64,000 nucleotides of DNA, from NCBI GenBank assembly GCA_000002445.1, contig CH464491.1:1888001-1952000 (forward strand), in the 5' to 3' direction. The translations under genes were made by a program, and so were the position numbers. The notes below the pieces were generated by a model. It was not told where the DNA came from. It searched no databases and saw nothing but the letters and a program-made list of their open reading frames with translations. The stretch's first letter is position 1, and every line of letters begins with the position of its first letter. Source of the stretch: Trypanosoma brucei. Its lineage: Eukaryota. This document shows, piece after piece, positions 1-64,000 of this stretch.

Positions 1-639
1 AAAGAATGGAGGAATATGAGTGACGAAGCTGCTTAAGGCAAGAACCGCCCCACTTCCCGTTGCCTTCGGGACAGGCAGTGTAGACGTCGTCACATTGAAG
101 TCCGGGGGTGGTGGTGGGTACTTCCTTAGGCCAACGTCATAATAAAAGTCCACAGGCTGGATTTCGTTCACCCCCTCCACCACCAACCGGCCTGCTGGTT
201 GCACGAAATAACCTCCTTCGATATCTGGAGGGGGAACCTTGCTGCTGTTGCTTTTTACCTCTTCCTCTTTCCTTTCTGGCGTTTCAGTTTCCTGTGGCGG
301 AGTGCCTTTGTAAAACCGGAGACCACTTCTATCCAGGCAAATACCAAGTCCTTTTGCCTTTGATAGTGCGGCTGCCAGTGTCTTGTGGGGACGCACGTGC
401 TGACGACGGCTCTCGAGAGACAAGTCGTTGTACAGAGACCCGACGGACATCCACGTCCCGTCTGGTATGCGGTCCAAAATCTCTTGTAACTCACACACGA
501 GTGCGGGATGAACTGTGTCAATCGTGGAGGAGTTGTCAGTATTGCTGCACCACCGCCTTTCCACCGGGGTACGGAAGGGCGGCACCGCAAGACCAGCTCT
601 GAGGCATCTGATGGACTGTGCAAAGAAGTGGCACAGCAT
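1..639 (-). CDS. Hypothetical protein, 3'-truncated by the window edge. The ORF is open from Met at 639 through position 1 and is absent from the supplied ORF track because no stop lies inside the window.
   Basis: Manual translation of the minus strand in the frame 639,636,...: MLCHFFAQSIRCLRAGLAVPPFRTPVERRWCSNTDNSSTIDTVHPALVCELQEILDRIPDGTWMSVGSLYNDLSLESRRQHVRPHKTLAAALSKAKGLGICLDRSGLRFYKGTPPQETETPERKEEEVKSNSSKVPPPDIEGGYFVQPAGRLVVEGVNEIQPVDFYYDVGLRKYPPPPPDFNVTTSTLPVPKATGSGAVLALSSFVTHIPPFF... This is >210 codons with no stop. In-frame stops lie just upstream at 744-742 and 735-733. A purine-rich plus-strand tract at ~955-1015 (polyY in mRNA sense) fits a splice-acceptor region. Same strand as every other gene here. 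Confidence 0.4.
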   Translation of the reverse strand, partial: MLCHFFAQSIRCLRAGLAVPPFRTPVERRWCSNTDNSSTIDTVHPALVCELQEILDRIPDGTWMSVGSLYNDLSLESRRQHVRPHKTLAAALSKAKGLGICLDRSGLRFYKGTPPQETETPERKEEEVKSNSSKVPPPDIEGGYFVQPAGRLVVEGVNEIQPVDFYYDVGLRKYPPPPPDFNVTTSTLPVPKATGSGAVLALSSFVTHIPPFF

Positions 640-1134
640 TTCAACCGAGATGTGCTTTTTCGTGTGTGTGATAAAGTGAGTCAAGGGCTCAGTGGTGTAA
701 CTTATCGTCAGTTCCGGGAGTGCGATCGTGATCTATGTATTTTAGCAGCCGCAACTCATGTGGTAGTTTGCAACGCTTACCCTTGTGCTCAAAAACGCGA
801 ACTCACTTCCTCGAAGAGTTGGAGGACCCCTACTCACGTTCCCACAACACTGATCCGCCGCTGCTAACCAGGGGTAAACTAAATAGTTCGTGGTGAGGAA
901 AACAAAGTATCCCTCGCCCCTTTCACCCCTCATGTTGTTGCAAACGATAGAAAACAGATGAACAAAAGCGGTAAGTGGAAGCAAGAAAAGATGGGTGCAG
1001 GGAAGGGACATGGTAAGCTACGCTTCTTTTCTGTAGTGGGACAAGGTGAGTCCAAACCGATAACCCGAGATATTTTTCGCCGCGTTAAACACTCACAGGT
1101 ATATGTATTATGCTTTCTTAGGCCTCTTGCAACT

Positions 1135-2817
1135 CTAACAAAGTGTTGCGGGGTCGACATTTTTCCACTTCCGCCACGGCCCGTTGGCAAACGTGTTAAC
1201 GATAAAGGAGCTAACCTCCAAAACAAAGAGAGAATGCCTCACCCCACAAAGGGTGTCATTAACTCGCTCAACTTTCCACCTGACCGTTAGGTCCACACCG
1301 GAAACTCCGGCAGGGCACATCAGCACGCTCCCGGTGCGGAGGATGACGGTGGGAAGAATTAAGGAATCTTTCGTCTTCCCTGCACCTAGCTGGCCATGCA
1401 TGTTATCACCGAACCCAACTACCGTAGTATTGTCCAGTTGAATGAGAAAATGCTCCCGCCCCACAATATTATGAACACAGTTCACAGGTTCGGCATCCGA
1501 TGGTAATGGTAGTGGCACCCATGTTTTTGAAAATGAGTCTTCCTCACCCAAACCAATCAAACCACTACCCATAACTTCGATCTCCGTTAGCAGTTGCGGA
1601 GCTTTATGGTAGCGGAACATTATCTCGTTCCCTGCGTGAAGGGTGACGGCTTCAGCCTCCTCACGTGGAACTGATGAGGCGTCATCCTCCACCTCGTTGC
1701 AGTAGTAGCAACCCCAATGAAAGGTCCGAACGTGGTCTGTGTCACAACTGCCATCTCCCGGTGCGGACTTGCACCTCACGGTTACGGCGGAATGCAGATG
1801 CATTGCTTGGAGATCAACCACCTCGAGGGAGCCTGTGCCCGCTTGGGTGCTCAAACATTCAAGTAAGACCGGAAGTCCAACAGGTTGGAACCTCTCTGAC
1901 GAAAACGCAGCCCGCCTCTGCTTCTTTGGTTTCCACTGCCTTTCCTTATCATCAATACAAGCAGATGCTTCTGTTTCCATAGGATCCACCCCCTGGGTTT
2001 TGCGCGCCGCATTTTGCAAAGCAGATTGCATCGTCTTGGCTTTTGCCTGCAAAATGGACCACATATCACCATCATAGCCAAGCTCACCAAAATCCCCCTT
2101 TCCAGCGGCCAGAACAAGCAAGGGGTGGCTACGATGCTGTGCAACACTATCATCAGCTTCGCCAGTTGCCAGCGTTGCGTCGCGCAGGGCCAGCAGCGTG
2201 TGGTGAGTGCCACAGCTAACGTGAGTTAGCTGACCCCTTTTTAATAAATCATAAGCACCAGCAGCATCCTCACGACCGCCGCATTGGTCAGCGGTGTTGC
2301 TGGCATCACCATTCACCTGAAGGGCAGATAACACGAGGGTAAAAGAAAAAAGGCCATCATCACATGGCAAACCCAGCTGGCCATCCTCATTTTTGCCGCA
2401 GGCATACAAACCATCTTCCGTCCATGCAAAAGTGTGATATGCGCCACAAACGATATCCTTTGTATTCTTTCCATCGAAGAAGGGGATGCGTGTGGGGACT
2501 GACACGCACGCCGGCGAGCCGCGGCCCATGCCAAGCTGTCCATTCTCGTTGAGACCCCAGCCGTACACTCCCTCAGTCGTGATGACAAAATTGTGATAAC
2601 CACCGACACGTACCGTTCGGATGTTTCCCAATGGTCGACCATCGCTGTCAGCACTTCCCAGGAAAAAAGGAATTAGAACGACCTTGTACTGCGTATCGCT
2701 GATGCCAATGCCCAACCTTCCGTCGTTACCGCATCCGCAGACGGCAATGACAGTACTGGTTGCTGCTTCGGTGGGTTCCGGTGTATTTTCTGTGACACAA
2801 GAAACGCGTTCTTCCAT
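1135..2817 (-). CDS. RCC1 (regulator of chromosome condensation) repeat-containing protein.
   Basis: Repeated RCC1 blade motifs: GGYHNFVITTEGVYGWGLNENGQLGMG, CGAYHTFAWTEDGLYACGKNEDGQLG, VSCGTHHTLLAL. The ORF in the track extends to 2931, but its first 38 codons (MLYSF...HTHTSL..) translate a CA-repeat/low-complexity leader. The Met at 2817 (MEERVSCVTEN..) is the more plausible start. Confidence 0.7.
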   Translation of the reverse strand: MEERVSCVTENTPEPTEAATSTVIAVCGCGNDGRLGIGISDTQYKVVLIPFFLGSADSDGRPLGNIRTVRVGGYHNFVITTEGVYGWGLNENGQLGMGRGSPACVSVPTRIPFFDGKNTKDIVCGAYHTFAWTEDGLYACGKNEDGQLGLPCDDGLFSFTLVLSALQVNGDASNTADQCGGREDAAGAYDLLKRGQLTHVSCGTHHTLLALRDATLATGEADDSVAQHRSHPLLVLAAGKGDFGELGYDGDMWSILQAKAKTMQSALQNAARKTQGVDPMETEASACIDDKERQWKPKKQRRAAFSSERFQPVGLPVLLECLSTQAGTGSLEVVDLQAMHLHSAVTVRCKSAPGDGSCDTDHVRTFHWGCYYCNEVEDDASSVPREEAEAVTLHAGNEIMFRYHKAPQLLTEIEVMGSGLIGLGEEDSFSKTWVPLPLPSDAEPVNCVHNIVGREHFLIQLDNTTVVGFGDNMHGQLGAGKTKDSLILPTVILRTGSVLMCPAGVSGVDLTVRWKVERVNDTLCGVRHSLFVLEVSSFIVNTFANGPWRKWKNVDPATLC

Positions 2818-3341
2818 TCTTTTATATATGTGTTGATTTGTTAATGCAGAGGCCTGAGGTAAACTAGTGTGTGTGTGCAGTGGGGGAAGTAGATGATGAA
2901 CAGTATATCGTGATGCGAATGAATATAACAATACTGATTGCGATTGTGCAAACTCTACCGTTCATCCGCATAATGAACTGTTACCCAGAGGTACGAGCAC
3001 AGAATTTACGTTTATTCGCGATATGCATACCGACATGCATTTTCTTGTTACCTTTTTTTAAAAAAAATAAGATAGGCGCGTGCGCGTGCATGACATCCGG
3101 ATGCAGGTTGCACAAGGACATATCCCTCGACGTCCCGCTTCGAGAGGACCCTTCTGCACTGGTGGTGCCTCGTATCCTTCATCACGCGTACCAGTTAATT
3201 AACGTGAGCTTCATTTGGTCACTATTTGATTATTCAGCCGGCCTCCAACTATACTGCGACTTTTATACTCCTCCGCCGTGAGAGCTATGAACCCCTATAT
3301 TCCCCCCTCATATTCGTCCAATCACTGATGCTTCATACAGT

Positions 3342-5693
3342 TTATTCCGTCCATGCTGATACAACACCATCTTCGGTTGAGGTGAATATCCATGGAAGCG
3401 TTGGATGCCAGGCGACGGAGTAGACAGCCCTGCGATGCTTCAGAATCTTTACCGGAACCAGAAGTGCGTTCTTATTGTAATCATCGTATACCATGCCGTG
3501 GAACACATGCACCTGCCCATCTGCCGCACCCGATGCAAACAACGGATAGGCATTTGTATTCGTGTGGAAAGCCACTGCGTTGACGACGCCCTTGTGCGAT
3601 CGCATGCGCTTGTAAGGCTTGTCCGAGAAGTCGCAATCATACCATTGCGTGTGGCTCGTCGTATCGCCAACTAAGAAGTTATCACCTTCAGTGTGGATAG
3701 AAAGGCACGTAGTGATGCCTCCCGGCGCCTTGTATCTGCGTTGCAATTTGTGCGCGAGAAGATTGTACATTCGCACAGAGTTTGTTGTCGAAAGGAAGAA
3801 GAGCGGCTCACGTGGATGGAACTTGCAGTCTGTAACCACCTCAGAGAACTTGCGAAATGGGCAGAAAACCTTTCGTTTAGATAATTGTAGCATCACAGTT
3901 TGACGGTACTTGACGTGGTCCTTCGGACACAGGGCACAGAGGTAGTCACCACGGGCGTGGAAGGTAAAGCGCTTCACCTTCGCATGCAGGGCAATCTTCA
4001 AAACAATGCCAGCGCGGCGTTCCTTTGCTGAGGCGTCGAAAAATTCGGCACGTTTGTCTCGTTCCTCCACATCGTGCAGGTCTTGTAGGATAGAATGGGC
4101 CGTCTCATCCTTGTCAAGTGCTGCCTGAGTGATGCCACCACCCCCAAGAGACACTTCACCACCAACAACTTGTTCAACCTCGGTATTGTTAACCGCGGTG
4201 CCAGGGGCCCGAAGGTGTCGTAGTGTATTCTCATTTACCAGTTCGTGTGCAGCAAACCTCGGTACAATAAACACGAGACTGTATTCCACTGCCACTGCCA
4301 ATATATTTAGTGTCTTTACGGGACAGAACTCTACTTGCTGCACAGGTGCACCCATATCGTATCGCTTCATCAGTCGCCCAGTCATTACCTCATAGACACG
4401 CACTAAATGGTCATCGCAGGCAGTTGCCAGATATTGGCCGTTAGGGTTGACTGCAACGCTGCGCACCGTCGCGGTATGGCCTTTATACTGGAAGGACAAC
4501 CTCTCGGGATATGGCCGAAGATCCCTTGGGTCTGGAAGCTCAGGCAGTAACTTGGAGGGATCCACCACAAGTCGAGTACGTTGCGCTCGCGGAAAGAACG
4601 CAAGATCGAGACATCGCTGGTACCGATCTTGTATAGTGTGATTATAAAAGGGCACATGCCGTAGGGCATCAAAGGCGCGCGGAAGGAAGTGCTCTTTCTT
4701 GTCAATTGCGCGCAGCCGGGCAAAGCGTTCCTTCGCCCTCTCACTTGGGAGGTACTCAGGCGGCGGCCGGTAACTTTCATATGTACCAGGTGGTGCGGCT
4801 TTGGGTTTCGGAACGCGGTTATGATATTTGAAGTGAGTGTGCGTGTCCATAACCACTTTCCCATCATCCCAAAGTATTGTTGTTTCACTTTCTGTTTCAT
4901 CTTTGGGTTTGTTCTCCTTCTCTTTGTCTTCCTTCATCATGCGACGTACCATCTTGGCAATAGTTTTCATATCACGATCGGACGGAAGGAACTTCCTCTT
5001 CGACGGTCCGGCGCTTCGAGCCAGTGGGTGGTTGAGTGGATCAAATTCAACCGTGTCGACCGCAACGTCCTCGTACATGTTGTAGTTCGGATTGGGCGTA
5101 CGATTCCGTTGGAGGTTAAATATCATTTGTAGGTCTGCGTTGCTCAGTACCTTTTTCTCATCGTGCAGGGCGTCGTAAATGGTGCGCATAGCGTTCGGGT
5201 CATCTGTTGCTTCCAACAAACGTTCCAACGCCGACCGTTCACTCTTCATCAACTTGCGACCTTCAACGTCATACCCGTAGTGGGCTTCGTCTTTATACCA
5301 CTCAAGAGGAATGTCGCCTACACGATTGAGTGTGGCTTCATCTTCGCTACTATCCGACTCATCCAACTTCTGAGTTGCGCCGATGCGAATAACATCACAG
5401 TCGGGACCCCCTTGTGGTTCAACCAACTCCTGGGCGTCAGGAAAGAGAAACACTTCATCATCGCTCTCCCTATCGCTCCATATCAACTCATCCCGCAGAT
5501 CCGTGGCGTTTGTCTGAGAGCTTGTCAACACTTCATCGCCGTTGCCTCCCTCCCCAGGAGACGGTGGCGGCGTGGTGGACAGGTCTGGCTTTTGTTTACC
5601 TGAATCATCGACGGCTCTGGGTGATGGTGAGGGCGTCTTGTGTACTCTGCTCGTGACCCGCGACGTGGGCTCACGCTTCTTGACCATCGACAC
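3342..5693 (-). CDS. BOP1: Ribosome biogenesis protein BOP1/Erb1 homolog (BOP1 N-terminal domain plus C-terminal WD40 repeats).
   Basis: N-terminal acidic region, then a BOP1NT-like block (DIPLEWYKDEAHYGYDVEGRKLMK ... KRKFLPSDRDMKTIAKMVRRMMKE ... YESYRPPPEYLPSERAKERFARL), followed by multiple WD40-like repeats (GHTATVRSVAVNPNGQYLATACDDHLVRVYEV; HKGVVNAVAFHTN..; VYSVAWHPTLPWIFTSTEDGVVSAW). 783 aa, similar in size to eukaryotic BOP1. Confidence 0.8.
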   Translation of the reverse strand: MSMVKKREPTSRVTSRVHKTPSPSPRAVDDSGKQKPDLSTTPPPSPGEGGNGDEVLTSSQTNATDLRDELIWSDRESDDEVFLFPDAQELVEPQGGPDCDVIRIGATQKLDESDSSEDEATLNRVGDIPLEWYKDEAHYGYDVEGRKLMKSERSALERLLEATDDPNAMRTIYDALHDEKKVLSNADLQMIFNLQRNRTPNPNYNMYEDVAVDTVEFDPLNHPLARSAGPSKRKFLPSDRDMKTIAKMVRRMMKEDKEKENKPKDETESETTILWDDGKVVMDTHTHFKYHNRVPKPKAAPPGTYESYRPPPEYLPSERAKERFARLRAIDKKEHFLPRAFDALRHVPFYNHTIQDRYQRCLDLAFFPRAQRTRLVVDPSKLLPELPDPRDLRPYPERLSFQYKGHTATVRSVAVNPNGQYLATACDDHLVRVYEVMTGRLMKRYDMGAPVQQVEFCPVKTLNILAVAVEYSLVFIVPRFAAHELVNENTLRHLRAPGTAVNNTEVEQVVGGEVSLGGGGITQAALDKDETAHSILQDLHDVEERDKRAEFFDASAKERRAGIVLKIALHAKVKRFTFHARGDYLCALCPKDHVKYRQTVMLQLSKRKVFCPFRKFSEVVTDCKFHPREPLFFLSTTNSVRMYNLLAHKLQRRYKAPGGITTCLSIHTEGDNFLVGDTTSHTQWYDCDFSDKPYKRMRSHKGVVNAVAFHTNTNAYPLFASGAADGQVHVFHGMVYDDYNKNALLVPVKILKHRRAVYSVAWHPTLPWIFTSTEDGVVSAWTE

Positions 5694-6055
5694 TAGCTGT
5701 TGAAGAGTACAAAATGATAGCGGAAGAATTAAAGAACAGTTATTTGGATGGACTCGGGAAGGGATTCACGCGCTCATTTACACACAACGTTCGCAACATG
5801 AAAGGAATGATAACTTTAGATGTGTGATCAAGAACGACTTTCCGCATGTCATTCGCAAGCAAACAGTTAATAAGCGGCTTTAATTTCAAGACTTCTTCTA
5901 TCTTCCAATATAAAAAGGCGCATACTAATGCACACACATAGACGTTGTTTAAAGCAATCAGACATTTACGCAGATCCAGTTTTCTATAATAAGTTGTACA
6001 CCTGCTTCCATCGCACAAGTGGGGAAAAAGAAAGGGTAGTCTAAGAAACGTACTT

Positions 6056-7222
6056 TCATGATCCGCGTGAAGTTGAACTCGATTGTCCACGGGTTCGCAT
6101 GCCCTCCTGGGGGCACTCCTGCATCCTAATCTTGAGTTGCTCGGACTCGGAAAGGAATCGTCGAAAGGGCCCACGAAGGAACGCCATTGCCATTTCGTGC
6201 ACTTCTTCTGTACAAGACCTGGTTTCACACCTTCCGTTACTATCGTGCCCCCCTTTGCTCGACAGGGCAAGTTGCCGACGAAGCGCATCATTCTCTTCTC
6301 TGAGAGAGCGATTGAGGGCCTTTTGAGTTCTCAGTTGCTCTTCCATTCTCGCGAGTCCGGACACGGCACTTCTCACGGCACTTTTTACCTCCGAAACTGA
6401 AAGCCCATCCAGTGCTTCCGCTACGCCCCTCCCGGACGCCCTCTCTAAAACCTCACCAACTGCCTCAGACCGTCCGTTAGAAACCAACCACCGTTGACCA
6501 CCACTACGTTTCGAGTGTGAAGAAGCCGTAATAACGCCAGCAACGCTTGAGGTCATCTCTGCTTGCACGAGGCTGTGTGTCAGTTCATCAATACGGTGCT
6601 TCTGCAACGAGATTACCCCGTGGAGTCGTTTTATCTCCTCTTCAGCAATAGCTACCTCCCTTTCACGCATCTCAGCCCGACACCGAAATTCTCGCACTTC
6701 CTTTTCTCTATCCAAAAGGCAGCGTTGTAGCCTTCGAGCCCAATCACGTTTAGCGGTCGACTCACTACTGGTGATGCCACTTCCATTGCTAAATGCGCTA
6801 ACCGTCAACCGCTTGCCGTTACGGTTCTCCTTCGGTGTAAACCTAATTGCATCAACGGATGTGGATCGCGAGGGAGTTGCTCCCGCACCCGGATTTTCCC
6901 TTGCGTCGGGCGATGACGATCCATGCCAAAAATCGACACCCTCTGGGGGTGAAGTTGAGCTCGAACCCAGAACGTGAAGTACGTGCGCGTTATGCAGGCG
7001 ACTCTCTCCACTTGTTGGTGTGCGTGTCTTTTCCCTTACCGGCGGCGAAGTGGTGTCTAATTTCTGTGGTTTCACAGTTCGATACGACTGCTGCCTTTGC
7101 CCGCTGCATGGTCGTGACCCCGTAGTGGAGAGGGAAGAGGCGAGCAGTGTTGAAACGGAGGGGTCTTCCGGGAGTTGACGGTTCATTGCAGCGCCGTTAG
7201 GCGAAGTGGCAACGGCCATCAC
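6056..7222 (-). CDS. Hypothetical coiled-coil protein (S/T-rich N-terminal half, heptad-rich C-terminal half).
   Basis: 388-aa ORF on the same strand as its neighbours. Central coiled-coil-like segment (REKEVREFRCRAEMREREVAIAEEEIKRLHGVISLQKHRIDELTHSLVQAEM; MEEQLRTQKALNRSLREENDALRRQLA). PolyY tract (mRNA sense) at ~7440-7560 upstream of the ATG. No recognisable catalytic motif. Confidence 0.55.
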   Translation of the reverse strand: MMAVATSPNGAAMNRQLPEDPSVSTLLASSLSTTGSRPCSGQRQQSYRTVKPQKLDTTSPPVREKTRTPTSGESRLHNAHVLHVLGSSSTSPPEGVDFWHGSSSPDARENPGAGATPSRSTSVDAIRFTPKENRNGKRLTVSAFSNGSGITSSESTAKRDWARRLQRCLLDREKEVREFRCRAEMREREVAIAEEEIKRLHGVISLQKHRIDELTHSLVQAEMTSSVAGVITASSHSKRSGGQRWLVSNGRSEAVGEVLERASGRGVAEALDGLSVSEVKSAVRSAVSGLARMEEQLRTQKALNRSLREENDALRRQLALSSKGGHDSNGRCETRSCTEEVHEMAMAFLRGPFRRFLSESEQLKIRMQECPQEGMRTRGQSSSTSRGS

Positions 7223-7439
7223 TAATGCCTAAACGCGTAGGCGCGAAAAGGCAAGAAAAGTAACTAAGAACTTCAATGTGAACAAAAAATACATATACGT
7301 GTATGCAAGAGAGTGAATGGACGTATGTGAGAGCGAGTATGTAGATGGACGTTCCATGCCAAGCAGACAGTGACTCCGCAAGGCGGTATTGGTAATTAAA
7401 CAGAGCAAGTCACAGGTGTCAAAACTCTTTTTTATCATC

Positions 7440-7560
7440 AGGCCGCGTGACAAGGCGACAGCGGCAGCACCGTTATCGGCAGAGAGAAAAGACCGAGGAC
7501 GCAAAGTAAAACGGAGGAAAGGCGTAGGCAGTGAGGGAAATGGGGTACAAAGCACTGGAG
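7440..7560 (-). promoter_or_regulatory. Polypyrimidine-rich (mRNA sense) region upstream of the 6056..7222 gene.
   Basis: Plus strand purine-rich: gcagagagaaaagaccgaggacgcaaagtaaaacggaggaaaggcgtaggcagtgagggaaatggggtacaaag. Confidence 0.4.
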
Positions 7561-8629
7561 AAATGATTCAGTAGAACCAGCAGCACTTACAAAACCAAAT
7601 GTGACTCCTTCCCCTTGGTGTATTACTTATCGTTTGGGTGAGCTGGAATAAGAAAGAACCCTCTTTGGGTAGTTAAAACTCCCCCTTAGTCAGCAGCCCC
7701 CTCCTCCTCTCCCTGTGTGTGTGTGTGTTTGTGGGGGATGAGAAACAACAAACTATCATAACTGTCCAGTAATTACAGGGTACACAACGGCCAAACAAAA
7801 AAAAACATCTATCAACGACCCACTTCCTTCCCCACTGCTGCGCTTACTGCTAATGCTATAGTAAGCATATTTCAGACAGGTGTTCTTTACACTTCATCGT
7901 GTCGGTTATTTAAGTATAAGAGTATACAGATACAACTACTCACGTGTGTGGAGGGCAAACACGCAAATAAATGTGTGCTTCTTAGTGAAGAAACAACAAC
8001 AACAAAAACAAAAACAGCAACCTCACCTTCGACTGCGGGAAAGCTTTCTTGGTTCCCACAAGGAGCGCTGCCCAGCCATCCTCCTTTTTAAAAGGAAGAA
8101 AAACCTACTTTCTTTTCCTTATTTGTTTCAGTTTGTCGATTTGTATTCCCTTCCCCCCTCCCCCCTTCCCATGACGGTTACATTACATATATTACACATC
8201 TTTCTCTGTATTCACCTTCCTTCTCCTTTTTCATCGTTTCCCCTTAACTCCTGCTCTCTCTCTCTCTATATATATATCCCTCTCTTCTCATCCCCTGGCC
8301 CGTGCATACTTTTGCATGGCTGGGAGAATTTCCCCTTTCGTAGTCGGTGTCCCTCGCCCAATTCGCCATCCTTACTTCCTCACCCATAGTTATTACCATC
8401 TCCGCTATTTCCCTATTCACATAGGTAAGGCACTTTCCCCTGACTACGGACGCTTACAGGTAAGACAAAAAAAACCAAAGTCAAAGTGTGGTGTGCGTAT
8501 AAACAAAAAAAAATAATAATAATAATTGGGAAACGAGCGGTTAAGCTCCACGAGACGAAATGTAGCAGAAGTGGCACTGTGTAAACGCACAGATACACGT
8601 GTAGAAGAGCAACAAAAGCACTATGGCTC

Positions 8630-11600
8630 CTACTCATCCAAATGGAATGAATCTTCTCTTTCCGCATTCTCTTGTGTGGTCGATATCTCGCATTCCGCCT
8701 CCTGATCGAGGCGTTTCTGTAAGCTTCGTAGGGCCTCTATACGATCCGCTGTCGGCGACTCAGGCGGGGAAGTGGTTATTAGTCCTGGTGACGCCTTTCC
8801 TACAGGCGAGAGAATCCTTGCAGACACGACGTGTGTTTTCCGCAGTCCAACTCCCAGATCCGCGGTAGCACCCCTACCGTGTCCATCGGATTCCCTTCCT
8901 GTTGTCACTGTCACCACCTTCTCGGCAAGTGTGCTGTCAGGCAAGCAAACACGATTCATGAGAGTTGGCCGACGCTCCTTCTGATGCACCACAACGTTTG
9001 CAAGCTCCATTGATGGAGGCAGTTGAGGTGGTCGCAGCAGTGGTGCCTGTGGCACCGTAGTCCCCTGGTTTAGTTCGAGTGGCGTTTTTTGTACTTGGGC
9101 GCCGGGTGTCGGTGTGGGTGTTGTTGTGCCTGTCACACGACGAGTCTTCCTGTAGCTTGGGGAAGCCTCCTGAGGCCTCTGCCTTTGCCCTAGACGCAAA
9201 ACACCAGCAGCGCTTTGTACGGACCCTTCTCCAATGGCCTCAGGTGCCCCACCTCGACCGCTACGTTCCGCTGTGGATCCTCCTGACTGGGAAGGCTGCA
9301 AGCTGCCGGCCACTGATGTGGTGTCCACCCGCCGCAATCGGTCGTCGGCCCCTGGGACGAGGGGACCCGAGCAGAGAGCACGTGCCTGCGCCAGAATCAT
9401 GTCATAGAGTGCCTGCCAGTCGCTATTGTCTGAAGGATAAATGCGGCGGAAGTTGCGCAACCGAGAGTCTTCAGCAGCGCGGCGGCCCTCAACTGTTTTC
9501 TCCCACTCAGTCATCCCATCCTGAGTGCTGGAACTCCCTGCTCCCGTTGCGTTGCTTGCTTGATTTGCATTCGAGGAGGAGCCATTTGTGGCGACACCAT
9601 TTGCTGTATCACCGGAATTCTGTCGCTTCTGCGCCGTCGTTGTGTGTGTATTGGCGGTGTTCACCGGTGGTCGCATCATTCGCTGGATAAACTCATCACG
9701 CTCTTTCCGCTCGTCGCGCTTCCTGTCCGTCACCTTCACGTCGAGAATATCCCATACCTCACTAATAAGTGCATGTTTCACCTCGTAGTCCAGAGGTGTA
9801 TCGGTAACGAGCGACGGTGTGTGGTTTACCTCCATTAGCCATGGCTTCATTTTGTTATCCACCAAAATATCAAAACCAAGCACCTCAAAACAGCTATACC
9901 CACTATTGTGTCTTGGGAAGCAAGAGTTGTACACATTTGCAATCTGTGGCTGCGCAACCAGGATAGTTTTGCAGATGACGTGCGCCACGCGAGCCCAAAA
10001 CTGTTCTACGGACTTGCCACAGCTTTCCAGCCATTCGTTGAAAAACTTGAAGTTACGCTTGTTGCCCACATTGCAATTAGCCGGATCATCGTTGAATACA
10101 TACTCGGGATTATGTTTGTTGACGGCGTAGTTTGTCAGATGCTTACACGTGTTCTTTACATTCGCATCTGTGGGCCGTTCATAAAGTTCTGCGCACTGCC
10201 GGACAAGCCCATCATTGAAAAGAAATATCGAGGGCGCTCTGATGGACGTTAGCAGCACGTAAACGCGCAGATCAAACTTCCGTCCTTCAAGAAGCAGTGG
10301 ACGGGTAATGTACTCCTGCACAATGTAATTATCAAGATCTTCTACGGCGTTGAGAGGATCACGCGTTATCATAATTCCTCGGCCCTGGCAGCCAGAATTC
10401 GGTTTCATAATGAAAAACTTCGACAATTTCTTGCTGCGTAGGGCCATCAGAAAACGAGCAAACTGGTGCCTCTCGCTCCTAAGCGACCACGTGCGTGGAT
10501 AAAAAATGTAATGTGATGGCATTACTTTCCTCATGCGACCAAGTGTGATGCCTAAGTGCCCTTTCCGACACAACAAATACATTGAGGGGAAGTGATTTGT
10601 CCGCTGCCAGTTGGCCAGCCGGACAAGCCGCGTCAGCGGTAGCACTGTGTCTGACCACACAATATTGAAATTGTTCCTCTCTAGATCGTCCTCCAACTCC
10701 TGAATCTTAAATCCGTTTTCCTGCGCAATGATACGGAGAAGGGGATACTTGCAGAGGGCAAGGTTCACTATTTTGTACTGTGGTCGCGCCCGCCTGGAAC
10801 CCGGCGTTTTGGTGAGGCTATTCAATGGTGTACTTCTCGTACCGGGGCGCTCGAGGTCAGTGAGTCGGAGCGAAGAAAGGGGCGAAAATGGCCCAAAGGC
10901 GCCGATCGCACCTCGTGATACCGTAGAGTTTTTACTACTGTTAGGAGTGGAAACATTTGACTCCAACCTGCTCATGGCGGAACCTGCACTCCTCCGATGA
11001 ACGGGACTTCTCGACGCACTCGAGTCCCGTTCTCTCGTTGTCTCACATGGCGTTCTTTCACCAACTTTACCTGCAGAACCTGCGGAATGCCATCCACGTC
11101 TAATGGGTGAGATGGGTTTCGGCGAAACATTAATCTTCTTGGGTGTCGATATCGACCCGCCTCGCATGTCAATGCCCACCGGCTTCCGAATGGTGCTATG
11201 CTGAATGATGACCGTTTTGTCTTGTTTCTCTACAACTTCCTCTTTGACACTCGTTCCACTCATATCAATCAGCTCCCGTATGGTTTTTTTGGTTGATTTA
11301 GCGAACGGGGAGCCGAGTGTACCAGCATCTAGCCGCGGCCTCGCCATGCTTCCGCTACAACGCCTTCGCGAAGGATTTACTGAGAGGGGAGCGTCCGCAC
11401 GCAGTACACCAACTTTCGACCCCCCATCTTCGGAGATGTGCCCGGTGCCGGCCGCGCCCCCCATTGATTCCTCTCGGACATGCAAGGTTGACGACAGCGT
11501 CTCCGATATTAGGACTGCGGTGGCAACCTGCTTTCGCGGTCTAGCTATTACTGGCTCCATCATGTTCCTCATCCTTTTCTTTTGGCTTGTTTGTGGAACA

Positions 11601-11632
11601 CAAGCAGAGGATATGCAAGGGGAGAATAACAC
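8630..11632 (-). CDS. Tubulin-tyrosine-ligase-like (TTLL) family protein, probable tubulin polyglutamylase, with long low-complexity N- and C-terminal extensions.
   Basis: Central TTL/ATP-grasp domain: [24 protein letters not shown] ... [17 protein letters not shown] ... [29 protein letters not shown] ... [29 protein letters not shown]. The start could instead be the internal Met at MRNMMEPV. Confidence 0.8.
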   Translation of the reverse strand: [1000 protein letters not shown]

Positions 11633-11888
11633 AAGGGAAACACCGAATGAAGCACTAAAGAAAAGCTCTTAATTTGTAACGAGACAAACCCTCTAGCGGA
11701 ACAAGTTTAGGCAGCAGAACACATGCGCCATAAGGTAGTCAAAGACACAAAAGACCCAAGGTGAAAGGTACACCCAGCCACATAGGAAAGTTGTAGACGA
11801 TTCAACATGTAGCTGCATTTGTGTGAGGCTAGTTTGATTAACCACTGCCCCACGCACACCCGTTGAATGTGCTCTGTACATTGGTTTC

Positions 11889-13310
11889 TCATAGAATTGA
11901 CGTCTCCTTACTCGGATCGGGTGTGGGCTCTGTCCGACTCACGAGAGTCGCCGGCTCGGGTGTTGGGACGACCAAAACATGTTGCTTTGTCATCCCGAGA
12001 AGGGCAAGCTGCAATTCCTCAACTACGGTGGAGGCTATCACAATCACATCTGTCTTGCGCTGCTGTAAGAACTTCACAACTTGAATCGGGACACGCGTTG
12101 CTGTGGGTTCAGTTACCTGTTTGGTTGCGTGGAGTTGGCATACCGAAACCTTTGGCCATTCATCCTCCTGATGAGCGTCTTGCTCTTGGGTGACAGCAGG
12201 GCCCTCCGTCGCGGTGGTGGGGTTGGCATCGGCAGCACCCTCCGTTGTGCTCGGAACCATGCTCTCTGCCATGGGCTGTGCCTCTTGATTTTGCGGCTGC
12301 TCTTCATTTCCCTTCGGTGCTTGCTGCTCCTGTTTTGGAGAGATGAGAGACTCCGCGTTAATACTGCCTTCTTGGCCCTGAAGCAGGCGCTCAAGGGTCT
12401 GAGTGTAAAGTTCTATTTCTTCAGGTGGTGTACATCCCTCGGCTATTACCACAGCACAAACCACATCACCGCTACCCTCACGACAACGCCCCAATGCATA
12501 CTGGACAACGCTACAATCCCGTATGAGCGCGCCCTCCTCACCTGGGCGTGGTAGCAGCACAACAACATGACGTAACGCCGTAGTATTGAGCCTCAACGTG
12601 GTGCCGTTACCCTTAATGAACCACAACGGGTACGTTTGACGTATTTTGCTGAGAACTGCCCTACTCACATGTCCAACACTAATATATTTGTTTTCCGTGG
12701 TGTTACCAGCCCCGAGAAGAAGTGCACCGGCATTGTGATGCTTCAGGCGGTCTTCTGCGTACTGTGCAATAATGCCAGCACGTCTCCTTTCCACCTCCTC
12801 CGCCAACTCGCGTGCGGCCGCTTCTAATTCTTCCGTTGTCTGTTCCGGTGCAGCCTGTTGGTGATGTTCTGCATCTCTTTTCCCTGACATTCCCCCCCTT
12901 GTGGAGAGTCGTTGCCGCGAACCAGGGCGAGGTGGATCCGCCCCGTGGGATATTTCCATTGATGCCCTTATCGACCTCGGTGTGTTAAGTGGTGTTTCTT
13001 GGAGTGCCATGGTCTCTAGTTTATAGTTGAGAGTATCGCGTGTGGCCTTGCTTCCCATGATGGTTTCCAATGTCTTGTGAATTGCTATAGAAGGCGGAAG
13101 TCTCTTCGCAGTTCCTGCCTCTTCTGGGGGTTGTGGTACACTCTCAGGGCTATCAAACTGAAGCGGTGATGGCAAGCCACATCTTTCCCATATGTGCAGC
13201 AAAATGAGCTGCTCTCCTTCGTGTTGCCGCATCATGTAACCAGGAACAGAAGCCCAGCTCACTGCCTTGAGGGACGCCGGGCCGCCGTCACACATAACAA
13301 CAAAAGTCAT
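11889..13310 (-). CDS. Hypothetical protein. N-terminus weakly resembles a universal-stress-protein / adenine-nucleotide alpha-hydrolase-like fold. Acidic/Q-rich middle.
   Basis: 473-aa ORF. N-terminus MTFVVMCDGGPASLKAVSWASVPGYMMRQHEGEQLILLHIWE, then VVVLLPRPGEEGALIRDCSVVQYALGRC...VVCAVVIAEG, both with USP-like beta-alpha character. I could not assign a domain confidently. Confidence 0.5.
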   Translation of the reverse strand: MTFVVMCDGGPASLKAVSWASVPGYMMRQHEGEQLILLHIWERCGLPSPLQFDSPESVPQPPEEAGTAKRLPPSIAIHKTLETIMGSKATRDTLNYKLETMALQETPLNTPRSIRASMEISHGADPPRPGSRQRLSTRGGMSGKRDAEHHQQAAPEQTTEELEAAARELAEEVERRRAGIIAQYAEDRLKHHNAGALLLGAGNTTENKYISVGHVSRAVLSKIRQTYPLWFIKGNGTTLRLNTTALRHVVVLLPRPGEEGALIRDCSVVQYALGRCREGSGDVVCAVVIAEGCTPPEEIELYTQTLERLLQGQEGSINAESLISPKQEQQAPKGNEEQPQNQEAQPMAESMVPSTTEGAADANPTTATEGPAVTQEQDAHQEDEWPKVSVCQLHATKQVTEPTATRVPIQVVKFLQQRKTDVIVIASTVVEELQLALLGMTKQHVLVVPTPEPATLVSRTEPTPDPSKETSIL

Positions 13311-14114
13311 CTCGTACGTATGCGTAAACCTCCTCCCGCAGAATGCTCTAGTACCCTTCTACTTATCCCTCGCGATGTCCCTCTATTTTTTTTTTTTGCC
13401 ACGTTGCAACAGCGCTTGTTTCGTTATTTCTCTTCTCGTATATGAGTACAAATATATTTCTCGACTGATTTGTCCTCTCCTCTCCTTTTAATTCAAAACT
13501 TAACATACAGGGTGGAGGCAGTGCGTACCGTGCCTGCGATATTGTGCGCTAGAGTGCCCGAGGGGGTGAAGGAAATGAAATGGCAACACGAACCAGCAGT
13601 TAGACAAATGACGAATCTCGAAGCGTAAATAGACCCTCAGGTAACAGAGAGATGGAAGAGGGAGAGAGAAATGTGCACACAAAGCGATGCAGAGGCACGT
13701 GGTACGGAGAAAATAAAACAAGATGCACAGTTTGCATATGCCCCTCCACGTTGAAGGCAGTGATGACCGACCAACACCTTCTTCCGCCACTCCTACAAGA
13801 CCTGTTGCGAGACGCCGCTTCTGGGATGCTTTAGTGTTGGTTGCAACACAAGGCAAAGAAAAACATACACGGGGAAAAGAAGAAAGGGATGGTGAGCACT
13901 TTCCTCCTTACCTCCATTACTTCCGTCCCTGTACCCTATATGCACTCGCGAGCCCTTCCCCTTTTTCGCACATCTGCCTCTCTTTTTTTTTTTTAATGAA
14001 TATCTCCTGCACCGTCACCGCTTTTGAGGACGTTAGTAGTTTGAGTTACTTTCCCCTCCCCACACGGAAGCGACGCTGTCGTCCAGAGTTGCTCGCGGCT
14101 TCACATCGGATCGA

Positions 14115-17018
14115 TCATAGCCGGTATTCGCGCGGGAGCGGGTCTGTCATTACCCAACCACCCTTGTCGGGCTTCAGTCCCTTCGCAGATTCCTTCTCTA
14201 GCCACACTTGACGCATAATCTCGTACAACGCCTTCGTGTCCAGAGAGCAGTACTCAAGTAACTGGATCCGAAGCATGGCCCACGCCTTGTCCCGGACATC
14301 AGGACGGGCGGCTTGCACCATCGTGTCCAATTTGTTCTTGCCCTCGTAAATACCGCGGCGCCGCTCGTCTTGCATGACTGTCTGCTGGAGGTCTCTTAAT
14401 GAGCCTCCACCTTCGTGGTGATACCACAAGCGGTACACACCCATGGCATTTTCGCCCTTCTGCTCGTCCTGCCGCCCACCACCACCACTACCTTCTCCCT
14501 CACCTGCATCAACCACGTCACCAGCCGCATCCCCACCAAAAACACCATACTTGAAATCAGGACACAAGCCCGGAAGAACCTTTTTCAGTGAATTAGAGCC
14601 ATGCGCGTTGGGGTGAACAAACCCTCGTTTAAACAAGTCAAGTGTATCAAGGAAATAGAACTGTTTGATTTCCTCCTTGTACTCATCCACCAACTGCCCC
14701 AATTTCTCCAAGCAAGATTTTTCAAAGCTGGCAAAGTGGGCAATGAAGCACCCATCGTAGAAGTTGACGGGTTCGTGTAGTGGATTATTTTTAGTAATAT
14801 TGGGTCCCCGAGCCTTGGTTGCGCGACGACCTCGCCGCGCGTTGGTGACTGCTGCAAACTCCTCTTCTTCCAGCTGCTTTTTTAGCCTCTCTAACCTCGC
14901 TAGTTCTCCAGACGCCGTCATCGCATCCCGTTTTTTCGCCCGCTCCTTCCGCACGATGTGCATTAGTTCCGCAATGCATGCACGCCGCGGGTCTTCATTC
15001 GGAGAGTAGCCCTTACCGAAGTGCAAGAAGTCATAGTGCGTTGGCGTTTCGTTGAGAACATCCTCCTGAAACACATCAAGAGAAAACTGGAATGGTAAAG
15101 GCTGAAATGCAACGACTTTTTCAAACGGGGGTAACGCGAATTGCGTTGCCTCAAAGTCGATTAAAAAAGCCGGATAGCGGATGCGCGAGAAGAAATCTTC
15201 AATTTCCTTGGGGTTGACAAATACTTTACCCGCTGTTATAGCCTTCACGTATCGTAACTGTGGTGCAGTAAGGTTAACAGCACCCTTTTTGTATTGGTAC
15301 AAAACGTCCTGGACCGTACGGAGGCCCTGTAACCACCATGTAGTCTTTCTCGAAACAGCGGTAGACGGAACGGTAAAAAGGTGATTATCACGCTGTCGAA
15401 TCGGTTCATCAAACTTGTTAGGTAAGCAAAGACCCTCAGCAAAAAAGGGACATACATCTCCCCGCGAGCAGTGGGCACCAATAAACTCCGAGTAAGTCGG
15501 AACGCATGGTATCTGAGTAGCACAGTGTCTACCTCCACCTTTACCTGTTGCCGTCGGCCCCTGCTTTGCCTTGGCAGCTTTGCCTTTCTTGCCTTTGTCC
15601 TCCTGGTCGTCCACTAACATCCCACTCTCGCCCTCATCAACAAATGTTGCCTTCAATACAGCGTCGGTATCACTGGCAAAAGCACGCCACTTCTGCGCAT
15701 TCGCAGGCTCTCGTCCCATTTCGACAAGCCGCAAAGTGCGAGTACTAATCAGTGCTTCCACCAGTTTCTGTTGCTTTGCGAATAATTTCCGCAGCTCCAC
15801 CTCCCTCTTCTTCGCGGTTCGGTTGGAGGTGCTGCCAGCCCATTGCTGGCGACCGTGACCACGTTCCTGCATGGCTTCCACCTCGGCCTGTAATTTAGTT
15901 ATGTCCTGCTCATCACTGGATGGAAACTCACCCGTGCCGAATGCGCTGCCCGATCGCTGGCTGTTATTTATGTCCGCGTCAATCATATCCTCGAGGGACA
16001 GCCGTTGTACATATTTCACAAGCCGAGTCGGATCGCAGTCCATCAACGTAACGGGTCCGGGAAAGAATTGCCGAATGTGCAGTAACCCACTGCGTTTTAA
16101 GTCCAAAGGCACCGCGACCTCTGCAGCAGTTTCCAGTCGATGACCCTTGAGATTCTTTTCAGTGACGGTGTCAAGGTCAATATCCAGGAATCTCTTTCGT
16201 ATACCTATTGGGATGTGTGGTTGCGTTATCCAGTAGCGAAAGGCAACTGTCGTGAAGTGCAACCTTTGCAGGTACTGTGCAAGTCGTACCGGGTTGCCTG
16301 CTGGGTCAAGTGCGGAGGCGGTTTCCAAGATAACCCACTGGTTGTCTTTGGGTCGGAACCGCAGCACCGCTGGTCTCGCCCGCAGTATAATGTCAGCCGC
16401 TCCCTTCTTTCCTCCTTGCTGAACCTTTTGTTGCTCCTGTGAGCCCCTACTCTGACCCCCAAATGGCGTCGCGAACGCGGGCCGATGGATTGTTAAAGCG
16501 GGAGCTTGGTCACCCAGTTGGGCGTATACAGTCTGGAAGTATTTCAACAGAATTTCCTCCGAGCGGCGAACTGCATCTTCAAAGTTCTGCTCCTGCACTA
16601 CAACAGCACGACTCCCAAACTGCAGCCGATCCCACCGCCGCGCAAGCTCGTTGAATGCTGCGCCGTCGTCGAGGTGTACCGCATCCGCTATAGAGATATC
16701 ACTAGTTAGGTCTGTATGGTTTTGCAGCAGGTGAAATTTCTTTGGACATGTAAGGGAAGCGGCAAAGCCCTTGTACGTGAGAATAGCCGGTGACCTCGCC
16801 GCCGACGATGTGGCCCGCTGTGTCGTCCCTTCGGATGATTTCTCTTTATTGTCGCTTCCATCCCGCCCCTCCAGGCATTCGTCCAAGTCTGACATCGGCT
16901 CTGATGCTTCCCTGTAACTACGCAACACGTGCCGGAGGGGTTCATCCGCGTCGTTCACCTTCTTCACGGCATCCACCACGGATGAAACGAGCGTCGAGTG
17001 GGCCTTCTTACGGAACAT
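14115..17018 (-). CDS. Hypothetical ~967-aa protein with a C-terminal RNase-H-like (DEDDy-type 3'-5' exonuclease-like, DUF2779-like) module and a Cys cluster upstream of it.
   Basis: Candidate Exo I motif AFLIDFEATQFALP (D..E), then PFQFSLD, then an Exo II-like THYDFLHF or YFLDTLDL, then a C-terminal Exo III-like LLEYCSLDTKALYEIM (Y-x3-D). Cys cluster CATQIPCVPTYSEFIGAHCSRGDVCPFFAEGLCLP. The ORF in the track extends to 17123, but its first 35 codons (MFVHLLFPFFSGHNNSHTCVF..) read through a polyY leader. The Met at 17018 (MFRKKAHSTLVSSVVDAVKK) is preferred. Confidence 0.55.
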   Translation of the reverse strand: MFRKKAHSTLVSSVVDAVKKVNDADEPLRHVLRSYREASEPMSDLDECLEGRDGSDNKEKSSEGTTQRATSSAARSPAILTYKGFAASLTCPKKFHLLQNHTDLTSDISIADAVHLDDGAAFNELARRWDRLQFGSRAVVVQEQNFEDAVRRSEEILLKYFQTVYAQLGDQAPALTIHRPAFATPFGGQSRGSQEQQKVQQGGKKGAADIILRARPAVLRFRPKDNQWVILETASALDPAGNPVRLAQYLQRLHFTTVAFRYWITQPHIPIGIRKRFLDIDLDTVTEKNLKGHRLETAAEVAVPLDLKRSGLLHIRQFFPGPVTLMDCDPTRLVKYVQRLSLEDMIDADINNSQRSGSAFGTGEFPSSDEQDITKLQAEVEAMQERGHGRQQWAGSTSNRTAKKREVELRKLFAKQQKLVEALISTRTLRLVEMGREPANAQKWRAFASDTDAVLKATFVDEGESGMLVDDQEDKGKKGKAAKAKQGPTATGKGGGRHCATQIPCVPTYSEFIGAHCSRGDVCPFFAEGLCLPNKFDEPIRQRDNHLFTVPSTAVSRKTTWWLQGLRTVQDVLYQYKKGAVNLTAPQLRYVKAITAGKVFVNPKEIEDFFSRIRYPAFLIDFEATQFALPPFEKVVAFQPLPFQFSLDVFQEDVLNETPTHYDFLHFGKGYSPNEDPRRACIAELMHIVRKERAKKRDAMTASGELARLERLKKQLEEEEFAAVTNARRGRRATKARGPNITKNNPLHEPVNFYDGCFIAHFASFEKSCLEKLGQLVDEYKEEIKQFYFLDTLDLFKRGFVHPNAHGSNSLKKVLPGLCPDFKYGVFGGDAAGDVVDAGEGEGSGGGGRQDEQKGENAMGVYRLWYHHEGGGSLRDLQQTVMQDERRRGIYEGKNKLDTMVQAARPDVRDKAWAMLRIQLLEYCSLDTKALYEIMRQVWLEKESAKGLKPDKGGWVMTDPLPREYRL

Positions 17019-17662
17019 AACCCACACACGCAAGGTTGTACTTGAGTTATATTTGCGTGTGAATACACACGTATGAGAATTATTGTGTCCAGAGAAGAAA
17101 GGGAAGAGCAAGTGTACGAACAAGGCGTTTGAACACGAACAAAGAAAAACGACACCAAATAGAAATACCGTTAAGGAAATGCTTCATAAGGATTCGGGGG
17201 AGGGGGAAATATATTACACCGGAAGACCAAACTGCGACAACAGTAACAGTGGTGTACCAGCTGCTACATCACCACTGTTGCCAATGTGAAGATGACGCTG
17301 GGCAAAAGCAGCTAGGAGGGAGACATCGAGGGCTCGACGCCACTAACAGATACAGTTCAACCAACGCCCACTTGCGTAGTCCCCGCCAGATGCACAGAAT
17401 ACACGGGCAAGCACTGGGGGTGGGGTGGGGAGAAGAGAAATGAAGCTCCGAAAGATTCTGCTACGGGGAACCTTTTACGCGTGTGCGTAGGCTAGTATTG
17501 CCAGTGTGATGCGGGTAGGCACTGGCGAACTGCAGATCGAACATTTAACGGCGGCACCGCTGGATCACTTGCTAGTCGCGCCGGCTGTTGGGAAACCAAC
17601 GAATATCAACAGAAGCATCACCGCAAAGAAGCTAGCAAAAAGTGACCTCCCTTCCCACGGTG

Positions 17663-19327
17663 TCACAACGAAAACGACCTAACGACAAATATTATGAGCA
17701 ATAAGGCAACGCAAAAGGCAAACAGCAGCATGCATTGGGGCAATCTGCAGCGGGAAAGTTCAAAGGCACACCTTGACAGTCTGCCGCTAACACTTGAGTG
17801 CTGATTCCACATCAATTGCATCCGGCGCAGAGGGGAAGCTGAGCGTGATCCCTTTCTTTCCTCTCCATAGCGAGAATCACCCATCCTACTACCCCGGTTA
17901 CCACTGTTGTGGTGTTCGAGGATGGTGCTCGCTTGCGAGGCCATCGACCGCTTCAGTTCTTCCAACCTGAGCTCCATTGCTCGAAGTAACTTTGCTTTTG
18001 TTTGCAAGCGCAAGTTCTCCTCTTCAAGGGCCTTTTCACGCTGCGCCAACTCACGAAACTTGCGTTCATCCCCGTCGTTTCCGTCACAAGGGTAACCTAT
18101 TGGCACAGCACACGTCGACTTGGTTTGTTGCACAGCCTCTTCATATTTACGAGCCCACGCCTCTGCATCGTCGCGGCTCTTTTGCAGTGCCTCCTGCAAG
18201 CCCATGACCAGAGCACGATTTTCTTCAGAAAGAAGAAGGGTTTGGAAAGCCTCCTCGCGCATGTTAGCCTCCTCCTCCAAACTCCTCACAAGTCCCTCCT
18301 GTCTACCCAACTCGCGCTGCAGGGAGTTTACCTCAGCCGCAAGCTGCTGTGCATATTCCATGCGACTTGCAAGCTCCCTACTAAGTCCTGCTACGCGCTC
18401 GGTCAGCTGTTGTTCCATCTGCTCTCTCTCCAGTCTCACATTTGAAATTCTCCGCTGTGCGGCTTCTGCCTCGTGTTGTGCCTGATGAAGAAGGGTCTGA
18501 AGAGTGGCAAGCTGTTCCTCCCGCTGATACACTTCATTCATGCATCGTTGCTGTTCCAACTCATGCGCACGCTGCATCTCACGTAACTTGGCTGCATGTC
18601 TTTCTTCCAAGTTGCTCATTTCTGATCGCACTGTCTCCAACTGCTGCTGGTGAGCCGCGTCACTAGCTTTCAGCGCGTTTTCAAGCACCTTCTCCTTATT
18701 TGCTGCGTCCCCACCGCTCTCCAGCTGAGTTGTGTTTTGAGTCATAAGGGCCGAAAGCTCTCTATATTGTTCAGCTAGGCGCTCAAGGCGGGTCTTCATG
18801 ACACAAACTTCGTGCTCGGACAGTGCTAATTCTTTTTCCTTGAGCTCCATAGCATCCCTGAGTTTGTGCAGCTCTGCCTCATGTTGTTGCGTCTCCGCAT
18901 CAGTGCGCATGGTGTGCTCCACCGCGCACGTCTCCCGCACACGGGCGATAGCCTGCTCAAGATCCCGCTCGTGTTGCTCAACCATGCTGCGCTTCTCCTT
19001 TCGAAGTTCCATTAGTTGCGTCTGCACATTTTGCAGCTCTTCATCCTTCAGGCTGGTTCGCTCGCGGAACTCCTTCTCTAACTGCACCCGCAGGGCCCCC
19101 ATTTCGGAGCCATGGTTTGCATTAACTTGCTTTAGTTCGTCTCTTAGCTGCTTGTTCTTTTTTGTCGCCTCACTCAGTTGCTGGGCAACGGATTGCTTCC
19201 ATAAATTTGTTTTCTCCTGAAGGTCTCGCAGCTGTTCCTCGGCGGAGGGACGACGCGAGCCGTTAGCTTTGTCAGTTGCCTCCTCAGATGTGTCCATTGC
19301 ACCGTCTCGCCCCTGGAGGTTACGCAA
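17663..19327 (-). CDS. Tail-anchored coiled-coil protein (long E/Q/R/L-rich heptad region plus C-terminal TM helix).
   Basis: 554 aa. Continuous coiled-coil signature (LQNVQTQLMELRKEKRSMVEQHERDLEQAIARVRE...; EQMEQQLTERVAGLSRELASRMEYAQQLAAEVNSLQRELGRQEG...). C-terminal hydrophobic stretch MLLFAFCVALLLIIFVVRSFSL immediately before the stop. Confidence 0.6.
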   Translation of the reverse strand: MRNLQGRDGAMDTSEEATDKANGSRRPSAEEQLRDLQEKTNLWKQSVAQQLSEATKKNKQLRDELKQVNANHGSEMGALRVQLEKEFRERTSLKDEELQNVQTQLMELRKEKRSMVEQHERDLEQAIARVRETCAVEHTMRTDAETQQHEAELHKLRDAMELKEKELALSEHEVCVMKTRLERLAEQYRELSALMTQNTTQLESGGDAANKEKVLENALKASDAAHQQQLETVRSEMSNLEERHAAKLREMQRAHELEQQRCMNEVYQREEQLATLQTLLHQAQHEAEAAQRRISNVRLEREQMEQQLTERVAGLSRELASRMEYAQQLAAEVNSLQRELGRQEGLVRSLEEEANMREEAFQTLLLSEENRALVMGLQEALQKSRDDAEAWARKYEEAVQQTKSTCAVPIGYPCDGNDGDERKFRELAQREKALEEENLRLQTKAKLLRAMELRLEELKRSMASQASTILEHHNSGNRGSRMGDSRYGEERKGSRSASPLRRMQLMWNQHSSVSGRLSRCAFELSRCRLPQCMLLFAFCVALLLIIFVVRSFSL

Positions 19328-19392
19328 GATCGGAAAACGGAAACAAGGTTAACACCAGATGAGGACTCAAATCAGATAATAGAGAAGAATTA

Positions 19393-19412
19393 ATATATAT
19401 ATATATATATAT
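19393..19412. repeat. (AT)10 microsatellite.
   Basis: atatatatatatatatatat. Confidence 0.9.
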
Positions 19413-19727
19413 GCATAGATCTCAGCGTGCAAAGAACACATCGATAAAGCACGAGGGCGCTTCATAATGCGGCAGGGCTGCTTTAGCTGATCCAACAAAT
19501 CTCATGAGGGGTCAGTGAGACAGGAAGGAGAGCAAGGTACATCCTTGCCTCCCTATGTATGAGGTTATACACAGCTTTCACTTGCACACTTCCAATAGTT
19601 CCACCAGCAGGTAAGTTTCGCCCCTTCCCCGGTAGTGATCCGAGAAACAAAAGGGAATAATGTGTGAGAAACACGGGAAATGAAAAAGAAAAAAAAAACA
19701 ACAGAACATCCTCCCCTTTTCTAGCGA

Positions 19728-20450
19728 CTATGTTCCAAGTGCCTTTTTTGCAACATCATTAAACTTATGGCAAACCCAACGGAGACCCCGGGGCTCCTCT
19801 ACATGCACCGCAACCTCAAGCGCTGCCAAATCCATGTGTTTGTTGGCCTCAACCAGTTCATTCACCTTTTGTTCCAAGGCGTCAATTCGCTGCAGTAGGC
19901 GTCTTTCCTTCGCCTCAGAGGCCTTTGCGCTCGAGGTAATTTCAGCATACAACACAAACGCAAGAATGAAATACACCAGCAACTCAATGAGGAGCTCAGC
20001 TCCTGCGGCTACAAGGTGTTCCTCCGACAAGGAAGCGGAGTAACCTTCCCTAAAAGTTTGCCACACCGTTCTCATGGGCCGCGATGAAAAGAAAATTCGA
20101 CCGCTACGACTCCTTCCACCTCTGCTCGAAGGTGTGGAACCAAGCAATGACCGCACTCGCGGCGCCACCGTGACCGCTCGGTCCTCTTTTGATTTTCCAA
20201 ATGTCGATGTGGAGCCTTCTCCGGTGGCACTGTCTTGCTTCGACGAGTTGACTGGACTTGGTTTGTGTTTTTCCTCCACATGCCACCTCGCCATGACAGA
20301 GGAAATGGCTGCAGACAAGTGTCCAAGTCGAAGGCAGACTGTTCGTGTGATACTCGCCCCGTGTTGGGCTTTTTTCACGGTACGACTAACCATCGGCTTA
20401 GACATCTGCCTGATGGCCAGCAGGGCGAAGCGGTAAACTGGTGCTGGCAT
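19728..20450 (-). CDS. Hypothetical small membrane protein with a central TM helix and a C-terminal coiled-coil.
   Basis: 240 aa. TM helix LLIELLVYFILAFVLYAEI. Coiled-coil KERRLLQRIDALEQKVNELVEANKHMDLAALE. A ~300-nt polyY tract (mRNA sense) at ~20800-21095 sits directly upstream. Confidence 0.45.
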   Translation of the reverse strand: MPAPVYRFALLAIRQMSKPMVSRTVKKAQHGASITRTVCLRLGHLSAAISSVMARWHVEEKHKPSPVNSSKQDSATGEGSTSTFGKSKEDRAVTVAPRVRSLLGSTPSSRGGRSRSGRIFFSSRPMRTVWQTFREGYSASLSEEHLVAAGAELLIELLVYFILAFVLYAEITSSAKASEAKERRLLQRIDALEQKVNELVEANKHMDLAALEVAVHVEEPRGLRWVCHKFNDVAKKALGT

Positions 20451-20799
20451 TTTTTTTTTTTTTGAAGCAAGCCGGCCTCCAGATGATGGGACGATAGATA
20501 AACCTCAGATGTACTTGCACCTTCTCTCCTTCTTCTTGACTCCCGATACCTTCTTTATGTTATCGCAACACGCTACCGAGAGTATGTGGGTGCGTATAAC
20601 TGAGTGTATGCCTCACTCACTGTGTCTCTGCAAGAGTAAATTTGTACAGGGTATAATAAAAATATGATGATTGAAGACAGTTGGAGAAATAATAGAAGGA
20701 ATTAAATGATGACTTACCGACATGAAGGTGCGGCCGATGCGACCGACGCGGCTGTTACCACCAAATGCGAGGGCACAACAAATTCCTCGTGCATGGAGA

Positions 20800-21095
20800 G
20801 GGCAAGAAACGAAAGGGAAAAAGAACAGAGGGACATGAGTAAATAATAACAAAAATAATAAAAAAGGGGAAGAAACGAAAGAGCCAAAAAAAAAAAAAAA
20901 AAGAAACAACCACCGCAGTAAATAAAAATGAAAAAAGAAACGAGAAAAAGCACGTGGAAAGATTTGGTGGGTGTGCAGGTTTGCATGCGTGCACGTCCGT
21001 TTGTCTGAGAGGGAGAGGGGGAAAAAAAAAGAAAAAAAAGAAAAGAAGGAAAAACTGTAGAAAAACGAGAGAGACACGAAAAAGGGGCGAGCAAA
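20800..21095 (-). promoter_or_regulatory. Long polypyrimidine tract (mRNA sense) upstream of the 19728..20450 gene. Probable splice-acceptor / polyadenylation-guiding element.
   Basis: ~300 nt of plus-strand A/G homopolymeric runs (aaaaaggggaagaaacgaaagagccaaaaaaaaaaaaaaaaagaaacaacc ... gggagagggggaaaaaaaaagaaaaaaaagaaaagaagg). The F/L/S-rich minus ORFs in the track at 20613..21441 are its translation. Confidence 0.55.
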
Positions 21096-21184
21096 TGTAA
21101 CATACGGGTGGGATTACGGTACCCGCGATACTGCATTGGATCAATGGGTCGATGACGCGTGCATGTGCCTGTATATGCTTATGT

Positions 21185-21226
21185 ATATATTTATATATAT
21201 ATATATATATGTGTGTGTGCGTGTGG
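21185..21226. repeat. Compound microsatellite (TA)n(TG)n.
   Basis: tatatatatatatatatatgtgtgtgtgcgtgtg read directly. Confidence 0.9.
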
Positions 21227-22109
21227 GCGCGTGCCTTTGTGTTCGGAAGTAACATAAGGAGGGTGTGGTAAAAGAAAAAAAAATCGGCTATTCCAATCCA
21301 CATTCTTACATCGCCGTCTTGTAATAATAACCAACAGCTCCAGAAGAGAAAAGAAAGAAGAATTGAAATGCGCGCGAGTACGTGAAGAGAGGCCACACGT
21401 TCAACCACTTGCACAGGGAAGGTGTGAGTCCCATCATGCACTTATTTACCCTTTTCCTCAGTGGGGATATTGGAGAAGTATGCGGGAGCTGCAGTTGTTG
21501 TGACGAACTGCGAAATTCTGCCCAACCAAAATTCGCAAAGGCACGTGTGGACAAGAAACAGAAACAGAAAAAGCGTACCTCAATCCCCGATGTAGAAGAC
21601 ATCATTAGGCAAAACAAACAAACAAACAAGCAAACAAACACGTAGAGACACACATTCGTTGAGAAAGAGACGTGTCGCAATGAACAAGAGCGAACAAACA
21701 AACAAAAGAAGGACCCTCACAGTAGATAATCTCCTGACACGACACCTGCACACTTTCACCTGTACGCAAGTACAAAAAAGAAAGAAACAGCATTGAAAAA
21801 AGAAAAAAAAAGGGAAAGTCAGGATTAAAGCAACGAAACGGCACCGCGCGCCTAATCCACAAAATACCCTTCCATTTGTTCGCGTTGGCAATGTATGTAT
21901 TCCCCTTTTACCTTTTCTTTCTTTTCTTTTTTCTAAATATTTGCTGTTCCTCCGACTTTCAGAGACCCATTTTTTTTTTTGAAAGCAAATATGACTGTAA
22001 TCCCACCCTGATATACCTTCTTATTACACTTCACTTCTATTTCCCCTTCCCCCAGAAACACTTTTGGATCGTCCCAATCAATCCCTCTATGTCTCGTTCA
22101 TTCTCCTTT

Positions 22110-22116
<7 letters not shown>

Positions 22117-22140
<24 letters not shown>

Positions 22141-22141
22141 A
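22117..22141. repeat. (TA)12 microsatellite.
   Basis: tatatatatatatatatatatatata read directly. Confidence 0.9.
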
Positions 22142-22336
22142 TTTTTAATTCGCTCCTACACATTACTTCCGCATCACGTCCCAGACAAACCATTCCCTTT
22201 TCACATCTTTCCATATTCTTCCTTTCCTTGATTCATCACTCAATGCAAATTTGTCACCGTTTAGAGTCCTCAGTCACTAATCATATGTAAAACCAACTAA
22301 TCGAGAGAGTGCATGCAGGTGCCAGCACACATATGT

Positions 22337-22367
<31 letters not shown>

Positions 22368-22368
22368 C
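22337..22368. repeat. Compound (CA)n(TA)n microsatellite.
   Basis: acacacacacacacacacacatatatatata read directly. Confidence 0.9.
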
Positions 22369-23219
22369 TATATGGCCATAATATAGACAGCAGGAACAGT
22401 AATGTGGGAACAACCGCAGTAATTACTACAATATTTACCATTATAAGTTGATGGGTGTGTCCCAACTGCAACGAAAGTGAGGTGGGGGTCGGAAAATATA
22501 AGGAAGAAAAGAAAAGAAAAAAAAAGTGTCCTGTTTCTTTCCTCGTTACTTAGGCCATTCACTAACTTTTATTTCGGAGGAAGTTTGAGGCGAAAAATGC
22601 GCGTTTTGTCCCACTTTAGTCCTTCATTCCTTTTCCCTCCACCTCCCTTACGGAAGTGCGCAACGGCTCAATCAACAGTTCGCAAGTCCACTTTCACATG
22701 GTCATCACATAAACCCCGTGGGTTGATGTCGTGCACACCTCTCCCCCTTCACGCATGTCGACATACATTCACGAATATATGCATAAGTGCAAATGTAAGT
22801 AAATATACATTTAACTTCCTTTCTCATCTTTTCTTTACTTTCGTTCTGGCAACATTGCCTTCAGTCTTTTCGTAATACTCGTCCATTGGGTTCGCTTATT
22901 ACGCTTTGTTCCCCGTGCCTCGTCAGTTTTTTTTCCACATATATATATATATATGTATATATTTATATGGTCCTTCCTCTCCACCTTTATTTCCTTTCAA
23001 ACCTCTCTTTTTTTCATTTACTCCTCCCCTTCATGACCTCAAACCTTCAACCATTTGCTGCAGCTTTGCATTCCGGTGCGGATGAATTGTATACTTTTTT
23101 CTCTATTCCGCCCTTTCCTTTCCTTTCTTCTTACATTATTTACTCCTTTTTTTTTTCCTCTTGTCTCACCCATGCCTTTTCCCCTTTCTTTTAGCCGATC
23201 GGTCGATCTTTCTCTCTAA

Positions 23220-23220
<1 letters not shown>

Positions 23221-23250
<30 letters not shown>

Positions 23251-23256
23251 TAGATT
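23221..23256. repeat. (CA)n followed by (TAGA)n microsatellite.
   Basis: cacacacacacacacacacacatagatagatagat read directly. Confidence 0.9.
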
Positions 23257-23400
23257 CACTCACTCACATGTGTCATTTTCTTTCTGTTTTTGCTTTTGTT
23301 TTCCTCTTGGTGTATATAAACAAACATTTATATGTAGATGCAGATATATGTGTATATTTCTTTCTCTTTACGTACTTGCCTTAACCCACAAATTCAGACA

Positions 23401-23480
23401 CACGCATACACACACACACACACAAAGACACGTAAAGACACAAACACACACACACACACACACACAAAGACATACACGCA
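23401..23480. repeat. Interrupted (CA)n-rich tract in the 14-3-3 3' flank.
   Basis: cacgcatacacacacacacacacaaagacacgtaaagacacaaacacacacacacacacacacacaaagacatacacgca. Confidence 0.85.
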
Positions 23481-23572
23481 CGTCTTCTTTCCATCACGGT
23501 GCCGTTAGCCAACCGAGACCAGAAGGCAAGAAAGAAAGAAAGAAAGAAAAAATAGATGGAAATGAAGAAAAC

Positions 23573-24331
23573 TCACTCCAATTCCTCCATCGCAGTTCCG
23601 TCATCCCGTCCTTCCGGATGTGCGTCTTCTGTCCATAAGGCGAGGTTGTCACGCAACAGTTGCATGATGAGTGCCGCTTCTTTGTGTTGTTCCTCATCCA
23701 ACACATCCGGATCGCTCAGCGCCTCCTCAAAGGCCTCGCGTGCCAATTGGCAACCGCGGTCAGGACTCTTCAGGATTTCGTAATAGAAAACGGAGAAGTT
23801 TAATGCGAGTCCGAGGCGAATAGGGCTCGTCGGTTTCAATGAAGCGTTGTATTGCATTGCCTGCGTGTAAGCCTCCAGCGCCTTGTCCTTCTGTTCCTCT
23901 GTATTGGTTTCAATTTCGGCATAGTAACGGTGATAGTCGCCCTTCATCTTGAGGTAATACACTTTCGTCTCATCCGTCTCAGCATTAGGCAGCAGATGCT
24001 TCTCGATAAGTTCCAAAATGTCGATGCAAATGTCACTTAATTCCTTTTCGATTTGGCGCTTGAAGGCCTTAATGAGTGTAACATTCTTTTCTTTCTTCAG
24101 ATCCTCCTTCTGCTCCAGTGCGCTGATGCTTCTCCAACAGGCACGACGGGCTCCAATGACGTTTTTATACGCGACGGAGAGAAGATTGCGCTCCTCCGAC
24201 GACAGGACGGGGTTCAGTTTTACGACCCGTTTCATGCAAACGAGGATCTCGTCATACCGCTCACACTGTTCAGCGATCCGCGCCATGACTGTAAGCTGCT
24301 CGCGCTTTTCAGGTATTTGAAAGCCCGCCAT
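23573..24331 (-). CDS. 14-3-3: 14-3-3 protein, likely the T. brucei 14-3-3 II ortholog given its neighbourhood next to the PIF1/PIF2 helicase pair.
   Basis: Unmistakable 14-3-3 signature across the whole protein: ...[46 protein letters not shown]... [17 protein letters not shown] ... [35 protein letters not shown]. The ORF in the track starts 21 codons upstream ([21 protein letters not shown]), which is a purine-tract artefact. The real start is [13 protein letters not shown] at 24331. Confidence 0.92.
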
Positions 24332-24649
24332 TTTAACCGCTTGTTTTTTCTTTTGTTTTTTTTGTTGTTGTTGATATACGCGTTCTTTGTTCACTTATTT
24401 TCTTCTCTTTTTTTTTTAATATAGATTTTTTTTTGTTTATTCTACGTACTGTTATTTAAAGCAAAAATGGTAATAACAGCAACGCTGGTGTAAAGACCCA
24501 CCTTCACTTGATGCTATTCTCCTCTTTTTTTTTCTTTTTTTTTTCAAAAAAAAATGTTGACTTCACCTATTTTGACGTTCTCTTTCCTTCTCACGTTGCT
24601 CTATCCTTTTTATTATTGTTATTATTCTTTTTTTTCTCGATTGAATCTC

Positions 24650-25080
24650 TTTAACTACAGCACACGAAAAAAAAAAGAAGGAAACAACAACAACAACACG
24701 AGACGGTTGTGTACAATGATAATAATGAGAGCAACAGAAGGTGACAAAACAAACAAAAGAAAAACAGTAATAAACAAAATTTAAAGTAATAATAAAAATG
24801 ATAAAAAAAAAAAGGAAACATAAATAGAAACCGAAGATACCCATAATATGTAGGAATTTTAAAAAAAACAAAGGGAAAAAAGAAAAAAAAACTTCGAAAA
24901 ACAAAAAACAAAGTAAAGAAAGAAAGAATAATAACAAACAACAAAAACAACAAAAAACAAAAGAAATCGTAAATGGAAAAAAAAACAGCCATGAGAAAAA
25001 TGTGTGAAGGCAAGAAATATATGATGAGAGAGGCGAGAAAACAAAAAGGTGGAGAGGAAAACAAAAAAAAATAATTATAA
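24650..25080 (-). promoter_or_regulatory. Extended polypyrimidine region (mRNA sense) 0.3-0.75 kb upstream of the 14-3-3 start codon. Candidate SL-acceptor region implying a long 5'UTR.
   Basis: Plus strand purine-rich: cacgaaaaaaaaaagaaggaaacaacaacaacaacacg ... aaaaaaaacaaagggaaaaaagaaaaaaaaacttcgaaaaacaaaaaacaaagtaaagaaagaaagaataataacaaacaacaaaaacaac. Confidence 0.45.
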
Positions 25081-26856
25081 AAGGGTGTCGTATCATCGTT
25101 ACATTTCACGCAAAAAAATGTATGAATAGAGTAGAGGCCTTATTGCATTTACCATTATAATCATCACCATTATTATTATTATTATTATTCTTATCCCGTT
25201 CTTTTCTATTTGTGTGTGTGTTTTTTTTTTAATTTGATTTCGCAAGGGTTGCTCCATTCTCGGTACCAGCTTTTCTTTTTTTCTTTTTATTTCTTAAAAG
25301 AAATTTAAGTTTTGATATATATATATATATATATATTGTTTAAAAATTAATTGCCCCATTTTCCTTCTTCTTAATTTCTATATTCACTTTTGCCCCTGCT
25401 CCACTTCACCTCCGCACAACAAAACAACAACAGAAAGATACCGTTACAAATATGCAAACATTCCACACAGCCCGAAACCAACCGCGCTCAAACAAATAAA
25501 ATAATAACAATAATAATAATAAAGGAAACAACAAAAATACAACACGATATCATAATAATAAAGAACTCTATGGTATTTTCCCCCTTTCAACAGGTTTCTT
25601 TTAGCCAAAAATATTTTCATTTATAAAAAGGGGTAAAGAAATGACAAAACAAATCACAACAGGTTGGTAATGATGACTGCAGGTGTACGTTAAGTAAAAG
25701 GTTTTGTGGGCTTAAAATATGTTTGCATATGTTTTTCTTTTCTTTTTTTAACCACCTCTCTTTTCCTCCTCCTCCTCCTTTACGTTTGTGTTGTTGTGCG
25801 AAGTAAAGTGTGAAGTGAATTGGGAAGTGATGTGTTGTTATATAAATATATATATTTTTTATTTTTTTTATTTATTCGACTCCCTTCTTTTTTCTTTTTG
25901 TGTTTCCTCTCCGCCAATTGTAGAACCTCACTGATGTATTTTAACTTCTTTTTTTTTTTGCGTCTATGGTGCCACAGCGCTCATCGTATTGAAAAACGGT
26001 TCGCGCCGCGCGGGAGAAAAATTGAAAAAAAAACAATTGAAAGTGTTTGTGTTTATTTATTTATTATTTTTTTTTTGCGATTAAATTGTGTGTGTAAAAG
26101 TGAGTGAGTGAATGAATGAATGTGGATGTATATATATATGTGTATGTGTATGTGTCTATGGGGTCCTTTTACACATCCTCTGGCTGTTCCATTTACCAAT
26201 CTACAAAACAAAATAAAAATAAAGAGGAATCAACTGAATCACGCGCAAACACAAGACCAAAAATAAAAAATTAAAAAAAAGATAAAAATAAAAAAAAATA
26301 AAAAAGATAATTCGGCCGTTTCATGCAGCAGAATATGTAGAGGCTCTATATTTCGGATCCCTGAGGCGTATATATATATATATTTTTTCCTTCCCTCTTC
26401 TTCTTTTGTTCTCTCGTCCTTCTGAAATGTATAATGAACGAAGAAATATACGACCAACGGCTCCGAAGTGGAACATAAAACATAAAATAAAAGAAAACAT
26501 AAAAAAAACGAAGAGGGGAATACTTGTGTTTGCATATTCATATATAAATATATAAATATATATGTGCGTGTGTGATTCGTAAGAGGGGAAGGAAATATAT
26601 GTTGGACTTCCACCAAAGAAACAGTCCGTCATCTAAATTGTAAGGGGAAGGGAAGAAGAGGTGTAGTAAAACAAAAAACAAGAAAGGGTGGGGAAATGTA
26701 CAAAGGGAAGGGAGAAACTTATCCTTTAAAACAAAATAATAATAATAAAAAAACATTAGACAAAACACGATAAAAATACAAGGGTAAGGAAGAACTGTAA
26801 CAAACAATAAATTAAAAAAAAAACAACAACAAAGAAACAAAGTTTTTAATTCGATT

Positions 26857-29646
26857 CTATTCCAACGACTCACCAGAGGAGGCCTTGGTGGTGTCAGTCT
26901 GTTTTGCACCCTCCACCGCCATTTTCTTTTGGCGGCGCTCGTGCATACGTATGGTGCGCTCAGTCTGCTTGATCAGCTTTCGCAACCGTCGTGACACAAC
27001 CATCGAATGTTCTAACGACCCTTTAACAGGACCCGAAAGACCTAACTGCTGTACGGGAACACTTCCACCTTCTTTTGCTGCTCCATTTTGCAAGTACCGG
27101 TCTAAAGAAGTCCCCTGACGCCGTAAATGATAAACCATATCATTACAGCGCTTCCATGAGGACACGGGGTACTCGGCTAACGATGGCAAATTGTCTACGG
27201 TATTAAGTTCACGGTCAAACTTGACACAAGCCTCATTTGCCAGCACCATCTTGGGGTCAAAAGAAGACATACTAAGTTGCTCTGGGTTGCGTACACGACT
27301 CATGGCGACGTATAACAAATGCTCACAGGGCCACATGCGGGACAGTTCGAGATGGACACGACCAACAAGCGTTAGTCCCTGCACCTTATGGACGGTGAAG
27401 GCATATGCTAAACTAAGGGGCAGGGATACGCTGCTTAGACTGTAGTACTGGGTAATGGGATTTCCACCAACCAAAAATTCCCACGGCGGGACAACAATCG
27501 TTTCACCACTATGGAACTTAACTACAGGTAAAAGCGGTACGGGCATGCCGCATTCCATCGTGCAGTAAATACGATACCTATCGACGCAGCGGTTCACACG
27601 TTCGCAACGAAGGGCAACAGGAATATTTTCCATACTACACTCCACGAAGTCCACTACTGTACCAATACTCCCGTTGACTAAACGTGAAGTGAGGTTGGTA
27701 CGCAAAAGGACGCGGCACCCCTTCTTTAGCGTAAGCGGTTGCGCGATGGGGTGCTTTGCCATAAGCCTCTGCAGACATTCCTCGTGCTCTGGCGTGTGCA
27801 GACCGTCTCCGCTGGGTATAATCTCCGTCACAGTGGCTCCTATGTCTAAGTCATTGATCAGGCCTGCAACTTCTAGGAAACGCTCGCGTATCGCGTCACG
27901 CCAAGCAACACTTTCGCTCTGCGGAAGGTAAACGCGTACGGCATGACCATCTTCGTAGATACGGTAGGCAGACACCATGGATGCCCTAGGGATGTCAACT
28001 GTGGCTTGCAGCAATCCACGCAAGTGCTTTGTAAACTCCTCCACTTTGAAATCCTTCGTTGTCCTCATGAGGAGTGTTGCTGTGGTGTCACACCTAAGAG
28101 CTGTTATACCCGTCTCCGGCGTAAGGGTGACAGCATCTCCGGGAAGGCGTTTCAGTTCTTCTTCATTCGCTGTGTTTACTTCCTTGTTGGTTGGAAGAAG
28201 GTTCACGGCTGCCGGTACCATAGTTCCCGGTGGAAGCTGTTCAACAGACGCTGTCAAACTTTCCGGCACAAGTCCTACACGCATTTGTTGCAACGCATCT
28301 GCAAAAAGACTGCTCTTGGCTTGGCGAACCTGAGTTTCCAGGCGGATCTTCACGAATTTCTCCCGGAAAGTAGTGGAATGGATTATCGGGGGCTCATTGA
28401 TCACACCTAGCTGCAGGAAATCACCACAGAGGATGATTTGCACCCCGCCAAAGGGCACGTCCGGCGCACCAGCTTCCTCACGGAGAACCCTATCGAACTC
28501 CTCAAACATTTTCTTAGGCAACATAGACACTTCATCAATGATGATAGCGTCGTAGCTCAATAGGTGGTTCTTTCGCACGAAGTCACCCTGGGCGGAAACT
28601 CCCATGGCGTGGTGGAAGGTTGAACCTCCAATGTGGCAACCAGCAACACCTGTGGTGGCCGTCATTGCAACGCGCAATCCCTCCGCTTGCATCCGTCTAC
28701 ACAAGGCGCGTAGCAAAACCGTCTTTCCTGTACCAGCACTGCCACCAATGTACATCAAGTGGCCTTTCAGGGCCAGGTTAATGACCTTCTCCTGCTCCTC
28801 GTTAAGATCAACCGCAACAAACTCATCGGCCAAGCCACCGTCTAGGATATTCTGCAGGTCCGTATCGCCCACAGCATTGACAACGGCGGCGTAACGGCTG
28901 TGCGTTAGGTTGTTAATCTTCACCTGCATCATCTGCTGAATCGCTTCGGCTGGATCTTCAACTCTGCGGTTGCGTAGGATCACCCCGAGGGCACGGATAA
29001 TTGTTACGGGCCAGTTGGAGGGGAGCGTCGCCGTACCCTTCCTCATTCTCTGCGCGAGGTCCCGGAGGACATCGGGCTTCTCAACGTACAGCTGCCGTTT
29101 GTTGTTGACACCAAACCCTATGCTCTTCAAGCATAAGAAGGATGGTGATGTCTCCGATGTCATACGGCCAGTCAGTGCGTTGTACACCAACGTCGAATGA
29201 AGGGGTAGTTGAGGCTCACCGTCTATTGGCCCCATCGTTTCCTCTTGTGGCTGAATTTGTGGTGGTGTGGCTGCCAGGGGCTCCTCCTTAACTTCAGCGG
29301 CGCGCACCTCCAGAGTGGCAGGGGGTTGGATGGCGTCTGGCATGTTTTCCTGAGGCAGTGCAACGCCTTCCCGCGCCCCCGTCACTGAAGTTTGCGCGTC
29401 TGTGGGTGTTGAGAGGGTCGTCGTTGCTTTGGAACGTCGCTTTGAGCCCCTCTTGGGCTCACGCTTGCGCTCCTTCTCCGTTCCACTGGTGAAGCGCATG
29501 GCACAAAATAGTGCACCGGCGTTGTAGTCAACAGGCATCAGTGCGGTGCGAACGAGTCCGACAGAAGCGCTTTTACGTGGTAGAGTTGAAGCTGATGTAC
29601 CCGACAACGCCACATTGTACGCTGGTTGGAGGAGCCGACGCAACAT
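26857..29646 (-). CDS. PIF1-family 5'-3' DNA helicase with an N-terminal mitochondrial-targeting-like presequence (TbPIF1-like; adjacent to the 14-3-3 gene).
   Basis: Walker A GSAGTGKTVLLRALCRRMQAEG. PIF1 motifs [61 protein letters not shown], and a C-terminal [18 protein letters not shown]...[14 protein letters not shown]-terminus MLRRLLQPAYNVALSGTSAS... is R-rich and amphipathic. Confidence 0.9.
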   Translation of the reverse strand: MLRRLLQPAYNVALSGTSASTLPRKSASVGLVRTALMPVDYNAGALFCAMRFTSGTEKERKREPKRGSKRRSKATTTLSTPTDAQTSVTGAREGVALPQENMPDAIQPPATLEVRAAEVKEEPLAATPPQIQPQEETMGPIDGEPQLPLHSTLVYNALTGRMTSETSPSFLCLKSIGFGVNNKRQLYVEKPDVLRDLAQRMRKGTATLPSNWPVTIIRALGVILRNRRVEDPAEAIQQMMQVKINNLTHSRYAAVVNAVGDTDLQNILDGGLADEFVAVDLNEEQEKVINLALKGHLMYIGGSAGTGKTVLLRALCRRMQAEGLRVAMTATTGVAGCHIGGSTFHHAMGVSAQGDFVRKNHLLSYDAIIIDEVSMLPKKMFEEFDRVLREEAGAPDVPFGGVQIILCGDFLQLGVINEPPIIHSTTFREKFVKIRLETQVRQAKSSLFADALQQMRVGLVPESLTASVEQLPPGTMVPAAVNLLPTNKEVNTANEEELKRLPGDAVTLTPETGITALRCDTTATLLMRTTKDFKVEEFTKHLRGLLQATVDIPRASMVSAYRIYEDGHAVRVYLPQSESVAWRDAIRERFLEVAGLINDLDIGATVTEIIPSGDGLHTPEHEECLQRLMAKHPIAQPLTLKKGCRVLLRTNLTSRLVNGSIGTVVDFVECSMENIPVALRCERVNRCVDRYRIYCTMECGMPVPLLPVVKFHSGETIVVPPWEFLVGGNPITQYYSLSSVSLPLSLAYAFTVHKVQGLTLVGRVHLELSRMWPCEHLLYVAMSRVRNPEQLSMSSFDPKMVLANEACVKFDRELNTVDNLPSLAEYPVSSWKRCNDMVYHLRRQGTSLDRYLQNGAAKEGGSVPVQQLGLSGPVKGSLEHSMVVSRRLRKLIKQTERTIRMHERRQKKMAVEGAKQTDTTKASSGESLE
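27275..27434. repeat. 160-nt segment inside PIF1-like gene A, ~97% identical (5 mismatches) to 30965..31124 in PIF1-like gene B. Duplicated/homogenised tract.
   Basis: Direct comparison: agttgctctgggttgcgtacacgactcatggcgacgtataacaaatg[c/a]tcacagggccacatgcgggacagttcgagatggacacgacc[aa/gg]caagcgttagtccctgcaccttatg[g/a]acggtgaaggcatatgctaaactaaggggcagggatacg[c/a]tgc. The flanks on both sides are unrelated at nucleotide level. Confidence 0.9.
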
Positions 29647-29744
29647 AACGTATGCACGAGTAAAAGGCTCTTTAACTCGATTTCCTCGGTGGATGTCGTT
29701 GGAATAGTATCAGTTGCTGCTGCTGGATCGTTGTAAAAAGGACA

Positions 29745-29812
29745 ACAGCAACCGGAAAAAAGGGGGAAGAGAGGGAATTAAAAATAAAATAAAAAAAGAA
29801 AAGAAAATAAGT
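29745..29812 (-). promoter_or_regulatory. Polypyrimidine tract (mRNA sense) ~100-170 nt upstream of the PIF1-like (26857..29646) ATG.
   Basis: Plus strand: aaccggaaaaaagggggaagagagggaattaaaaataaaataaaaaaagaaaagaaaataag. Confidence 0.5.
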
Positions 29813-30714
29813 GCTTTTATAGACGCTTAGAGGTAGCTCGTATATATACCTCTTTGTAGCTTGATCTAGTGGGAATGTTTATGGTGTATCTTTTTTGCTT
29901 TTTTTTGGCTTTAAAGATCTTTTCGTTTTCTCTTTTTTTTAAAAAAAACTTGCTGTATGGTTAATCTACTGTTTGTGCGTCTAAGAATAATAACTTTTCG
30001 TATTAGGCATAGGTTGTTACATAAAGAAAAGAGAGATGGAGGTGCAGGTACGAGTGCAAGTGCAAGTGCAAACAAACGGACATACACAAGTACGAAAACG
30101 TATGGAAGGTTAGCATAGTCCATGGTACCAATTTTTAGTCTAAATTACACGCGAACAACAAACGAAACAAAAAAATATATACGAGGGGAGGAATGAAAAG
30201 AAACGCCAAAAATAAACACGAATTATTCCACCACTCCCGTACACAGCACGTGTAGTCACTGCGAATGGATTTACAAATGTTGTTAGAGCTTCTTTGCCAC
30301 TTTTGAGAGAACTTCGCTGGAATGGGAATGGGCAAGAGATAGTAACAACAGTAGTAACGACAAAATCCTTCTCCCTTCCTGTGGCAAGCCATCTTAAGAC
30401 ATACGAAAGGAAGCAAGCGTGGGGAGACTTAGAGAAGGTATTTTTTTTTTTTTTTGTGACGGAGAGGGAGGAAAACGGTGGGAAAAATCAGAAGCACATA
30501 CCCTCCGCAATTTTCAAGGGATCACTGCACCAAATAAAGAATAAGCGGATAAACTGTACAGTTAATGACACAACTATATGGCACCAATAAAATAAAGCAC
30601 ATGAGAGAACCCATGTATTGTCGTCCCTCAACCTTGTGCACGCATCCAGAAGCAGTAAATAGCAGAGCACGCGCATTTTACCCGGTATGTTTGTGTGGCA
30701 ACCCGGCTATGATT

Positions 30715-33700
30715 TTACGGTGTTGCTTCCTTCGCTTGCTTTATCATTGCTTCTTTCAGTTTCGCAGCCTTCTTTTGCTTGGATTGCTTTGCCTGCTCCC
30801 TTTTCCGCTGGAGTGCCGCCTTACGTCTACTGGGTGTGCGCTGCCAGCTTGCCTGGAAGAAGTGTGGCAAAACCCGCACTTGTTCAACCGGAGGCAACGA
30901 GTCATCGAAGAGGAGACATTCAGACGCACATCGCACGAGACTGTTGTGAAACGATGACACCGTCAGTTGCTCTGGGTTGCGTACACGACTCATGGCGACG
31001 TATAACAAATGATCACAGGGCCACATGCGGGACAGTTCGAGATGGACACGACCGGCAAGCGTTAGTCCCTGCACCTTATGAACGGTGAAGGCATATGCTA
31101 AACTAAGGGGCAGGGATACGATGCCTACATGGTAGTGGTTCGTGTTTGACAGCCCTCCAACTGAGAAAAGAACGGGTGGGACAACAATCACGCGCCCCCC
31201 TCCGAAATCTACCTCGGGTGCAAACGCAGTGGTGAAGCCGTGCTCGTACCGTAGGTACTCGGCGTAATTTTCAACTGCGGCTATCCTTCCTGGTGTGTTT
31301 ACAAATCGCGGAAGGTGCTTTGCACTAAGTTCTTTGAACCCGACAACTACACCAAGACTACCATTTACGAGACCTGGGGCGAGGTTTGTACGCAACATCA
31401 CTTTAGCACCCTTCTTGAGGCGTAGCGGAGACGCCATGGGGTGAAGCTCTGCATATCGCGTTAGCGTGTAATCGTCTGCATCGGTATGCAGTCCGTCAGG
31501 TGAGTCAAGGATTTCTCTCAAGAAAACCCCAAGCCCACACGCCGGAAGCCATGTTTCCAAACCACGCAGATGCAGCGCAAGGTCCCGCATGTCCTTCTCA
31601 CTCATGTCTTGTGGTATACGAACTCGAAATGCGAAGGCATCAACAAACAGTTTGTACAGCACAATGTACCGCTGACCTACAACCGGTAGCGTATAATCAC
31701 TGGCATAAGGTGTTTTCTGAAGGAAATCAAGCACATACTGCTCTAGCGCCCTGGTTAACTTATGCGTATCTATCATTTTCGTGTCTTTCACCACAGCCTC
31801 CAGTATATATGTTGCAGTCCACCGTCCAACCAGTGATGGAGCTTGCATTTGTGCGGGATATACGACAAGATCACTGGGAAGCTTGTCCAGCTCTGCTTGA
31901 TTCACCTCATCCACTTCCTTGTTCGTGGGGAGCAACTTCACCGCGCCCTTTCCCTCACCCTCTAACCATTTCGCTGTTTCTGGTGGGGATAGGAATTGAA
32001 CCGTGTCTTGCAGATCATGCGGCACTGTACCCCGTCGCAATTCCTGTAACTGCTGGGCGAAAATACTACTCCCTTCCTGCCGCACAACCCGCTGGAGCTT
32101 GAGCATTGCAAAATTACGGCGGAACACTGACGAGTGGACAAGCGATACGGAACAGATCGCACCCAGTTGGAGGAAATCACCAGACAAGATAACTTGCACG
32201 CCACCGAAAGGTAAATCCACACCGTTCGCCCGGCGGAGCTGGAATTCAAGTGACTCAAATAGCTCCTTTGATAGCATGGAAACCTCATCTATGATAATCA
32301 CATCGAACTCCTTCAACTCCGCTCGCCGTGTAAACTCACCATACACATTCACACCGAAGCAGTGATGTAGCGTTGCCCCATTCAAACGCCTTGCTGCTAT
32401 GCCTGTTGTCGCTGTGGTTGCTACCGTAAGGCCTCGGCTGACAAGTTCTTGCCTTATTACCCGCAGAAGAAGAGACTTTCCAGTCCCTGCCCCTCCACCA
32501 ATATACGTGTTGTAGCCGCGAAGCACAAAGTCTACTACACGCCTCTGTTCTTCGTTTAAGTCAGGGTAGCCAAGCAACCGTTCATGGTATGTCATTTCAC
32601 CGTTTATAGCAACCTCATCGCCAGCCGGGTTCGCCTCTTCCGTTTTCGTGTCGGGTTCTCCCTTAGTAACGTTTGCCACGCACGAACGCTTCACACGCTG
32701 GTAGTGCAGCTGTAGCAGCTCATGAACTCGGGATATCATCTCTTCCATAGGCTGGTCTTTTAGCAGTACGTGTTGTAATTGGTTAAAAAGGGAACTACGC
32801 CACGCAGATGGCCAACTAACCTCTTTCTCACGGAGTTTATCACGAAACTCCACCAGTGCATGCGGATCAACTACGGAAAGCTCCTTCTCACTGGAACGAA
32901 CTCCTACACCAAGTACAGAGAGCGCGCGGATACTGGCCGACGAGCTTTTCACTACCCGCTGAGTAAAAATATTGTACACAAGCGTGTCCCCTTCTTCCCA
33001 AGTAACGGTGCTACTGCTTCTCGCTAAAGGTGATTGTGCCACAACCACCGGTTGTTGCTGAACATATATCTGCTTTTCCTTAGTATCGGCAAGAGGGGCT
33101 GCGACCGTATCAGCCTCCAGTTTAACTAATATTTTCCTAGCCGGCCGTGATCCAAGAGAATATCCCTCTTGGTTTGCATTGCTGTGGCGTCCACATTCCC
33201 CACTACTACTCAGCACCCGGGCTATTGTACCAACCAACGTGTTGGAAGAGTCGGGAGGTTTATCACATTTTCCAGGAGTTCCCGTCCCAACCGAGTCAGC
33301 AGCAGCACCACCGCGTGTGGCTCGCCTAACGACACAAATGAGCGGCGGTTTCTCCACAGGAGGTCCAGGCGGAAGCGCTACCGTAGGAGCAGCTGCAACT
33401 CCGGATGTACTAACACCACTAACCTCAGCAACATCGACTGAGCTATTAATCCCACCAGCACCAACACCACCGCATCCAGTGGCAATGGTTGCGATACTTC
33501 TGCTTCCATGCCGTATGGGCACATCACCAGGCGTTGTCCAGCCGTTTAATGATCGTACATGTTGGCACCGACGAAGTCCAGCAGGGCTGGAGCCATGCCA
33601 CGTTCCCACGCTTGATGATGCGGTAACGGCGCAAGGCTCTTGCCCCGAAACCTGAGGAGGGTGACGTGAGAGCCGAACGGCTGAGGTGCGACACTTTGAC

Positions 33701-33861
33701 ATCCACGACGGTACCGCAATCAGTGATAACGGGGTAGACAACAATCGCGACTGGACGTGGCGGTTGTGGGAAGCTGGGAACAATTTTTCGTCGAGAAGCC
33801 TATGGTGGGAGGTGCGCATGAACCGCCCTAAACTGCTCCAAACTACCGTCTTTGAAGACAT
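30715..33861 (-). CDS. PIF1-family 5'-3' DNA helicase, tandem paralog of the previous gene (TbPIF2-like). Long low-complexity N-terminal extension.
   Basis: Walker [24 protein letters not shown]. Motifs [112 protein letters not shown]-terminus [23 protein letters not shown].. is presequence-like. Confidence 0.9.
30965..31124. repeat. Partner copy of the 160-nt near-identical tract (in PIF1-like gene B).
   Basis: See 27275..27434. Encodes the shared peptide [20 protein letters not shown](V/A)[13 protein letters not shown](E/D)[16 protein letters not shown]. Confidence 0.9.
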
Positions 33862-35243
33862 TGGTCCGACTGCACTATCACCGCAAACTGCTGTGGTTTA
33901 CTTGAAAAACAAACCCCAAACCACACGCTCACGTTAACCCGCTTTCTTTCCTCTTCTCCACGTGTCTTTCTTTTGTTTGCTTTCACACACCCTCCTCAGC
34001 TCTACGCCGATGTCTTAAGGTGTTAAATTCCGTTGTTTCTCTTTATTCCTTCTCCAATCTCACAGTCTTCCTGTATTTTCTTTTCTGTTTTTCTCTTCAC
34101 GGTAGCACGTCTGTCTCTTTTCCACTGCACACACCTTTGAATTGGGAATTTGTGAGTTAACCCGTCTGAGGAGATTATTTGAAAAAGGTACGGCCGCGAC
34201 ACGAAGTAACAATTTTAAAAATTCGGCCGTCTTATATATATACAAATGTAAATAAATAAATATATATATATATCTATGTCACTTCTATAAAAGATATGTG
34301 TCTATGAGCGTATGACGGGAGGTGCTGACTCGTGCCCTTCTTTCTTTTTTTACTTTGTTTCTCCACGAATAGGTGTACAAAACTCACACACCTTTTCCCC
34401 GTTATCCTCTGCCTCCTCCTTCGTCCCTTTTAATTTGAATGAAGGAGGAGGCAGAGAGTTTGTGCGGGTCTCTGAGTCTATATGGAGCCGCACAGCTTGT
34501 CGCCTGCGGCTGTCCGTGGGTGCGTTGGTGGTAGTAGTGGTGAGAATCCACTCTTACCTTTTTTCCCTCTTCTCGGACTGCGCTCTGTTTTACGCAGTTA
34601 CAGCTCCTACCCATGCACAATTATTGTTACTAACCCCTCTGTTGAGTGGGTTGCGGTCAAATGCAGTTCCTACCGCCTCCTGAGGGCTGCGGTATCACCA
34701 CTCGCCGCTGGAGCCTATATACACTGTTTCCGTTTATTTATTTATTGTTGTTGTTGTTCAAAAACAAATGAGGATAAACAGAGGCAAGAAGGTATATTTG
34801 CAGGTGGAGATTAAACAAAGCTGAGTGATGAGACAAAGAGTGGTCAATTTGCAGAGTACACATGAAACAACACCGCGGCCCCTTAGAAAGTCAAGCAAAA
34901 GTAGTCATAATCAAAGCAAATTCAACGCTTTTATTACACAAATGTAAACGTACTTTTGCCTCTCCCTTCCATTTGAGGGGGAATACGTATGTTTACAGCT
35001 AGTCTCCTCCAAATCTTATTAAAACAACTGAATGCCACGAAACGGTACACGCGGTTACAAAAAAGCAACAATGATACGGCGTTTGCACTTCACACTAAAA
35101 GCAACATTCTGTACATGAAGCATACCTCTCGGGAGTTCAAAAAAAAAAAAAACAAGAATCGGGAATAGATACCCCAATACGAGGAAAATTAAGGAACGAA
35201 AATTCAAAGTAATAGACCCCAAAACAGCTCCACACACGCACAT

Positions 35244-35280
35244 ATATGTATATATATATATATATATATGTATATACATA
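35244..35280. repeat. (TA)n / TA-rich microsatellite.
   Basis: atatatgtatatatatatatatatatatgtatatacata. Confidence 0.85.
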
Positions 35281-35629
35281 TGTGCGTGAGACGAGAGAAA
35301 CGAAAAAGAAAAATAACCCCAAAAGTGATGTGAACTCTAGAAGTGGGAGCGTAGCAACGCTTAGCGCATGGTGGAGCTATGTTAGACCACAACTTTAACG
35401 CCTTTCTACCTTTGCTCAACCATTTGCAACAACAACATGTACAATTTTCAATTCCCGCGTGTGCTTTTCCTACACGTTTAATCGGTTTGTTTAACGGTAA
35501 CACCACTGGTCATGCTATATTTGCGGGGAAATGGGTACGCACGGGACTTCTCCCAATATTAAAAGATAAGGTGTAATTAACATGCAAACAACCAAGGAAG
35601 TAGACCTCCATCGAGGACATGTGGAGGTG

Positions 35630-38380
35630 TCAAACGGCAGGTGTTGCTTCCGCCCTTTCCTCACTCTCACGTCCAAAACATTGCGATGCGGCACCAGAAA
35701 CGGAAGCCCTCGCCCGCTTTTTCACGAACTTCGCAAATGTGAGAATGCTGTCAAGTTGCATCACCGAAAGCGCGTTCACAACGTAACCTGGAAGTAAACC
35801 CTCGGGGTCAGCTGCTATACATCGGGTCACTCGCACTCCTTCCAGACCATCATCACCAACTGCTACTTCAGCTAACACACCAAATGCGAAAACACGCGCA
35901 CGTACGAAACCTGCTAAAGTTGGTACCTCACTCGGAGCATCCACAGAAGTATGTAGAAACATGGGTTTACCTCCTTCGAGACCCATGGCAACGCGCTGAT
36001 CTTCGCTTGGGTAGAACGAGACGGCGGTACGTGTCACGACATCACGCGCCGAAATTCCCCAAAAAGGGGAACTAAACTTTGTGTGATAAATGTGAACGTC
36101 GGAAGATACCTTTCTCACCAGCACTTTTGCCTCCACCATGTTGTCCATTACACTAACCAAATGAGGGTCATTCACAACTGAATCCACATCCGCCAGGGTG
36201 GCTCGAGGAATGTGTACGACCACCTTTACCGCCTTTTTATCCGACCACTGCGTGTCTGCAGTCCACAGCGTCGCCCCTTTCTTTTGCGACACAAAATCCC
36301 ACTTGCACTTCAAGAAAATTTCCTTGATCACATATTCGGCTATCTGCAGTGCACCATTGTTTTCCTCACACTTGGGAATGTTCTCTGCTACCCCATCCTG
36401 CACATGTGCTGGGGGAGTGGTGCACACCGCAGAGCGGACAGGAGACACATGCAACGATGTGGTGCGCTGTCGGTCTTCTTTCGGTACCGCCGTGCGGATT
36501 TCAGCACCACTTGTACCGAGTAGCTCCACTATGGCATCCGCCTTACACGATAGTTGTTTAGTCAACTCGTGACGCGTACTTTCCGGAAGGTTAGTACTTG
36601 AAGTTATGGTATAGCAAGCGCGCAACCTAAGAGATCCGTCTTCACGCTCGGACCCAGCAATGTCGTAACTCCACGTTAGCAGGCCCTCATCTTTGGCAAA
36701 TCCAAGTAAGGAAGGCAGTGTGATGGGTGTTCTCATCGATTTGATGGCGGGGTCTGCTGAAGGTGGCGACTCCGCACTGCTCTCGGCGCCAGCCAAACTC
36801 TGCACTGCGCTTTGCTCTCCTTGCTGTGGTCCCACCGGGAAGTCAAGTCCACAGGAAGCATTCGTATCCGTACGCAGCGACTCCCGTGCACCGGCCAACA
36901 TGTACACTGTAGAGAGAGTGAACTCGCTTCCATCTTTAGTGCTTACAAGTGTTTGACGACTCAGCGTTTTGTTGCATCGGAAGAAATAGTTCCCCTGCCT
37001 CTCGCTACGCACTGCGTTAGCCAGTACGGCCTGTAGCGAGTTTACACTCCCCTGGGGGACATCAACCTCGACAAAGATCGTTGTCGTGTTCGTTGTGCCA
37101 CTTCTCTCCCAGGCTCCGCTGTCTCCCACCAAGCCGTCTCCCCGCAGCCATTCACGCGACCGTAGTGAAGGCGTTGATGGTTGGCGGTTTGCAAGTGAAT
37201 TGCGGTCGCAGCGTTCACCGAAGAAGGCGGTACCCCCTGCCGCTGCATTCGCTTCCCGTCGAACTGGACTCCCGGAATTGTGTCCGGAAAAGGCTCCGGT
37301 GCACACGTTACTACCCGACGAAAGCAGCGAGTAATTGAACCCACAACTCGCTGCAGACTCAGTTTTGGAGGAAAGGGGCTTCGTTCTTCTGACCAGTGGA
37401 GTCCCTATTAGCCGCCTGAATCCTGTGTGAAGGAGTGATGCAATTATCAGCGGCGGTATCACGTGCTCAAAAATATTAATCAACGTCCACTGCGGTGCCA
37501 ACCACACGACAAGCCAATGCAGACACACAACCCCAGACACGAAATGGATAACGTTTTTAGATACATTCATGACGAGAAAATTCGTCACATAAAGTATCCT
37601 AGCCTTCCCTTCCCTTTCTTCCTTTTCAGTCATAAACTGCCGACACCGCAGTAAACCCATTACCAGGGAAATGATAAAAATAAACGACCACTGCAATACT
37701 TGACACCACCACCCAGCAGCCACAACGGTCACATACGCAGCGGTCTCGAAAGGATGGGTCCAATCCCACATTTCCATGATACGTATGAGGCAGGCATCGT
37801 AGGCATCTGCGCTACTTCCCCCTTGTACGGGAAGACACGTGAACTGGGGGCTCGCACTCAGGTCGGAGAGTGGCGAGTACTCAGTTGCATTTTCCCACGC
37901 TAGATGGCTTCCCCCAATTCCTGTCCAGTTGGGGCAAACGGGGGAGCGCTGAAATGGGCTCAACTCACTCCCCTGATGTCCAATGGAGGAGGCGCTGCTC
38001 TGCTGGGAAACTCCAAGGCCCCAATTCCCGCCGCACGGAGGCATCCCCTTTGCCTTCAACTCATCCCAATCCCTCATGATTTCATCCCGTGAGTCAGACG
38101 TGGCCAACACCAGTCGCATACGGGGGCCTGTACTTTCCTCAGCAATGTTTCTCCCACTACCATCCGTCATCGACTGATAGTCTACCCGATTGGATGAGCG
38201 AATGATGCGATATTTCTTGAGATCCGCTTCACCGTAAAACAAGCGGTGGACGATTCGCTTGTTCTTTCGCATTCCCTCACAGGTGCGCTCTTGCACGCAT
38301 AACTGCATCTGAGGGCCTCCGGCAATAACTTCCCATGAGCGGAAAGACCTGGAAGGTACCGGGTGGTGTAGGATAGTCAT
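35630..38380 (-). CDS. Multi-pass membrane protein with a C-terminal START/Bet-v1-like (lipid-binding) domain. Otherwise hypothetical.
   Basis: 916 aa. Several hydrophobic helices in the N-terminal third (e.g. VVAAGWWCQVLQWSFIFIISLVMGLL; IHFVSGVVCLHWLVVWLAP). The C-terminal ~220 aa carry START-like features (KCKWDFVSQKKGATLWTADTQW...; FWGISARDVVTRTAVSF...; GYVVNALSVMQLDSILTFAKFVKK). The domain assignment is tentative. Confidence 0.55.
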   Translation of the reverse strand: MTILHHPVPSRSFRSWEVIAGGPQMQLCVQERTCEGMRKNKRIVHRLFYGEADLKKYRIIRSSNRVDYQSMTDGSGRNIAEESTGPRMRLVLATSDSRDEIMRDWDELKAKGMPPCGGNWGLGVSQQSSASSIGHQGSELSPFQRSPVCPNWTGIGGSHLAWENATEYSPLSDLSASPQFTCLPVQGGSSADAYDACLIRIMEMWDWTHPFETAAYVTVVAAGWWCQVLQWSFIFIISLVMGLLRCRQFMTEKEEREGKARILYVTNFLVMNVSKNVIHFVSGVVCLHWLVVWLAPQWTLINIFEHVIPPLIIASLLHTGFRRLIGTPLVRRTKPLSSKTESAASCGFNYSLLSSGSNVCTGAFSGHNSGSPVRREANAAAGGTAFFGERCDRNSLANRQPSTPSLRSREWLRGDGLVGDSGAWERSGTTNTTTIFVEVDVPQGSVNSLQAVLANAVRSERQGNYFFRCNKTLSRQTLVSTKDGSEFTLSTVYMLAGARESLRTDTNASCGLDFPVGPQQGEQSAVQSLAGAESSAESPPSADPAIKSMRTPITLPSLLGFAKDEGLLTWSYDIAGSEREDGSLRLRACYTITSSTNLPESTRHELTKQLSCKADAIVELLGTSGAEIRTAVPKEDRQRTTSLHVSPVRSAVCTTPPAHVQDGVAENIPKCEENNGALQIAEYVIKEIFLKCKWDFVSQKKGATLWTADTQWSDKKAVKVVVHIPRATLADVDSVVNDPHLVSVMDNMVEAKVLVRKVSSDVHIYHTKFSSPFWGISARDVVTRTAVSFYPSEDQRVAMGLEGGKPMFLHTSVDAPSEVPTLAGFVRARVFAFGVLAEVAVGDDGLEGVRVTRCIAADPEGLLPGYVVNALSVMQLDSILTFAKFVKKRARASVSGAASQCFGRESEERAEATPAV

Positions 38381-38941
38381 TCGGTGCCTCAGCTATCTCT
38401 TACTCCTTCACTACCCAGTCTGCATAATACAAGTTAAAGAAAATTGGACGTGTGGCAGCGAGAGACACAGGAAGCAAGTGATAGTTCGAAACGAGTTACA
38501 AGTATTTAATAGTGAACAACCCAGTTGGGTCACGTTGTCCAACGTTCTACTGGCTGCGGTTGGCACAATGAGGTAAACACAAGGTGTCGCAACGGCAACA
38601 ACGAAGACGAAGGGTGAGGAAAAATGAAAACACATCCTTGAGCGACAAATAGCAGTAATAACAAAAAAAGGAGTGTTCGGCCACATGCAGAAGGGGGAGG
38701 GGGGGGGGGAACGCAAATGTTTGTATGTGTACATCCGTGCACAATGTACAGTTACCCTCGTCCCCTCACCTCTAGTTACAACGTCTAATATACATTTTCA
38801 TTCCTACGACTTGCACGACGTACTGGAAACACGTCCACACGGGTAAAAACGGACGATTAACTGTAGGCGGTGAGCGACGTAAAACATGGTGTAGTGGTTG
38901 TGACGATAGGAAGAACACCGCCAACTTGTCACTCTCCCCAA

Positions 38942-41900
38942 TTATGTGTCGGATCCGTCATGCTTCGATTGGGGTAGGTGCTGCGACATAACCATCGCCA
39001 GACCCTCACTCCTGTGAGCCAGTGGGCGGAAAACACCCTTCATCAGGAATTTTTCCAACCTCTGTTCAAACGGAATAAGCGGATTAGGCTGATTGAAGTG
39101 ACACAACACGCACAAGAATTCGAGGAACCCATCATACAAAAGAAGGAAGAATTCCTTCACTTTAGTCGCCGATGCTCCCTCGAGTGTCGGGTCAAGGATG
39201 CTGACATTGCCACGGCGCCGCACAACGGGCACATCCCGCGGTCTCGAATCGTTCTCTCGGCGCCTCTCCTCCAGTAGCGCCTCATCAACCTTCTTGGACA
39301 CGCAGCAGGCCTTGAACAGGTCTGTGATGACGCTCTGGGAGATCTCAGAACTTGTTAACGCCGCATCACGGAGCATTTGAACGACCTGGTCCTTCTCTAT
39401 TCCTACGAGGCCACAAATATCTCTGGAGTACGTTGTGTGCAATACCTGCAAGACCTTGTTATGTCGCACCAAAACTTCATGTGCTCTGGCGTTGGCCCGG
39501 ATAGCCTTCATGATAGATGAAGGACGAATCATTGTCTCACCTACTTGGTGTGGGACCACCTGTCTAAAGTGAAAATCCCTGAGAGCGTCGCCAAGCCACG
39601 TAATGGTTGGTTCTGACTCGTTCTCTCCCTCCCCACCACCGCCTCGGTACACGGAAGGATACATCTCGTGGATGAGGAGAACTAACGCTGCAACGAACTC
39701 GGGAAAGAACATCTCATCGGAGAAATACGATAAAGGCATAGTTGAATACCCTGCGTCAGCCGGGTTAGGCTCTTCGAGTCTCGTATCCACGTCGACAAGC
39801 GAAGACATAACCATACAAAAGATATTTGTCACCTGCTCCAGATCTAACAGCGACGTCTCTGGGTCGTCAGGCGAAACGAGACCCACATCCATCAGTAGCA
39901 AACGCCAACTACCAAGATCGATCGCCGGCATAGCGCAGGTGTGTGAAAGCTTAGCACGCTGCAGAAATAGTTGCATGAGATCCGAACCACATGTTTCAAA
40001 CGACTTCAGAAGGCTTCCCTTGTTTTTAGTGGTGAAGAATCCTTCCGTGTTCCACTCATCTTCGGTCCACTCACCGACGCACTTCAAAACCCCAGTACCA
40101 ACTGCTGCGCGTATGGCGGCTTCTCTATCACGGAACATGGCCCGAATGCACGGTAATTCATCGGGAAAGACCCAGTCACCAACACGGTAAAGGCCAGCCT
40201 GCAGCGCGGCAACTGAACTCCGCCCCCCGGTGTATATTCCACGACTCATTCCACTGTAGGTGCGTACGGGAACAAGGCATGAAAGAATAATGTGCCAGCG
40301 ATGCTCCTGCAAGGACCGCTGCAAAGCAAGACCGAGGGTCCCAAGCATGTAAGCAAGATCGGGTGAGTCGAACGCCGTGCTAGGCCAGAAGTTACCGCGC
40401 AATATATAGGGATGCGCCATAGTGTTAATCAGCGGTTGGCAGTGCTTCAAGAAAAGTTGCCAAGGGCTTCGCTCGTCTTCTTCCAACTGGGCCAGAAATT
40501 TTCGTGCGAGGTGTTTCCCCTCATCTTCTAGTGGAAGTTGATCATCAGCCTGCGAATCAGAAAGTGGTACTGGTGAATCACTTTTAGTACTATCGGTTGA
40601 TTGCGTGTACGTGCCTTTGCTAAGAAGGTACATCATTGCGTCTCGTTCAATCATTGCACTTTGCTTCGCCTTATGGTTGAAGGGGTGCGAAAATCGTACG
40701 TACAACAGCGCGACTAAGGTTATTGTTGCACTTGTATCACCACGTGCCAGCGCGTGCGGGTCGATTATCTCATGCAAATCCACACGGTCAACGGGGGGCG
40801 GGGGCGTCATGCCAACAGCCTTCAGTGTTAGGTCATAAATGTGGTCCATGCGCTTCTGCACCATTGCATCTCCTGGTTGTCCGCCGGATGCCAGTAGCTC
40901 CCTTGCAAAGTGAAGCAATGCTGACATTCGATTCACTGACTTCATGCTCAGTAGATCACCGAAGCAGTCAGAGTATGTGGGAAAGGGTGTCTCCAGTTGA
41001 ACACGTTCGTGCATCAGCAGTCGCCGCCTTTGCTCCGGGAAATTACGACCCTCATTCCCTCCATGCTGACCCAAGTTGTTTGCATCGGTTGCTGTTTTGT
41101 TTTGGTAGCGAGGAAGGGCAAGATAAAACAGTAAACGACTAAGTAAAACACCGCTGCGTGCCTCTTGAGAGAAGCTGTAAAAGCGTGTGGAAAGGGCTCC
41201 ACCCTTTAAGTCGTCCAGCGACTCCAGGTCGTCAAGGCAGTTATTTGCCCAATCTCGTAATATTGTCTGAGAATCTGGCATAAAACGTGTGGAGGAGAGG
41301 ACAATGGGGGCCAATTTCCCATATAAGCGTTCCGCCTCTGCGCCTGGGGGTCCCGATGACAAACGGGACATGCCCTTACGGTAGTCGTCTTCCTCAACCT
41401 CACCGGTTGGTGATTGTCCTCTTTGTCTTTGCCCCGCACTCCCTACCCTGTCTCCACAGGAAGTTGTTTTGCTGGAGGCGTTCGTTACAACAGAGTTACC
41501 ACTACTTGGGAGAGCAGGGACAGGACTGGTACAGACTTTTCTTGAAGCCTGCTTCTGACGTGAGCCTCGGGAGTCATCGACCAACTCCGATAACGCTGTC
41601 GATGCACCGCAAATGTCTCCAATTACACGCAAAACAGTGCGTTGCCACGGCCGCTGCTCCTGGCATCGCAATCGGGATTTCAGTTGCGTATTGCGCCGCT
41701 CTAGTTCCCGTATATCGAGTTCTCTTTCCTGCACGATGTTGCAGTAGTGTAGTCGCATTTCTTCCGATTCCCGGAGACTTTCCTCCAAGCTGTAAACCTT
41801 TTCTTTTAAGGATTCATTCTCACGCTCCAGCTTCTGAATAATACGGTTCTGAACTGCTATCCCTTCACGCAGGTGCCCGCTGATTTTCTCCATGTCGTAT

Positions 41901-43942
41901 AGTTTCCTCAGCATCGTATCAAAAATGGCCGAAACTTGATTGCGTGCGGCAGTTCCGGCACTGCAGCTGCCTTCTAGCCACTTCATGGGTGTCGCTGAGT
42001 TATTTATTGAGATCGACAGAAAACCGGAAGGTGTCGCTGTTTGTTCCCACACACGTGTTGGCGTCTGCATATTCTCTAAGGACTGTTTCCATCCGGCTTG
42101 TTCACCATCAACCGCCTTGTCCCCTTCACCCTTTTCTGCTTCACTCTCCACGCCTTCCGATTTACCCCCCGAATCGGCCTTGGCCTTAGGCCTTGTATGG
42201 GTTGCCGTTTCAGCAAGCTTCAGAGCGACGAATTTACTCTGGTCGACAACTGCTGGCGAAGGACCCACAGCCTTTTCCTCCAGGCATGGAAACAGTTGCA
42301 TGTCGCGAGCCGCATGCTTGGCCTCGACAACAAACGTGTTATATTTTTGATTTACATCCTCAAGTCCTGTTGTAAAGCACCCCTCCTTGGTAACAATACG
42401 CCACTGACTGAAACACTTTTGCAGTTGTTTAGCATTGTGAAGACGTTTAAATATTTTGTCCAGTACAGCCGCTCCCAGCTCACGGCGTCGCTTCTCCAGC
42501 ATGCTCTGCCGCCACGTACGCCATGCCCATCTCTTCATGGCTTCCTCCATGTATCGCACATCTCCCTTTGCTTGTGTGGCAGAAGTCTCCATGTTTCGGT
42601 ATCTTAATAGATTGAGAGGAAGTGCGCTCAACTGATCAACCTGCTCGCCCAGGGCACCCGACCAAGGGAGGTGCTCCTCGCGGAGAGCGAAATTCTCGTA
42701 AACATGGGGTAAAATGTACTTGGTATAAAGCTGCAGAGCCCATGAAATACCCGGCGACAAGCTTTTTGCCTGGTCAAGAATACGCCATAGAAGCGCCACA
42801 CTAAGCGAAGTTTCTGCGGTAAGTACCGGTCCGAAACAGAGGTCATTGGGAATAGATGCGGCAGGCGGGTGCGATTCGGAAGCGTCCTCGACTTCTTCAT
42901 CGCGTTGCACCCTTCTCGGGGAGGCACACGCTGCAGACAGTTTGATCTGTGACCTCAGCATCGCTCCCAGGCTTCTGGAGGTACTCGGTGACGACGAAAG
43001 TGACATTGAAATACCGTAAACATCCTCGCTGACTTTCCCCTTCAGCAATATCAACAAATGCCTATGCATACCAGTTATAACGCGGTTGAACAGTCTTTCG
43101 TAAAGGCGCAGAGGAAATGCAACACCCCGTCCAGATACTGTGTAACCCCATGGCGCGTACTTGGGGCACCTGACGCCACCGACGGACAGCGGAGCCTGTG
43201 TTGCATGGGACGTTTCATACTTCTTCCTTTCCTCTGCCACGTCACTTTGCATACGCTCGACTTCTCGCATCATAATCGCTTCTTCCTCCGTGAGCGCTCG
43301 CCGGAAGTTGTTCCACAGTGGAGTGCGAAGGTTTTCCTCCATAGTGGCAATTTCTGCGAACTCTTCTCGAATCGCGTTACGGGACTCCCACATGGAGAAG
43401 AGGGTCTCATTTGCGGCGCGCTCTCTCTCTATGATCCGCTTTGATTCGGTAGAGGATGTCGCATACTTCACGGAGCACCCACCCATCGCGTTTACACCGG
43501 CAGCGAGACCTAGACAGGGAACCATTAGTAACTTCTTGGTCGGTTTGGAAACTACATCCGACCCACGAAGCATTGCGGGTCCTTGATCTTCTCTGTCTCC
43601 AACAAAAGCTGGAAAGAGATCCGGCTGTTGATTAAGCGCCGATTTCATGAGATTTGCAGCTACCTTTTGTGTCAGTTGCGTACGGCGTTTCCGTTCAGCC
43701 TCGGCGGATGCCAAATCAGTAGCGTTCGCAGATGCCAGTAGCCGACATTGTCGCGAGGATAATCGGTGCTTTGGGTCCTCCAACGACGGGAGCACGAGCT
43801 GAGAGCCGGTGCTTTCCTTCAACTCCGTTGGTTGTTGCTGTGGATGTGCTGGTGATGGACTTAACAGAGAAAAGCCGGAATGACGGCCAGTGGTATCTGC
43901 AGACGTCTTGTCATGCTCAAATAGGGGAGATTGATTCATCAA
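38942..43942 (-). CDS. Large (1666 aa) conserved hypothetical protein. No recognisable catalytic motif.
   Basis: Uninterrupted 5-kb ORF with coding-type composition on the same strand as the unit. Scattered coiled-coil segments (NRIIQKLERENESLKEKVYSLEESLRESEEMRLHY..). Purine-rich (polyY in mRNA sense) tract at ~44010-44110 upstream of the ATG. Confidence 0.7.
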   Translation of the reverse strand: MMNQSPLFEHDKTSADTTGRHSGFSLLSPSPAHPQQQPTELKESTGSQLVLPSLEDPKHRLSSRQCRLLASANATDLASAEAERKRRTQLTQKVAANLMKSALNQQPDLFPAFVGDREDQGPAMLRGSDVVSKPTKKLLMVPCLGLAAGVNAMGGCSVKYATSSTESKRIIERERAANETLFSMWESRNAIREEFAEIATMEENLRTPLWNNFRRALTEEEAIMMREVERMQSDVAEERKKYETSHATQAPLSVGGVRCPKYAPWGYTVSGRGVAFPLRLYERLFNRVITGMHRHLLILLKGKVSEDVYGISMSLSSSPSTSRSLGAMLRSQIKLSAACASPRRVQRDEEVEDASESHPPAASIPNDLCFGPVLTAETSLSVALLWRILDQAKSLSPGISWALQLYTKYILPHVYENFALREEHLPWSGALGEQVDQLSALPLNLLRYRNMETSATQAKGDVRYMEEAMKRWAWRTWRQSMLEKRRRELGAAVLDKIFKRLHNAKQLQKCFSQWRIVTKEGCFTTGLEDVNQKYNTFVVEAKHAARDMQLFPCLEEKAVGPSPAVVDQSKFVALKLAETATHTRPKAKADSGGKSEGVESEAEKGEGDKAVDGEQAGWKQSLENMQTPTRVWEQTATPSGFLSISINNSATPMKWLEGSCSAGTAARNQVSAIFDTMLRKLYDMEKISGHLREGIAVQNRIIQKLERENESLKEKVYSLEESLRESEEMRLHYCNIVQERELDIRELERRNTQLKSRLRCQEQRPWQRTVLRVIGDICGASTALSELVDDSRGSRQKQASRKVCTSPVPALPSSGNSVVTNASSKTTSCGDRVGSAGQRQRGQSPTGEVEEDDYRKGMSRLSSGPPGAEAERLYGKLAPIVLSSTRFMPDSQTILRDWANNCLDDLESLDDLKGGALSTRFYSFSQEARSGVLLSRLLFYLALPRYQNKTATDANNLGQHGGNEGRNFPEQRRRLLMHERVQLETPFPTYSDCFGDLLSMKSVNRMSALLHFARELLASGGQPGDAMVQKRMDHIYDLTLKAVGMTPPPPVDRVDLHEIIDPHALARGDTSATITLVALLYVRFSHPFNHKAKQSAMIERDAMMYLLSKGTYTQSTDSTKSDSPVPLSDSQADDQLPLEDEGKHLARKFLAQLEEDERSPWQLFLKHCQPLINTMAHPYILRGNFWPSTAFDSPDLAYMLGTLGLALQRSLQEHRWHIILSCLVPVRTYSGMSRGIYTGGRSSVAALQAGLYRVGDWVFPDELPCIRAMFRDREAAIRAAVGTGVLKCVGEWTEDEWNTEGFFTTKNKGSLLKSFETCGSDLMQLFLQRAKLSHTCAMPAIDLGSWRLLLMDVGLVSPDDPETSLLDLEQVTNIFCMVMSSLVDVDTRLEEPNPADAGYSTMPLSYFSDEMFFPEFVAALVLLIHEMYPSVYRGGGGEGENESEPTITWLGDALRDFHFRQVVPHQVGETMIRPSSIMKAIRANARAHEVLVRHNKVLQVLHTTYSRDICGLVGIEKDQVVQMLRDAALTSSEISQSVITDLFKACCVSKKVDEALLEERRRENDSRPRDVPVVRRRGNVSILDPTLEGASATKVKEFFLLLYDGFLEFLCVLCHFNQPNPLIPFEQRLEKFLMKGVFRPLAHRSEGLAMVMSQHLPQSKHDGSDT

Positions 43943-44170
43943 CCTTCACCCCTTTGGTAAGATATCTAACTAACTGGTCCTATACTGACGCAGAATGCGG
44001 AATATAAAACAAGATTACGGCGAAATTTGAATTGAAAGATTTTTTCCAGAAAAAAGAGAGGAGTGCAGAAAAAAAAAAAAAGAAGAGCAGCTTACAATGT
44101 TAAAAAAATGCTTTCACAACTTTCCCCTCGTTGAAATGCATGGCAGTTTTAACTGATAGCCAACCGTCCT

Positions 44171-44869
44171 TCATCGCCTAACCACAGACGGAAAGAAGCC
44201 GAACACCCGCTGAGTTATTATGTACGCCACCACAAGAACAAAGCAGAAGAGAGAGACACGCAGCACAATATCATCCACAGTCTTTATGGATAATAATTTC
44301 CCCACCATCTTCTGGGCAATTTCAACAGTCGCATTGACATTCTGCAACGCACCATGCAGCACTTCTAGCGACTCCGAACTTCCCGCAAGCTCCTTGACAG
44401 CGCCCTGCACTTTATGGAGTTCAGCGTTCAGAATAGATCGCGTGTGCATGAGTGAACGCAATGCATTCACCTTTTCGGCGGCGCTTTCCTCACCGCTAGC
44501 CTCAACTGCAGCAGCCGCTGCTGGAAGAGCCCTGCAAATGGCAGCACGATGACTCTCAAGTTGTGCCACAAGTGTAACGAATGATGTGGGCAAAGCCCCT
44601 TCAGTCATTTGTTTCTTTTGTTGGTGGACCATTGCTATCACCTTAGCGAGTTCCTCTACTACATGCTGTGAGGTACCAATAACCGACATGGCAGCCCTGC
44701 GCGTATGTTGGGTGCGGGTGTGCTGATGTGTTTTTACAGCTCGATTTAACTCAGACAACTTGGAGCCCGCCCATCTCTCAAGAGCAATTAACAGCTCAAG
44801 CGAAAAGGTGTCTTTCTCCCCGGCGTCGCGCTGCATCACAGCCCTACTGTCATTTAAGTCTCTTTCCAT
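44171..44869 (-). CDS. Small tail-anchored coiled-coil protein, possibly SNARE-like.
   Basis: 232 aa. C-terminal TM LRVSLFCFVLVVAYIITQRVFGFF preceded by a ~50-aa heptad segment (KELAGSSESLEVLHGALQNVNATVEIAQKMVGKL). Architecture typical of tail-anchored SNARE/trafficking proteins, but there is no definitive SNARE zero-layer assignment. Confidence 0.45.
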   Translation of the reverse strand: MERDLNDSRAVMQRDAGEKDTFSLELLIALERWAGSKLSELNRAVKTHQHTRTQHTRRAAMSVIGTSQHVVEELAKVIAMVHQQKKQMTEGALPTSFVTLVAQLESHRAAICRALPAAAAAVEASGEESAAEKVNALRSLMHTRSILNAELHKVQGAVKELAGSSESLEVLHGALQNVNATVEIAQKMVGKLLSIKTVDDIVLRVSLFCFVLVVAYIITQRVFGFFPSVVRR

Positions 44870-45443
44870 TAGGGCAACAACACTACTACTCTCACTGCTT
44901 GTCCTGTGCTTTCCTAACTTCTTGTGACAGCTATATTTCCTGCAATATAGCCACCGCTAAGTACCGTGGAATCAATGAGCGTAAAAACAAAACGAAAAGG
45001 CGACGTGAAAACATAAGTCCAACGTTCCGTTTTCTTTTTTTGTTGAGGTCAAAATCGCGGATGCGTGCAAACAGAAGGTAATATATATTCGACCGAAGTG
45101 GTGTCTCTTTCCAACACCATATGCGTATATGCGTGTATGGCTACGGGCGTTTGCCCATGACCTGTGCGGGTTCACCTTTCCCACATTCATTTTGTGCTGC
45201 GTCCTGAAGGAAGCAGAAGGTAAAAAGCAACATTTTCTGCATTTACTCCATTCTCAAAACCTATCCCCTTACTTGCCTTTCGTTACATTGACGGTGTAGA
45301 ATGTTCTCCTCAATGTCTTCATTTTTCACCCAACTATGTCCGCCCCTAAAAGAACACAGGGCGAAGAGGCATATACTTTCTGTTGCAAATGCTCTTATTC
45401 ATTACTTCGGGGACGTGGTCCGCTTCTCACCGCCGCTGGTTCT

Positions 45444-46556
45444 TCACTCCCAAGGGATAAGTCGTTTCACTTCCTTTGGTGGTTTTCGCCCCTTGAAAAC
45501 ATCTACCAGTACTTCCACGTCGTCACTCGCGTTCGTCGCGTTGACGCTGTTGCCTAAAGAACCGGAGTCGTGGTGCTCCCCGCTGAGGATGTGGCAGCAA
45601 CTCGAGAAATCGCGCCCCCCAATACCTGAAGGAGATGAGCGACGATCAATATGGGAGTGCGAGGCTAACCGCTTATGGTCTGCCCGCGTCACGTTATGGG
45701 AACGACCACTGGATTCGGGGAACAACTGGTCAAAGCATGGTAGAAGTGATGGACCTGAGTCCATAAAGGACCGGTCATAGGAAACCGTTGACGCATACGG
45801 TTCCAGTAGCGCCGACCCAAGACACGATGCACATTGTTGCCCATTCAATGGTTTCGCTGTTTTCGCCGAATACCCTGATGAACTTGCGCATGCTGTGCAA
45901 TTGCCCCACGTCGTTCTCTTATCACGAGGAGGTCCACTGGGCGCAGAAGCAGCGGTGTCGTCTAAGGAAGAAGCGAAATGTGCTCGGTTGTTACTGTCAT
46001 TTTGTCTTCCCGATGATTTAGTTGTCCTGGAAGATGACCTTCGTTTCGTCCTGCAGTGGGGAGCCACATTTTGAAGTCGCTCCTTCGTCACCTTGCGTGC
46101 CTCCCTCTCAAACGTGCGCGCAACATGCTCTCGAGTGACGGCGCGGAGTCTGCTAACCAAAATATTTGCGAGTTGTTCATCCACCTGATGCAGATACAGT
46201 TCGAGAATATCCGCGACATAATTCTGTATGCTGTGTCTCCATTCCTCCGGAAGCGTGGAGGCTGCGCATTCTCCACTCTTGCAGTCCTGCGGCGCGGTGT
46301 CGCCTGTCGCTGCACTAAAGAATTCCCCGCTTGTTGGCATGTCGCCTCGCATGCCTCCTGGCTCCGTAACGAAGTTTGCTCCCCTGCTAAATCTTCCAAC
46401 ATGGACCCCTCCTCTTTCTAAAAGAACTTCTTTCAATTCCTTGATGTCTTGCTGCTGTGCGAGCACCTGGCTAGTCAGTAGGGCTACTATACGTTCAGTG
46501 CGTCCAAACATACCGCGCGGAGTGTCGGTGGGTGGCAACGTGGGAGCGCCACTCAT
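45444..46556 (-). CDS. Hypothetical protein (370 aa).
   Basis: ORF on the unit strand with coding-like composition and an S/R-rich C-terminal half. No motif recognised. Confidence 0.5.
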   Translation of the reverse strand: MSGAPTLPPTDTPRGMFGRTERIVALLTSQVLAQQQDIKELKEVLLERGGVHVGRFSRGANFVTEPGGMRGDMPTSGEFFSAATGDTAPQDCKSGECAASTLPEEWRHSIQNYVADILELYLHQVDEQLANILVSRLRAVTREHVARTFEREARKVTKERLQNVAPHCRTKRRSSSRTTKSSGRQNDSNNRAHFASSLDDTAASAPSGPPRDKRTTWGNCTACASSSGYSAKTAKPLNGQQCASCLGSALLEPYASTVSYDRSFMDSGPSLLPCFDQLFPESSGRSHNVTRADHKRLASHSHIDRRSSPSGIGGRDFSSCCHILSGEHHDSGSLGNSVNATNASDDVEVLVDVFKGRKPPKEVKRLIPWE

Positions 46557-47505
46557 AACGCTTTGAGAAGATCAATTACACTTCACGAGGGGCAATGATG
46601 TATTTATCCTAAGCTCCAACAGTCCCTGGTGTAGTAAAAACGATGCAAAGTGGGTAAAGTGCAAAGAATCCAGATGAATACAAATACTTACCGGCTAACG
46701 TCTAACGGAAGACACTTACACAAAATACAGAGGGTGTGGAGACAGGTGCAAGTGAGAAGGGAGGCAAAATTTTCTTCACTACACCAAAGGTTAAGTAACG
46801 GTTAGAAAAATGTGAGCACCCCCGAAATATTAGAGGCGGAAAAAAAGGTATGAACAGGGCGCCGAGAGCCGCCTTGTACCTTCGTGAGATGCAAATCGCC
46901 CAACACTTAGAGTGCCCTTCCATTCCCCGCTACTGGAGGTCCTTTCCCAACAACTAATGCACGTTAATGTCATGTTTGTAAACAAGTGAACACGCGTATT
47001 CACAAATCTGTTAGTATATCTGAACATGCACGACCCCCCTCCCACGGGCGTTGCAAAGGTTCTACGAGGGTGAAGGTGAGGCAAAACAGACGAGCAAAGC
47101 GAGGACAAAGTGGAGTGGCAAAAGCACCTCTTGCAAGTTACCAGTGGCGGTGAACTCCACCAACCAGACAACTGCGATAAAGAGGCCGTGGGGAAAGGAA
47201 TAGTACAGGTCGCTAAAGGAAGCCACTGGACAACCAAAAGCATACCTGCAGCGGTGCAATCAAAATGAAAGAAAAATTTTGAGGCCACACAACCTGGGGA
47301 GAAGGAAATGCCCCGCAGTGGGTCACACAGTACCGGCAGCAGTAGTTGCGCGGAAAAAAAGGACAGAGCTGCCACGTGCCACACTATTCGGTAAACGGCA
47401 ACAGGGAACGCGTCCCCACCTCCATGCTGGCAATTGCTTGGTGCTTGCACACACATGTGTGTATATATTTGAACAAGATAATAATCGGAGAACAAAGCCG
47501 GAATG

Positions 47506-49134
47506 TCAATTCCACAAGACCAACCGCTTATCGTTACTTATGGTTGCCAGCACCGACGTTTCCCCCCTCTGTGCCCATGCAACACTTTTCACATGCTCTT
47601 GGTGAGCAGCCTCCAACTCAGCATCCATCACACGGCGTTCGTCCAAGTCAACGATTAACAGAGACCCACGTGAAGTACCCACTGCACAGAACCTCCCGCT
47701 GGGGCTCAGAGCAATCCTAGCGAGATGTGTGGAGGTACTTATATCCTCGCGCTCCACGCGGAACAACGCTTCGTCCATCCGACGTGTGTCTCTCACAGAA
47801 ATGGCGCCTCCTCGGCCAAGTGAGACACACAAGTTGTTTCTGACGACGCGCACGCACGTCGCTCCACCAGGATGGACGTTTTTGATTTCATCAGGGTTCC
47901 CACTTCGTCCACGGGAGTCCCATACACAGATGCTGCCATTGTAGTGTGCTGAAAGCAGATGAGAGTCGGCCACACACAAATCGTTGCAGCAGCTCGGGTT
48001 CAGCAAAGTTTTCTGTATGGTGGCTGACTGCAAGTCCCACAATCTAATTGAACGATCAGAGCTGGCGGTGTAGGCGTTTCTCTGGTCTGCTGAAAGGTAA
48101 GCGGCTGTAACCTTCTCCCTGTGACCAGTTAGTTCCGCTTTCCTCTGAGTCTTTGTATCCCAGATACGGACTACGCCGTCTGTACAACCAACTATCAGGC
48201 GGTCCCCAACACTGTCAATGCACAAAGGCACACCATCACTTGGGTGACACTGCAACGCGGCACCGCTACCACTGTCCCAGTACCTAATCATTCGATCCGC
48301 ACCACCAGTTACGATCCGCTCCCCGCCATTCGTTGCACACACTGCATGGATGAGCCGGTCACCGTGGGGATGTTCGGTCGTAAACATCACGCTGGAAGGC
48401 AATTTTGCAGCCTCCTGCACCGAAAATTCCTGGCGACATGTGTTGACGGGGTCCTTTTTGTGGGAAGAACGTGATACATCCACTTCCACCTCACCACGAC
48501 CTACACCAGAGCTGCCAACACAGCCCTTCTTCCGCATCGTGTTTAATTCATCATCGTACCCAAGTATTTTTTCCTGCATGTGCGCCATGGTTTCCTTCGC
48601 CGTTATCAACTCACGTACGCAGCGGTCCCGCTCGGCCAGTGCGGCGTTGAGTTTTGGCCTGACGATTTTGTTCTCCTCTTCGAGAGCCTTGTAGTTATTC
48701 GCAAGTCTCAGAAGCACTTCCTCAAGTTCCGTCTCGCGGTTCTTCAACTTCTTCACCTCCTCTTTGAGATTCGCGTTTTCTTCCGTCAGCCGCTTCACCT
48801 CACACTCGTTTTTGTAATAGTCCTTTTCATTTTTCAAACTCTCCTGCAGCTTCTCCTGCAGCTGGGCAACATTTGCTTCCAGCTGTTCTTCCCGGCCCGC
48901 GCGGCTAATAACCCCAGCAGAAGCAAGCTCGAGAGCCCGTACTTGCTTGACGAGTTCTTTGTTCTTTTCGTCGAGCGCCGTATTGTCACTTCGCAGGGTT
49001 TGCAGCGACTGTTGGAGCTTTAGCAACCGATTTTGTGCGAGGCGATGTGAACTGAACACGTGCTCCACAGACTGAATCTCCGCAGCATTGCGGCTGGCAA
49101 CCTGGCGGTTAATAATGCCAATCCATGACATCAC
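47506..49134 (-). CDS. Coiled-coil plus WD40-repeat protein (N-terminal ~200-aa coiled-coil, C-terminal beta-propeller).
   Basis: N-terminal heptads (LKLQQSLQTLRSDNTALDEKNKELVKQVRALE...; LTEENANLKEEVKKLKNRETELEEVLLRLANNYKALEEEN). WD40 repeats after residue ~250 (HAVCATNGGERIVTGGADRMIRYWD; VGCTDGVVRIWD; ASSDRSIRLWD; ISNDKRLVLWN). Confidence 0.75.
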   Translation of the reverse strand: MMSWIGIINRQVASRNAAEIQSVEHVFSSHRLAQNRLLKLQQSLQTLRSDNTALDEKNKELVKQVRALELASAGVISRAGREEQLEANVAQLQEKLQESLKNEKDYYKNECEVKRLTEENANLKEEVKKLKNRETELEEVLLRLANNYKALEEENKIVRPKLNAALAERDRCVRELITAKETMAHMQEKILGYDDELNTMRKKGCVGSSGVGRGEVEVDVSRSSHKKDPVNTCRQEFSVQEAAKLPSSVMFTTEHPHGDRLIHAVCATNGGERIVTGGADRMIRYWDSGSGAALQCHPSDGVPLCIDSVGDRLIVGCTDGVVRIWDTKTQRKAELTGHREKVTAAYLSADQRNAYTASSDRSIRLWDLQSATIQKTLLNPSCCNDLCVADSHLLSAHYNGSICVWDSRGRSGNPDEIKNVHPGGATCVRVVRNNLCVSLGRGGAISVRDTRRMDEALFRVEREDISTSTHLARIALSPSGRFCAVGTSRGSLLIVDLDERRVMDAELEAAHQEHVKSVAWAQRGETSVLATISNDKRLVLWN

Positions 49135-49747
49135 TAATCTGCCGCGGAAGTTACCCTTGAGTTGTCTTCGTATCGTATATCTCCTGTTGAAGTTGCTACA
49201 GGCTGTCCTTGTCCGCTCGTTTCTACGGAGGAAGAGAGGAATTCACCGCGACGCGGCAGACTGAAGGGATAAAAAGCTGGAAAAAGAAAAAGGCTTTGAG
49301 GAGGAGATGAACGAATGGCATTCATCCACAAAACAATAAAAATTCCCTCTCAAGCAATGGGCCGTGAATTCCCATAGCACATGTGTCCCTGAGTACTGCC
49401 GAAAGCGTAAGAGCTATAGAATAAGTAATGTACCCACCCCTAAACGAAATGCCAGAGACTGTTCCCAGTCGCGACACTATTTAGAACCCTCACTGGCGGT
49501 CATAATTCTCCCTTCCAAGTACGCACACACGCATACGAGAGTTCACTCGCCCCACCGCACCTGCATGGACCGATATATCACAAACACCTGTATTTAAAAA
49601 AGGGGGGGAGGGGGAGAAAAAGCAGTACACCCGTACCTTTTAGGAAGAATCAAACGACCAACTACTCTACTCCTCTTCAAATCACCCCCAAAACAGCAAC
49701 AACCCAACGCAAACGATGTTAGAAGGTAGAACGCATCCGGCACCGAA

Positions 49748-50914
49748 TCATTGGTAGGCCGTTAAATGTGTCGATACACCGAACTTGTAGACCTGATTAC
49801 GCAAGTATCCCATATCTTTAAGAAAGCCACAATACTTGTAAAACGGCCCCTGCCAATATGTGTAGTTGCCCAACATGTTGACGCGGCCGCAGAGAGGCAA
49901 TAACATTCGTTGGGGGCCACATATTAAAATCTTGGGACGTACAGGCTCACCAGTTTCTCCGTTCGTGACAACTGGTGGTGGAAGTGTTTTTCTCACAATG
50001 GTTGGGTCAATGTGGCCAAGGAAAACGTTTTCCCCGAGATGTAATCCATCATCAGCTGCCGGCCGCCCTAACGACATCACATCGTACTTCACCGAAATCC
50101 TTCCCGGGTTGCGCTTGGCATACGCTTCAAATGTACTACGAAATGGGATGTCCTTTGCTGTGTGGTGGCAATACAGAAACTTAAGTTGCGTGTTATCTTG
50201 CTTATCCTTATCCATCACATTCATCAGCTGCAACGCAATGGAAGCTCCAGAAGTGGTGCAAATAAGCCCCAACTCTCCGTAGGTATTGTTTTGGTAGGGA
50301 AACTCCCGCATCCACCGACCAAGGTACACCTGTTCACCCCGCTGAAGTGAGCGCAGCCGGGCGGCCATACGCCCTGGATCGCGCTCCTTTACGGCAAATT
50401 CGATAATACCCCGCTGCTGGGGATGACTTGTTGGTGTGAACCAACGGGTGACAGGAGTCATGGACCGCACAGTGCCGGTAGTGACTTGAACAGAGCTAAT
50501 TGGCTCGTAACCGCAGTAGTCGTAACTGTTGGGAAGGGCAAAACGGAAAAGAAACATGTCTGTCCCTTTGATTCGCTCTTTGTCAAGCAGAGTAACGGGT
50601 ACGTGCGGAGCAAAACGCGATCGCTTTGCTAGTGGTCGGTCATTCTGCAGCCGGACAAAGAAAAACTTGTACAACGAAAATGACACCCCAGTTGTGACAC
50701 CGAAAAACGCAGCGACACGAGCGGCATAGCCCGTATTCACATCGTTGAATGCTTTGCGGATAATTCCCGGTATGTCCTGGAGCGTGTAGGACCACCGCTG
50801 CGGTTGTTGGAGCTGCTGACGTTTCCGCCTGCGGGCTTCATGGTATTTGCTATCACTAAACGTAGAAAAACCAGATGAGGAAGTACCGCCCCCGTTACCA
50901 CTGCTGGGATCCAT
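49748..50914 (-). CDS. NADH-cytochrome b5 reductase-like FAD/NAD(P)-binding oxidoreductase with an N-terminal membrane anchor.
   Basis: N-terminal TM VAAFFGVTTGVSFSLYKFFFV. FAD-binding RxY(T/S)xxS-type motif TRWFTPTS. NAD-binding glycine-rich-like GLICTTSGASIALQLM. C-terminal ILICGPQRM (CGPxxM motif of the ferredoxin-NADP reductase superfamily). Confidence 0.65.
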   Translation of the reverse strand: MDPSSGNGGGTSSSGFSTFSDSKYHEARRRKRQQLQQPQRWSYTLQDIPGIIRKAFNDVNTGYAARVAAFFGVTTGVSFSLYKFFFVRLQNDRPLAKRSRFAPHVPVTLLDKERIKGTDMFLFRFALPNSYDYCGYEPISSVQVTTGTVRSMTPVTRWFTPTSHPQQRGIIEFAVKERDPGRMAARLRSLQRGEQVYLGRWMREFPYQNNTYGELGLICTTSGASIALQLMNVMDKDKQDNTQLKFLYCHHTAKDIPFRSTFEAYAKRNPGRISVKYDVMSLGRPAADDGLHLGENVFLGHIDPTIVRKTLPPPVVTNGETGEPVRPKILICGPQRMLLPLCGRVNMLGNYTYWQGPFYKYCGFLKDMGYLRNQVYKFGVSTHLTAYQ

Positions 50915-51670
50915 TTATTTTCCGGCAAAGAAAATATGGCCACCTTTCCGCCACAGTATTGCTTGCGTAGGTTAAGCACGGGTGTGGGAGGCATGCAAGA
51001 AAAGAAGATAGATGGTGTGGATAAAACATTCGACAGATACGCTCGGGGATAAGTCAACATAACAACTTCGAGGGAAATCCAACAACAGCAACGCTTTTTG
51101 GGCCACGGGTGACAAAACCACAACAACACACCAGTCAACAAAACTTTCCTCCCAGCACGCATTACCGCCATGGAAAAGACCACCATCCCTCCAAATGCAT
51201 GATGAGAAGGTTATCCCCAGTTATATGCGTCCGTAGAGCCTACAACCCTGACCATTTCCAGCTTTTCTTTCCCGGAAGATATGAGCATACAGATGACAAT
51301 GTGGAACATGGAAAGGGTCTCCTCATCTTTTCTTTTCTACCTCCTTAGCAGCATCGATTCCTTTGTTTTATTTTATTTTTTTTTCTTCACTGCCAATACT
51401 ATGAACGCACCCCATTTGAGCGAGCTCCGCTTCTACTAGTTCATCTTTTGGAGCATAAACACAACTGGAGAATGCACATGCAAGGGATTTACCCGTTTTC
51501 CAACCGTTAGACTGCTACGACAGCGCTCCGTTTACCCGAGGATGCTATTAAAAGACCTAAATGTGTTTGAGTTGTGACCCAACGCCCTCTTTCGTCCGCT
51601 AACTATATTTTTTTGATCGCTTTTCCTGCATTTCTACCAATACTACCAATATCATCATCACTATTACTAC

Positions 51671-53542
51671 TCACACTGAAGCGTGCGCGGAACCCGTTTC
51701 TGAAAGTTTCTGCATCAATTTTTTCGCCTCAGCTGATCCAACAACCTTTACGCTCTTTGCCTGATTCAGTGCGGCCTCAAGAGCGGGTTGAAGCTTTTCC
51801 GGATCAGCGTAGAGCATCGCTCGCTTTTGAAGTCCATCAATAATGATTTTACTCGCACTGGAACCAGAACCGACCACAACTATGTCCACAGAAGAGAGAT
51901 TAAAAGCGCTTGGCCTAACGGGATGGGATGCAAACACGTCTTTAGCCTTCGGAGACAAGAGATGTCCACCTGCCGCCGCCAGCGCTGTCACATCTTCCGT
52001 GTACGAATGTTTCCTCTTGTAGCCGAAACCAGATACATGGCGACGGCCGTAGTGACGGTGGGAGCGAGCATGAGGCATACCAACACGGCATGGAAGCGGT
52101 TTGTGAACACGATCGAGACTCTCTTCAACCAGGTCATGCGCACACGCCTCCACTTTACTCTTGGGAGCCGACACCACGTCCCACGCGCGAGAAATCCACC
52201 CGTCGCCTATCCGGTGGTGCCGTGCACCAAATATGTACTTCGAACTTCGGAGAATATCAGCCTCTCGTTCATTTTCACAAACAACTAATGTAAGGTGCTG
52301 CGCATCGGGACTAAGTATGCTCTCTGCTACCAGTGTGAGAAGACCTTTGTCATCAGCATAAAAGCCCCAACGCGCACAGAGGAAAGCGGTGGCATCAAGC
52401 AAAATGTCACAGCTTGGTTCTGCCGCAACAACGGCTTTCATAGGAATGCTATAGGGTTCCAGCGCTATAAACTTCGGGTGCTCAAGCCCCAAATCGCGTG
52501 GCCGCGGACCACCGAATTCCTCCACAATACGAGGACTCTCAAAATCCCAACTAGGAGCGTGATAAACAAGCACTCCCGGCCGCCGCCAACCCCATTCATC
52601 AATGGGAGACTGGGTGATGCGCTTCGACAGCATGATTTCCTGTTGTGCAACGTAGTTAAACTTGCGTATGGCTGCCAGTGAGGCGAAGTAAGCATGCGTT
52701 GGGTTATCGGTGATAATACGATACGGTGTGTTTGTTGATGGATGGCTTCCGAAGACGCCATCAATGAGGTAAAACCTCAAACCCTGTCCCAAGTGGTACT
52801 GTATCTCCCTTACGACGCGCTTGCCGTGAAGTCCATCGATTACCTTGAAACCGGGAAGTTCTGGATTCTTCAGCCGGCGATGCATCTGATGTTCCGGTGT
52901 ATGTGGAAACATGAAGTACTGTCGCGGCCTTTTCTGCTCTGCCTGATTGTTGCAGTTGTAGTAATAGTCCACAGACATGGCACCCGCTTTGTTGTGGCGT
53001 CTTCCCCATGCGCGACCTCGAACCTCATATGGCCGCAGATTATACTCTCCAACACCATACGTATAGCGCCAAACGCCCGACCACATACCTGCATTTGCAT
53101 AGTCGCCTACCTGTGACCAATTCGAAACCAGGGTGCTGCTGTTCGCGTTCCACCACGGACCAGGGTCCTCGTTTGTCTTGAGGAAAAGTGTTAGTGAATT
53201 ATAACCCCATTGGTACATGGTGCGGAGGTAATTCTTTGCTGGTGAACCAGGTGAAAGACGCGGGGCAACCTCGTGGCGGAAAATAGGTTTTCGCCGTTCT
53301 TCCTCTGCATCGGGGTTGCAGCAAATTTCATTTAGAATGGACATCTGCCCCGCGCTGTGGCCCGCTTGCGGCTTGAGAGCCTCCTGCATGTTGGCATACC
53401 GCACCCCGCGCCGCTGCGAATGATGAAGGAGTGCCACGCAGCTGTCACATGCGGTTAGTCGTACACCAGCACCGGAGAGGACTCTACGAAGCATACGTGC
53501 AGCCGATTCACTCAAACTAAATAAAACGTAAAGCGGCGACAA
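51671..53542 (-). CDS. Conserved hypothetical protein (623 aa). No confidently assignable domain.
   Basis: Long ORF on the unit strand with coding composition. W/Y-rich N-terminal half (YQWGYNSLTLFLKTNEDPGPWWNANSS; WSGVWRYTYGVGEYNLRPYEVRGRAWG). Function not recognisable by eye. Confidence 0.55.
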   Translation of the reverse strand: MSPLYVLFSLSESAARMLRRVLSGAGVRLTACDSCVALLHHSQRRGVRYANMQEALKPQAGHSAGQMSILNEICCNPDAEEERRKPIFRHEVAPRLSPGSPAKNYLRTMYQWGYNSLTLFLKTNEDPGPWWNANSSTLVSNWSQVGDYANAGMWSGVWRYTYGVGEYNLRPYEVRGRAWGRRHNKAGAMSVDYYYNCNNQAEQKRPRQYFMFPHTPEHQMHRRLKNPELPGFKVIDGLHGKRVVREIQYHLGQGLRFYLIDGVFGSHPSTNTPYRIITDNPTHAYFASLAAIRKFNYVAQQEIMLSKRITQSPIDEWGWRRPGVLVYHAPSWDFESPRIVEEFGGPRPRDLGLEHPKFIALEPYSIPMKAVVAAEPSCDILLDATAFLCARWGFYADDKGLLTLVAESILSPDAQHLTLVVCENEREADILRSSKYIFGARHHRIGDGWISRAWDVVSAPKSKVEACAHDLVEESLDRVHKPLPCRVGMPHARSHRHYGRRHVSGFGYKRKHSYTEDVTALAAAGGHLLSPKAKDVFASHPVRPSAFNLSSVDIVVVGSGSSASKIIIDGLQKRAMLYADPEKLQPALEAALNQAKSVKVVGSAEAKKLMQKLSETGSAHASV

Positions 53543-55430
53543 CGGGAGGGAAAGAAGAAGAGAACTAACACCCGTGCCAACGTATACCTAACTTGTTCAT
53601 ATATATATATATATATAGAAATATGTAAGAAGAAGGACGGTGCATTAATGTGCAAAGGGGATGAACATGCAACACGTTTTGTTGCTGCAGGTGTTTGTGT
53701 GTATATGTGTGAGGCCAAAGTAGTTATTGCTCCACCAGTGACAATTAAACAGCTGTAGATGCTCCTGCATGGGTCTGTAATGCGTGATGAAATGCGAGGC
53801 GCATCCCACTGTTTGGTCACGTTTTGCGCCTGTTCCTAGGAAGACATTAAAGAGCGCCCATTAACCGCAAGAGAAGGATTAAAATAAAAAAAATAAATAC
53901 GAAAAAAAAACAGACAAAACACTGATTTGTAAGGAAGTTAACTCGTCATCCACCCACAAAAACATTCGCGCCGTTTGACAGTTAGAGACCATAAAGTGCA
54001 CAACCAAAAGTATGCGTTTCTAGAGTTGAGCTGCGTACGCTGTCCTACACGGAGTTAACCAGGGGTTATTTCGGACTTAGGTTGGAAAAAAAATTTTACT
54101 CTCAAAAGCAAAACAAAATAAGACAAGAAGAAATAAAAACGGCATGACACTACGAACATCGACACCTTATTCCTCTGTGTAGAGAAGGGTAAAGGAGAAG
54201 GAAAATGGAAGCCACCCGCAACTCACAACATTGCATGTGGTTATACGGGGCGGAAAAGACAAACACAGAAGTATGGGATGATTTTTTTTCCCCCCCCCGT
54301 TAGTGGTGATGAAGCGAGATGAGAATAAACGCGTTCGGTTACTCTGTGCGTTCATCTTCACTTTCTTTCCTCAAGAGGCGCATCATCTTTTCAATGTAAG
54401 AAAATGTTATCGCGCACGCACTCAGCAGTATGAAAGAATTCCGGGGAGCAATTTGCATGCCCTCTCCCCGATATCCTCCCCTCAGGCACGCTTAGAAAAG
54501 TTATATGAGTAAATGTTAAAAAAAAAAAAACAAAGGCATCATAAAGTCGTGCACACCTCTATCTTCTTCCCTTTTATCTCCTTTTCTTTTCTTTTCAAGG
54601 TAAATATATTAATCCGGCTTCTTTCCCCTCTTTCTTGTTATTATTTGTCTAATGTAACACCAAAGACCTGAATCCTTCTTAACACGTCGCCACTGCATCA
54701 GAGAGACGTGATCACACACGCTACAGAACGCAGGGGAAAAACATAAATATGTGCCCACACTTGCATGTTACAAAACGTGAAAAAGATGGATGCTTATGAA
54801 AAAAATAAAATAAAATTATGAACGAAACCTCCGTAGCGAGTTGGCGCGCGGTTAGTAACCCCCATTTTTCTTTTCCGCGGCGCAGCAAATGGGTAATTGG
54901 CCGCGGAGCAAGCGACTCTAAAAGAAGAAAAAATACACCGCTCACGAAATAACTGGCGTGGAGGAAGTGTAGGAGCAAAAAAAATAAAATAAAATAAAAA
55001 TAACAATAGATAATGAACGGTTTGAATTTTGGCAGTGAGTATAAAAAAAAAACAGAAAAGGCAAACGGTACAGTGATGGCGGCTGTCGCGCCGCAGGTAG
55101 CTGCACCTCATCACTTTTCCCGCCAACACACACACACACACAGACACAGACAGACGGAGTCGATAATTACACATCTTTGCTGCAGCATCAACCATCCCAT
55201 CTTCTGGTTTTCCATATGGCACCTTTCCCCTTCCTCTTTTCCTGACACATCGCTGCTGCAATGTAATGCTTTAATTTTACACCAACGACAACGATGGAAT
55301 ATTGCCGCGTTACATATTTTCTGCGCCCCACTACTGTGGACTCCCTCCACACACAAGCACAGAAGCCACTTGCATTGATGTCACCAATACCACTATTCCA
55401 CCACTGTGGTGATATATTTTTATGCCAAGC

Positions 55431-57257
55431 TCATGCAATCGTGGGGTTCCACCGTCTCGCGTGGTAAGTAGATTCTTGCACTTGGAGACAACCCTCCCCC
55501 GCTGGCGACGCATTTGCTTCACTGTAACTTATCAGCGAGTCGTACGGTGTGTTATTTGCCATTGGTGCTCTTTCCACAATATGCTCACGCGTTACCGGGT
55601 GGCCCCATGACTTGCACTGCCACGCAGAAGGCGGGCCAGCCGCCGGCGCCGGTCGATGCAAATCAAAAGGTAGTGGTGAAGTCGGTGCACTGCAGCCTCC
55701 AGGACACTTTTGAGACTCAGACGAGTTCATTACTTCACTCCTCTGCTTTGCGACATCCTGCCGGATCATTTTTTTCACACGGAGGCGCAGCTCCGATACG
55801 GTGGGGCGGTGCTCTGGAAGAGGAGAAAGCATCCACTGCAAAATCAATCGCCACGACTCAGGCACAACGTCGGGAATCACCACTGGGGATTGAAGTGTGT
55901 TTTGTATGTCCCCAATTGTTTTGAATGGAACCGATCCAACAAGTAGAGTGTAGAAGGTGACACCGAGAGACCAAACATCCATGGCGAACAGAAGTTGCTT
56001 CCGGACATCTGACTTTCCGCTTCTTCCGTTATGAACACTGTTAGCATTATTGGTGCCGTCAGCGCCCACATCACCCACGCAGGGTGATGGATCAACGCTG
56101 CAAAATACTTCCGGGGGCATAAACAACGGAGTCCCCTCGAAGCGGTGCAAACACATTTCGTCATCTCCGAGAATTGCCGCAACACCAAAATCAGAGATAA
56201 ACGCGCACTTCTTACTGTTGACGAGTATATTTTCAGGTTTGATGTCACGATGCACGATGCCGTGCCGCTGCAGATACTCCATTCCGGCGAGAATCTGGCG
56301 CGCATAATTAGTTAAGTCCTCAGGTGGGATCGGATCACAGTTCCCTTCTCTGTCTAGGCGGGCGATCGGGCCGTTGTCGATGTATTGCATGACAATGTAT
56401 AGCTTTTCAGTATCAGGATCATCGATAACCTCAAACAATGAGACAATACTCTTGTGTCGTAATTGCTTCATTACTCTGATTTCCCGCTGTAGAGCCTCCA
56501 TCCGAGCTGTTGCTGAATTACAAGCAGTCTCAATAGCTCGTCTTTTCTCCCTCGGTCGCGGGATAACTTTAATTGCTACGGACTCGTTACGCGAGAGACT
56601 GTACGCCAGCCGCACCTTACCTGAAGTTCCCTTTCCAACACTCTTCAGCAGAGCATATTCATTCAATATCGTGGTACCCTCAATCCAGTGCGATACGGAC
56701 GCATGTTTTGTGACCATGTCACCTCGCGGTATTAATAATGGCAATTTCCATTCCTCTTTAGATGAGTCATCACTACGCATAGAAAGTGATCCCAGCGGCC
56801 GCATAGCGCTGTAGTCTTCCGGATGAAGCGATGCCGGTGTTGGGGTGTCGGCGCACTCCGCCTGTTCGCTCATTTCCAGCGCTCTGGTTTGTGGCAGCAA
56901 GGCACTCAAGTCACTGAAAACATCAACACCATATACTGACAATGGCCATATGCCAATTTTACCTCCACCCATATATGTTGACAGCACCTGCGATTCTTTT
57001 GAGCGTGACGGGCTCGTTAATTCCTCGCCGCTTCGGTTGTGCGGTTTTGTACGAGTGGCTCGCAAGCGTTCTCCTACTGCAAGTTTTTGTGGTTCTGCAG
57101 GGGTACCTCCAGTTGATTCGCTCCCTTTGCTGTTAACATATTGGCTCCGTTCATCTCGTTTTGCCGAGTATACAGGAAGTCGCGCAGGAGCCGTGCCCAC
57201 ATCCGTCCATGAAAAAAGTAATGAGGAATCCTTCCCATCACCCTTGAAGGTGTTCAT
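55431..57257 (-). CDS. Ser/Thr protein kinase, CaMKK/LKB1-like. The catalytic domain is C-terminal to a ~220-aa S/T/P-rich region.
   Basis: Gly-loop VGKGTSGKV, VAIK. Insert-containing hinge VIDDPDTEKLYIVMQYIDNGPI (CaMKK-type). HRDIKPENILV, DFGVA, DVWSLGVTFYTLLVGSVPF. The ORF in the track extends to 57332, but its first 25 codons (MFFACFVCFLLLLLLLFFSSSS) translate the polyY tract. The start was reassigned to MNTFKGDGKD at 57257. Confidence 0.85.
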   Translation of the reverse strand: MNTFKGDGKDSSLLFSWTDVGTAPARLPVYSAKRDERSQYVNSKGSESTGGTPAEPQKLAVGERLRATRTKPHNRSGEELTSPSRSKESQVLSTYMGGGKIGIWPLSVYGVDVFSDLSALLPQTRALEMSEQAECADTPTPASLHPEDYSAMRPLGSLSMRSDDSSKEEWKLPLLIPRGDMVTKHASVSHWIEGTTILNEYALLKSVGKGTSGKVRLAYSLSRNESVAIKVIPRPREKRRAIETACNSATARMEALQREIRVMKQLRHKSIVSLFEVIDDPDTEKLYIVMQYIDNGPIARLDREGNCDPIPPEDLTNYARQILAGMEYLQRHGIVHRDIKPENILVNSKKCAFISDFGVAAILGDDEMCLHRFEGTPLFMPPEVFCSVDPSPCVGDVGADGTNNANSVHNGRSGKSDVRKQLLFAMDVWSLGVTFYTLLVGSVPFKTIGDIQNTLQSPVVIPDVVPESWRLILQWMLSPLPEHRPTVSELRLRVKKMIRQDVAKQRSEVMNSSESQKCPGGCSAPTSPLPFDLHRPAPAAGPPSAWQCKSWGHPVTREHIVERAPMANNTPYDSLISYSEANASPAGEGCLQVQESTYHARRWNPTIA

Positions 57258-57270
57258 TGATTTGTTGGAG

Positions 57271-57352
57271 GATGAAGAAAAAAACAACAACAACAACAAC
57301 AACAAAAAACAAACAAAGCACGCAAAAAACAAAAAAAAAGAGGAGGGAAGTG
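57271..57352 (-). promoter_or_regulatory. Polypyrimidine tract (mRNA sense), a trans-splicing/polyadenylation signal immediately upstream of the 55431..57257 kinase.
   Basis: Plus strand is almost pure purine (gaagaaaaaaacaacaacaacaacaacaaaaaacaaacaaagcacgcaaaaaacaaaaaaaaagaggagggaag), i.e. U/C-rich on the coding strand. Confidence 0.6.
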
Positions 57353-59678
57353 GTGGTTATCAGATAGCTAAATTGGTCACACCGTGCGATGGAGCCAAAA
57401 GCTTTCTGTACTTGCTCTTACGAGTATTTTTTCTCTCCTATGATCTTTTCTTCTAATTTGCCGCAGGTTGATTTCGGCTGTTTAAAATTAAAAACTATAG
57501 TCGCACAGCAAACGTACGCCGACCGTTCGTAGGCGCTGATGAAGATATGGAAAGGGTGGAAAGAAAAAAAAAGAAGAGAGAAGTCAGATAAGGTATTTTT
57601 AGAGTGGTATTTCTTGACATTGCAGAAAAGTGGACATAACAAATCATTAAATAAATAAAGTAGAATAATCATAATCATAATAATAATACGAATAACAATA
57701 AGAGAGCCGATGCAAGAAAAGAAAGGAAAACAATTTTTTTCATAACAATATTCGACAGCATACAACTCTTTACCGTAGCACATACGCACACACGTAAAGA
57801 GGAAGGAGGCGGCATCTTCTCAACGGGCCTCCGCAGAAGTGAAGCATAGTGGCATCATTCTATGAACAGTATCGAAAGGAACTGCTTTTTTTTCTTTCTT
57901 TTTTCTTTAAAAAAGAAAAACCTCTTTCCTCATCTCTCCTCCAAACACGTTTTCGTTTTCGTCTTCAGCTTCCTTTTTTTTTTCCACATCCTCTTCACCT
58001 TTTCAATTACTCCAAAATTTATTTATTTTTTTAAATCCACTTTAACAAGGTGCGACCGCTTCTTTCCCTTTCTCATTTTAACAAAAAAAAATTAAATAAC
58101 TAAATAATAAAACCTCTCGTTCTCAAAACACGCACGGGGAACAGGCAAAATGAAGGGAGGAAAATACGGGCGGGTTACGAAGCCCATGAGCAATGGAGTA
58201 GATATAATAAGGAAATTCCAAGTGGACATGAGACAAACTCGTGTGTGTGTGTGTGTATCAGGTGAAACAAAGAAATCATACGTGTGTATTAAAAAAAAAA
58301 AACAACAACAACAAAAGAAAGTAAAATATTGGTATGAAACAAAAGGGAATGTGTATAGCTTTACATCAGTGTTCCTTTGAGTGCATGTGTGAATGTTCAA
58401 GTGGGTAACCGCTACTGTGTTAAGATGAATATATTTAAATTCTGCATCATCTTCCAACTTTTGTTCGGTTGTGATGCTCCGCTTCACCAGAAAACAGCGA
58501 CTGAAGTAATTCCGCACAATAAAATTTACTTTGACGTGTACGCTCCCCCCCCCCTCCCTCCCTTCTTTCCTTCCGTCCTTCTTTCCTTTATTATTATTAT
58601 TATTTTTTTTTTTTGGTTTTAACCTCGCTTATTCTCTTCCTTTTTTTCCCCCTTCTCCATTCTCCTCGTTACTCCGCACCCACCCCTTTTTTGTTTATTT
58701 ATTTCCCTTCTGTAACGTTGCAAAAAAGGCCCTTAAAATAAGGAAACAAAAACAGGACTTGAGACAGAGTGACAAAAAGAGAGAAATTGAACTAAAATCG
58801 GGTACAATAAGGGAATGAAGGGGGAAGAGGAAAACAAAACAAAACAAAACAAAGAAGAATGGGGACTATTTCTACATCATGACGATAATAAAAATAATGA
58901 TGATAATAATAAAACATCGCAGGATAACGACGCCCCTCAAAACCTTATAGTTCTAGCAACAGATACAAACACACAAAAACAGCTAATTAACATCTTATTG
59001 ATGTTAATTAGCTGTGTATTCCCCTCGTTTCGTTCCCTTTACTTCTTCAGAATTTCCTCTTTTTTTTTGTTTCCCCCTCCTTCCTAATCGTCCATTCGCT
59101 TGGTGTTTATTCATTATTTCCGTCGTATAGGCCTTTCGTGCTTACACATCAATAACCATTCTTAATCATTTTTTCTTTTCTTTTCTTTTTTCTCCTTCTT
59201 AAAAAAAAAAATTAACCACCTTTATTATTATTGTTATTATTATGATCTTACAATTATTGCAATAATGTCCTTCTCCCTTATATCTCTTTATCTTCTCATT
59301 CGCAATCCCGTAAGGCGTGTTACCACAACCTGTCACTACCACTTTTATTTTTATTATTATTATTATTATCATTTTTTTTCCTTGGAATTACAAGCAATTA
59401 TTCCCCTTCGTAATAATTAGATGAATTTGTGTTGTCTATTTATTCGCACACAATTAAAAAGGAAAAAAAAAGCAAAAAAACGGAAAGGCAGCACAAACCT
59501 AAACATATACATCTTACTTCTTCCTCTTCCTCTTTCTTTCTTTCTTTTTTTTTAAAAAAATGTTTCCTCCCGTCCCCCTTCTCATTCTTTTCTTTTTTTT
59601 TTTGTACGCATTGTTAATAATGGCATATTTCCCCACGTTTAAGTTCCTCCATCACAACTTTTGATACGAGAAACATTT

Positions 59679-59685
<7 letters not shown>

Positions 59686-59709
<24 letters not shown>

Positions 59710-59750
59710 TTTTTTTTATATACACATATATGTATATATATTTTAATTTA
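59686..59750. repeat. Compound (CA)n(TA)n T-run TA-rich microsatellite cluster.
   Basis: cacacacacacacatatatatatatatattttttttt atatacacatatatgtatatatat. Confidence 0.85.
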
Positions 59751-60205
59751 AATGTATATGCCACGCTACCATCAACGCGCACATCTTCATGAAATAAAAA
59801 ACTAAAAAAAAATCCACCAAAGCAAAAAAAAAAAAGAAAAGAAAAGAAAAGGAAGAGGCGGGAGGGGGGAGGGGAAAAAAATAAAAAAATACAAATGAGC
59901 ACTACTCCAAAAAGGCGGCGGCACTCATGTACGAAACCTTCCATTCTTCCATACAAACTCTCTTTTCCCCTTTTCCTTTACTTATTTCTTTGAAAACGTC
60001 TTTTATCTTTTCTTTCTTTTTTTTTTTTACATAAACTGCAGCAGTAGCAGTAGTGGTGGTGGTGGTGGTGTTTGTGGGGGAGAAGAAACATTAAAAAAAA
60101 AACAGAAACAGAAAAAAAAACAAAAGAGAAGATGATTGAGGGGAGCATCATCACGAAAAACGCAAGCATACGAAAAAAAAAATGTTAGCAGCTATATGAT
60201 TCAGT

Positions 60206-60231
60206 ATATATATATATATATATATATATAT
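60206..60231. repeat. (TA)13 microsatellite.
   Basis: tatatatatatatatatatatatata. Confidence 0.9.
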
Positions 60232-61372
60232 GTTTGTATAGCGTAAATCACAAGAACAAAAATACAAAAAAAAAAAGAGCAAAAAAAAAAGCCTTCAGCC
60301 CCAAGCACAGAAGGCGTTCGTTACATCAAACAGATTAAATAAGAGGAAAGGAAGGAGGAGAATGAGAGAGGGAGAAAAAAAAAAAGAAACTACAAGTGGA
60401 GATACAATAAATGACAAAATGAAAAGAAGAAGGAGGAAACCCACCGCACTGCAAAGGAAAAAGGAAAAAAAAGGAAAAAAAGGGAAAAGGGAAGGGAGGG
60501 AAAAAAAGAAACAAAAGAAATTCACTCAGGAGAGTTGGAGGAACGCACACGCACCCACCCCCCCAAAAAAAAAGAAAAAAAAAGGAAACAAGAAAGAGAA
60601 AGCCATACCACAACAGTACCCTTTCACTTGGTCTTTCAATCCCCTTTCTTGTTTTCTTTTTTTTTTTTTCACCCTCTCTTCGTTCCTCTAACGTTGGCGA
60701 TAACAAAAAAAAAGAACAGGTAAATGTGAGGGAGGAATGGAGGAGGAATAAGAAGGAAAAAAAAAGAAAACAAGAAAGCAACAACATCAATACTGTAAAC
60801 AGAACCAACCGTCATGCATTCGCACCTACAACAGCGCACCGAGGCATACCACAAGGGCTAATTTACAAATTACAATAACAAGGCAAAAAAAAAAAAGAAA
60901 GCGGGAAATTAATGGGGTTTCAACCACACTCCCGTCCGCTCAACTACGGCACTGAAAAGAAAAAGAAAGGACAACAAAATATCGCCTACACGATGCACAC
61001 ACAGTTCTTCTTTTTTTTTTTTCGCCCATTTTTTTTTTCCACGGCTCTGCATTCTAAACTCCATTTTCCTTTTCGACGATCTCTCGCGTTCGCCACCGTT
61101 GTAAGTTTCACATGCGTTTATACGGGGTACGTGATGGAAAAATAAAAGAAAAAAATGAGTGCTCGCATTCCATTCTTTAAAGGTAGTAGTAATAGTAGCA
61201 TTATGACCAGGGAGGTAAAAGGAAAAAAAAGAAAATGGGAGGGGAACAATAAAAGAAAAGAGCAGAGGAAGACTACGATTTATTGAAAGGCCCGAAAGCG
61301 GTCAAACCACACTTGCTGAAACCCAACGCTTTTCTTCCAACTATCTACCAACCCAACTTCCCATTAAATAAC

Positions 61373-63448
61373 TCACTCCTCGTCTCCTTTACAAGGCGTC
61401 TCTCCATCCCGTTTCTCTGGAGTACGAGGGAATAATGAGCCACATAATCCCGGCAAACAACCCGCTTCCTCTTTTTTACCTTTCGCACATCTTTGCTTTG
61501 ATAAGGAGTGCACTCCTAATTGTGGGGCGGAATTCCTCTTTATAGCACAGTTGCTCGTGAGAACCTCCTGATTTGGCAACGTACCACTGCCACCGTCAAA
61601 CTCCCTGTTGTGCACATCCCTTGGGGTGGTCGCCACCGACGGCGAGACATTTGTTTGATTTCCCCGTGGTTCGATGGGAGGTAATTCAACTTTTTCACAA
61701 AAAGGCATGTCATGACATTCCAAAGGGCTTCCACCGGGAGAAACAACACGCGTCGAACGCCGGCTCAGCCGTCTTACTGGTTTCATAACGGTACCTCCCC
61801 AATTCGAACCTGAGAGGGGTTCGACATCACCACTTTTTGTGGTTGCATTGAGTTTTAGCGAGGCGTCGAAGGGATTGTCAATCCACCTAGGACTCATGGG
61901 AAGCGAAATTGCAACCGAATTATCGCCGCTGCGTTCCCTTAACAACCACGAAACATCTTCAGCATCTTTTTCGGGTTCGGTTAATGTCAAGGCTTCCTCT
62001 ATATCCTTCTCCGTAACGCAAACCAAGGTGTCGTCACACGCGTCACCAGAACTCTTATTTTTGTGGATCATTGCCTTAAATGCTTCGACAGCATGGCATG
62101 CGGTTATGCGGTTCTTGGGGTCGCGATCAAGCATCCTACGAAGCAAATTTTCCCAGTCTTCCCCATACTCAGTTGGTATCACAGGAAGGTTGGAGTCCAT
62201 AATATCGTCTATATTAGAGAAGGGAAGTCTTCCGGTAAGAAGAATGTACAATGTGACACCCATTGCCCATACATCAACTGGTTTTGCATACGACCTATCG
62301 CCTTTCCAGATCTCAGGGGCAATAAACAATATTGTCCCCTTTGTGCCCTGTATAGGCATCCCTGGTCCACATGAGGCGTTGGCTCTACTGGCTGCTAAGC
62401 TTTCTTGCATTATTTGTTCTACCCTCTCCCGTGCGCTTACGTCAAAAACCTCAGCCACGCCAAAGTCCGCCAAATACGCTCTTCCTTCTTTACTAACGAG
62501 TATATTTTCCGGTTTGATATCTCGATGCGCTATTTTGTTTTTGTGCAGATAGTCTAATCCAGAAAAAATCTGCCGAGCGTACTTCGCGAGTTGTCCAGGA
62601 GGAATAGGTGTGCAGACCTCCTCCTCGGGATCGCCAGTGGGACTACACCTAATGCGGCCGATAGGTCCACCGTCGATGTATTTCATTACAAGGTAAATTT
62701 TTCTAGCACTGGGATCGTCAATAACCTCGTACAGTGGAACGATATGTTTGTGCTTCAGCTTCTTCATGAGCGCAATTTCCCGCTGCAAGGCACTAAATCT
62801 CTCCTGCGCTGCCGTTTGCAGGCCGAACCGCGTCTTTGCCACGGGTCGACACACTTGCTTAATAGCCACAAGCGTATCGGTCTGGGTGTTGTACCCCAAC
62901 TTCACCTTACCGAACGATCCCCTTCCGATTTCTTTGAGCACCTGGTAATTGTTTATAAACTTCCCGCCGTCATCTCTCTTATCCACTCGAAGTTCACCCG
63001 TAATGCGTGCCGACCGCTGCCGTGCAAGGCTACAACTGCTATTGAGTGAAGAAGTGCAGGACGCATTTGTTGCATTTGGAAGTACCTGTATGGGACAAAC
63101 TCCACATAGCGCCCCACCACGGCATGACCTGGATCCGGCTGTCTTTCGACTAGCGAAACTAACCAATGATATTATTTCGGGATCCGTGGCACCTTCACAC
63201 TCCCCATCAGGGAGACGGGAGGGGCATCGTAAATCCTGCCCTTTATTTTTCGCTTGCCAAATTTCAGAGAGACAAGATTCATTTCTAGTGATCTCCTTAT
63301 TGTACGAGTCACTACACCCATTGTCGGCCCCTTTAACCATATGAGACGAAAAACCGCGGCCTCTGTCCAGGCTGGCATTACTTCTTTGTTTCGGTGTCGC
63401 CATCGACAAAAAGTGGGGGAGCTGCTCCGTGCATTCCTCCTGAGTCAT
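61373..63448 (-). CDS. Ser/Thr protein kinase, CaMKK/LKB1-like. Paralog of the 55431..57257 kinase.
   Basis: IGRGSFGKV, VAIK. VIDDPSARKIYLVMKYIDGGPI. HRDIKPENILV, DFGVAE, PEIW..VDVWAMGVTLYILLTGRLPFS. The ORF in the track extends to 63604 through a (TA)n repeat (LYIYIYIDNF). The start was reassigned to MTQEECTEQLPHF at 63448. Confidence 0.85.
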   Translation of the reverse strand: MTQEECTEQLPHFLSMATPKQRSNASLDRGRGFSSHMVKGADNGCSDSYNKEITRNESCLSEIWQAKNKGQDLRCPSRLPDGECEGATDPEIISLVSFASRKTAGSRSCRGGALCGVCPIQVLPNATNASCTSSLNSSCSLARQRSARITGELRVDKRDDGGKFINNYQVLKEIGRGSFGKVKLGYNTQTDTLVAIKQVCRPVAKTRFGLQTAAQERFSALQREIALMKKLKHKHIVPLYEVIDDPSARKIYLVMKYIDGGPIGRIRCSPTGDPEEEVCTPIPPGQLAKYARQIFSGLDYLHKNKIAHRDIKPENILVSKEGRAYLADFGVAEVFDVSARERVEQIMQESLAASRANASCGPGMPIQGTKGTILFIAPEIWKGDRSYAKPVDVWAMGVTLYILLTGRLPFSNIDDIMDSNLPVIPTEYGEDWENLLRRMLDRDPKNRITACHAVEAFKAMIHKNKSSGDACDDTLVCVTEKDIEEALTLTEPEKDAEDVSWLLRERSGDNSVAISLPMSPRWIDNPFDASLKLNATTKSGDVEPLSGSNWGGTVMKPVRRLSRRSTRVVSPGGSPLECHDMPFCEKVELPPIEPRGNQTNVSPSVATTPRDVHNREFDGGSGTLPNQEVLTSNCAIKRNSAPQLGVHSLSKQRCAKGKKEEAGCLPGLCGSLFPRTPEKRDGETPCKGDEE

Positions 63449-64000
63449 TATACCCAGACAGTGCGTATTCCTTTTTTTTTTTGATTGCTGCGTCCTTCTT
63501 TGCGTCCTAAAGTTATCAATATATATATATATATATAGCACGTTTCCTCTCTTCTTTGAGTTGTAAACGCGCGTAATGGTCTTGGCGCCGCCGCTGTACT
63601 GCAAAATGCGGGCGTGTAAGTGTCCTTAGAGATACAAATAATCAAATAAATAATTATATAATTATATATATATGTACCCCCGCGAGGAGTCGGGATATAA
63701 CTTTCTTCCCTCCCTTATTTTTTTTTTCGTACCCACACACACCCTTTTCGTTTTTTCTTCGATTCCCTTACCAGATAAAAGAATGTATATAAGTTTTTTG
63801 TGTAATTACAATTAAGTATTTAGAACTGAAGGTATTCCCTTTTCTTTCCCTTAACTATGTGATGATACGTTTTCCCCCTTTTTACGCTGACGCACTTCCC
63901 TTTACTCACCTATATGTTGTTTTGTTTGTTTGTTTGTTTGTTCGTCTATTATTATTATTTCTTTTTTTTTTTTTCGTATTCTCGATGTCGGTTCTAGTCG

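What the first reader, a model, noticed from the sequence alone, without database searches (positions are those of the whole stretch)
14115..17018. Uncharacterised 1000-aa protein with a C-terminal DEDDy-exonuclease-like / DUF2779-like module
The C-terminal ~450 aa contain, in order, AFLIDFEATQFALP (Exo I-like D-x-E), PFQFSLD, THYDFLHF or YFLDTLDL (Exo II-like aromatic-D), and near the C-terminus LLEYCSLDTKALYEIM (Exo III-like Y-x3-D). This is the motif order of RNase-H-fold 3'-5' exonucleases of the DEDDy type. It is also strongly reminiscent of the bacterial DUF2779 family (FLDFET ... PFQ.S.H ... YC.LDT), which is otherwise prokaryotic. A Cys cluster (C-x5-C ... C-x5-C-x7-C) lies just upstream. 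The protein has no other recognisable domain and lies two genes from the kDNA helicase pair. A nuclease of apparent prokaryotic type in a trypanosome would be worth characterising (organellar DNA/RNA processing?).
Basis: inference. Interest (0 to 1): 0.55.

Follow-up and report, generated by a model that had tools for sequence, protein, structure and literature searches.

The report
Trypanosome mitochondrial DUF2779 two-domain nuclease
The gene is Trypanosoma brucei Tb927.11.6830, already labelled "DUF2779" in public databases: a mitochondrially imported protein with an apparently intact 3'-5' exonuclease domain fused to a Cas4-like iron-sulfur nuclease domain that has lost its catalytic residues, so it is a plausible but untested mitochondrial DNA-processing enzyme.

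Summary
The ORF is real. It lies on the minus strand at 14115-17018 and encodes 967 aa from the first ATG. It is T. brucei Tb927.11.6830, already annotated "DUF2779, putative".

Three corrections apply:
The catalytic set is D621, E623, E766, Y923, D927.
- The PIF helicases lie four ORFs away, not two genes away.

Published ImportOmics data place the protein in the ATOM40-dependent mitochondrial importome. It also co-purifies with RPA from native lysates.

The most likely function is a mitochondrial 3'-5' exonuclease acting on single-stranded DNA ends, with the dead Cas4 domain binding substrate. Activity, substrate and localisation remain untested. Interest is moderate: family membership is already annotated, but the half-inactivated eukaryotic variant has not been described.

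The parts
14115..17018 (-). Coding sequence of Tb927.11.6830 (967 aa plus stop). It is a DUF2779-family protein.
   Evidence: ORF and translation. It differs at 3 residues from T. b. gambiense P0001. Gene identity comes from the neighbouring TTLL6B = Tb927.11.6810 and the product name and UniProt Q384Y7 entry in a published table.
16794..17018 (-). N-terminal extension (aa 1-75), absent from the bacterial homologues. It starts MFRKK, is basic and poor in acidic residues, and is a candidate mitochondrial targeting region.
   Evidence: The median number of residues before the first conserved Cys is 87.5 in the long clade and 16 in bacteria. MF[KR][KR][KR] starts are seen across the clade. pLDDT is low for residues 1-24 and 45-70. 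TargetP and MitoFates were negative in the published table, so the targeting role is an inference.
15984..16787 (-). Cas4/RecB-like PD-(D/E)XK-fold domain (aa 78-345), catalytically degenerate.
16734..16748 (-). CPKKF motif carrying C91, the first of four conserved Cys (putative Fe-S ligand).
   Evidence: C91 is present in 34 of 36 long-clade and 89 of 99 bacterial sequences. It is invariant in kinetoplastids.
16314..16382 (-). Degenerate motif II/III (aa 213-235, RARPAVLRFRPKDNQWVILETAS). It aligns to the bacterial xRxDIL...WxLxEVKS motif.
   Evidence: The bacterial Asp (99 of 99) aligns to Tb A217 and survives in only 5 of 36 long-clade sequences. The bacterial Lys (94 of 99) aligns to Tb A234 and survives in only 3 of 36.
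15687..15911 (-). Long helical insertion (aa 370-444) inside the Cas4-like domain. Bacterial members lack it.
   Evidence: The model shows helices 370-393 and 399-436 with pLDDT of about 87-94. Bacterial rows are gapped here. There is a weak coiled-coil Pfam hit, E=0.21.
15426..15470 (-). C517-x5-C523-x7-C531, the C-terminal three Cys of the Cas4-type four-Cys set.
   Evidence: All three are present in 36 of 36 long-clade sequences and in 89-92 of 99 bacterial sequences, where the pattern is C-x5/6-C-x6-C.
15186..15404 (-). Helical linker (aa 539-611) between the two nuclease folds. It may be a helix-hairpin-helix-like DNA-binding element.
   Evidence: The model shows helices 539-611 at pLDDT above 90. 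The supporting hits are weak: Pfam DNA_pol_lambd_f in 2 bacterial members and Foldseek Pol mu at E of about 3. This is a tentative assignment.
14184..15185 (-). DEDDy-type RNase-H-fold 3'-5' exonuclease domain (aa 612-945). Pfam DUF2779 covers aa 619-810.
15129..15170 (-). Exo I motif AFLIDFEATQFALP (D621, E623).
   Evidence: D621 and E623 are invariant in 135 of 135 sequences. The motif aligns to RNase T IDVET, D23 and E25. It sits on strand beta1.
14838..14990 (-). Lys/Arg-rich helical hairpin (aa 677-727) inserted between beta3 and beta4 of the exonuclease core. It is specific to the long eukaryote-type clade.
   Evidence: The model shows helices 677-703 and 705-727 at pLDDT of about 95. 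Bacterial rows are gapped here.
14712..14738 (-). Exo II motif HFASFEKSC (E766).
   Evidence: E766 is present in 35 of 36 long-clade sequences (the other has D) and in 99 of 99 bacterial sequences. It aligns to RNase T AHNANFD(125)H and to YNqSFE in the N-terminal region of a putative Pol I, 9qhs, E=0.77. It lies at the N-terminus of helix 763-776, directly after beta4.
14634..14657 (-). YFLDTLDL (D791) on beta5.
   Evidence: D791 is present in 35 of 36 and 99 of 99 sequences. It aligns to RNase T FDTAAL. The Asp there is not one of the five DEDDh residues as I recall them.
14580..14597 (-). Family-specific GSNSLKK motif (S808, S810, K812). Its role is unknown; it may contact substrate.
   Evidence: K812 is invariant, and S808 and S810 are at least 92% conserved across 135 sequences.
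14214..14261 (-). Exo III motif LLEYCSLDTKALYEIM (Y923-x3-D927).
   Evidence: Y923 and D927 are invariant in 135 of 135 sequences. The motif lies in the long C-terminal helix 906-944.

Best explanation
The gene encodes the kinetoplastid orthologue of the DUF2779 family, in which two nuclease folds are fused.

Supported here by sequence comparison and structure prediction:
- The C-terminal domain (aa 612-945) is an RNase-H-fold DEDDy exonuclease. All five catalytic-type residues are kept: D621 and E623 (Exo I), E766 (Exo II), Y923 and D927 (Exo III).
- The N-terminal domain (aa 78-345, closed by aa 517-531) is a Cas4/RecB-like PD-(D/E)XK fold. It keeps the four cysteines (C91, C517, C523, C531) that bind a [4Fe-4S] cluster in Cas4, AddB, Dna2 and EXO5. 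It has lost the catalytic Asp and Lys (A217 and A234 in T. brucei).

Shown in published proteomics: the protein is imported into the mitochondrion through ATOM40. It also co-purifies with RPA from native lysates.

Inferred mechanism:
- The exonuclease domain removes nucleotides from free 3' ends by two-metal-ion hydrolysis, with Y923 positioning the attacking water.
- The inactive, Fe-S-stapled Cas4-like domain, the helical linker and the basic helical hairpin hold single-stranded DNA or a DNA end.
- The likely job is trimming or degrading 3' single-stranded DNA ends in kinetoplast DNA replication or repair.
For: Identity and family:
- Pfam DUF2779 hit, E=2e-28.
- UniRef and TriTrypDB already name the protein DUF2779.
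- An exhaustive HMMER search finds 2588 relatives. Most of the best 150 are proteins of about 450-520 aa, and those whose source could be checked are bacterial.

Fold:
- The AF2 model has pLDDT 84.8 and pTM 0.87.
- The N-domain is homologous to the bacterial Cas4-like domain by hhalign, E=3.7e-23.
- Among 97 bacterial relatives, 42 hit Pfam Cas_Cas4 and 30 hit RNase_H_2.

Residues:
- The DEDDy positions are 99-100% conserved.
- The Cas4 catalytic Asp and Lys are kept in 99 of 99 and 94 of 99 bacterial sequences, but in only 5 and 3 of 36 long-clade sequences.
- The Cys ligands are kept in 34-36 of 36 long-clade sequences.
- Exo I and Exo II register against RNase T.

Published family-level predictions agree: Majorek 2014 places DUF2779 in the 3'-5' exonuclease clade together with DUF83. 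The 2026 mSphere paper reports HHpred matches of MMSYN1_0389 to Cas4 and to the DEDDh nuclease MrfB.

Mitochondrion:
- In gradient-purified mitochondria after ATOM40 RNAi, the protein was seen with 21 peptides and a ratio of 0.27 (log2 -1.87), n=4, p=0.004.
- It is also reduced in whole cells (0.65) and in crude organelle fractions (0.52).
- It belongs to the mitochondrial reference sets.

Single-stranded DNA link: the protein is enriched with YFP-RPA2, 70R-TALE and TelR-TALE purifications.
Against: - No enzymatic, localisation-imaging or knock-down data were found for this protein or for any DUF2779 member.
- TargetP and MitoFates did not predict a presequence.
- The L. infantum orthologue is listed as 'Cytoplasm' in a database-derived table.
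- RPA is nuclear as far as I know, so a nuclear or dual role is possible.
Clustering of the acidic residues and of the four Cys could therefore not be measured.
- Foldseek against the PDB was weak, best E=0.075. Sequence profiles found no significant PDB match.
Confidence: 0.55

Rival explanations
1. The protein is a mitochondrial 3'-5' exoribonuclease. It would trim or degrade mitochondrial transcripts (guide RNAs, rRNA or mRNA precursors) rather than DNA.
Confidence: 0.2
2. The protein is a nuclear, or dually localised, RPA-associated DNA replication or repair exonuclease. It would act at single-stranded DNA such as telomeric or 70-bp-repeat regions. In this reading the mitochondrial signal is partial or secondary.
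For: The protein is enriched with YFP-RPA2, 70R-TALE and TelR-TALE purifications, alongside RPA1-3, FACT and histones. TargetP and MitoFates were negative. The sequence contains Lys/Arg-rich segments.
Against: Those purifications used non-crosslinked NP-40 whole-cell lysates with sonication. A mitochondrial ssDNA-binding nuclease could therefore bind RPA-coated DNA after lysis. The protein's abundance depends on ATOM40 in three separate sample types. It was not found in the held nuclear-proteome supplements.
Confidence: 0.15
3. Both nuclease domains are non-catalytic. The protein would be a nucleic-acid-binding scaffold (a pseudo-nuclease).
Against: All DEDDy residues are invariant across kinetoplastids and bacteria. 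Strict conservation of this kind is expected for an active site.
Confidence: 0.05

Closest known systems
Bacterial DUF2779 (PF11074) proteins, for example MMSYN1_0389 of JCVI-syn3.0
   Same: The two-domain order is the same: a Cas4-like N-terminal half, then a Cys triplet, a helical linker and a DEDDy exonuclease. The family motifs are shared: (F/I)DFE, PFQxS, DPR, SFE, GSxSxK and YCxLDT. Pfam membership is met.
   Different: The bacterial proteins are about 450-520 aa and keep the Cas4 catalytic D...ExK (99, 91 and 94 of 99). The T. brucei protein is 967 aa and has lost the catalytic D and K. It also has a 75-aa N-terminal extension, a 75-aa helical insertion, a disordered Lys-rich linker and a basic helical hairpin in the exonuclease domain. 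It is imported into mitochondria. No family member has been characterised biochemically.
Cas4 (SSO0001, PDB 4IC1; Cas4-Cas1 fusion, PDB 7MI4)
   Different: The catalytic Asp and Lys are absent. As I recall, the Cys spacing in Cas4 is x2, x5; here it is x5, x7. There is no CRISPR context, since this is a eukaryotic gene. The domain is fused to a second nuclease.
DEDDh/DEDDy 3'-5' exonucleases (E. coli ExoI, TREX1, RNase T, Pol III epsilon, MrfB)
   Different: Exo II carries Glu instead of Asp. The general-base position is Tyr, not His. There are large helical insertions. Sequence similarity is too low for HMMER to detect.
Mitochondrial genome-maintenance nucleases MGME1, EXO5 and DNA2
   Different: Those enzymes cut with their PD-(D/E)XK site. 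Here that site is degenerate, and the presumed activity sits in a fused DEDDy domain. This is a functional analogy only, not orthology.
Cas4-like + YprB/RNase_H_2 (PF13482, COG2251-type) fusions, including giant-virus proteins
   Same: The full-length fold matches CroV E3T4R0, Sylvanvirus and Yasminevirus proteins (Foldseek E 3e-5 to 2e-4 over about 940-1050 alignment columns). 30 of 97 bacterial DUF2779 proteins also hit PF13482. Majorek 2014 notes the parallel architecture.
   Different: This is a different Pfam family, with only about 9-10% identity. The state of the catalytic residues in the viral proteins was not examined.

Membership tests
DUF2779 (Pfam PF11074) | Match to the family HMM above the curated gathering score | tested here: met
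   99.6 bits against a cut-off of 23.3, E=2e-28, aa 619-810 covering profile positions 2-126 of 126.
DUF2779 (Pfam PF11074) | Conserved family motifs: (F/I)DFE, PFQxS, DPR, SFE, GSxSxK, YCxLDT | tested here: met
   D621, E623, Q644, K812, Y923 and D927 are invariant. E766, D791, S808, S810 and C924 are at least 90% conserved in 135 sequences.
DUF2779 (Pfam PF11074) | N-terminal Cas4-like (DUF83) domain preceding the exonuclease domain | tested here: met
DUF2779 (Pfam PF11074) | Intact Cas4 catalytic D...ExK, as in the bacterial members | tested here: not met
   The aligned positions in T. brucei are A217, E232 and A234. The Asp is kept in 5 of 36 and the Lys in 3 of 36 long-clade sequences, against 99 of 99 and 94 of 99 in bacteria.
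DEDD (DnaQ-like) 3'-5' exonuclease superfamily, DEDDy subtype | RNase-H-like alpha/beta fold | tested here: met
DEDD (DnaQ-like) 3'-5' exonuclease superfamily, DEDDy subtype | Four conserved acidic residues in Exo I, II and III, plus Tyr four residues before the last Asp | tested here: met
   D621, E623, E766 (Glu rather than Asp), D927 and Y923 are conserved in 99-100% of 135 sequences. Exo I and Exo II register against RNase T D23, E25 and D125. The pairwise hhalign score is weak, E of about 0.02.
DEDD (DnaQ-like) 3'-5' exonuclease superfamily, DEDDy subtype | The acidic residues converge on one two-metal site in three dimensions | not testable with these tools
   The structure tool returns confidence values and secondary structure only. 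No coordinates are available.
DEDD (DnaQ-like) 3'-5' exonuclease superfamily, DEDDy subtype | Metal-dependent 3'-5' exonuclease activity | not testable with these tools
   This needs biochemistry. No report exists for any DUF2779 protein.
Cas4 / RecB-family PD-(D/E)XK nucleases with an Fe-S cluster | PD-(D/E)XK fold | tested here: met
Cas4 / RecB-family PD-(D/E)XK nucleases with an Fe-S cluster | Catalytic D...(D/E)xK motif | tested here: not met
   A relocated active site is not excluded, because kinetoplastids carry new invariant motifs in this domain.
Cas4 / RecB-family PD-(D/E)XK nucleases with an Fe-S cluster | Four Cys, one N-terminal and three C-terminal, ligating a [4Fe-4S] cluster | tested here: inconclusive
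   The four Cys (C91, C517, C523, C531) are conserved in the 1+3 arrangement. Cluster binding and Cys proximity could not be tested.
Mitochondrial importome of T. brucei | ATOM40-dependent abundance in purified mitochondria | tested here: met
   This rests on published data, not my own experiment: mean log2 ratio -1.87, p=0.004, n=4, against a threshold of -0.62 or lower.

The most novel reading that the evidence does not exclude
The protein is a kinetoplastid-wide exonuclease dedicated to kDNA maintenance. A fossilised Cas4-type Fe-S domain would act as a DNA-end or ssDNA sensor, and the fused DEDDy domain would process 3' ends of minicircle or maxicircle replication intermediates. It would fill the role played by MGME1, EXO5 or DNA2 in other mitochondria. 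It would be essential and would have no animal-host counterpart. Its RPA co-purification could instead point to a second, nuclear role at telomeric or 70-bp repeats.
Probability: 0.25. Interest if true: 0.65.

Novelty: new variant of a known kind. Interest (0 to 1): 0.45.

Why it matters
Kinetoplast DNA replication depends on many specialised nucleases, helicases and polymerases, and several steps still lack an assigned enzyme. This protein is conserved across Kinetoplastea and is imported into the mitochondrion. It has a complete DEDDy catalytic set and no animal-host homologue found here, so it is a concrete candidate that can be tested directly.

It would also be the first DUF2779 protein with a defined cellular setting. 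The family has thousands of bacterial members, including a quasi-essential gene of the minimal cell JCVI-syn3.0, and none has been characterised.

The retained Fe-S cysteines beside a dead PD-(D/E)XK site offer a natural test of whether the 'iron staple' of Cas4, Dna2 and AddB-type nucleases has a role separate from catalysis.

Family membership and the fold prediction for the family are already public. The advance here is refinement, not discovery.

Tried and rejected
- Sequence and profile searches against PDB sequences found nothing useful. The single protein and the kinetoplastid profile gave no hits. A bacterial-rich profile gave only a marginal Exo II match to a Pol I, E=0.77.
- NCBIfam, PADLOC and PHROGs gave no hits. 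There is no evidence for an anti-phage defence role.
- The second and third word-indexed homologue searches returned few new sequences and no new eukaryote names.
- The afdb50 fold library was unavailable.
- Global-mode hhalign against RNase T failed. Local mode gave only a weak score.
- Searches for the gene ID in the held supplements of TrypTag, the nuclear proteome, the stage-specific SILAC study and the mtTF1 paper found nothing or no files. The RIT-seq paper is not held.
- The bacterial gene context of one homologue was uninformative.
D663 is not conserved across kinetoplastids and is N in the Leishmaniinae sequences. D791 aligns to the FDT motif of RNase T, whose Asp is not one of the five DEDDh residues as I recall them.
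- Rejected: the Cys cluster as a stand-alone zinc finger. It forms the 1+3 Cys set of the Cas4-like domain.
- Rejected: functional linkage to the PIF helicases from gene order. The genes lie in one long co-directional array with four ORFs between them.
- Rejected: T. brucei D209 (AADIIL) as the surviving catalytic Asp. It is not conserved in other kinetoplastids and was an alignment artefact.
Full report
**What is there**

The finding's coordinates enclose an uninterrupted ORF on the minus strand, 14115..17123. The first ATG is at 17018 and gives 967 aa. The protein differs at three residues from the T. brucei gambiense DAL972 protein.

The neighbouring tubulin-tyrosine-ligase ORF is TTLL6B, Tb927.11.6810.

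All the quoted motifs and the Cys pattern are present at the stated relative positions.

All large ORFs in the window lie on the minus strand, as in a trypanosome polycistron. Four ORFs separate this gene from the two PIF1-like helicase genes: an unknown 554-aa ORF, OPA3, an unknown 228-aa ORF and 14-3-3. 'Two genes away' is therefore wrong. Gene order in such arrays is not evidence of shared function (my own knowledge).

**Family**

Pfam gives a single strong hit, DUF2779 (PF11074): E=2e-28, aa 619-810, covering the whole profile. NCBIfam, PADLOC, PHROGs and PDB sequence searches give nothing.

Thirty-three close homologues were found. All those with a source name are kinetoplastid, and most are named 'DUF2779 domain-containing'.

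An exhaustive HMMER search with the kinetoplastid profile against 1.84 billion representatives finds 2588 relatives at E<=1e-3. The best 150 fall into three tiers:
- kinetoplastid sequences;
- a set of long proteins (640-1150 aa);
- proteins of about 450-520 aa. Those whose source could be checked are bacterial or come from bacterial-looking contigs.

Two of the long proteins sit on contigs with the same gene order as this window: DUF2779, an unknown ORF, TTL, an unknown ORF, then BOP1 or the contig end. They therefore come from divergent kinetoplastids. Another long protein is from Cryptobia borreli.

In a rough neighbour-joining tree, all 36 long sequences form one exclusive clade apart from 99 shorter bacterial-type sequences. 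That tree has no bootstrap support and samples only the bacterial sequences that scored best.

**C-terminal domain**

Across 135 aligned family members, D621, E623, Q644, K812, Y923 and D927 are invariant. E766 and D791 are nearly invariant.

The AlphaFold2 model, built with that alignment, is confident: mean pLDDT 84.8, pTM 0.87.
- Core strands lie at 617-625 (carrying D621 and E623), 641-650, 660-665, 757-760 and 789-791.
- E766 sits at the start of the helix that follows beta4.
- Y923 and D927 sit in the long C-terminal helix.

I validated a recalled RNase T sequence against PDB 2IS3. A local profile alignment to that sequence puts IDFEA on IDVET (D23, E25) and AHFASFEK on AHNANFDH (D125). 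It puts LDT on the FDT motif, whose Asp I recall as non-catalytic. The score is weak, E of about 0.02.

The catalytic set is therefore D621, E623, E766, Y923 and D927.

The family-level prediction is already published. Majorek et al. 2014 place DUF2779 in the 3'-5' exonuclease clade. A 2026 analysis of the JCVI-syn3.0 protein MMSYN1_0389 reports HHpred matches to Cas4 and to the DEDDh nuclease MrfB, with Tyr in the histidine position.

The long-clade N-domain was aligned independently of the bacterial sequences. It matches the bacterial N-domain profile with 99.5% probability, E=3.7e-23. Of 97 bacterial relatives, 42 hit Pfam Cas_Cas4.

The bacterial proteins carry the canonical xDIL...WxLxEVKS motif: Asp in 99 of 99, Glu in 91 of 99 and Lys in 94 of 99. 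In T. brucei the aligned residues are A217, E232 and A234. Across the 36 long-clade sequences the Asp survives in 5 and the Lys in 3.

The four cysteines behave differently. C91 in CPKKF, and C517-x5-C523-x7-C531, are kept in 34-36 of 36 sequences. This is the 'one plus three' arrangement that ligates a [4Fe-4S] cluster in Cas4, AddB, Dna2 and EXO5 (my own knowledge; the 2026 paper makes the same point for Cas4).

C499 and C505 are specific to T. brucei.

The degenerate domain is nonetheless strongly conserved within kinetoplastids and carries new invariant motifs. It is under selection for something other than canonical cleavage. Nucleic-acid binding is the simplest guess. A relocated active site cannot be excluded.

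**Features specific to the long clade**

- An N-terminal extension: a median of 87.5 residues precede the first conserved Cys, against 16 in bacteria. It starts MF[KR][KR][KR] and has few acidic residues.
- A well-predicted helical insertion at aa 370-444, followed by a disordered Lys-rich linker.
- A basic helical hairpin at aa 677-727, inside the exonuclease domain.

**Cellular evidence from the literature**

In the ImportOmics study of Peikert et al. 2017, Tb927.11.6830 was identified with 21 peptides in gradient-purified mitochondria.
- It fell to 0.27 of control after ATOM40 knock-down (log2 -1.87, n=4, p=0.004).
- This is inside the defined importome (threshold log2 <= -0.62).
- It also fell in whole cells (0.65) and in crude organelle fractions (0.52).
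- It belongs to the mitochondrial reference sets.
- The TargetP and MitoFates columns are empty for this protein.

Separately, Tb927.11.6830 was enriched with YFP-RPA2, 70-bp-repeat TALE and telomere TALE purifications, together with RPA1-3, FACT and histones. Those purifications used non-crosslinked NP-40 whole-cell lysates with sonication. The association could therefore form after lysis on single-stranded DNA.

A database-derived table lists the L. infantum orthologue as 'Cytoplasm'.

I found no imaging, knock-down or biochemical data.

**Interpretation**

Established with high confidence: family membership, both fold assignments, the intact DEDDy residue set, the degenerate Cas4 site and the retained Cys.

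Supported by published data: mitochondrial import.

Inferred: that the protein is an active 3'-5' exonuclease, that it prefers single-stranded DNA ends, and that it serves kDNA replication or repair. The DNA preference rests on three points: the partner domain's relatives are DNA-end processors, the linker weakly resembles a helix-hairpin-helix, and the protein co-purifies with RPA.

Rivals:
- a mitochondrial exoribonuclease;
- a nuclear or dually localised RPA-linked repair nuclease;
- less likely, a fully non-catalytic scaffold.

**Novelty and verdict**

What appears to be undescribed is a eukaryotic, mitochondrially imported DUF2779 variant in which the Cas4 half is catalytically dead but keeps its Fe-S cysteines.

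This is a moderate-interest lead for kDNA biology and for the uncharacterised DUF2779 family. It is not a categorically new system.

Noticed in passing
L004:10001-12406 and L005:10001-11935 (metagenomic contigs carrying P0050 and P0049): A second lineage of long eukaryote-type DUF2779 proteins exists (P0044, P0046, P0047, P0049, P0050). Some or all of the Cas4 catalytic D/E/K residues are still present in it. Both contigs show DUF2779, then NUDIX, then a 60S acidic ribosomal protein gene, in co-directional gene arrays. One contig has a weak Tc-38 hit, which is kinetoplastid-like. No T. brucei counterpart appeared in the homologue searches.
   Followed up: partly
L001:323-10848 (Logan SRR7085473 contig) and the JGI 3300059473 contig carrying P0039: The gene order DUF2779, unknown ORF, TTL and unknown ORF is conserved between this T. 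brucei window (17018 down to 3342) and two divergent metagenomic contigs. It is followed by BOP1 on the first contig and by a diphthamide-synthesis gene on the second. These 30%-identical 'intermediate' proteins are therefore bodonid-like kinetoplastid orthologues.
   Followed up: yes
window:19728-20450 (-) and protein P0031: An OPA3-family gene lies two ORFs upstream of the DUF2779 gene. One EukProt gene model (P0031, 1253 aa) fuses OPA3 and DUF2779. This is probably a merged gene model of neighbouring genes rather than a real fusion.
   Followed up: no
proteins P0045 and P0185 ('Colponema vietnamica' transcriptome) compared with P0041 (Cryptobia borreli): The DUF2779 protein attributed to the alveolate relative Colponema is closest to the kinetoplastid Cryptobia sequence in the distance matrix. 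I recall that this predator is cultured on kinetoplastid prey. If so, prey contamination is a likely explanation. The family's presence in eukaryotes outside Kinetoplastea remains unproven.
   Followed up: partly
BFVD hits E3T4R0 (Cafeteria roenbergensis virus), A0A3G5AGZ9 (Sylvanvirus), A0A5K0U8I2 (Yasminevirus): Giant-virus proteins match the model over roughly 940-1050 alignment columns (Foldseek E 3e-5 to 2e-4, probability 1.00). They appear to share the Cas4-like plus YprB/RNase-H-like two-domain layout.
   Followed up: no
proteins P0033 (693 aa) and P0205 (286 aa), both on the same 552,005-bp Leishmania tarentolae contig: In L. tarentolae the orthologue appears as two separate gene models, an N-terminal part and a C-terminal DUF2779 part. 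This suggests a frameshift, an assembly error or pseudogenisation in that species.
   Followed up: no
window:26857-29646 (-) and window:30715-33861 (-): Two tandem PIF1-like helicase genes are present, consistent with TbPIF1 (Tb927.11.6890) and TbPIF2 (Tb927.11.6900). Both appear, next to Tb927.11.6830, in the mitochondrial reference-set table of the ImportOmics paper (Supplementary Data 2).
   Followed up: partly
window:11889-13310 (-) and window:17663-19327 (-): The two immediate neighbours are poorly characterised. One is a 473-aa ORF with only a weak N-terminal universal-stress-protein match (E=6e-6). The other is a 554-aa ORF with no Pfam match.
   Followed up: no

Follow-up and report, generated by a model that had tools for sequence, protein, structure and literature searches.

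Two tandem genes of Trypanosoma brucei for mitochondrial DNA helicases raise the question of how paralogues that diverged in ancient times, have distinct functions and are both essential come to share one short tract of almost identical DNA. In the window (the whole 64-kb stretch of DNA that was analysed), TbPIF2 (30715..33861, 1048 aa) and TbPIF1 (26857..29646, 929 aa) are the upstream and downstream members of a tandem pair of open reading frames on the minus strand, with an intergenic spacer that the ORF coordinates place at 29647..30714 of the same strand. Both proteins belong to the Pfam family PF05970 (PIF1) and score well above its curated cut-off of 25.9 bits (TbPIF1: 101.3 bits, E=8e-29; TbPIF2: 95.5 bits, E=5e-27). 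A review of kDNA, in the passages naming these genes, lists TbPIF1 as Tb927.11.6890, the helicase of minicircle replication, and TbPIF2 as Tb927.11.6900, the helicase of maxicircle replication (PMC10719067). No database record was found for the exact PIF1 protein of the window, and the entry of T. b. equiperdum was used instead (P0001, the best protein match, listed as 100% identical and differing at 3 of 929 residues when compared directly). Orthologues named PIF2 are found at the corresponding syntenic location elsewhere among the species. Outside the tract the two genes have about 49% DNA identity and 36% protein identity, and a repeat search of the 64-kb window returned no similarity between their surroundings besides the tract itself.

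Extent and composition of the tract

The tract lies at 27275..27434 in TbPIF1 (minus strand; CDS nt 2213-2372, codons 738-791) and at 30965..31124 in TbPIF2 (minus strand; CDS nt 2738-2897, codons 913-966), the two copies being direct repeats on the same strand with a spacing of 3690 bp. A preliminary description of this DNA had reported near-identity between these segments, and our recount likewise gives 155 matches in 160 bases, with mismatches at 27322, 27364, 27365, 27391 and 27431 and perfect runs of 47, 41, 25 and 39 nt. Relative to the PIF1 copy, the PIF2 copy carries a V to A replacement (V761A in TbPIF1 numbering, GTT/GCC), an E to D replacement (E775D, GAG/GAT), one synonymous difference (GTC/GTT) and one altered boundary codon. 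The mismatch at 27431 falls in the flanking codon 739 (S/I), and in codon register the homogenised block extends from V740 to Q790/L791 of TbPIF1. At an identity of 0.49, the gene-wide value, at least 155 matches in 160 would arise with a probability of 3e-41; at 0.72, that of the most similar 20-codon window elsewhere in the genes, the probability is still 1e-16.

The similarity is sharply confined. Identity collapses on both sides as first described, the adjoining 10-mers matching at 3-8 of 10 positions, and 20-codon windows reach 0.95-0.98 within the tract versus 0.23-0.72 elsewhere. The earlier figure of about 70% identity in motif regions applies to the best motif window (0.72), whereas identity over the full gene alignment is 49%. 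High identity occurs nowhere else in the genes, which argues against the pair being simply recent duplicates. Within the 64-kb window the tract is the sole repeat longer than 40 nt that is not of low complexity, and a search allowing 3 mismatches found no copies there beyond the two. At positions where both proteins have the same degenerate amino acid, T. brucei uses the same codon in 45 of 47 cases inside the tract and in 100 of 284 outside it (Fisher p=3.8e-16). As had been anticipated, homogenised silent sites occur only in the tract, in T. brucei as well as in a comparison of 10 species.

Both copies lie inside intact ORFs, and the island is also present in 10 other taxa. Between the window strain and T. 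b. equiperdum, the only two assemblies in this comparison, there are two single-base differences, both in the PIF2 tract. At one of them, PIF2 CDS position 2781 (T/C), the C corresponds to the PIF1 state; this single site is equally explicable as an ordinary mutation.

At the protein level, the tract aligns to residues ~445-505 of ScPif1 (5o6b; ...LPLMLAWSLSIHKSQGQTL...YVALSR..., E=1e-12) and comprises the block of motif V (..HKxQG..) and motif VI (..YVAxSR..) in domain 2A of solved Pif1 structures. PIF1-family SF1B helicases such as ScPif1 (5o6b) and human PIF1 (6hph) have the same block, and both trypanosome genes exceed the Pfam threshold; this membership characterises the genes and not the homogenisation of the tract. 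The tract peptide is nearly invariant over kinetoplastids in both paralogues. The block is clearly diverged at the protein level in further PIF paralogues of kinetoplastids, for example the PIF3-like protein P0059, showing that motif constraint alone does not enforce identity.

Recurrence across kinetoplastids

In all 10 named kinetoplastid species examined, which range from Trypanosoma to Bodo saltans, the PIF1 tract is nearly identical to the PIF2 tract of the same species. In a 132-nt core, the paralogues of one species differ at 0-4 sites, whereas 9-42 differences (median 29) separate species; T. vivax shows no difference over the 159 nt of its tract. Between species, the core distance averages 27.17 for pairs of the same paralogue and 27.22 for cross-paralogue pairs, so that no orthology signal remains in the core. 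The paralogues share 85-100% of codons in the tract versus 33-47% outside in these 10 species (p 1e-8 to 1e-18). Accordingly, in a neighbour-joining tree of the core the two paralogues of each of the 11 taxa group together, whereas a tree of the flank (571 upstream codons) separates a PIF1 and a PIF2 clade, each broadly resembling the species tree. Amino acid changes specific to a lineage are common to both of its paralogues: A to S in T. brucei, R to C in T. melophagium, K/D/K in Bodo, and T together with SISNF in Phytomonas.

Codon maps show abrupt tract boundaries. The comparison with other species, which the preliminary description had proposed as a way to see whether the boundaries vary, reveals endpoints that shift by up to ~25 nt (-17..169 in Phytomonas, 21..152 in T. 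theileri), and in T. vivax PIF2 the homogenised stretch extends through a PIF1-type SMSSF. Such differences among lineages point to independent events. T. theileri and T. melophagium differ from each other at 9-10 of 132 core sites, with 0-1 differences between paralogues in each, which dates conversion in these species to after their split. The window alone could be explained by a single recent conversion in the T. brucei lineage followed by five substitutions, but nine other species have their own homogenised versions with species-specific sequence and differing endpoints; a single event cannot explain this pattern, and we consider it very unlikely.

Among the trypanosomatids, T. brucei has the least homogenised tract (5 differences in 160). 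Its V/A and E/D differences are retained in both strains; D is likewise the residue in T. congolense PIF2. T. brucei also stands apart in base composition: tract GC3 exceeds the amino-acid-specific expectation in nine of the 10 named species (with z reaching 4.35 and exceeding 2 in six of them), T. brucei being the one without an excess. Taken together, the incomplete homogenisation and the missing GC3 excess suggest that conversion in T. brucei may be slower or partly counter-selected. The non-homogenised environmental kinetoplastid L010 has a weak tract excess (z=0.79), and an invariant-residue control outside the tract has none. Based on a single 50-codon block, the GC3 excess is suggestive of GC-biased conversion; it could also have another cause specific to the block.

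Constraint, codon preference and assembly as alternatives

Silent sites that are almost frozen between two copies within a genome could also reflect a nucleotide-level element embedded in the coding sequence, such as a structured RNA or a regulatory or protein-binding DNA motif, as the preliminary description had suggested in the form of an RNA element. Such an element would constrain synonymous sites between species as well, but orthologue silent sites diverge in the tract as in the remaining gene. The fraction of identical codons between orthologues is about the same in both (19 comparisons); T. brucei and T. cruzi orthologues, for example, use the same codon at 13 of 49 positions in the tract and 192 of 531 elsewhere. 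The identity within a genome is thus attributable to exchange and not to conservation. Conservation across the 10 species follows a period of three positions. RNAalifold gives a covariation term of +0.2; double changes occur in only 3 of the 31 pairs it predicts, and most pairs are invariant or broken. The sense strand folds no better than expected (z=-0.31). The antisense tract folds slightly better than shuffled sequences (z=-2.14, with 7 of 200 shuffles as good), but this signal is weak and has no support from conservation. With Rfam, a scan of 26500-34500 at E<=1 gave no hit within the tract. L010, furthermore, has retained the peptide but not the codons: only 22 of 42 codons are shared between its paralogues, whose blocks carry 8-9 paralogue-specific replacements. 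The suggested element is contradicted by these data and appears extremely improbable.

The codons of the two copies might instead have converged under purifying selection on the peptide combined with the codon preference of each species, with no exchange of DNA. The peptide is indeed almost invariant and several of the genomes have a strong GC3 bias. However, the 22 sequences have 75 invariant residues elsewhere in the genes, and there the paralogues share only 27-49% of codons, compared with 85-100% in the tract. T. brucei itself has a GC3 near 0.5 and thus little bias, yet shares 45 of 47 codons, whereas L010 shares barely half, and convergence on preferred codons does not account for lineage-specific replacements present in both copies. 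We therefore regard this explanation as exceedingly unlikely. A metagenome scan for the tract peptide in kinetoplastid loci yielded one locus, L013, whose match is 47% identical and was left out of the analysis.

That assembly or polishing (a collapsed repeat or mis-mapped reads) homogenised copies that truly differ is scarcely credible: the tract does disturb assemblies, as at the PIF1 tail of T. grayi, but 12 independent assemblies, produced by different projects, show the pattern with endpoints in the same codons across species, the T. brucei tract is found again with its boundaries and copy-specific differences in a second independent assembly, and unconverted copies would be flank-like and saturated at silent sites, making mis-mapping of reads between them unlikely.

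Recurrent conversion as the proposed cause, and comparable systems

Based on these sequence comparisons, we propose that the identity of the tract very probably results from recurrent ectopic gene conversion between the tandem paralogues, confined to the motif V-VI block. Gene conversion between the two genes, already favoured in the preliminary description, is supported by the homogenised silent sites, the within- versus between-species distances and the opposite topologies of the tract and flank trees. Of the two forms considered there, a discrete recent event or a recurrent process, the second is upheld and the first is not, the island having been homogenised independently in 10 species with varying endpoints. 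The island would predate the divergence of Bodo from the trypanosomatids and have been maintained from then on.

We propose the following hypothetical course, in which non-reciprocal homologous recombination, within a chromatid or between sister chromatids, would act on the same-strand PIF2 and PIF1 genes: (i) a break or stalled fork arises in or near one motif V-VI copy, and the other copy, 3.7 kb away, would serve as repair template; (ii) the heteroduplex would remain limited to the ~130-190 nt of sufficient remaining similarity, as identity in the flanks is only ~50%; (iii) conversions reaching the paralogue-specific flanks would be stopped by mismatches or purged by selection, the latter because the helicases have different essential roles in minicircle and maxicircle replication; (iv) strong purifying selection on the peptide would keep the copies alike enough for the next conversion, rendering the island self-sustaining. 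The pathway is presumably of the RAD51 type, the stable boundaries may reflect either the mismatch barrier or selection, and conversion itself may be GC-biased. In T. brucei, homologous recombination increases linearly as the homology lengthens from 50 to 200 bp, and mismatches hinder it (PMC1904282); this fits an island of such size between diverged flanks.

A further, tentative possibility, which we consider rather unlikely, is that the island is maintained as a shared module, conversion locking the motif V-VI blocks of PIF1 and PIF2 together for a common partner or substrate in the kDNA replisome. Three observations would fit such a role: slower evolution of the tract peptide than of the corresponding block in other PIF paralogues, the replacements accumulated in L010 in the absence of homogenisation, and the possible sign of GC-biased conversion in kinetoplastids. 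If it were true, conversion would amount to enforced co-evolution predating the split of Bodo and the trypanosomatids.

The shared perfect runs in the TbPIF1 and TbPIF2 mRNAs imply that RNAi fragments, probes, primers, CRISPR guides or homology arms containing the tract can hit both essential genes, and the block should be masked in phylogenies of kinetoplastid PIF helicases. The tract also misleads assemblers and gene callers. In T. grayi, PIF1 carries a tail identical to that of PIF2, which starts at the tract, continues past the stop codon and ends with the contig in a (TA)n run. It alone among the sequences looks artefactual: a long conversion, of 400 nt, or an unequal crossover was considered as the origin of this PIF1/PIF2 chimera and set aside in favour of a probable misassembly, because the identity extends so far. 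In one T. vivax assembly, the PIF2 ORF is intact but uncalled.

No prior report of the PIF tract was found in the literature searched (on TbPIF1/TbPIF2, gene conversion and tandem arrays; the Mol Cell 2009 paper on TbPIF1-8 lay outside this scope), and the tract is unmentioned where the gene names occur in the kDNA review PMC10719067. The PIF1/PIF2 island provides a natural experiment on the lifespan of a sub-genic conversion island between distinct essential paralogues, with one escape lineage, and bears on the interplay of conversion, purifying selection and possibly GC bias.

Tandem arrays of co-directional duplicates in trypanosomatid polycistronic units are mostly recent, highly similar dosage repeats. 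The same process as in the PIF pair operates in such arrays of T. brucei (PMC1855330) and in the beta-tubulin paralogues of Leishmania (PMC1533823). Jackson (2007, BMC Evol Biol 7:54, PMC1855330) reported that 21 of 47 T. brucei tandem arrays contain chimaeric copies and show putative partial conversion; a search of its text gave no hit for helicase, PIF1 or the old gene IDs. Unlike those arrays, PIF1 and PIF2 are an ancient, functionally distinct pair, each member essential, in which only an island of 130-190 nt is converted, persistently across the sampled Kinetoplastea. Sub-genic conversion islands in diverged paralogues, with selection on the flanks limiting the tract, are known from the models of Innan and Teshima and from the gamma-globin and RHD/RHCE genes. 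The PIF pair likewise has a sharp homogenised segment, inside which paralogues are closer than orthologues while the flanks keep the orthologous phylogeny. It differs from these examples in that the island covers the catalytic helicase motifs V-VI, spans a much deeper phylogenetic range and has apparently been escaped by one lineage, L010. The PIF1/PIF2 island is thus a new and unusually long-lived case of concerted evolution, an already known process, with an ordinary mechanism.

The tract shared by TbPIF1 and TbPIF2

TbPIF1 (929-aa ORF, 26857-29646, minus strand) and TbPIF2 (1048-aa ORF, 30715-33861, minus strand) both score above the Pfam cut-off for PIF1 helicases, and a comparison of the 929-aa ORF with PIF1 of T. 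brucei equiperdum shows 3 residue differences in 929. A kDNA review (PMC10719067) describes both genes as essential, with Tb927.11.6890 as PIF1, which acts in minicircle replication and sits at the antipodal sites, and Tb927.11.6900 as PIF2, which acts in maxicircle replication. A codon-aware alignment of 851 codons gives 49% nucleotide and approximately 36% amino-acid identity between the two. Two direct repeats located 3.7 kb apart, 27275-27434 and 30965-31124, nevertheless match at 155 of 160 positions (probability at background identity 3e-41); the five mismatches (27322, 27364, 27365, 27391 and 27431) leave mismatch-free runs of 47, 41, 25 and 39 nt. Identity in 20-codon windows is 0.95-0.98 in the tract and 0.23-0.72 everywhere else, and identical degenerate amino acids use the same codon at 45 of 47 positions in the tract versus 100 of 284 outside (Fisher p = 3.8e-16). 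The near-identical tract noticed in the preliminary description is therefore real, and no other region of the genes is comparably identical. Low-complexity sequence aside, the 64-kb window contains no other repeat that exceeds 40 nt. Intergenic (TA)n, (CA)n and A-rich runs (21160-21225, 23209-23490, 24730-24970, 35228-35295 and 59673-59760) explain every other repeat family reported in the window.

The tract peptide, V(S) followed by 19 residues, V/A, 13 residues, E/D and 16 residues, aligns with ...LPLMLAWSLSIHKSQGQTL...YVALSR... of yeast Pif1 (5o6b). It barely varies among the retrieved kinetoplastid orthologues, whether of PIF1 or of PIF2. In this family, the aligned yeast residues are SF1 helicase motifs V and VI. 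Other PIF paralogues, such as the PIF3-like protein P0059, carry a clearly diverged version of the block, so that motif constraint alone does not dictate the identity.

Gene order around PIF2 and PIF1 is kept from Trypanosoma to Leishmania (23573-24394 and 35630-38380, both minus strand). Upstream of PIF2 lies a protein of approximately 900 aa with a weak, sub-threshold START-domain match (E = 7.5e-4), and downstream of PIF1 a 14-3-3 gene (Pfam E = 7e-89); Bodo retains PIF2-PIF1, with 14-3-3 farther downstream.

Concerted evolution of the block in kinetoplastids

The syntenic locus was retrieved from 11 further assemblies, namely T. cruzi (L001), T. theileri (L002), T. melophagium (L003), T. 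vivax (L004, GCA_021307395.1 SOPI01000497.1), T. grayi (L005, GCA_000691245.1 contig JMRU01000088.1), Leptomonas pyrrhocoris (L006), Phytomonas EM1 (L007), Bodo saltans (L008), Leishmania donovani (L009), an environmental kinetoplastid from a metagenome (L010, GROS21-1_SAMEA9560961 scaffold_2610) and T. b. equiperdum (L012), and the tandem order PIF2 then PIF1 is kept in all 11. The block is near-identical between paralogues in every named species, with maximal ungapped segments of 132-187 nt containing 0-7 mismatches (0 of 159 positions differ in T. vivax); identity between the paralogues in the remainder of the genes is approximately 50%. The same-codon fraction in the named species is 85-100% in the tract versus 33-47% outside (p from 1e-8 to 1e-18).

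Within the 132-nt core, 0-4 sites differ between the paralogues of one species and 9-42 (median 29) between any two species, with mean between-species distances of 27.17 for same-paralogue and 27.22 for cross-paralogue pairs. In a neighbour-joining tree built from the core, PIF1 groups with PIF2 of its own taxon in 11 of 11 taxa; a second tree, built from 571 codons upstream, separates the PIF1 sequences cleanly from the PIF2 sequences, and the branching inside each of these clades largely matches the species tree. Lineage-specific amino-acid changes are common to both copies in T. brucei (A to S), T. melophagium (R to C), Bodo (R to K, E to D, R to K) and Phytomonas (S to T and an SISNF tail). 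Between T. theileri and T. melophagium, which are sister species, 9-10 core sites differ, against 0-1 between the paralogues of each, so that homogenisation postdates their split. Tract endpoints vary among lineages by up to approximately 25 nt, and the converted stretch in T. vivax PIF2 includes the PIF1-type SMSSF, which argues for independent events. These opposed tree topologies and the homogenised silent sites bear out the earlier proposal of gene conversion between the paralogues. Of its wording "recent or recurrent", the recurrent part holds and is extended to an ancient, lineage-wide process that spans Bodo to Trypanosoma and Leishmania with differing endpoints.

The deep-branching lineage L010 (tandem at 6190-9237 and 10001-12991 of its locus) serves as a natural control. 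In the core tree its two copies still group together, each at the end of a long branch; the peptide is largely kept, yet only 22 of 42 codons are the same, and 8-9 amino acids of the block differ between the paralogues. L010 thus shows the block without recent homogenisation and looks like a lineage that escaped from concerted evolution.

Among trypanosomatids, the T. brucei tract is the most diverged between copies. Across V740-Q790 there are two amino-acid differences, E/D (PIF1 27322, PIF2 31012) and the two-base V/A (27364-27365, 31054-31055), and only one synonymous difference. T. b. equiperdum has both replacements too, and the D is likewise present in PIF2 of T. congolense. That replacements outnumber silent differences invites the speculation that selection may hold these residues different despite conversion. 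Two synonymous sites of the PIF2 tract differ between two T. brucei assemblies; one toggles between the PIF2-specific and the PIF1 state, which fits a short conversion patch or a point mutation alike.

T. grayi PIF1 (P0009, 874 aa; L005 10001-12654) combines a PIF1 body with an exact PIF2 tail of 413 nt (0 mismatches), which starts in the tract, includes the stop codon and continues for another 29 nt, where the contig ends within a (TA)n run. The tract has probably caused a misassembly here, as repeats can; a real long conversion is possible. In T. vivax, an intact 1056-codon PIF2 ORF upstream of PIF1 (L004 5655-8822) is absent from the gene table, and the Y486 PIF1 model (UniProt, P0004, 981 aa) lacks a segment of approximately 56 residues with FGGVQIILCGDFLQLG that is present in the 1037-aa P0002 from another assembly; a faulty gene model or assembly is a more probable cause than a biological difference.

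Recurrent conversion and its rivals

We consider recurrent ectopic gene conversion between the direct repeats the best explanation of the tract likeness. A nucleotide-level constraint such as an embedded RNA element, also raised in the preliminary description, is not supported. The antisense fold of the tract deviates weakly from shuffles (z = -2.14), without backing from conservation, whereas the sense strand folds no better than its shuffles (z = -0.31) and an Rfam scan returned no match in the tract. Cross-species tract alignments show conservation with a period of three and an RNAalifold covariation term of +0.2, and between orthologues the tract keeps the same codon as often as the remaining gene does, in 19 comparisons (T. 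brucei/T. cruzi 0.27 vs 0.36; T. theileri/T. melophagium 0.77 vs 0.74). That protein constraint combined with codon bias yields the shared codons is contradicted by a set of 75 non-tract residues, each unchanged in 22 of 22 sequences, at which paralogues share only 27-49% of codons. Homogenisation by assembly artefact is contradicted by the recurrence of the pattern in 12 independent assemblies and by the reappearance of the T. brucei copy-specific differences in a second assembly.

Experiments in T. brucei (PMC1904282) found that homologous recombination becomes more efficient in linear proportion to homology length between 50 and 200 bp, reaches a plateau at approximately 200 bp and is hindered by mismatches. 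With its 130-190 bp and approximately 50%-identical flanks, the island therefore has the size expected to recombine and to self-limit. We propose that this mismatch barrier would act together with selection against the flanking residues of the other paralogue (SSV/GIV upstream, SMSSF/TVSSF downstream) to keep the boundaries stable, and that purifying selection on the peptide would preserve enough similarity between copies for the next event. Tract GC3 is higher than the remainder of the genes would predict for the same amino acids in nine of the ten named species, T. brucei being the exception (z reaches 4.35 in T. vivax and 4.06 in T. grayi); the excess is weak in the non-homogenised L010 (z = 0.79), and invariant residues elsewhere, used as a control, show none. 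Judged from this one 50-codon block, the excess may reflect GC-biased gene conversion in kinetoplastids.

Relation to known conversion systems

In the full texts searched on TbPIF1 and TbPIF2, PIF gene conversion and conversion in trypanosome tandem arrays, we found no description of the PIF1/PIF2 island. It is unusual in that it joins paralogues of deep divergence and different function, that it coincides with catalytic motifs V-VI, and that it persists from Bodo to Trypanosoma and Leishmania. It is a model case of practical relevance to the design of RNAi fragments and probes, to genome assembly and to helicase phylogenies. Other organisms also have sub-genic conversion islands whose limits are set by selection. 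The PIF1/PIF2 island is another case of a known process, not a new mechanism: the same process is seen in T. brucei tandem arrays, where Jackson 2007 (PMC1855330) describes partial gene conversion with chimaeric copies in 21 of 47 arrays, and in the Leishmania tubulins, for which concerted evolution is documented (PMC1533823).

Follow-up and report, generated by a model that had tools for sequence, protein, structure and literature searches.

Two CAMKK-family kinase genes of Trypanosoma brucei, an old tandem, flank a long non-coding spacer that probably consists of untranslated mRNA sequence

In metazoans, CaMKI/IV and AMPK lie downstream of CaMKK1 and CaMKK2, two kinase kinases that depend on Ca2+/calmodulin. 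The rule for spliced-leader (SL) addition, a polypyrimidine tract followed by an AG, is known. [quoted passage not shown] About 6% of the mRNAs have one longer than 2 kb, in some cases beyond 5 kb, and it is mRNAs of kinases and RNA-binding proteins that carry the longest (PMC8982893). Polypyrimidine tracts are common in long 3′ UTRs, where they are masked and often unused. The interval described here lies between two kinase genes and resembles the 3′ UTRs of RBP10 (7.3 kb) and ZC3H22 (>5 kb) in being multi-kilobase, low in complexity, polypyrimidine-rich and downstream of the CDS of a regulatory protein. The class to which those two belong is enriched for protein kinases and has internal processing signals masked by DRBD18; a long low-complexity 3′ UTR on a kinase mRNA is an already known feature of T. 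brucei. For RBP10, however, the extent of the UTR and its regulatory fragments were mapped experimentally, whereas the extent given here is a prediction only. The interval also resembles that of grumpy, a lncRNA upstream of RBP7, in its low GC content, its position beside regulatory genes and its regular trans-splicing and polyadenylation motifs, but neither a snoRNA nor any other Rfam family lies in it, and a transcript of its own is putative, its processing signals being candidates. A processed non-coding transcript from it, if made, would belong to a known class.

The window analysed, a stretch of 64,000 nt of T. brucei TREU927 chromosome 11, contains the kinase genes K1 (55431-57257, minus strand, 608 aa from its ATG start) and K2 (61373-63448, minus strand, 691 aa from its ATG start), K2 being the upstream and K1 the downstream gene of the pair in transcription. 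The proteins match XP_828771.1/Q384X2 (K1) and XP_828773.1/Q384X0 (K2) of T. brucei TREU927 exactly; K1 is Tb11.02.4830 and K2 is Tb11.02.4860. The published phosphosites of Tb11.02.4860 (S61, S602, S604 and T608) land on S, S, S and T in K2 and do not do so in K1. By gene order, the newer identifiers are probably Tb927.11.6990 for K1 and Tb927.11.7010 for K2, the two given as the CAMKK pair by Jones et al. (2014). That kinome and the one of Parsons et al. (2005) class both genes as Other/CAMKK. The literature thus already covers both kinases, their family placement and the existence of distinct orthologues for each in L. major and T. cruzi.

As originally predicted, the two are paralogous kinases on one strand. 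Each matches Pfam Pkinase (PF00069) far above the gathering cutoff of 31.7 bits (K1, E = 1e-48, 166 bits; K2, E = 9e-53, 180 bits), and they align with 39% identity across 332 residues of the kinase domain (E = 4e-64). The HRDIKPEN, DFG and PPE/APE catalytic motifs are found in both; K1 carries EVIDDPDTEKLYIVMQYIDNGPI and K2 carries EVIDDPSARKIYLVMKYIDGGPI, and each has the predicted HRDIKPENILV and DFGVA core. The predicted S/T-rich N-terminal regions are likewise present, with 19-21% Ser+Thr compared to 9-11% in the kinase domains.

A CaMKK/LKB1-like affinity had been proposed for the pair, and the CaMKK half of it holds. The closest solved structures are CaMKK2 and CaMKK1 for both proteins (best E = 6e-36 for K1 and 4e-38 for K2), with weaker matches to AMPK/Snf1/MARK structures (E = 1e-27 to 1e-31). 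LKB1/STK11 matches K1 at E = 9e-24, far below CaMKK, AMPK and MARK, and is missing among the 60 best solved-structure matches of K2. In a neighbour-joining tree the kinetoplastid group adjoins the CaMKKs of other eukaryotes, apart from the CIPK/BRSK outgroups. These comparisons place the kinase domains of K1 and K2 in the CAMKK family, closer to it than to CAMKL/AMPK or LKB1. The VIDDP motif, earlier taken for an unusual hinge insert, is present in both proteins but is neither an insert nor unusual, being part of a CaMKK-family signature between beta4 and the hinge (EV[LI]DDP...LY[LM]V...G). This signature occurs in K1 and K2, in every kinetoplastid orthologue of theirs apart from the Angomonas homologue, and in 7/9 CaMKK-family proteins examined from other eukaryotes; in the form EV[IL]DDP...LY.V...G it is seen in coral, Andalucia, Naegleria, Galdieria and Bodo family members. 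It is missing from the CIPK and BRSK-like outgroups.

Outside the catalytic core, likeness to the metazoan enzymes (E = 1e-33 to 4e-38) is uneven. The DFG-to-APE spacing of 28 residues is the same in CaMKK and K1, while K2 has a 24-residue insert in the activation loop and a spacing of 52; conversely, the CaMKK post-kinase motif V.VTE.D[IV]..A[IL] is kept by K2 but absent from K1, which has an insert of about 40 residues beyond the APE motif. In coral and Andalucia CaMKKs the VTEEDI motif is followed by a basic hydrophobic helix (ILVKSMLRYHTFG; IMKAVNQFRKRAQ). After its VTEEDI-type motif K2 has instead an acidic stretch of the form KD..DV.WLL (TLTEPEKDAEDVSWLLRE). Motif inspection found no recognisable basic amphipathic calmodulin-binding segment C-terminal to the kinase domain of K1 or K2, so "CaMKK" should be read here as a class of kinase domain, and neither protein would qualify by this feature as a Ca2+/calmodulin-regulated CaMKK in the functional sense. 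To our knowledge, no CAMKK-family activator of trypanosome AMPK has been identified. K1 and K2 are candidates for that role, on which nothing in the present analysis bears; the literature on the two yielded no biochemical data and no substrate, and the label of a stress-signalling kinase that had been attached to them is unsupported.

The local duplication that had been proposed is real as paralogy but not recent. Phylogeny of the kinases, suggested earlier as a way to date the event, resolves K1 and K2 into separate orthologue clades across Trypanosoma and Leishmaniinae (bootstrap 76% for K1 and 95% for K2), both of them CAMKK and not unrelated families. The K1 clade includes the syntenic Leishmania chromosome 11 kinase, and in Parsons et al. 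(2005) the two have distinct L. major orthologues, located on chromosomes 11 and 35. The gene order Rad51 paralogue, proteasome alpha, K2, K1 and 600-aa protein is found in T. b. gambiense, T. cruzi and T. vivax. On this phylogeny the K1/K2 split predates the divergence of Trypanosoma and Leishmaniinae, a dating of modest use, as is the presence of a kinase tandem next to proteasome alpha, in the corresponding syntenic position, in Bodo saltans. Adjacency on one strand within one family could instead suggest a recent duplication, with the spacer as its scar, for instance a third copy that decayed or a mobile element that inserted there. We regard this as hardly tenable: it is refuted by the orthologues that each kinase has in both lineages, protein identity is just 39%, nucleotide similarity between the genes is confined to two short stretches, and the inserts of K1 and K2 lie at different positions. 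Scans of the spacer found no kinase remnant and no dispersed repeat, the only repeats being microsatellites.

The spacer itself (57258-61372, minus strand) measures 4115 bp, more than any other CDS-to-CDS gap in the window. After it come gaps of 3122 and 2525 bp, the majority being 50-1900 bp. The spacer was predicted to lack a credible ORF, and our analysis agrees. Ten ATG-initiated ORFs in it reach 60 aa or more, and the longest of them, with 150 aa (60335-60787, minus strand), is 62% F/L/S/P with a GC3 of 0.36, compared to 0.48-0.49 in the kinases. The T. b. gambiense annotation calls a 132-aa ORF within the spacer, which is this same low-complexity ORF. A protein-coding gene here, of 132-150 aa as annotated in that subspecies, would also fit the T. 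congolense gene numbers, which jump by one ID between the kinases. We consider it very improbable. The ORF sits on a polypyrimidine tract. Stop codons cannot occur in a tract of pyrimidines alone or of purines alone, and this accounts for the low-complexity ORFs of the spacer. None of the spacer ORFs matched Pfam above cutoff, and tblastn of 68 stop-to-stop ORFs of at least 40 aa against the syntenic loci of T. cruzi, T. vivax, L. mexicana, Bodo and Novymonas gave no match (0/68). No gene is called between the kinases in T. cruzi or in one T. vivax assembly, and the sole call in a second T. vivax assembly is an ORF of 111 aa directly adjoining the stop of K2. Outside annotation hygiene the kinase pair and its spacer matter little. 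A modest point is that ORFs of low complexity which annotations place in spacers of this kind are artefacts of purine and pyrimidine tracts free of stops.

In composition the spacer is AT-rich (GC 0.355) and built of purine and pyrimidine blocks, with 20% of its coding strand in polypyrimidine and 16% in polypurine tracts, a texture also seen in the window's other long intergenic regions. The purine-rich plus-strand blocks described earlier are there (60330-60800, 70% purine; 57271-57352, 82%), but 57840-59400 is not the uniform pyrimidine block it was said to be, its sub-blocks alternating between 35, 64, 29, 65 and 30% purine. The interval has the properties of inter-CDS sequence: CDS flanks on the same strand, no coding capacity, low GC, and polypyrimidine tracts with downstream AGs. 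All long ORFs and CDSs in the window are on the minus strand, which points to one transcription unit. A long gap after K2 is moreover a shared trait: among local gaps it is the largest not just in T. brucei but also in T. cruzi (1962 bp) and T. vivax (3040 bp), and in T. theileri, where K1 is absent, K2 is followed by a gene-free gap of 3059 bp.

We therefore favour, as the probable reading, a spacer made up mostly of a long K2 3′ UTR and ending in the K1 5′ UTR, within one polycistronic unit that holds an ancient CAMKK tandem. The K1/K2 segment would be part of such a unit on T. brucei chromosome 11, with the spacer transcribed and untranslated. SL addition for K1 is predicted within 57369-57583 (minus strand), at one AG in 57537-57369 downstream of a 35-nt polypyrimidine tract (57583-57549), which would make the last ~110-280 nt of the spacer the K1 5′ UTR. 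Ahead of the K1 ATG the last AG is at 57369, and the one that follows, at 57244, already falls within the CDS; a T-rich and (GTT)7 tract lies directly upstream of the ATG (57267-57350, minus strand) with no AG between it and the ATG, and Tandem Repeats Finder (TRF) places an (AAC)7.7 array there (57283-57305, plus strand). Polyadenylation of the upstream mRNA would be coupled to this splice and so would fall 100-200 nt further upstream, near 57650-57750, for a K2 3′ UTR of ~3.6 kb and an mRNA of ~6 kb. These processing sites and UTR lengths are predictions from sequence. Internal polypyrimidine/AG signals may serve as alternative processing sites that are normally masked by RNA-binding proteins like DRBD18. 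The original prediction of an exceptionally long 3′ UTR/5′ UTR pair is thus plausible in its length but not in its exceptional character, since 3′ UTRs beyond 2 kb occur and kinase mRNAs have some of the longest.

The strongest internal signals could also be read as functional. All 24 polypyrimidine tracts on the coding strand of the spacer have an AG within 1-100 nt downstream. The largest block (60341-60602, minus strand; tracts of 38, 68, 24 and 49 nt, AGs at 60450, 60391 and 60294), which underlies the low-complexity ORF at 60335-60787, is a candidate internal trans-splicing signal. It is longer and purer than the 35-nt tract proposed for K1, with near-pure tracts of 68 and 49 nt. As a good splice signal by sequence alone, it would favour a short K2 3′ UTR and a separate downstream RNA. 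The spacer might then yield more than one RNA: a K2 3′ UTR of roughly 0.5-0.75 kb, ending upstream of 60602-60341, and SL-capped, polyadenylated non-coding RNA(s) of ~2.6 kb or less, which could coexist with a long-UTR isoform. T. brucei has 1428 lncRNAs, mostly intergenic, low in GC and with SL/poly(A) (PMC9200285), and trans-spliced, polyadenylated RNAs derived from 3′ UTRs are released upon DRBD18 depletion. We treat this possibility as a tentative one. Unused polypyrimidine tracts are frequent in long 3′ UTRs, and the supplements of two lncRNA papers contain no searchable entry for the K1/K2 genes. Scans of the spacer found no tRNA, no snoRNA and no match near any Rfam gathering score. Weak miRNA-precursor-like Rfam matches (20-32 bits, gathering scores 64-184 bits) are explained by a Y/R/Y arrangement at 60565-60778 (minus strand), whose tracts 60778-60705 (Y), 60689-60640 (R) and 60602-60565 (Y) can fold back.

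The lack of sequence conservation also argues against additional RNAs. The corresponding spacers of T. cruzi and T. vivax share no conserved ORF or nucleotide block with that of T. brucei. Comparison of T. b. brucei with T. b. gambiense gives 3.0% substitutions and 4.1% gap columns in the spacer; the neighbouring intergenic regions have 1.1-1.5% substitutions and the CDS 0.2-0.6%. In 250-nt windows, substitutions reach 5-10% at the spacer centre (59019-60122, minus strand), the least constrained part, which consists of A/G-rich blocks with (TA)n and (ATA)n microsatellites; near the flanking genes they are 0-3%. This fast-diverging centre and the lack of conservation across species also speak against the regulatory hotspot that had been suggested, as does the absence of enrichment for known 3′ UTR regulatory motifs; the RBP10-binding motif UAUUUUUU occurs twice in the spacer (1.8 expected).

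An unlikely reading is that one or both kinases are controlled, for example in life-cycle differentiation, by a stable and independently processed non-coding RNA from the spacer, in the manner of grumpy, or by regulated alternative polyadenylation of K2. On that reading the multi-kilobase tail after K2, kept in all Trypanosoma examined, would reflect expression control.

Two minus-strand ORFs with ATG starts encode the kinase pair: the upstream gene K2 (61373–63448, 691 aa) and the downstream gene K1 (55431–57257, 608 aa). Both proteins exceed the Pfam Pkinase cutoff of 31.7 bits (K1, 166 bits; K2, 180 bits) and align to each other over 332 residues at 39% identity (E = 4e-64), which bears out the original prediction of two same-strand paralogous kinases, including every motif it quoted. 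As all substantial ORFs of the 64-kb window lie on the minus strand, the pair sits inside one polycistronic unit with K2 upstream of K1. The K1 protein is an exact match to T. brucei brucei TREU927 XP_828771.1/Q384X2 and the K2 protein to XP_828773.1/Q384X0; K1 and K2 are 99% identical to T. b. gambiense proteins encoded on chromosome 11.

Both kinase genes and their family assignment are already known from published work. Each TriTryp species has four Other/CAMKK kinases, and orthologue rows join LmjF11.0250, Tb11.02.4830 and Tc..511165.100 on the one hand and LmjF35.2320, Tb11.02.4860 and Tc..511165.80 on the other (Parsons et al. 2005). The chromosome 11 CAMKK pair has been entered as Tb927.11.6990 and Tb927.11.7010 (Jones et al. 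2014). K1 is Tb11.02.4830. The bloodstream-form phosphoproteome reports pS61, pS602, pS604 and pT608 for Tb11.02.4860, and K2, unlike K1, has S, S, S and T at residues 61, 602, 604 and 608, which identifies K2 as Tb11.02.4860 and as a gene that is expressed as protein.

For both proteins, CaMKK2 and CaMKK1 are the closest solved structures (E = 6e-36 for K1 and 4e-38 for K2), followed by AMPK, Snf1 and MARK, and LKB1/STK11 reaches just E = 9e-24 against K1. Of the proposed “CaMKK/LKB1-like” character, the CaMKK part holds, and LKB1 is a far weaker match. The hinge segment EV[IL]DDP...LY.V...G, which had been taken for an unusual insert, is present in CaMKK-family proteins of a coral, Andalucia, Naegleria, Galdieria and Bodo and was not found in CIPK and BRSK-like outgroups; it is a CaMKK-family signature common to other eukaryotes. 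In K1 the DFG-to-APE distance is the canonical 28 residues, and the PPE motif is followed by an insert of ~40 residues. Members of the K2 clade share a conserved insert of 24 residues in the activation loop (RERxExxMQES...; K2 region 336–387), with a DFG-to-APE distance of 51–54 residues. K2 also retains the CaMKK post-kinase motif V.VTE.D[IV]..A[IL] (region 476–505), after which an acidic KD..DV.WLL stretch stands in place of the basic calmodulin-binding helix; the motif was not found in K1. Judged by these relatives, the signature and the post-kinase features, K1 and K2 belong to the CAMKK kinase-domain class, and the same features do not support regulation of either protein by Ca2+/calmodulin.

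T. b. gambiense, T. cruzi and T. vivax share one conserved gene arrangement: Rad51 paralogue, proteasome alpha, K2, spacer, K1, ~600-aa protein and FAD-binding protein. The sole kinase at the syntenic site of L. mexicana is K1-type, in agreement with the published split of the L. major orthologues over chromosomes 11 and 35. In a neighbour-joining tree of 254 kinase-core columns (100 bootstraps), the Trypanosoma K1 clade (bootstrap 100%) joins the Leishmaniinae K1-type kinases (76%), and the Trypanosoma K2 clade (100%) joins the K2-type kinases of Novymonas and Lotmaria (95%); a sister relationship of K1 and K2 has a bootstrap of just 9% in this tree, which of the four T. brucei CAMKKs covers these two. 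At the nucleotide level K1 and K2 share two short stretches only. The duplication is ancient: the original prediction of a local duplication was right as to the duplication itself, and the clade-specific orthologues and scant nucleotide similarity argue against a recent local event. In Bodo saltans two CAMKK-like kinases stand in tandem (locus L008, 10001–12610 and 13065–15329) with 455 bp between them, right after a proteasome-alpha-like sequence, so the tandem may predate the trypanosomatids.

Several further features of these loci were noted. The Bodo saltans proteasome-alpha-like sequence is unannotated and lies in two frames just upstream of the kinase tandem (L008, 8761–9412), the stretch 8761–15329 being the same neighbourhood as the Trypanosoma locus, and both Bodo kinases look closer to K2 than to K1. 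Novymonas esmeraldas, with sparse annotation on record (locus L009), has two K2-type ORFs on the same strand ~5 kb apart (1838–4834 and 10001–13597), and a K1-type kinase begins 9.3 kb downstream of them. The syntenic locus of T. theileri is without K1: K2 is followed by a gene-free gap (L010, 12218–15276) and then by the orthologue of K1's downstream neighbour; tblastn found no credible K1 remnant at this locus, and the homologue search results contained no K1-type protein of T. theileri or T. melophagium.

The spacer between the kinases (57258–61372; 4115 bp, GC 0.355) is the longest CDS-to-CDS gap of the window (next longest, 3122 and 2525 bp; most, 50–1900 bp). Polypyrimidine tracts make up 20% and polypurine tracts 16% of its coding strand, compared with 13–17% and 13–14% in the window's two further long intergenic regions, and this texture is generic for the T. 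brucei genome. Of the purine/pyrimidine blocks described earlier, those at 60330–60800 and 57271–57352 were recovered, and 57840–59400, described as pyrimidine-rich, alternates internally. The T. b. brucei and T. b. gambiense spacers differ by 3.0% substitutions and 4.1% gap columns, against 1.1–1.5% substitutions in neighbouring intergenic regions and 0.2–0.6% in CDS; the spacer centre (60122–59123) is most diverged (5–10%).

A hidden gene or conserved RNA is not detectable in the spacer. The tRNA scan found no tRNA there, and an Rfam E-value scan of 53000–64000 returned nothing near gathering scores; its sole matches were miRNA-like (19–32 bits) on purine/pyrimidine hairpins, at a polypyrimidine/polypurine/polypyrimidine fold-back (60565–60778). 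The tandem repeats of the spacer are microsatellites only, and no dispersed repeat common to the spacer and the rest of the window was found by blastn. We rejected a decayed third kinase copy, which gave no match at E below 0.01. A hidden protein-coding gene was also rejected: the seven longest spacer ORFs had no Pfam match above cutoff, and for the 68 stop-to-stop ORFs (40 aa or longer) tblastn gave no match at the five syntenic loci, which came from T. cruzi, T. vivax, L. mexicana, Bodo and Novymonas. The longest ORF (60335–60787, minus strand), the counterpart of a 132-aa ORF in the T. b. gambiense annotation, is 62% F/L/S/P with a GC3 of 0.36 and lies on a polypyrimidine tract, where stop codons are impossible; the assertion that the spacer holds no credible ORF stands. 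A blastn search for conserved non-coding elements in the homologous spacers of T. cruzi (1962 bp) and T. vivax (3040 bp), with dust on or off, yielded homopolymer-type matches only. Known regulatory motifs (UAUUUUUU, AUUUA, UGUA and others) show no enrichment in the spacer over dinucleotide shuffles, with microsatellites alone standing out, which leaves the suggested “regulatory hotspot” unsupported.

Trypanosome mRNAs are cut from polycistronic precursors, the spliced leader being added at an AG that follows a polypyrimidine tract and its addition being coupled to polyadenylation of the upstream RNA. The coding strand contains no AG between the one at 57369 and the K1 ATG at 57257, so the K1 splice site is placed at 57369 or farther upstream; the first AGs after the ATG (57244 and 57232) are inside the CDS. 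The best candidate splice region comprises the AGs at 57537–57369, downstream of a 35-nt tract (57583–57549), and its use would put the T-rich and (GTT)7 tract at 57350–57267 inside the K1 5′UTR. The alternatives for K1 are a 5′UTR of at least 112 nt that includes this tract, or some splicing within the CDS. Conservation of the K1 N-terminus in T. congolense (TDVGTAPARLPVY vs TDVETAPAQLPVY) favours the annotated start.

Given a single major processing site near K1, the K2 3′UTR would extend ~3.6 kb. This predicted length is long against the median of 400 nt, yet inside the documented range, as ~6% of 3′UTRs are over 2 kb and some over 5 kb (PMC8982893). In T. cruzi and T. vivax, too, no local gap is longer than the one from K2 to the next gene, and T. 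theileri has a gene-free tail of 3059 bp (GC 0.33) after K2 although K1 is absent, which fits a spacer that mainly serves as K2's tail. Within the spacer there are also 24 polypyrimidine tracts with AGs nearby, among them a block (60602–60341) that is stronger than the proposed K1 tract. Internal polypyrimidine/AG signals of such UTRs are masked by DRBD18 and, if used, give rise to shortened mRNAs and trans-spliced, polyadenylated 3′UTR-derived RNAs; T. brucei has ~1400 lncRNAs, mostly intergenic (PMC9200285). The long UTR and the non-coding transcript, offered originally as alternatives, are therefore not mutually exclusive. The spacer is most likely an ordinary long trypanosome untranslated region. 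The original observation is upheld, and its interpretation in part, for CaMKK-type paralogues and a long UTR and not for a hotspot.

The fastest subspecies divergence (7–10% substitutions and many indels) is at 59623–60122, centred on (TA)n and poly-T/poly-A microsatellites, and alignment ambiguity in low-complexity sequence may account for part of it. A 169-aa ORF is annotated in T. b. gambiense immediately downstream of K1 (locus L001, 12046–12555; window 54716–55261, minus strand); the matching window ORF (54794–55261, minus strand, 155 aa) is low-complexity and probably no gene. The same purine/pyrimidine block texture as in the spacer is seen at 20451–23572 (3.1 kb) and 24332–26856 (2.5 kb, GC 0.30), each with a low-complexity minus-strand ORF of ~180 aa (20755–21303 and 24563–25096). 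Upstream of the first of these regions is a 252-aa CDS with an N-terminus that may resemble 14-3-3 proteins.
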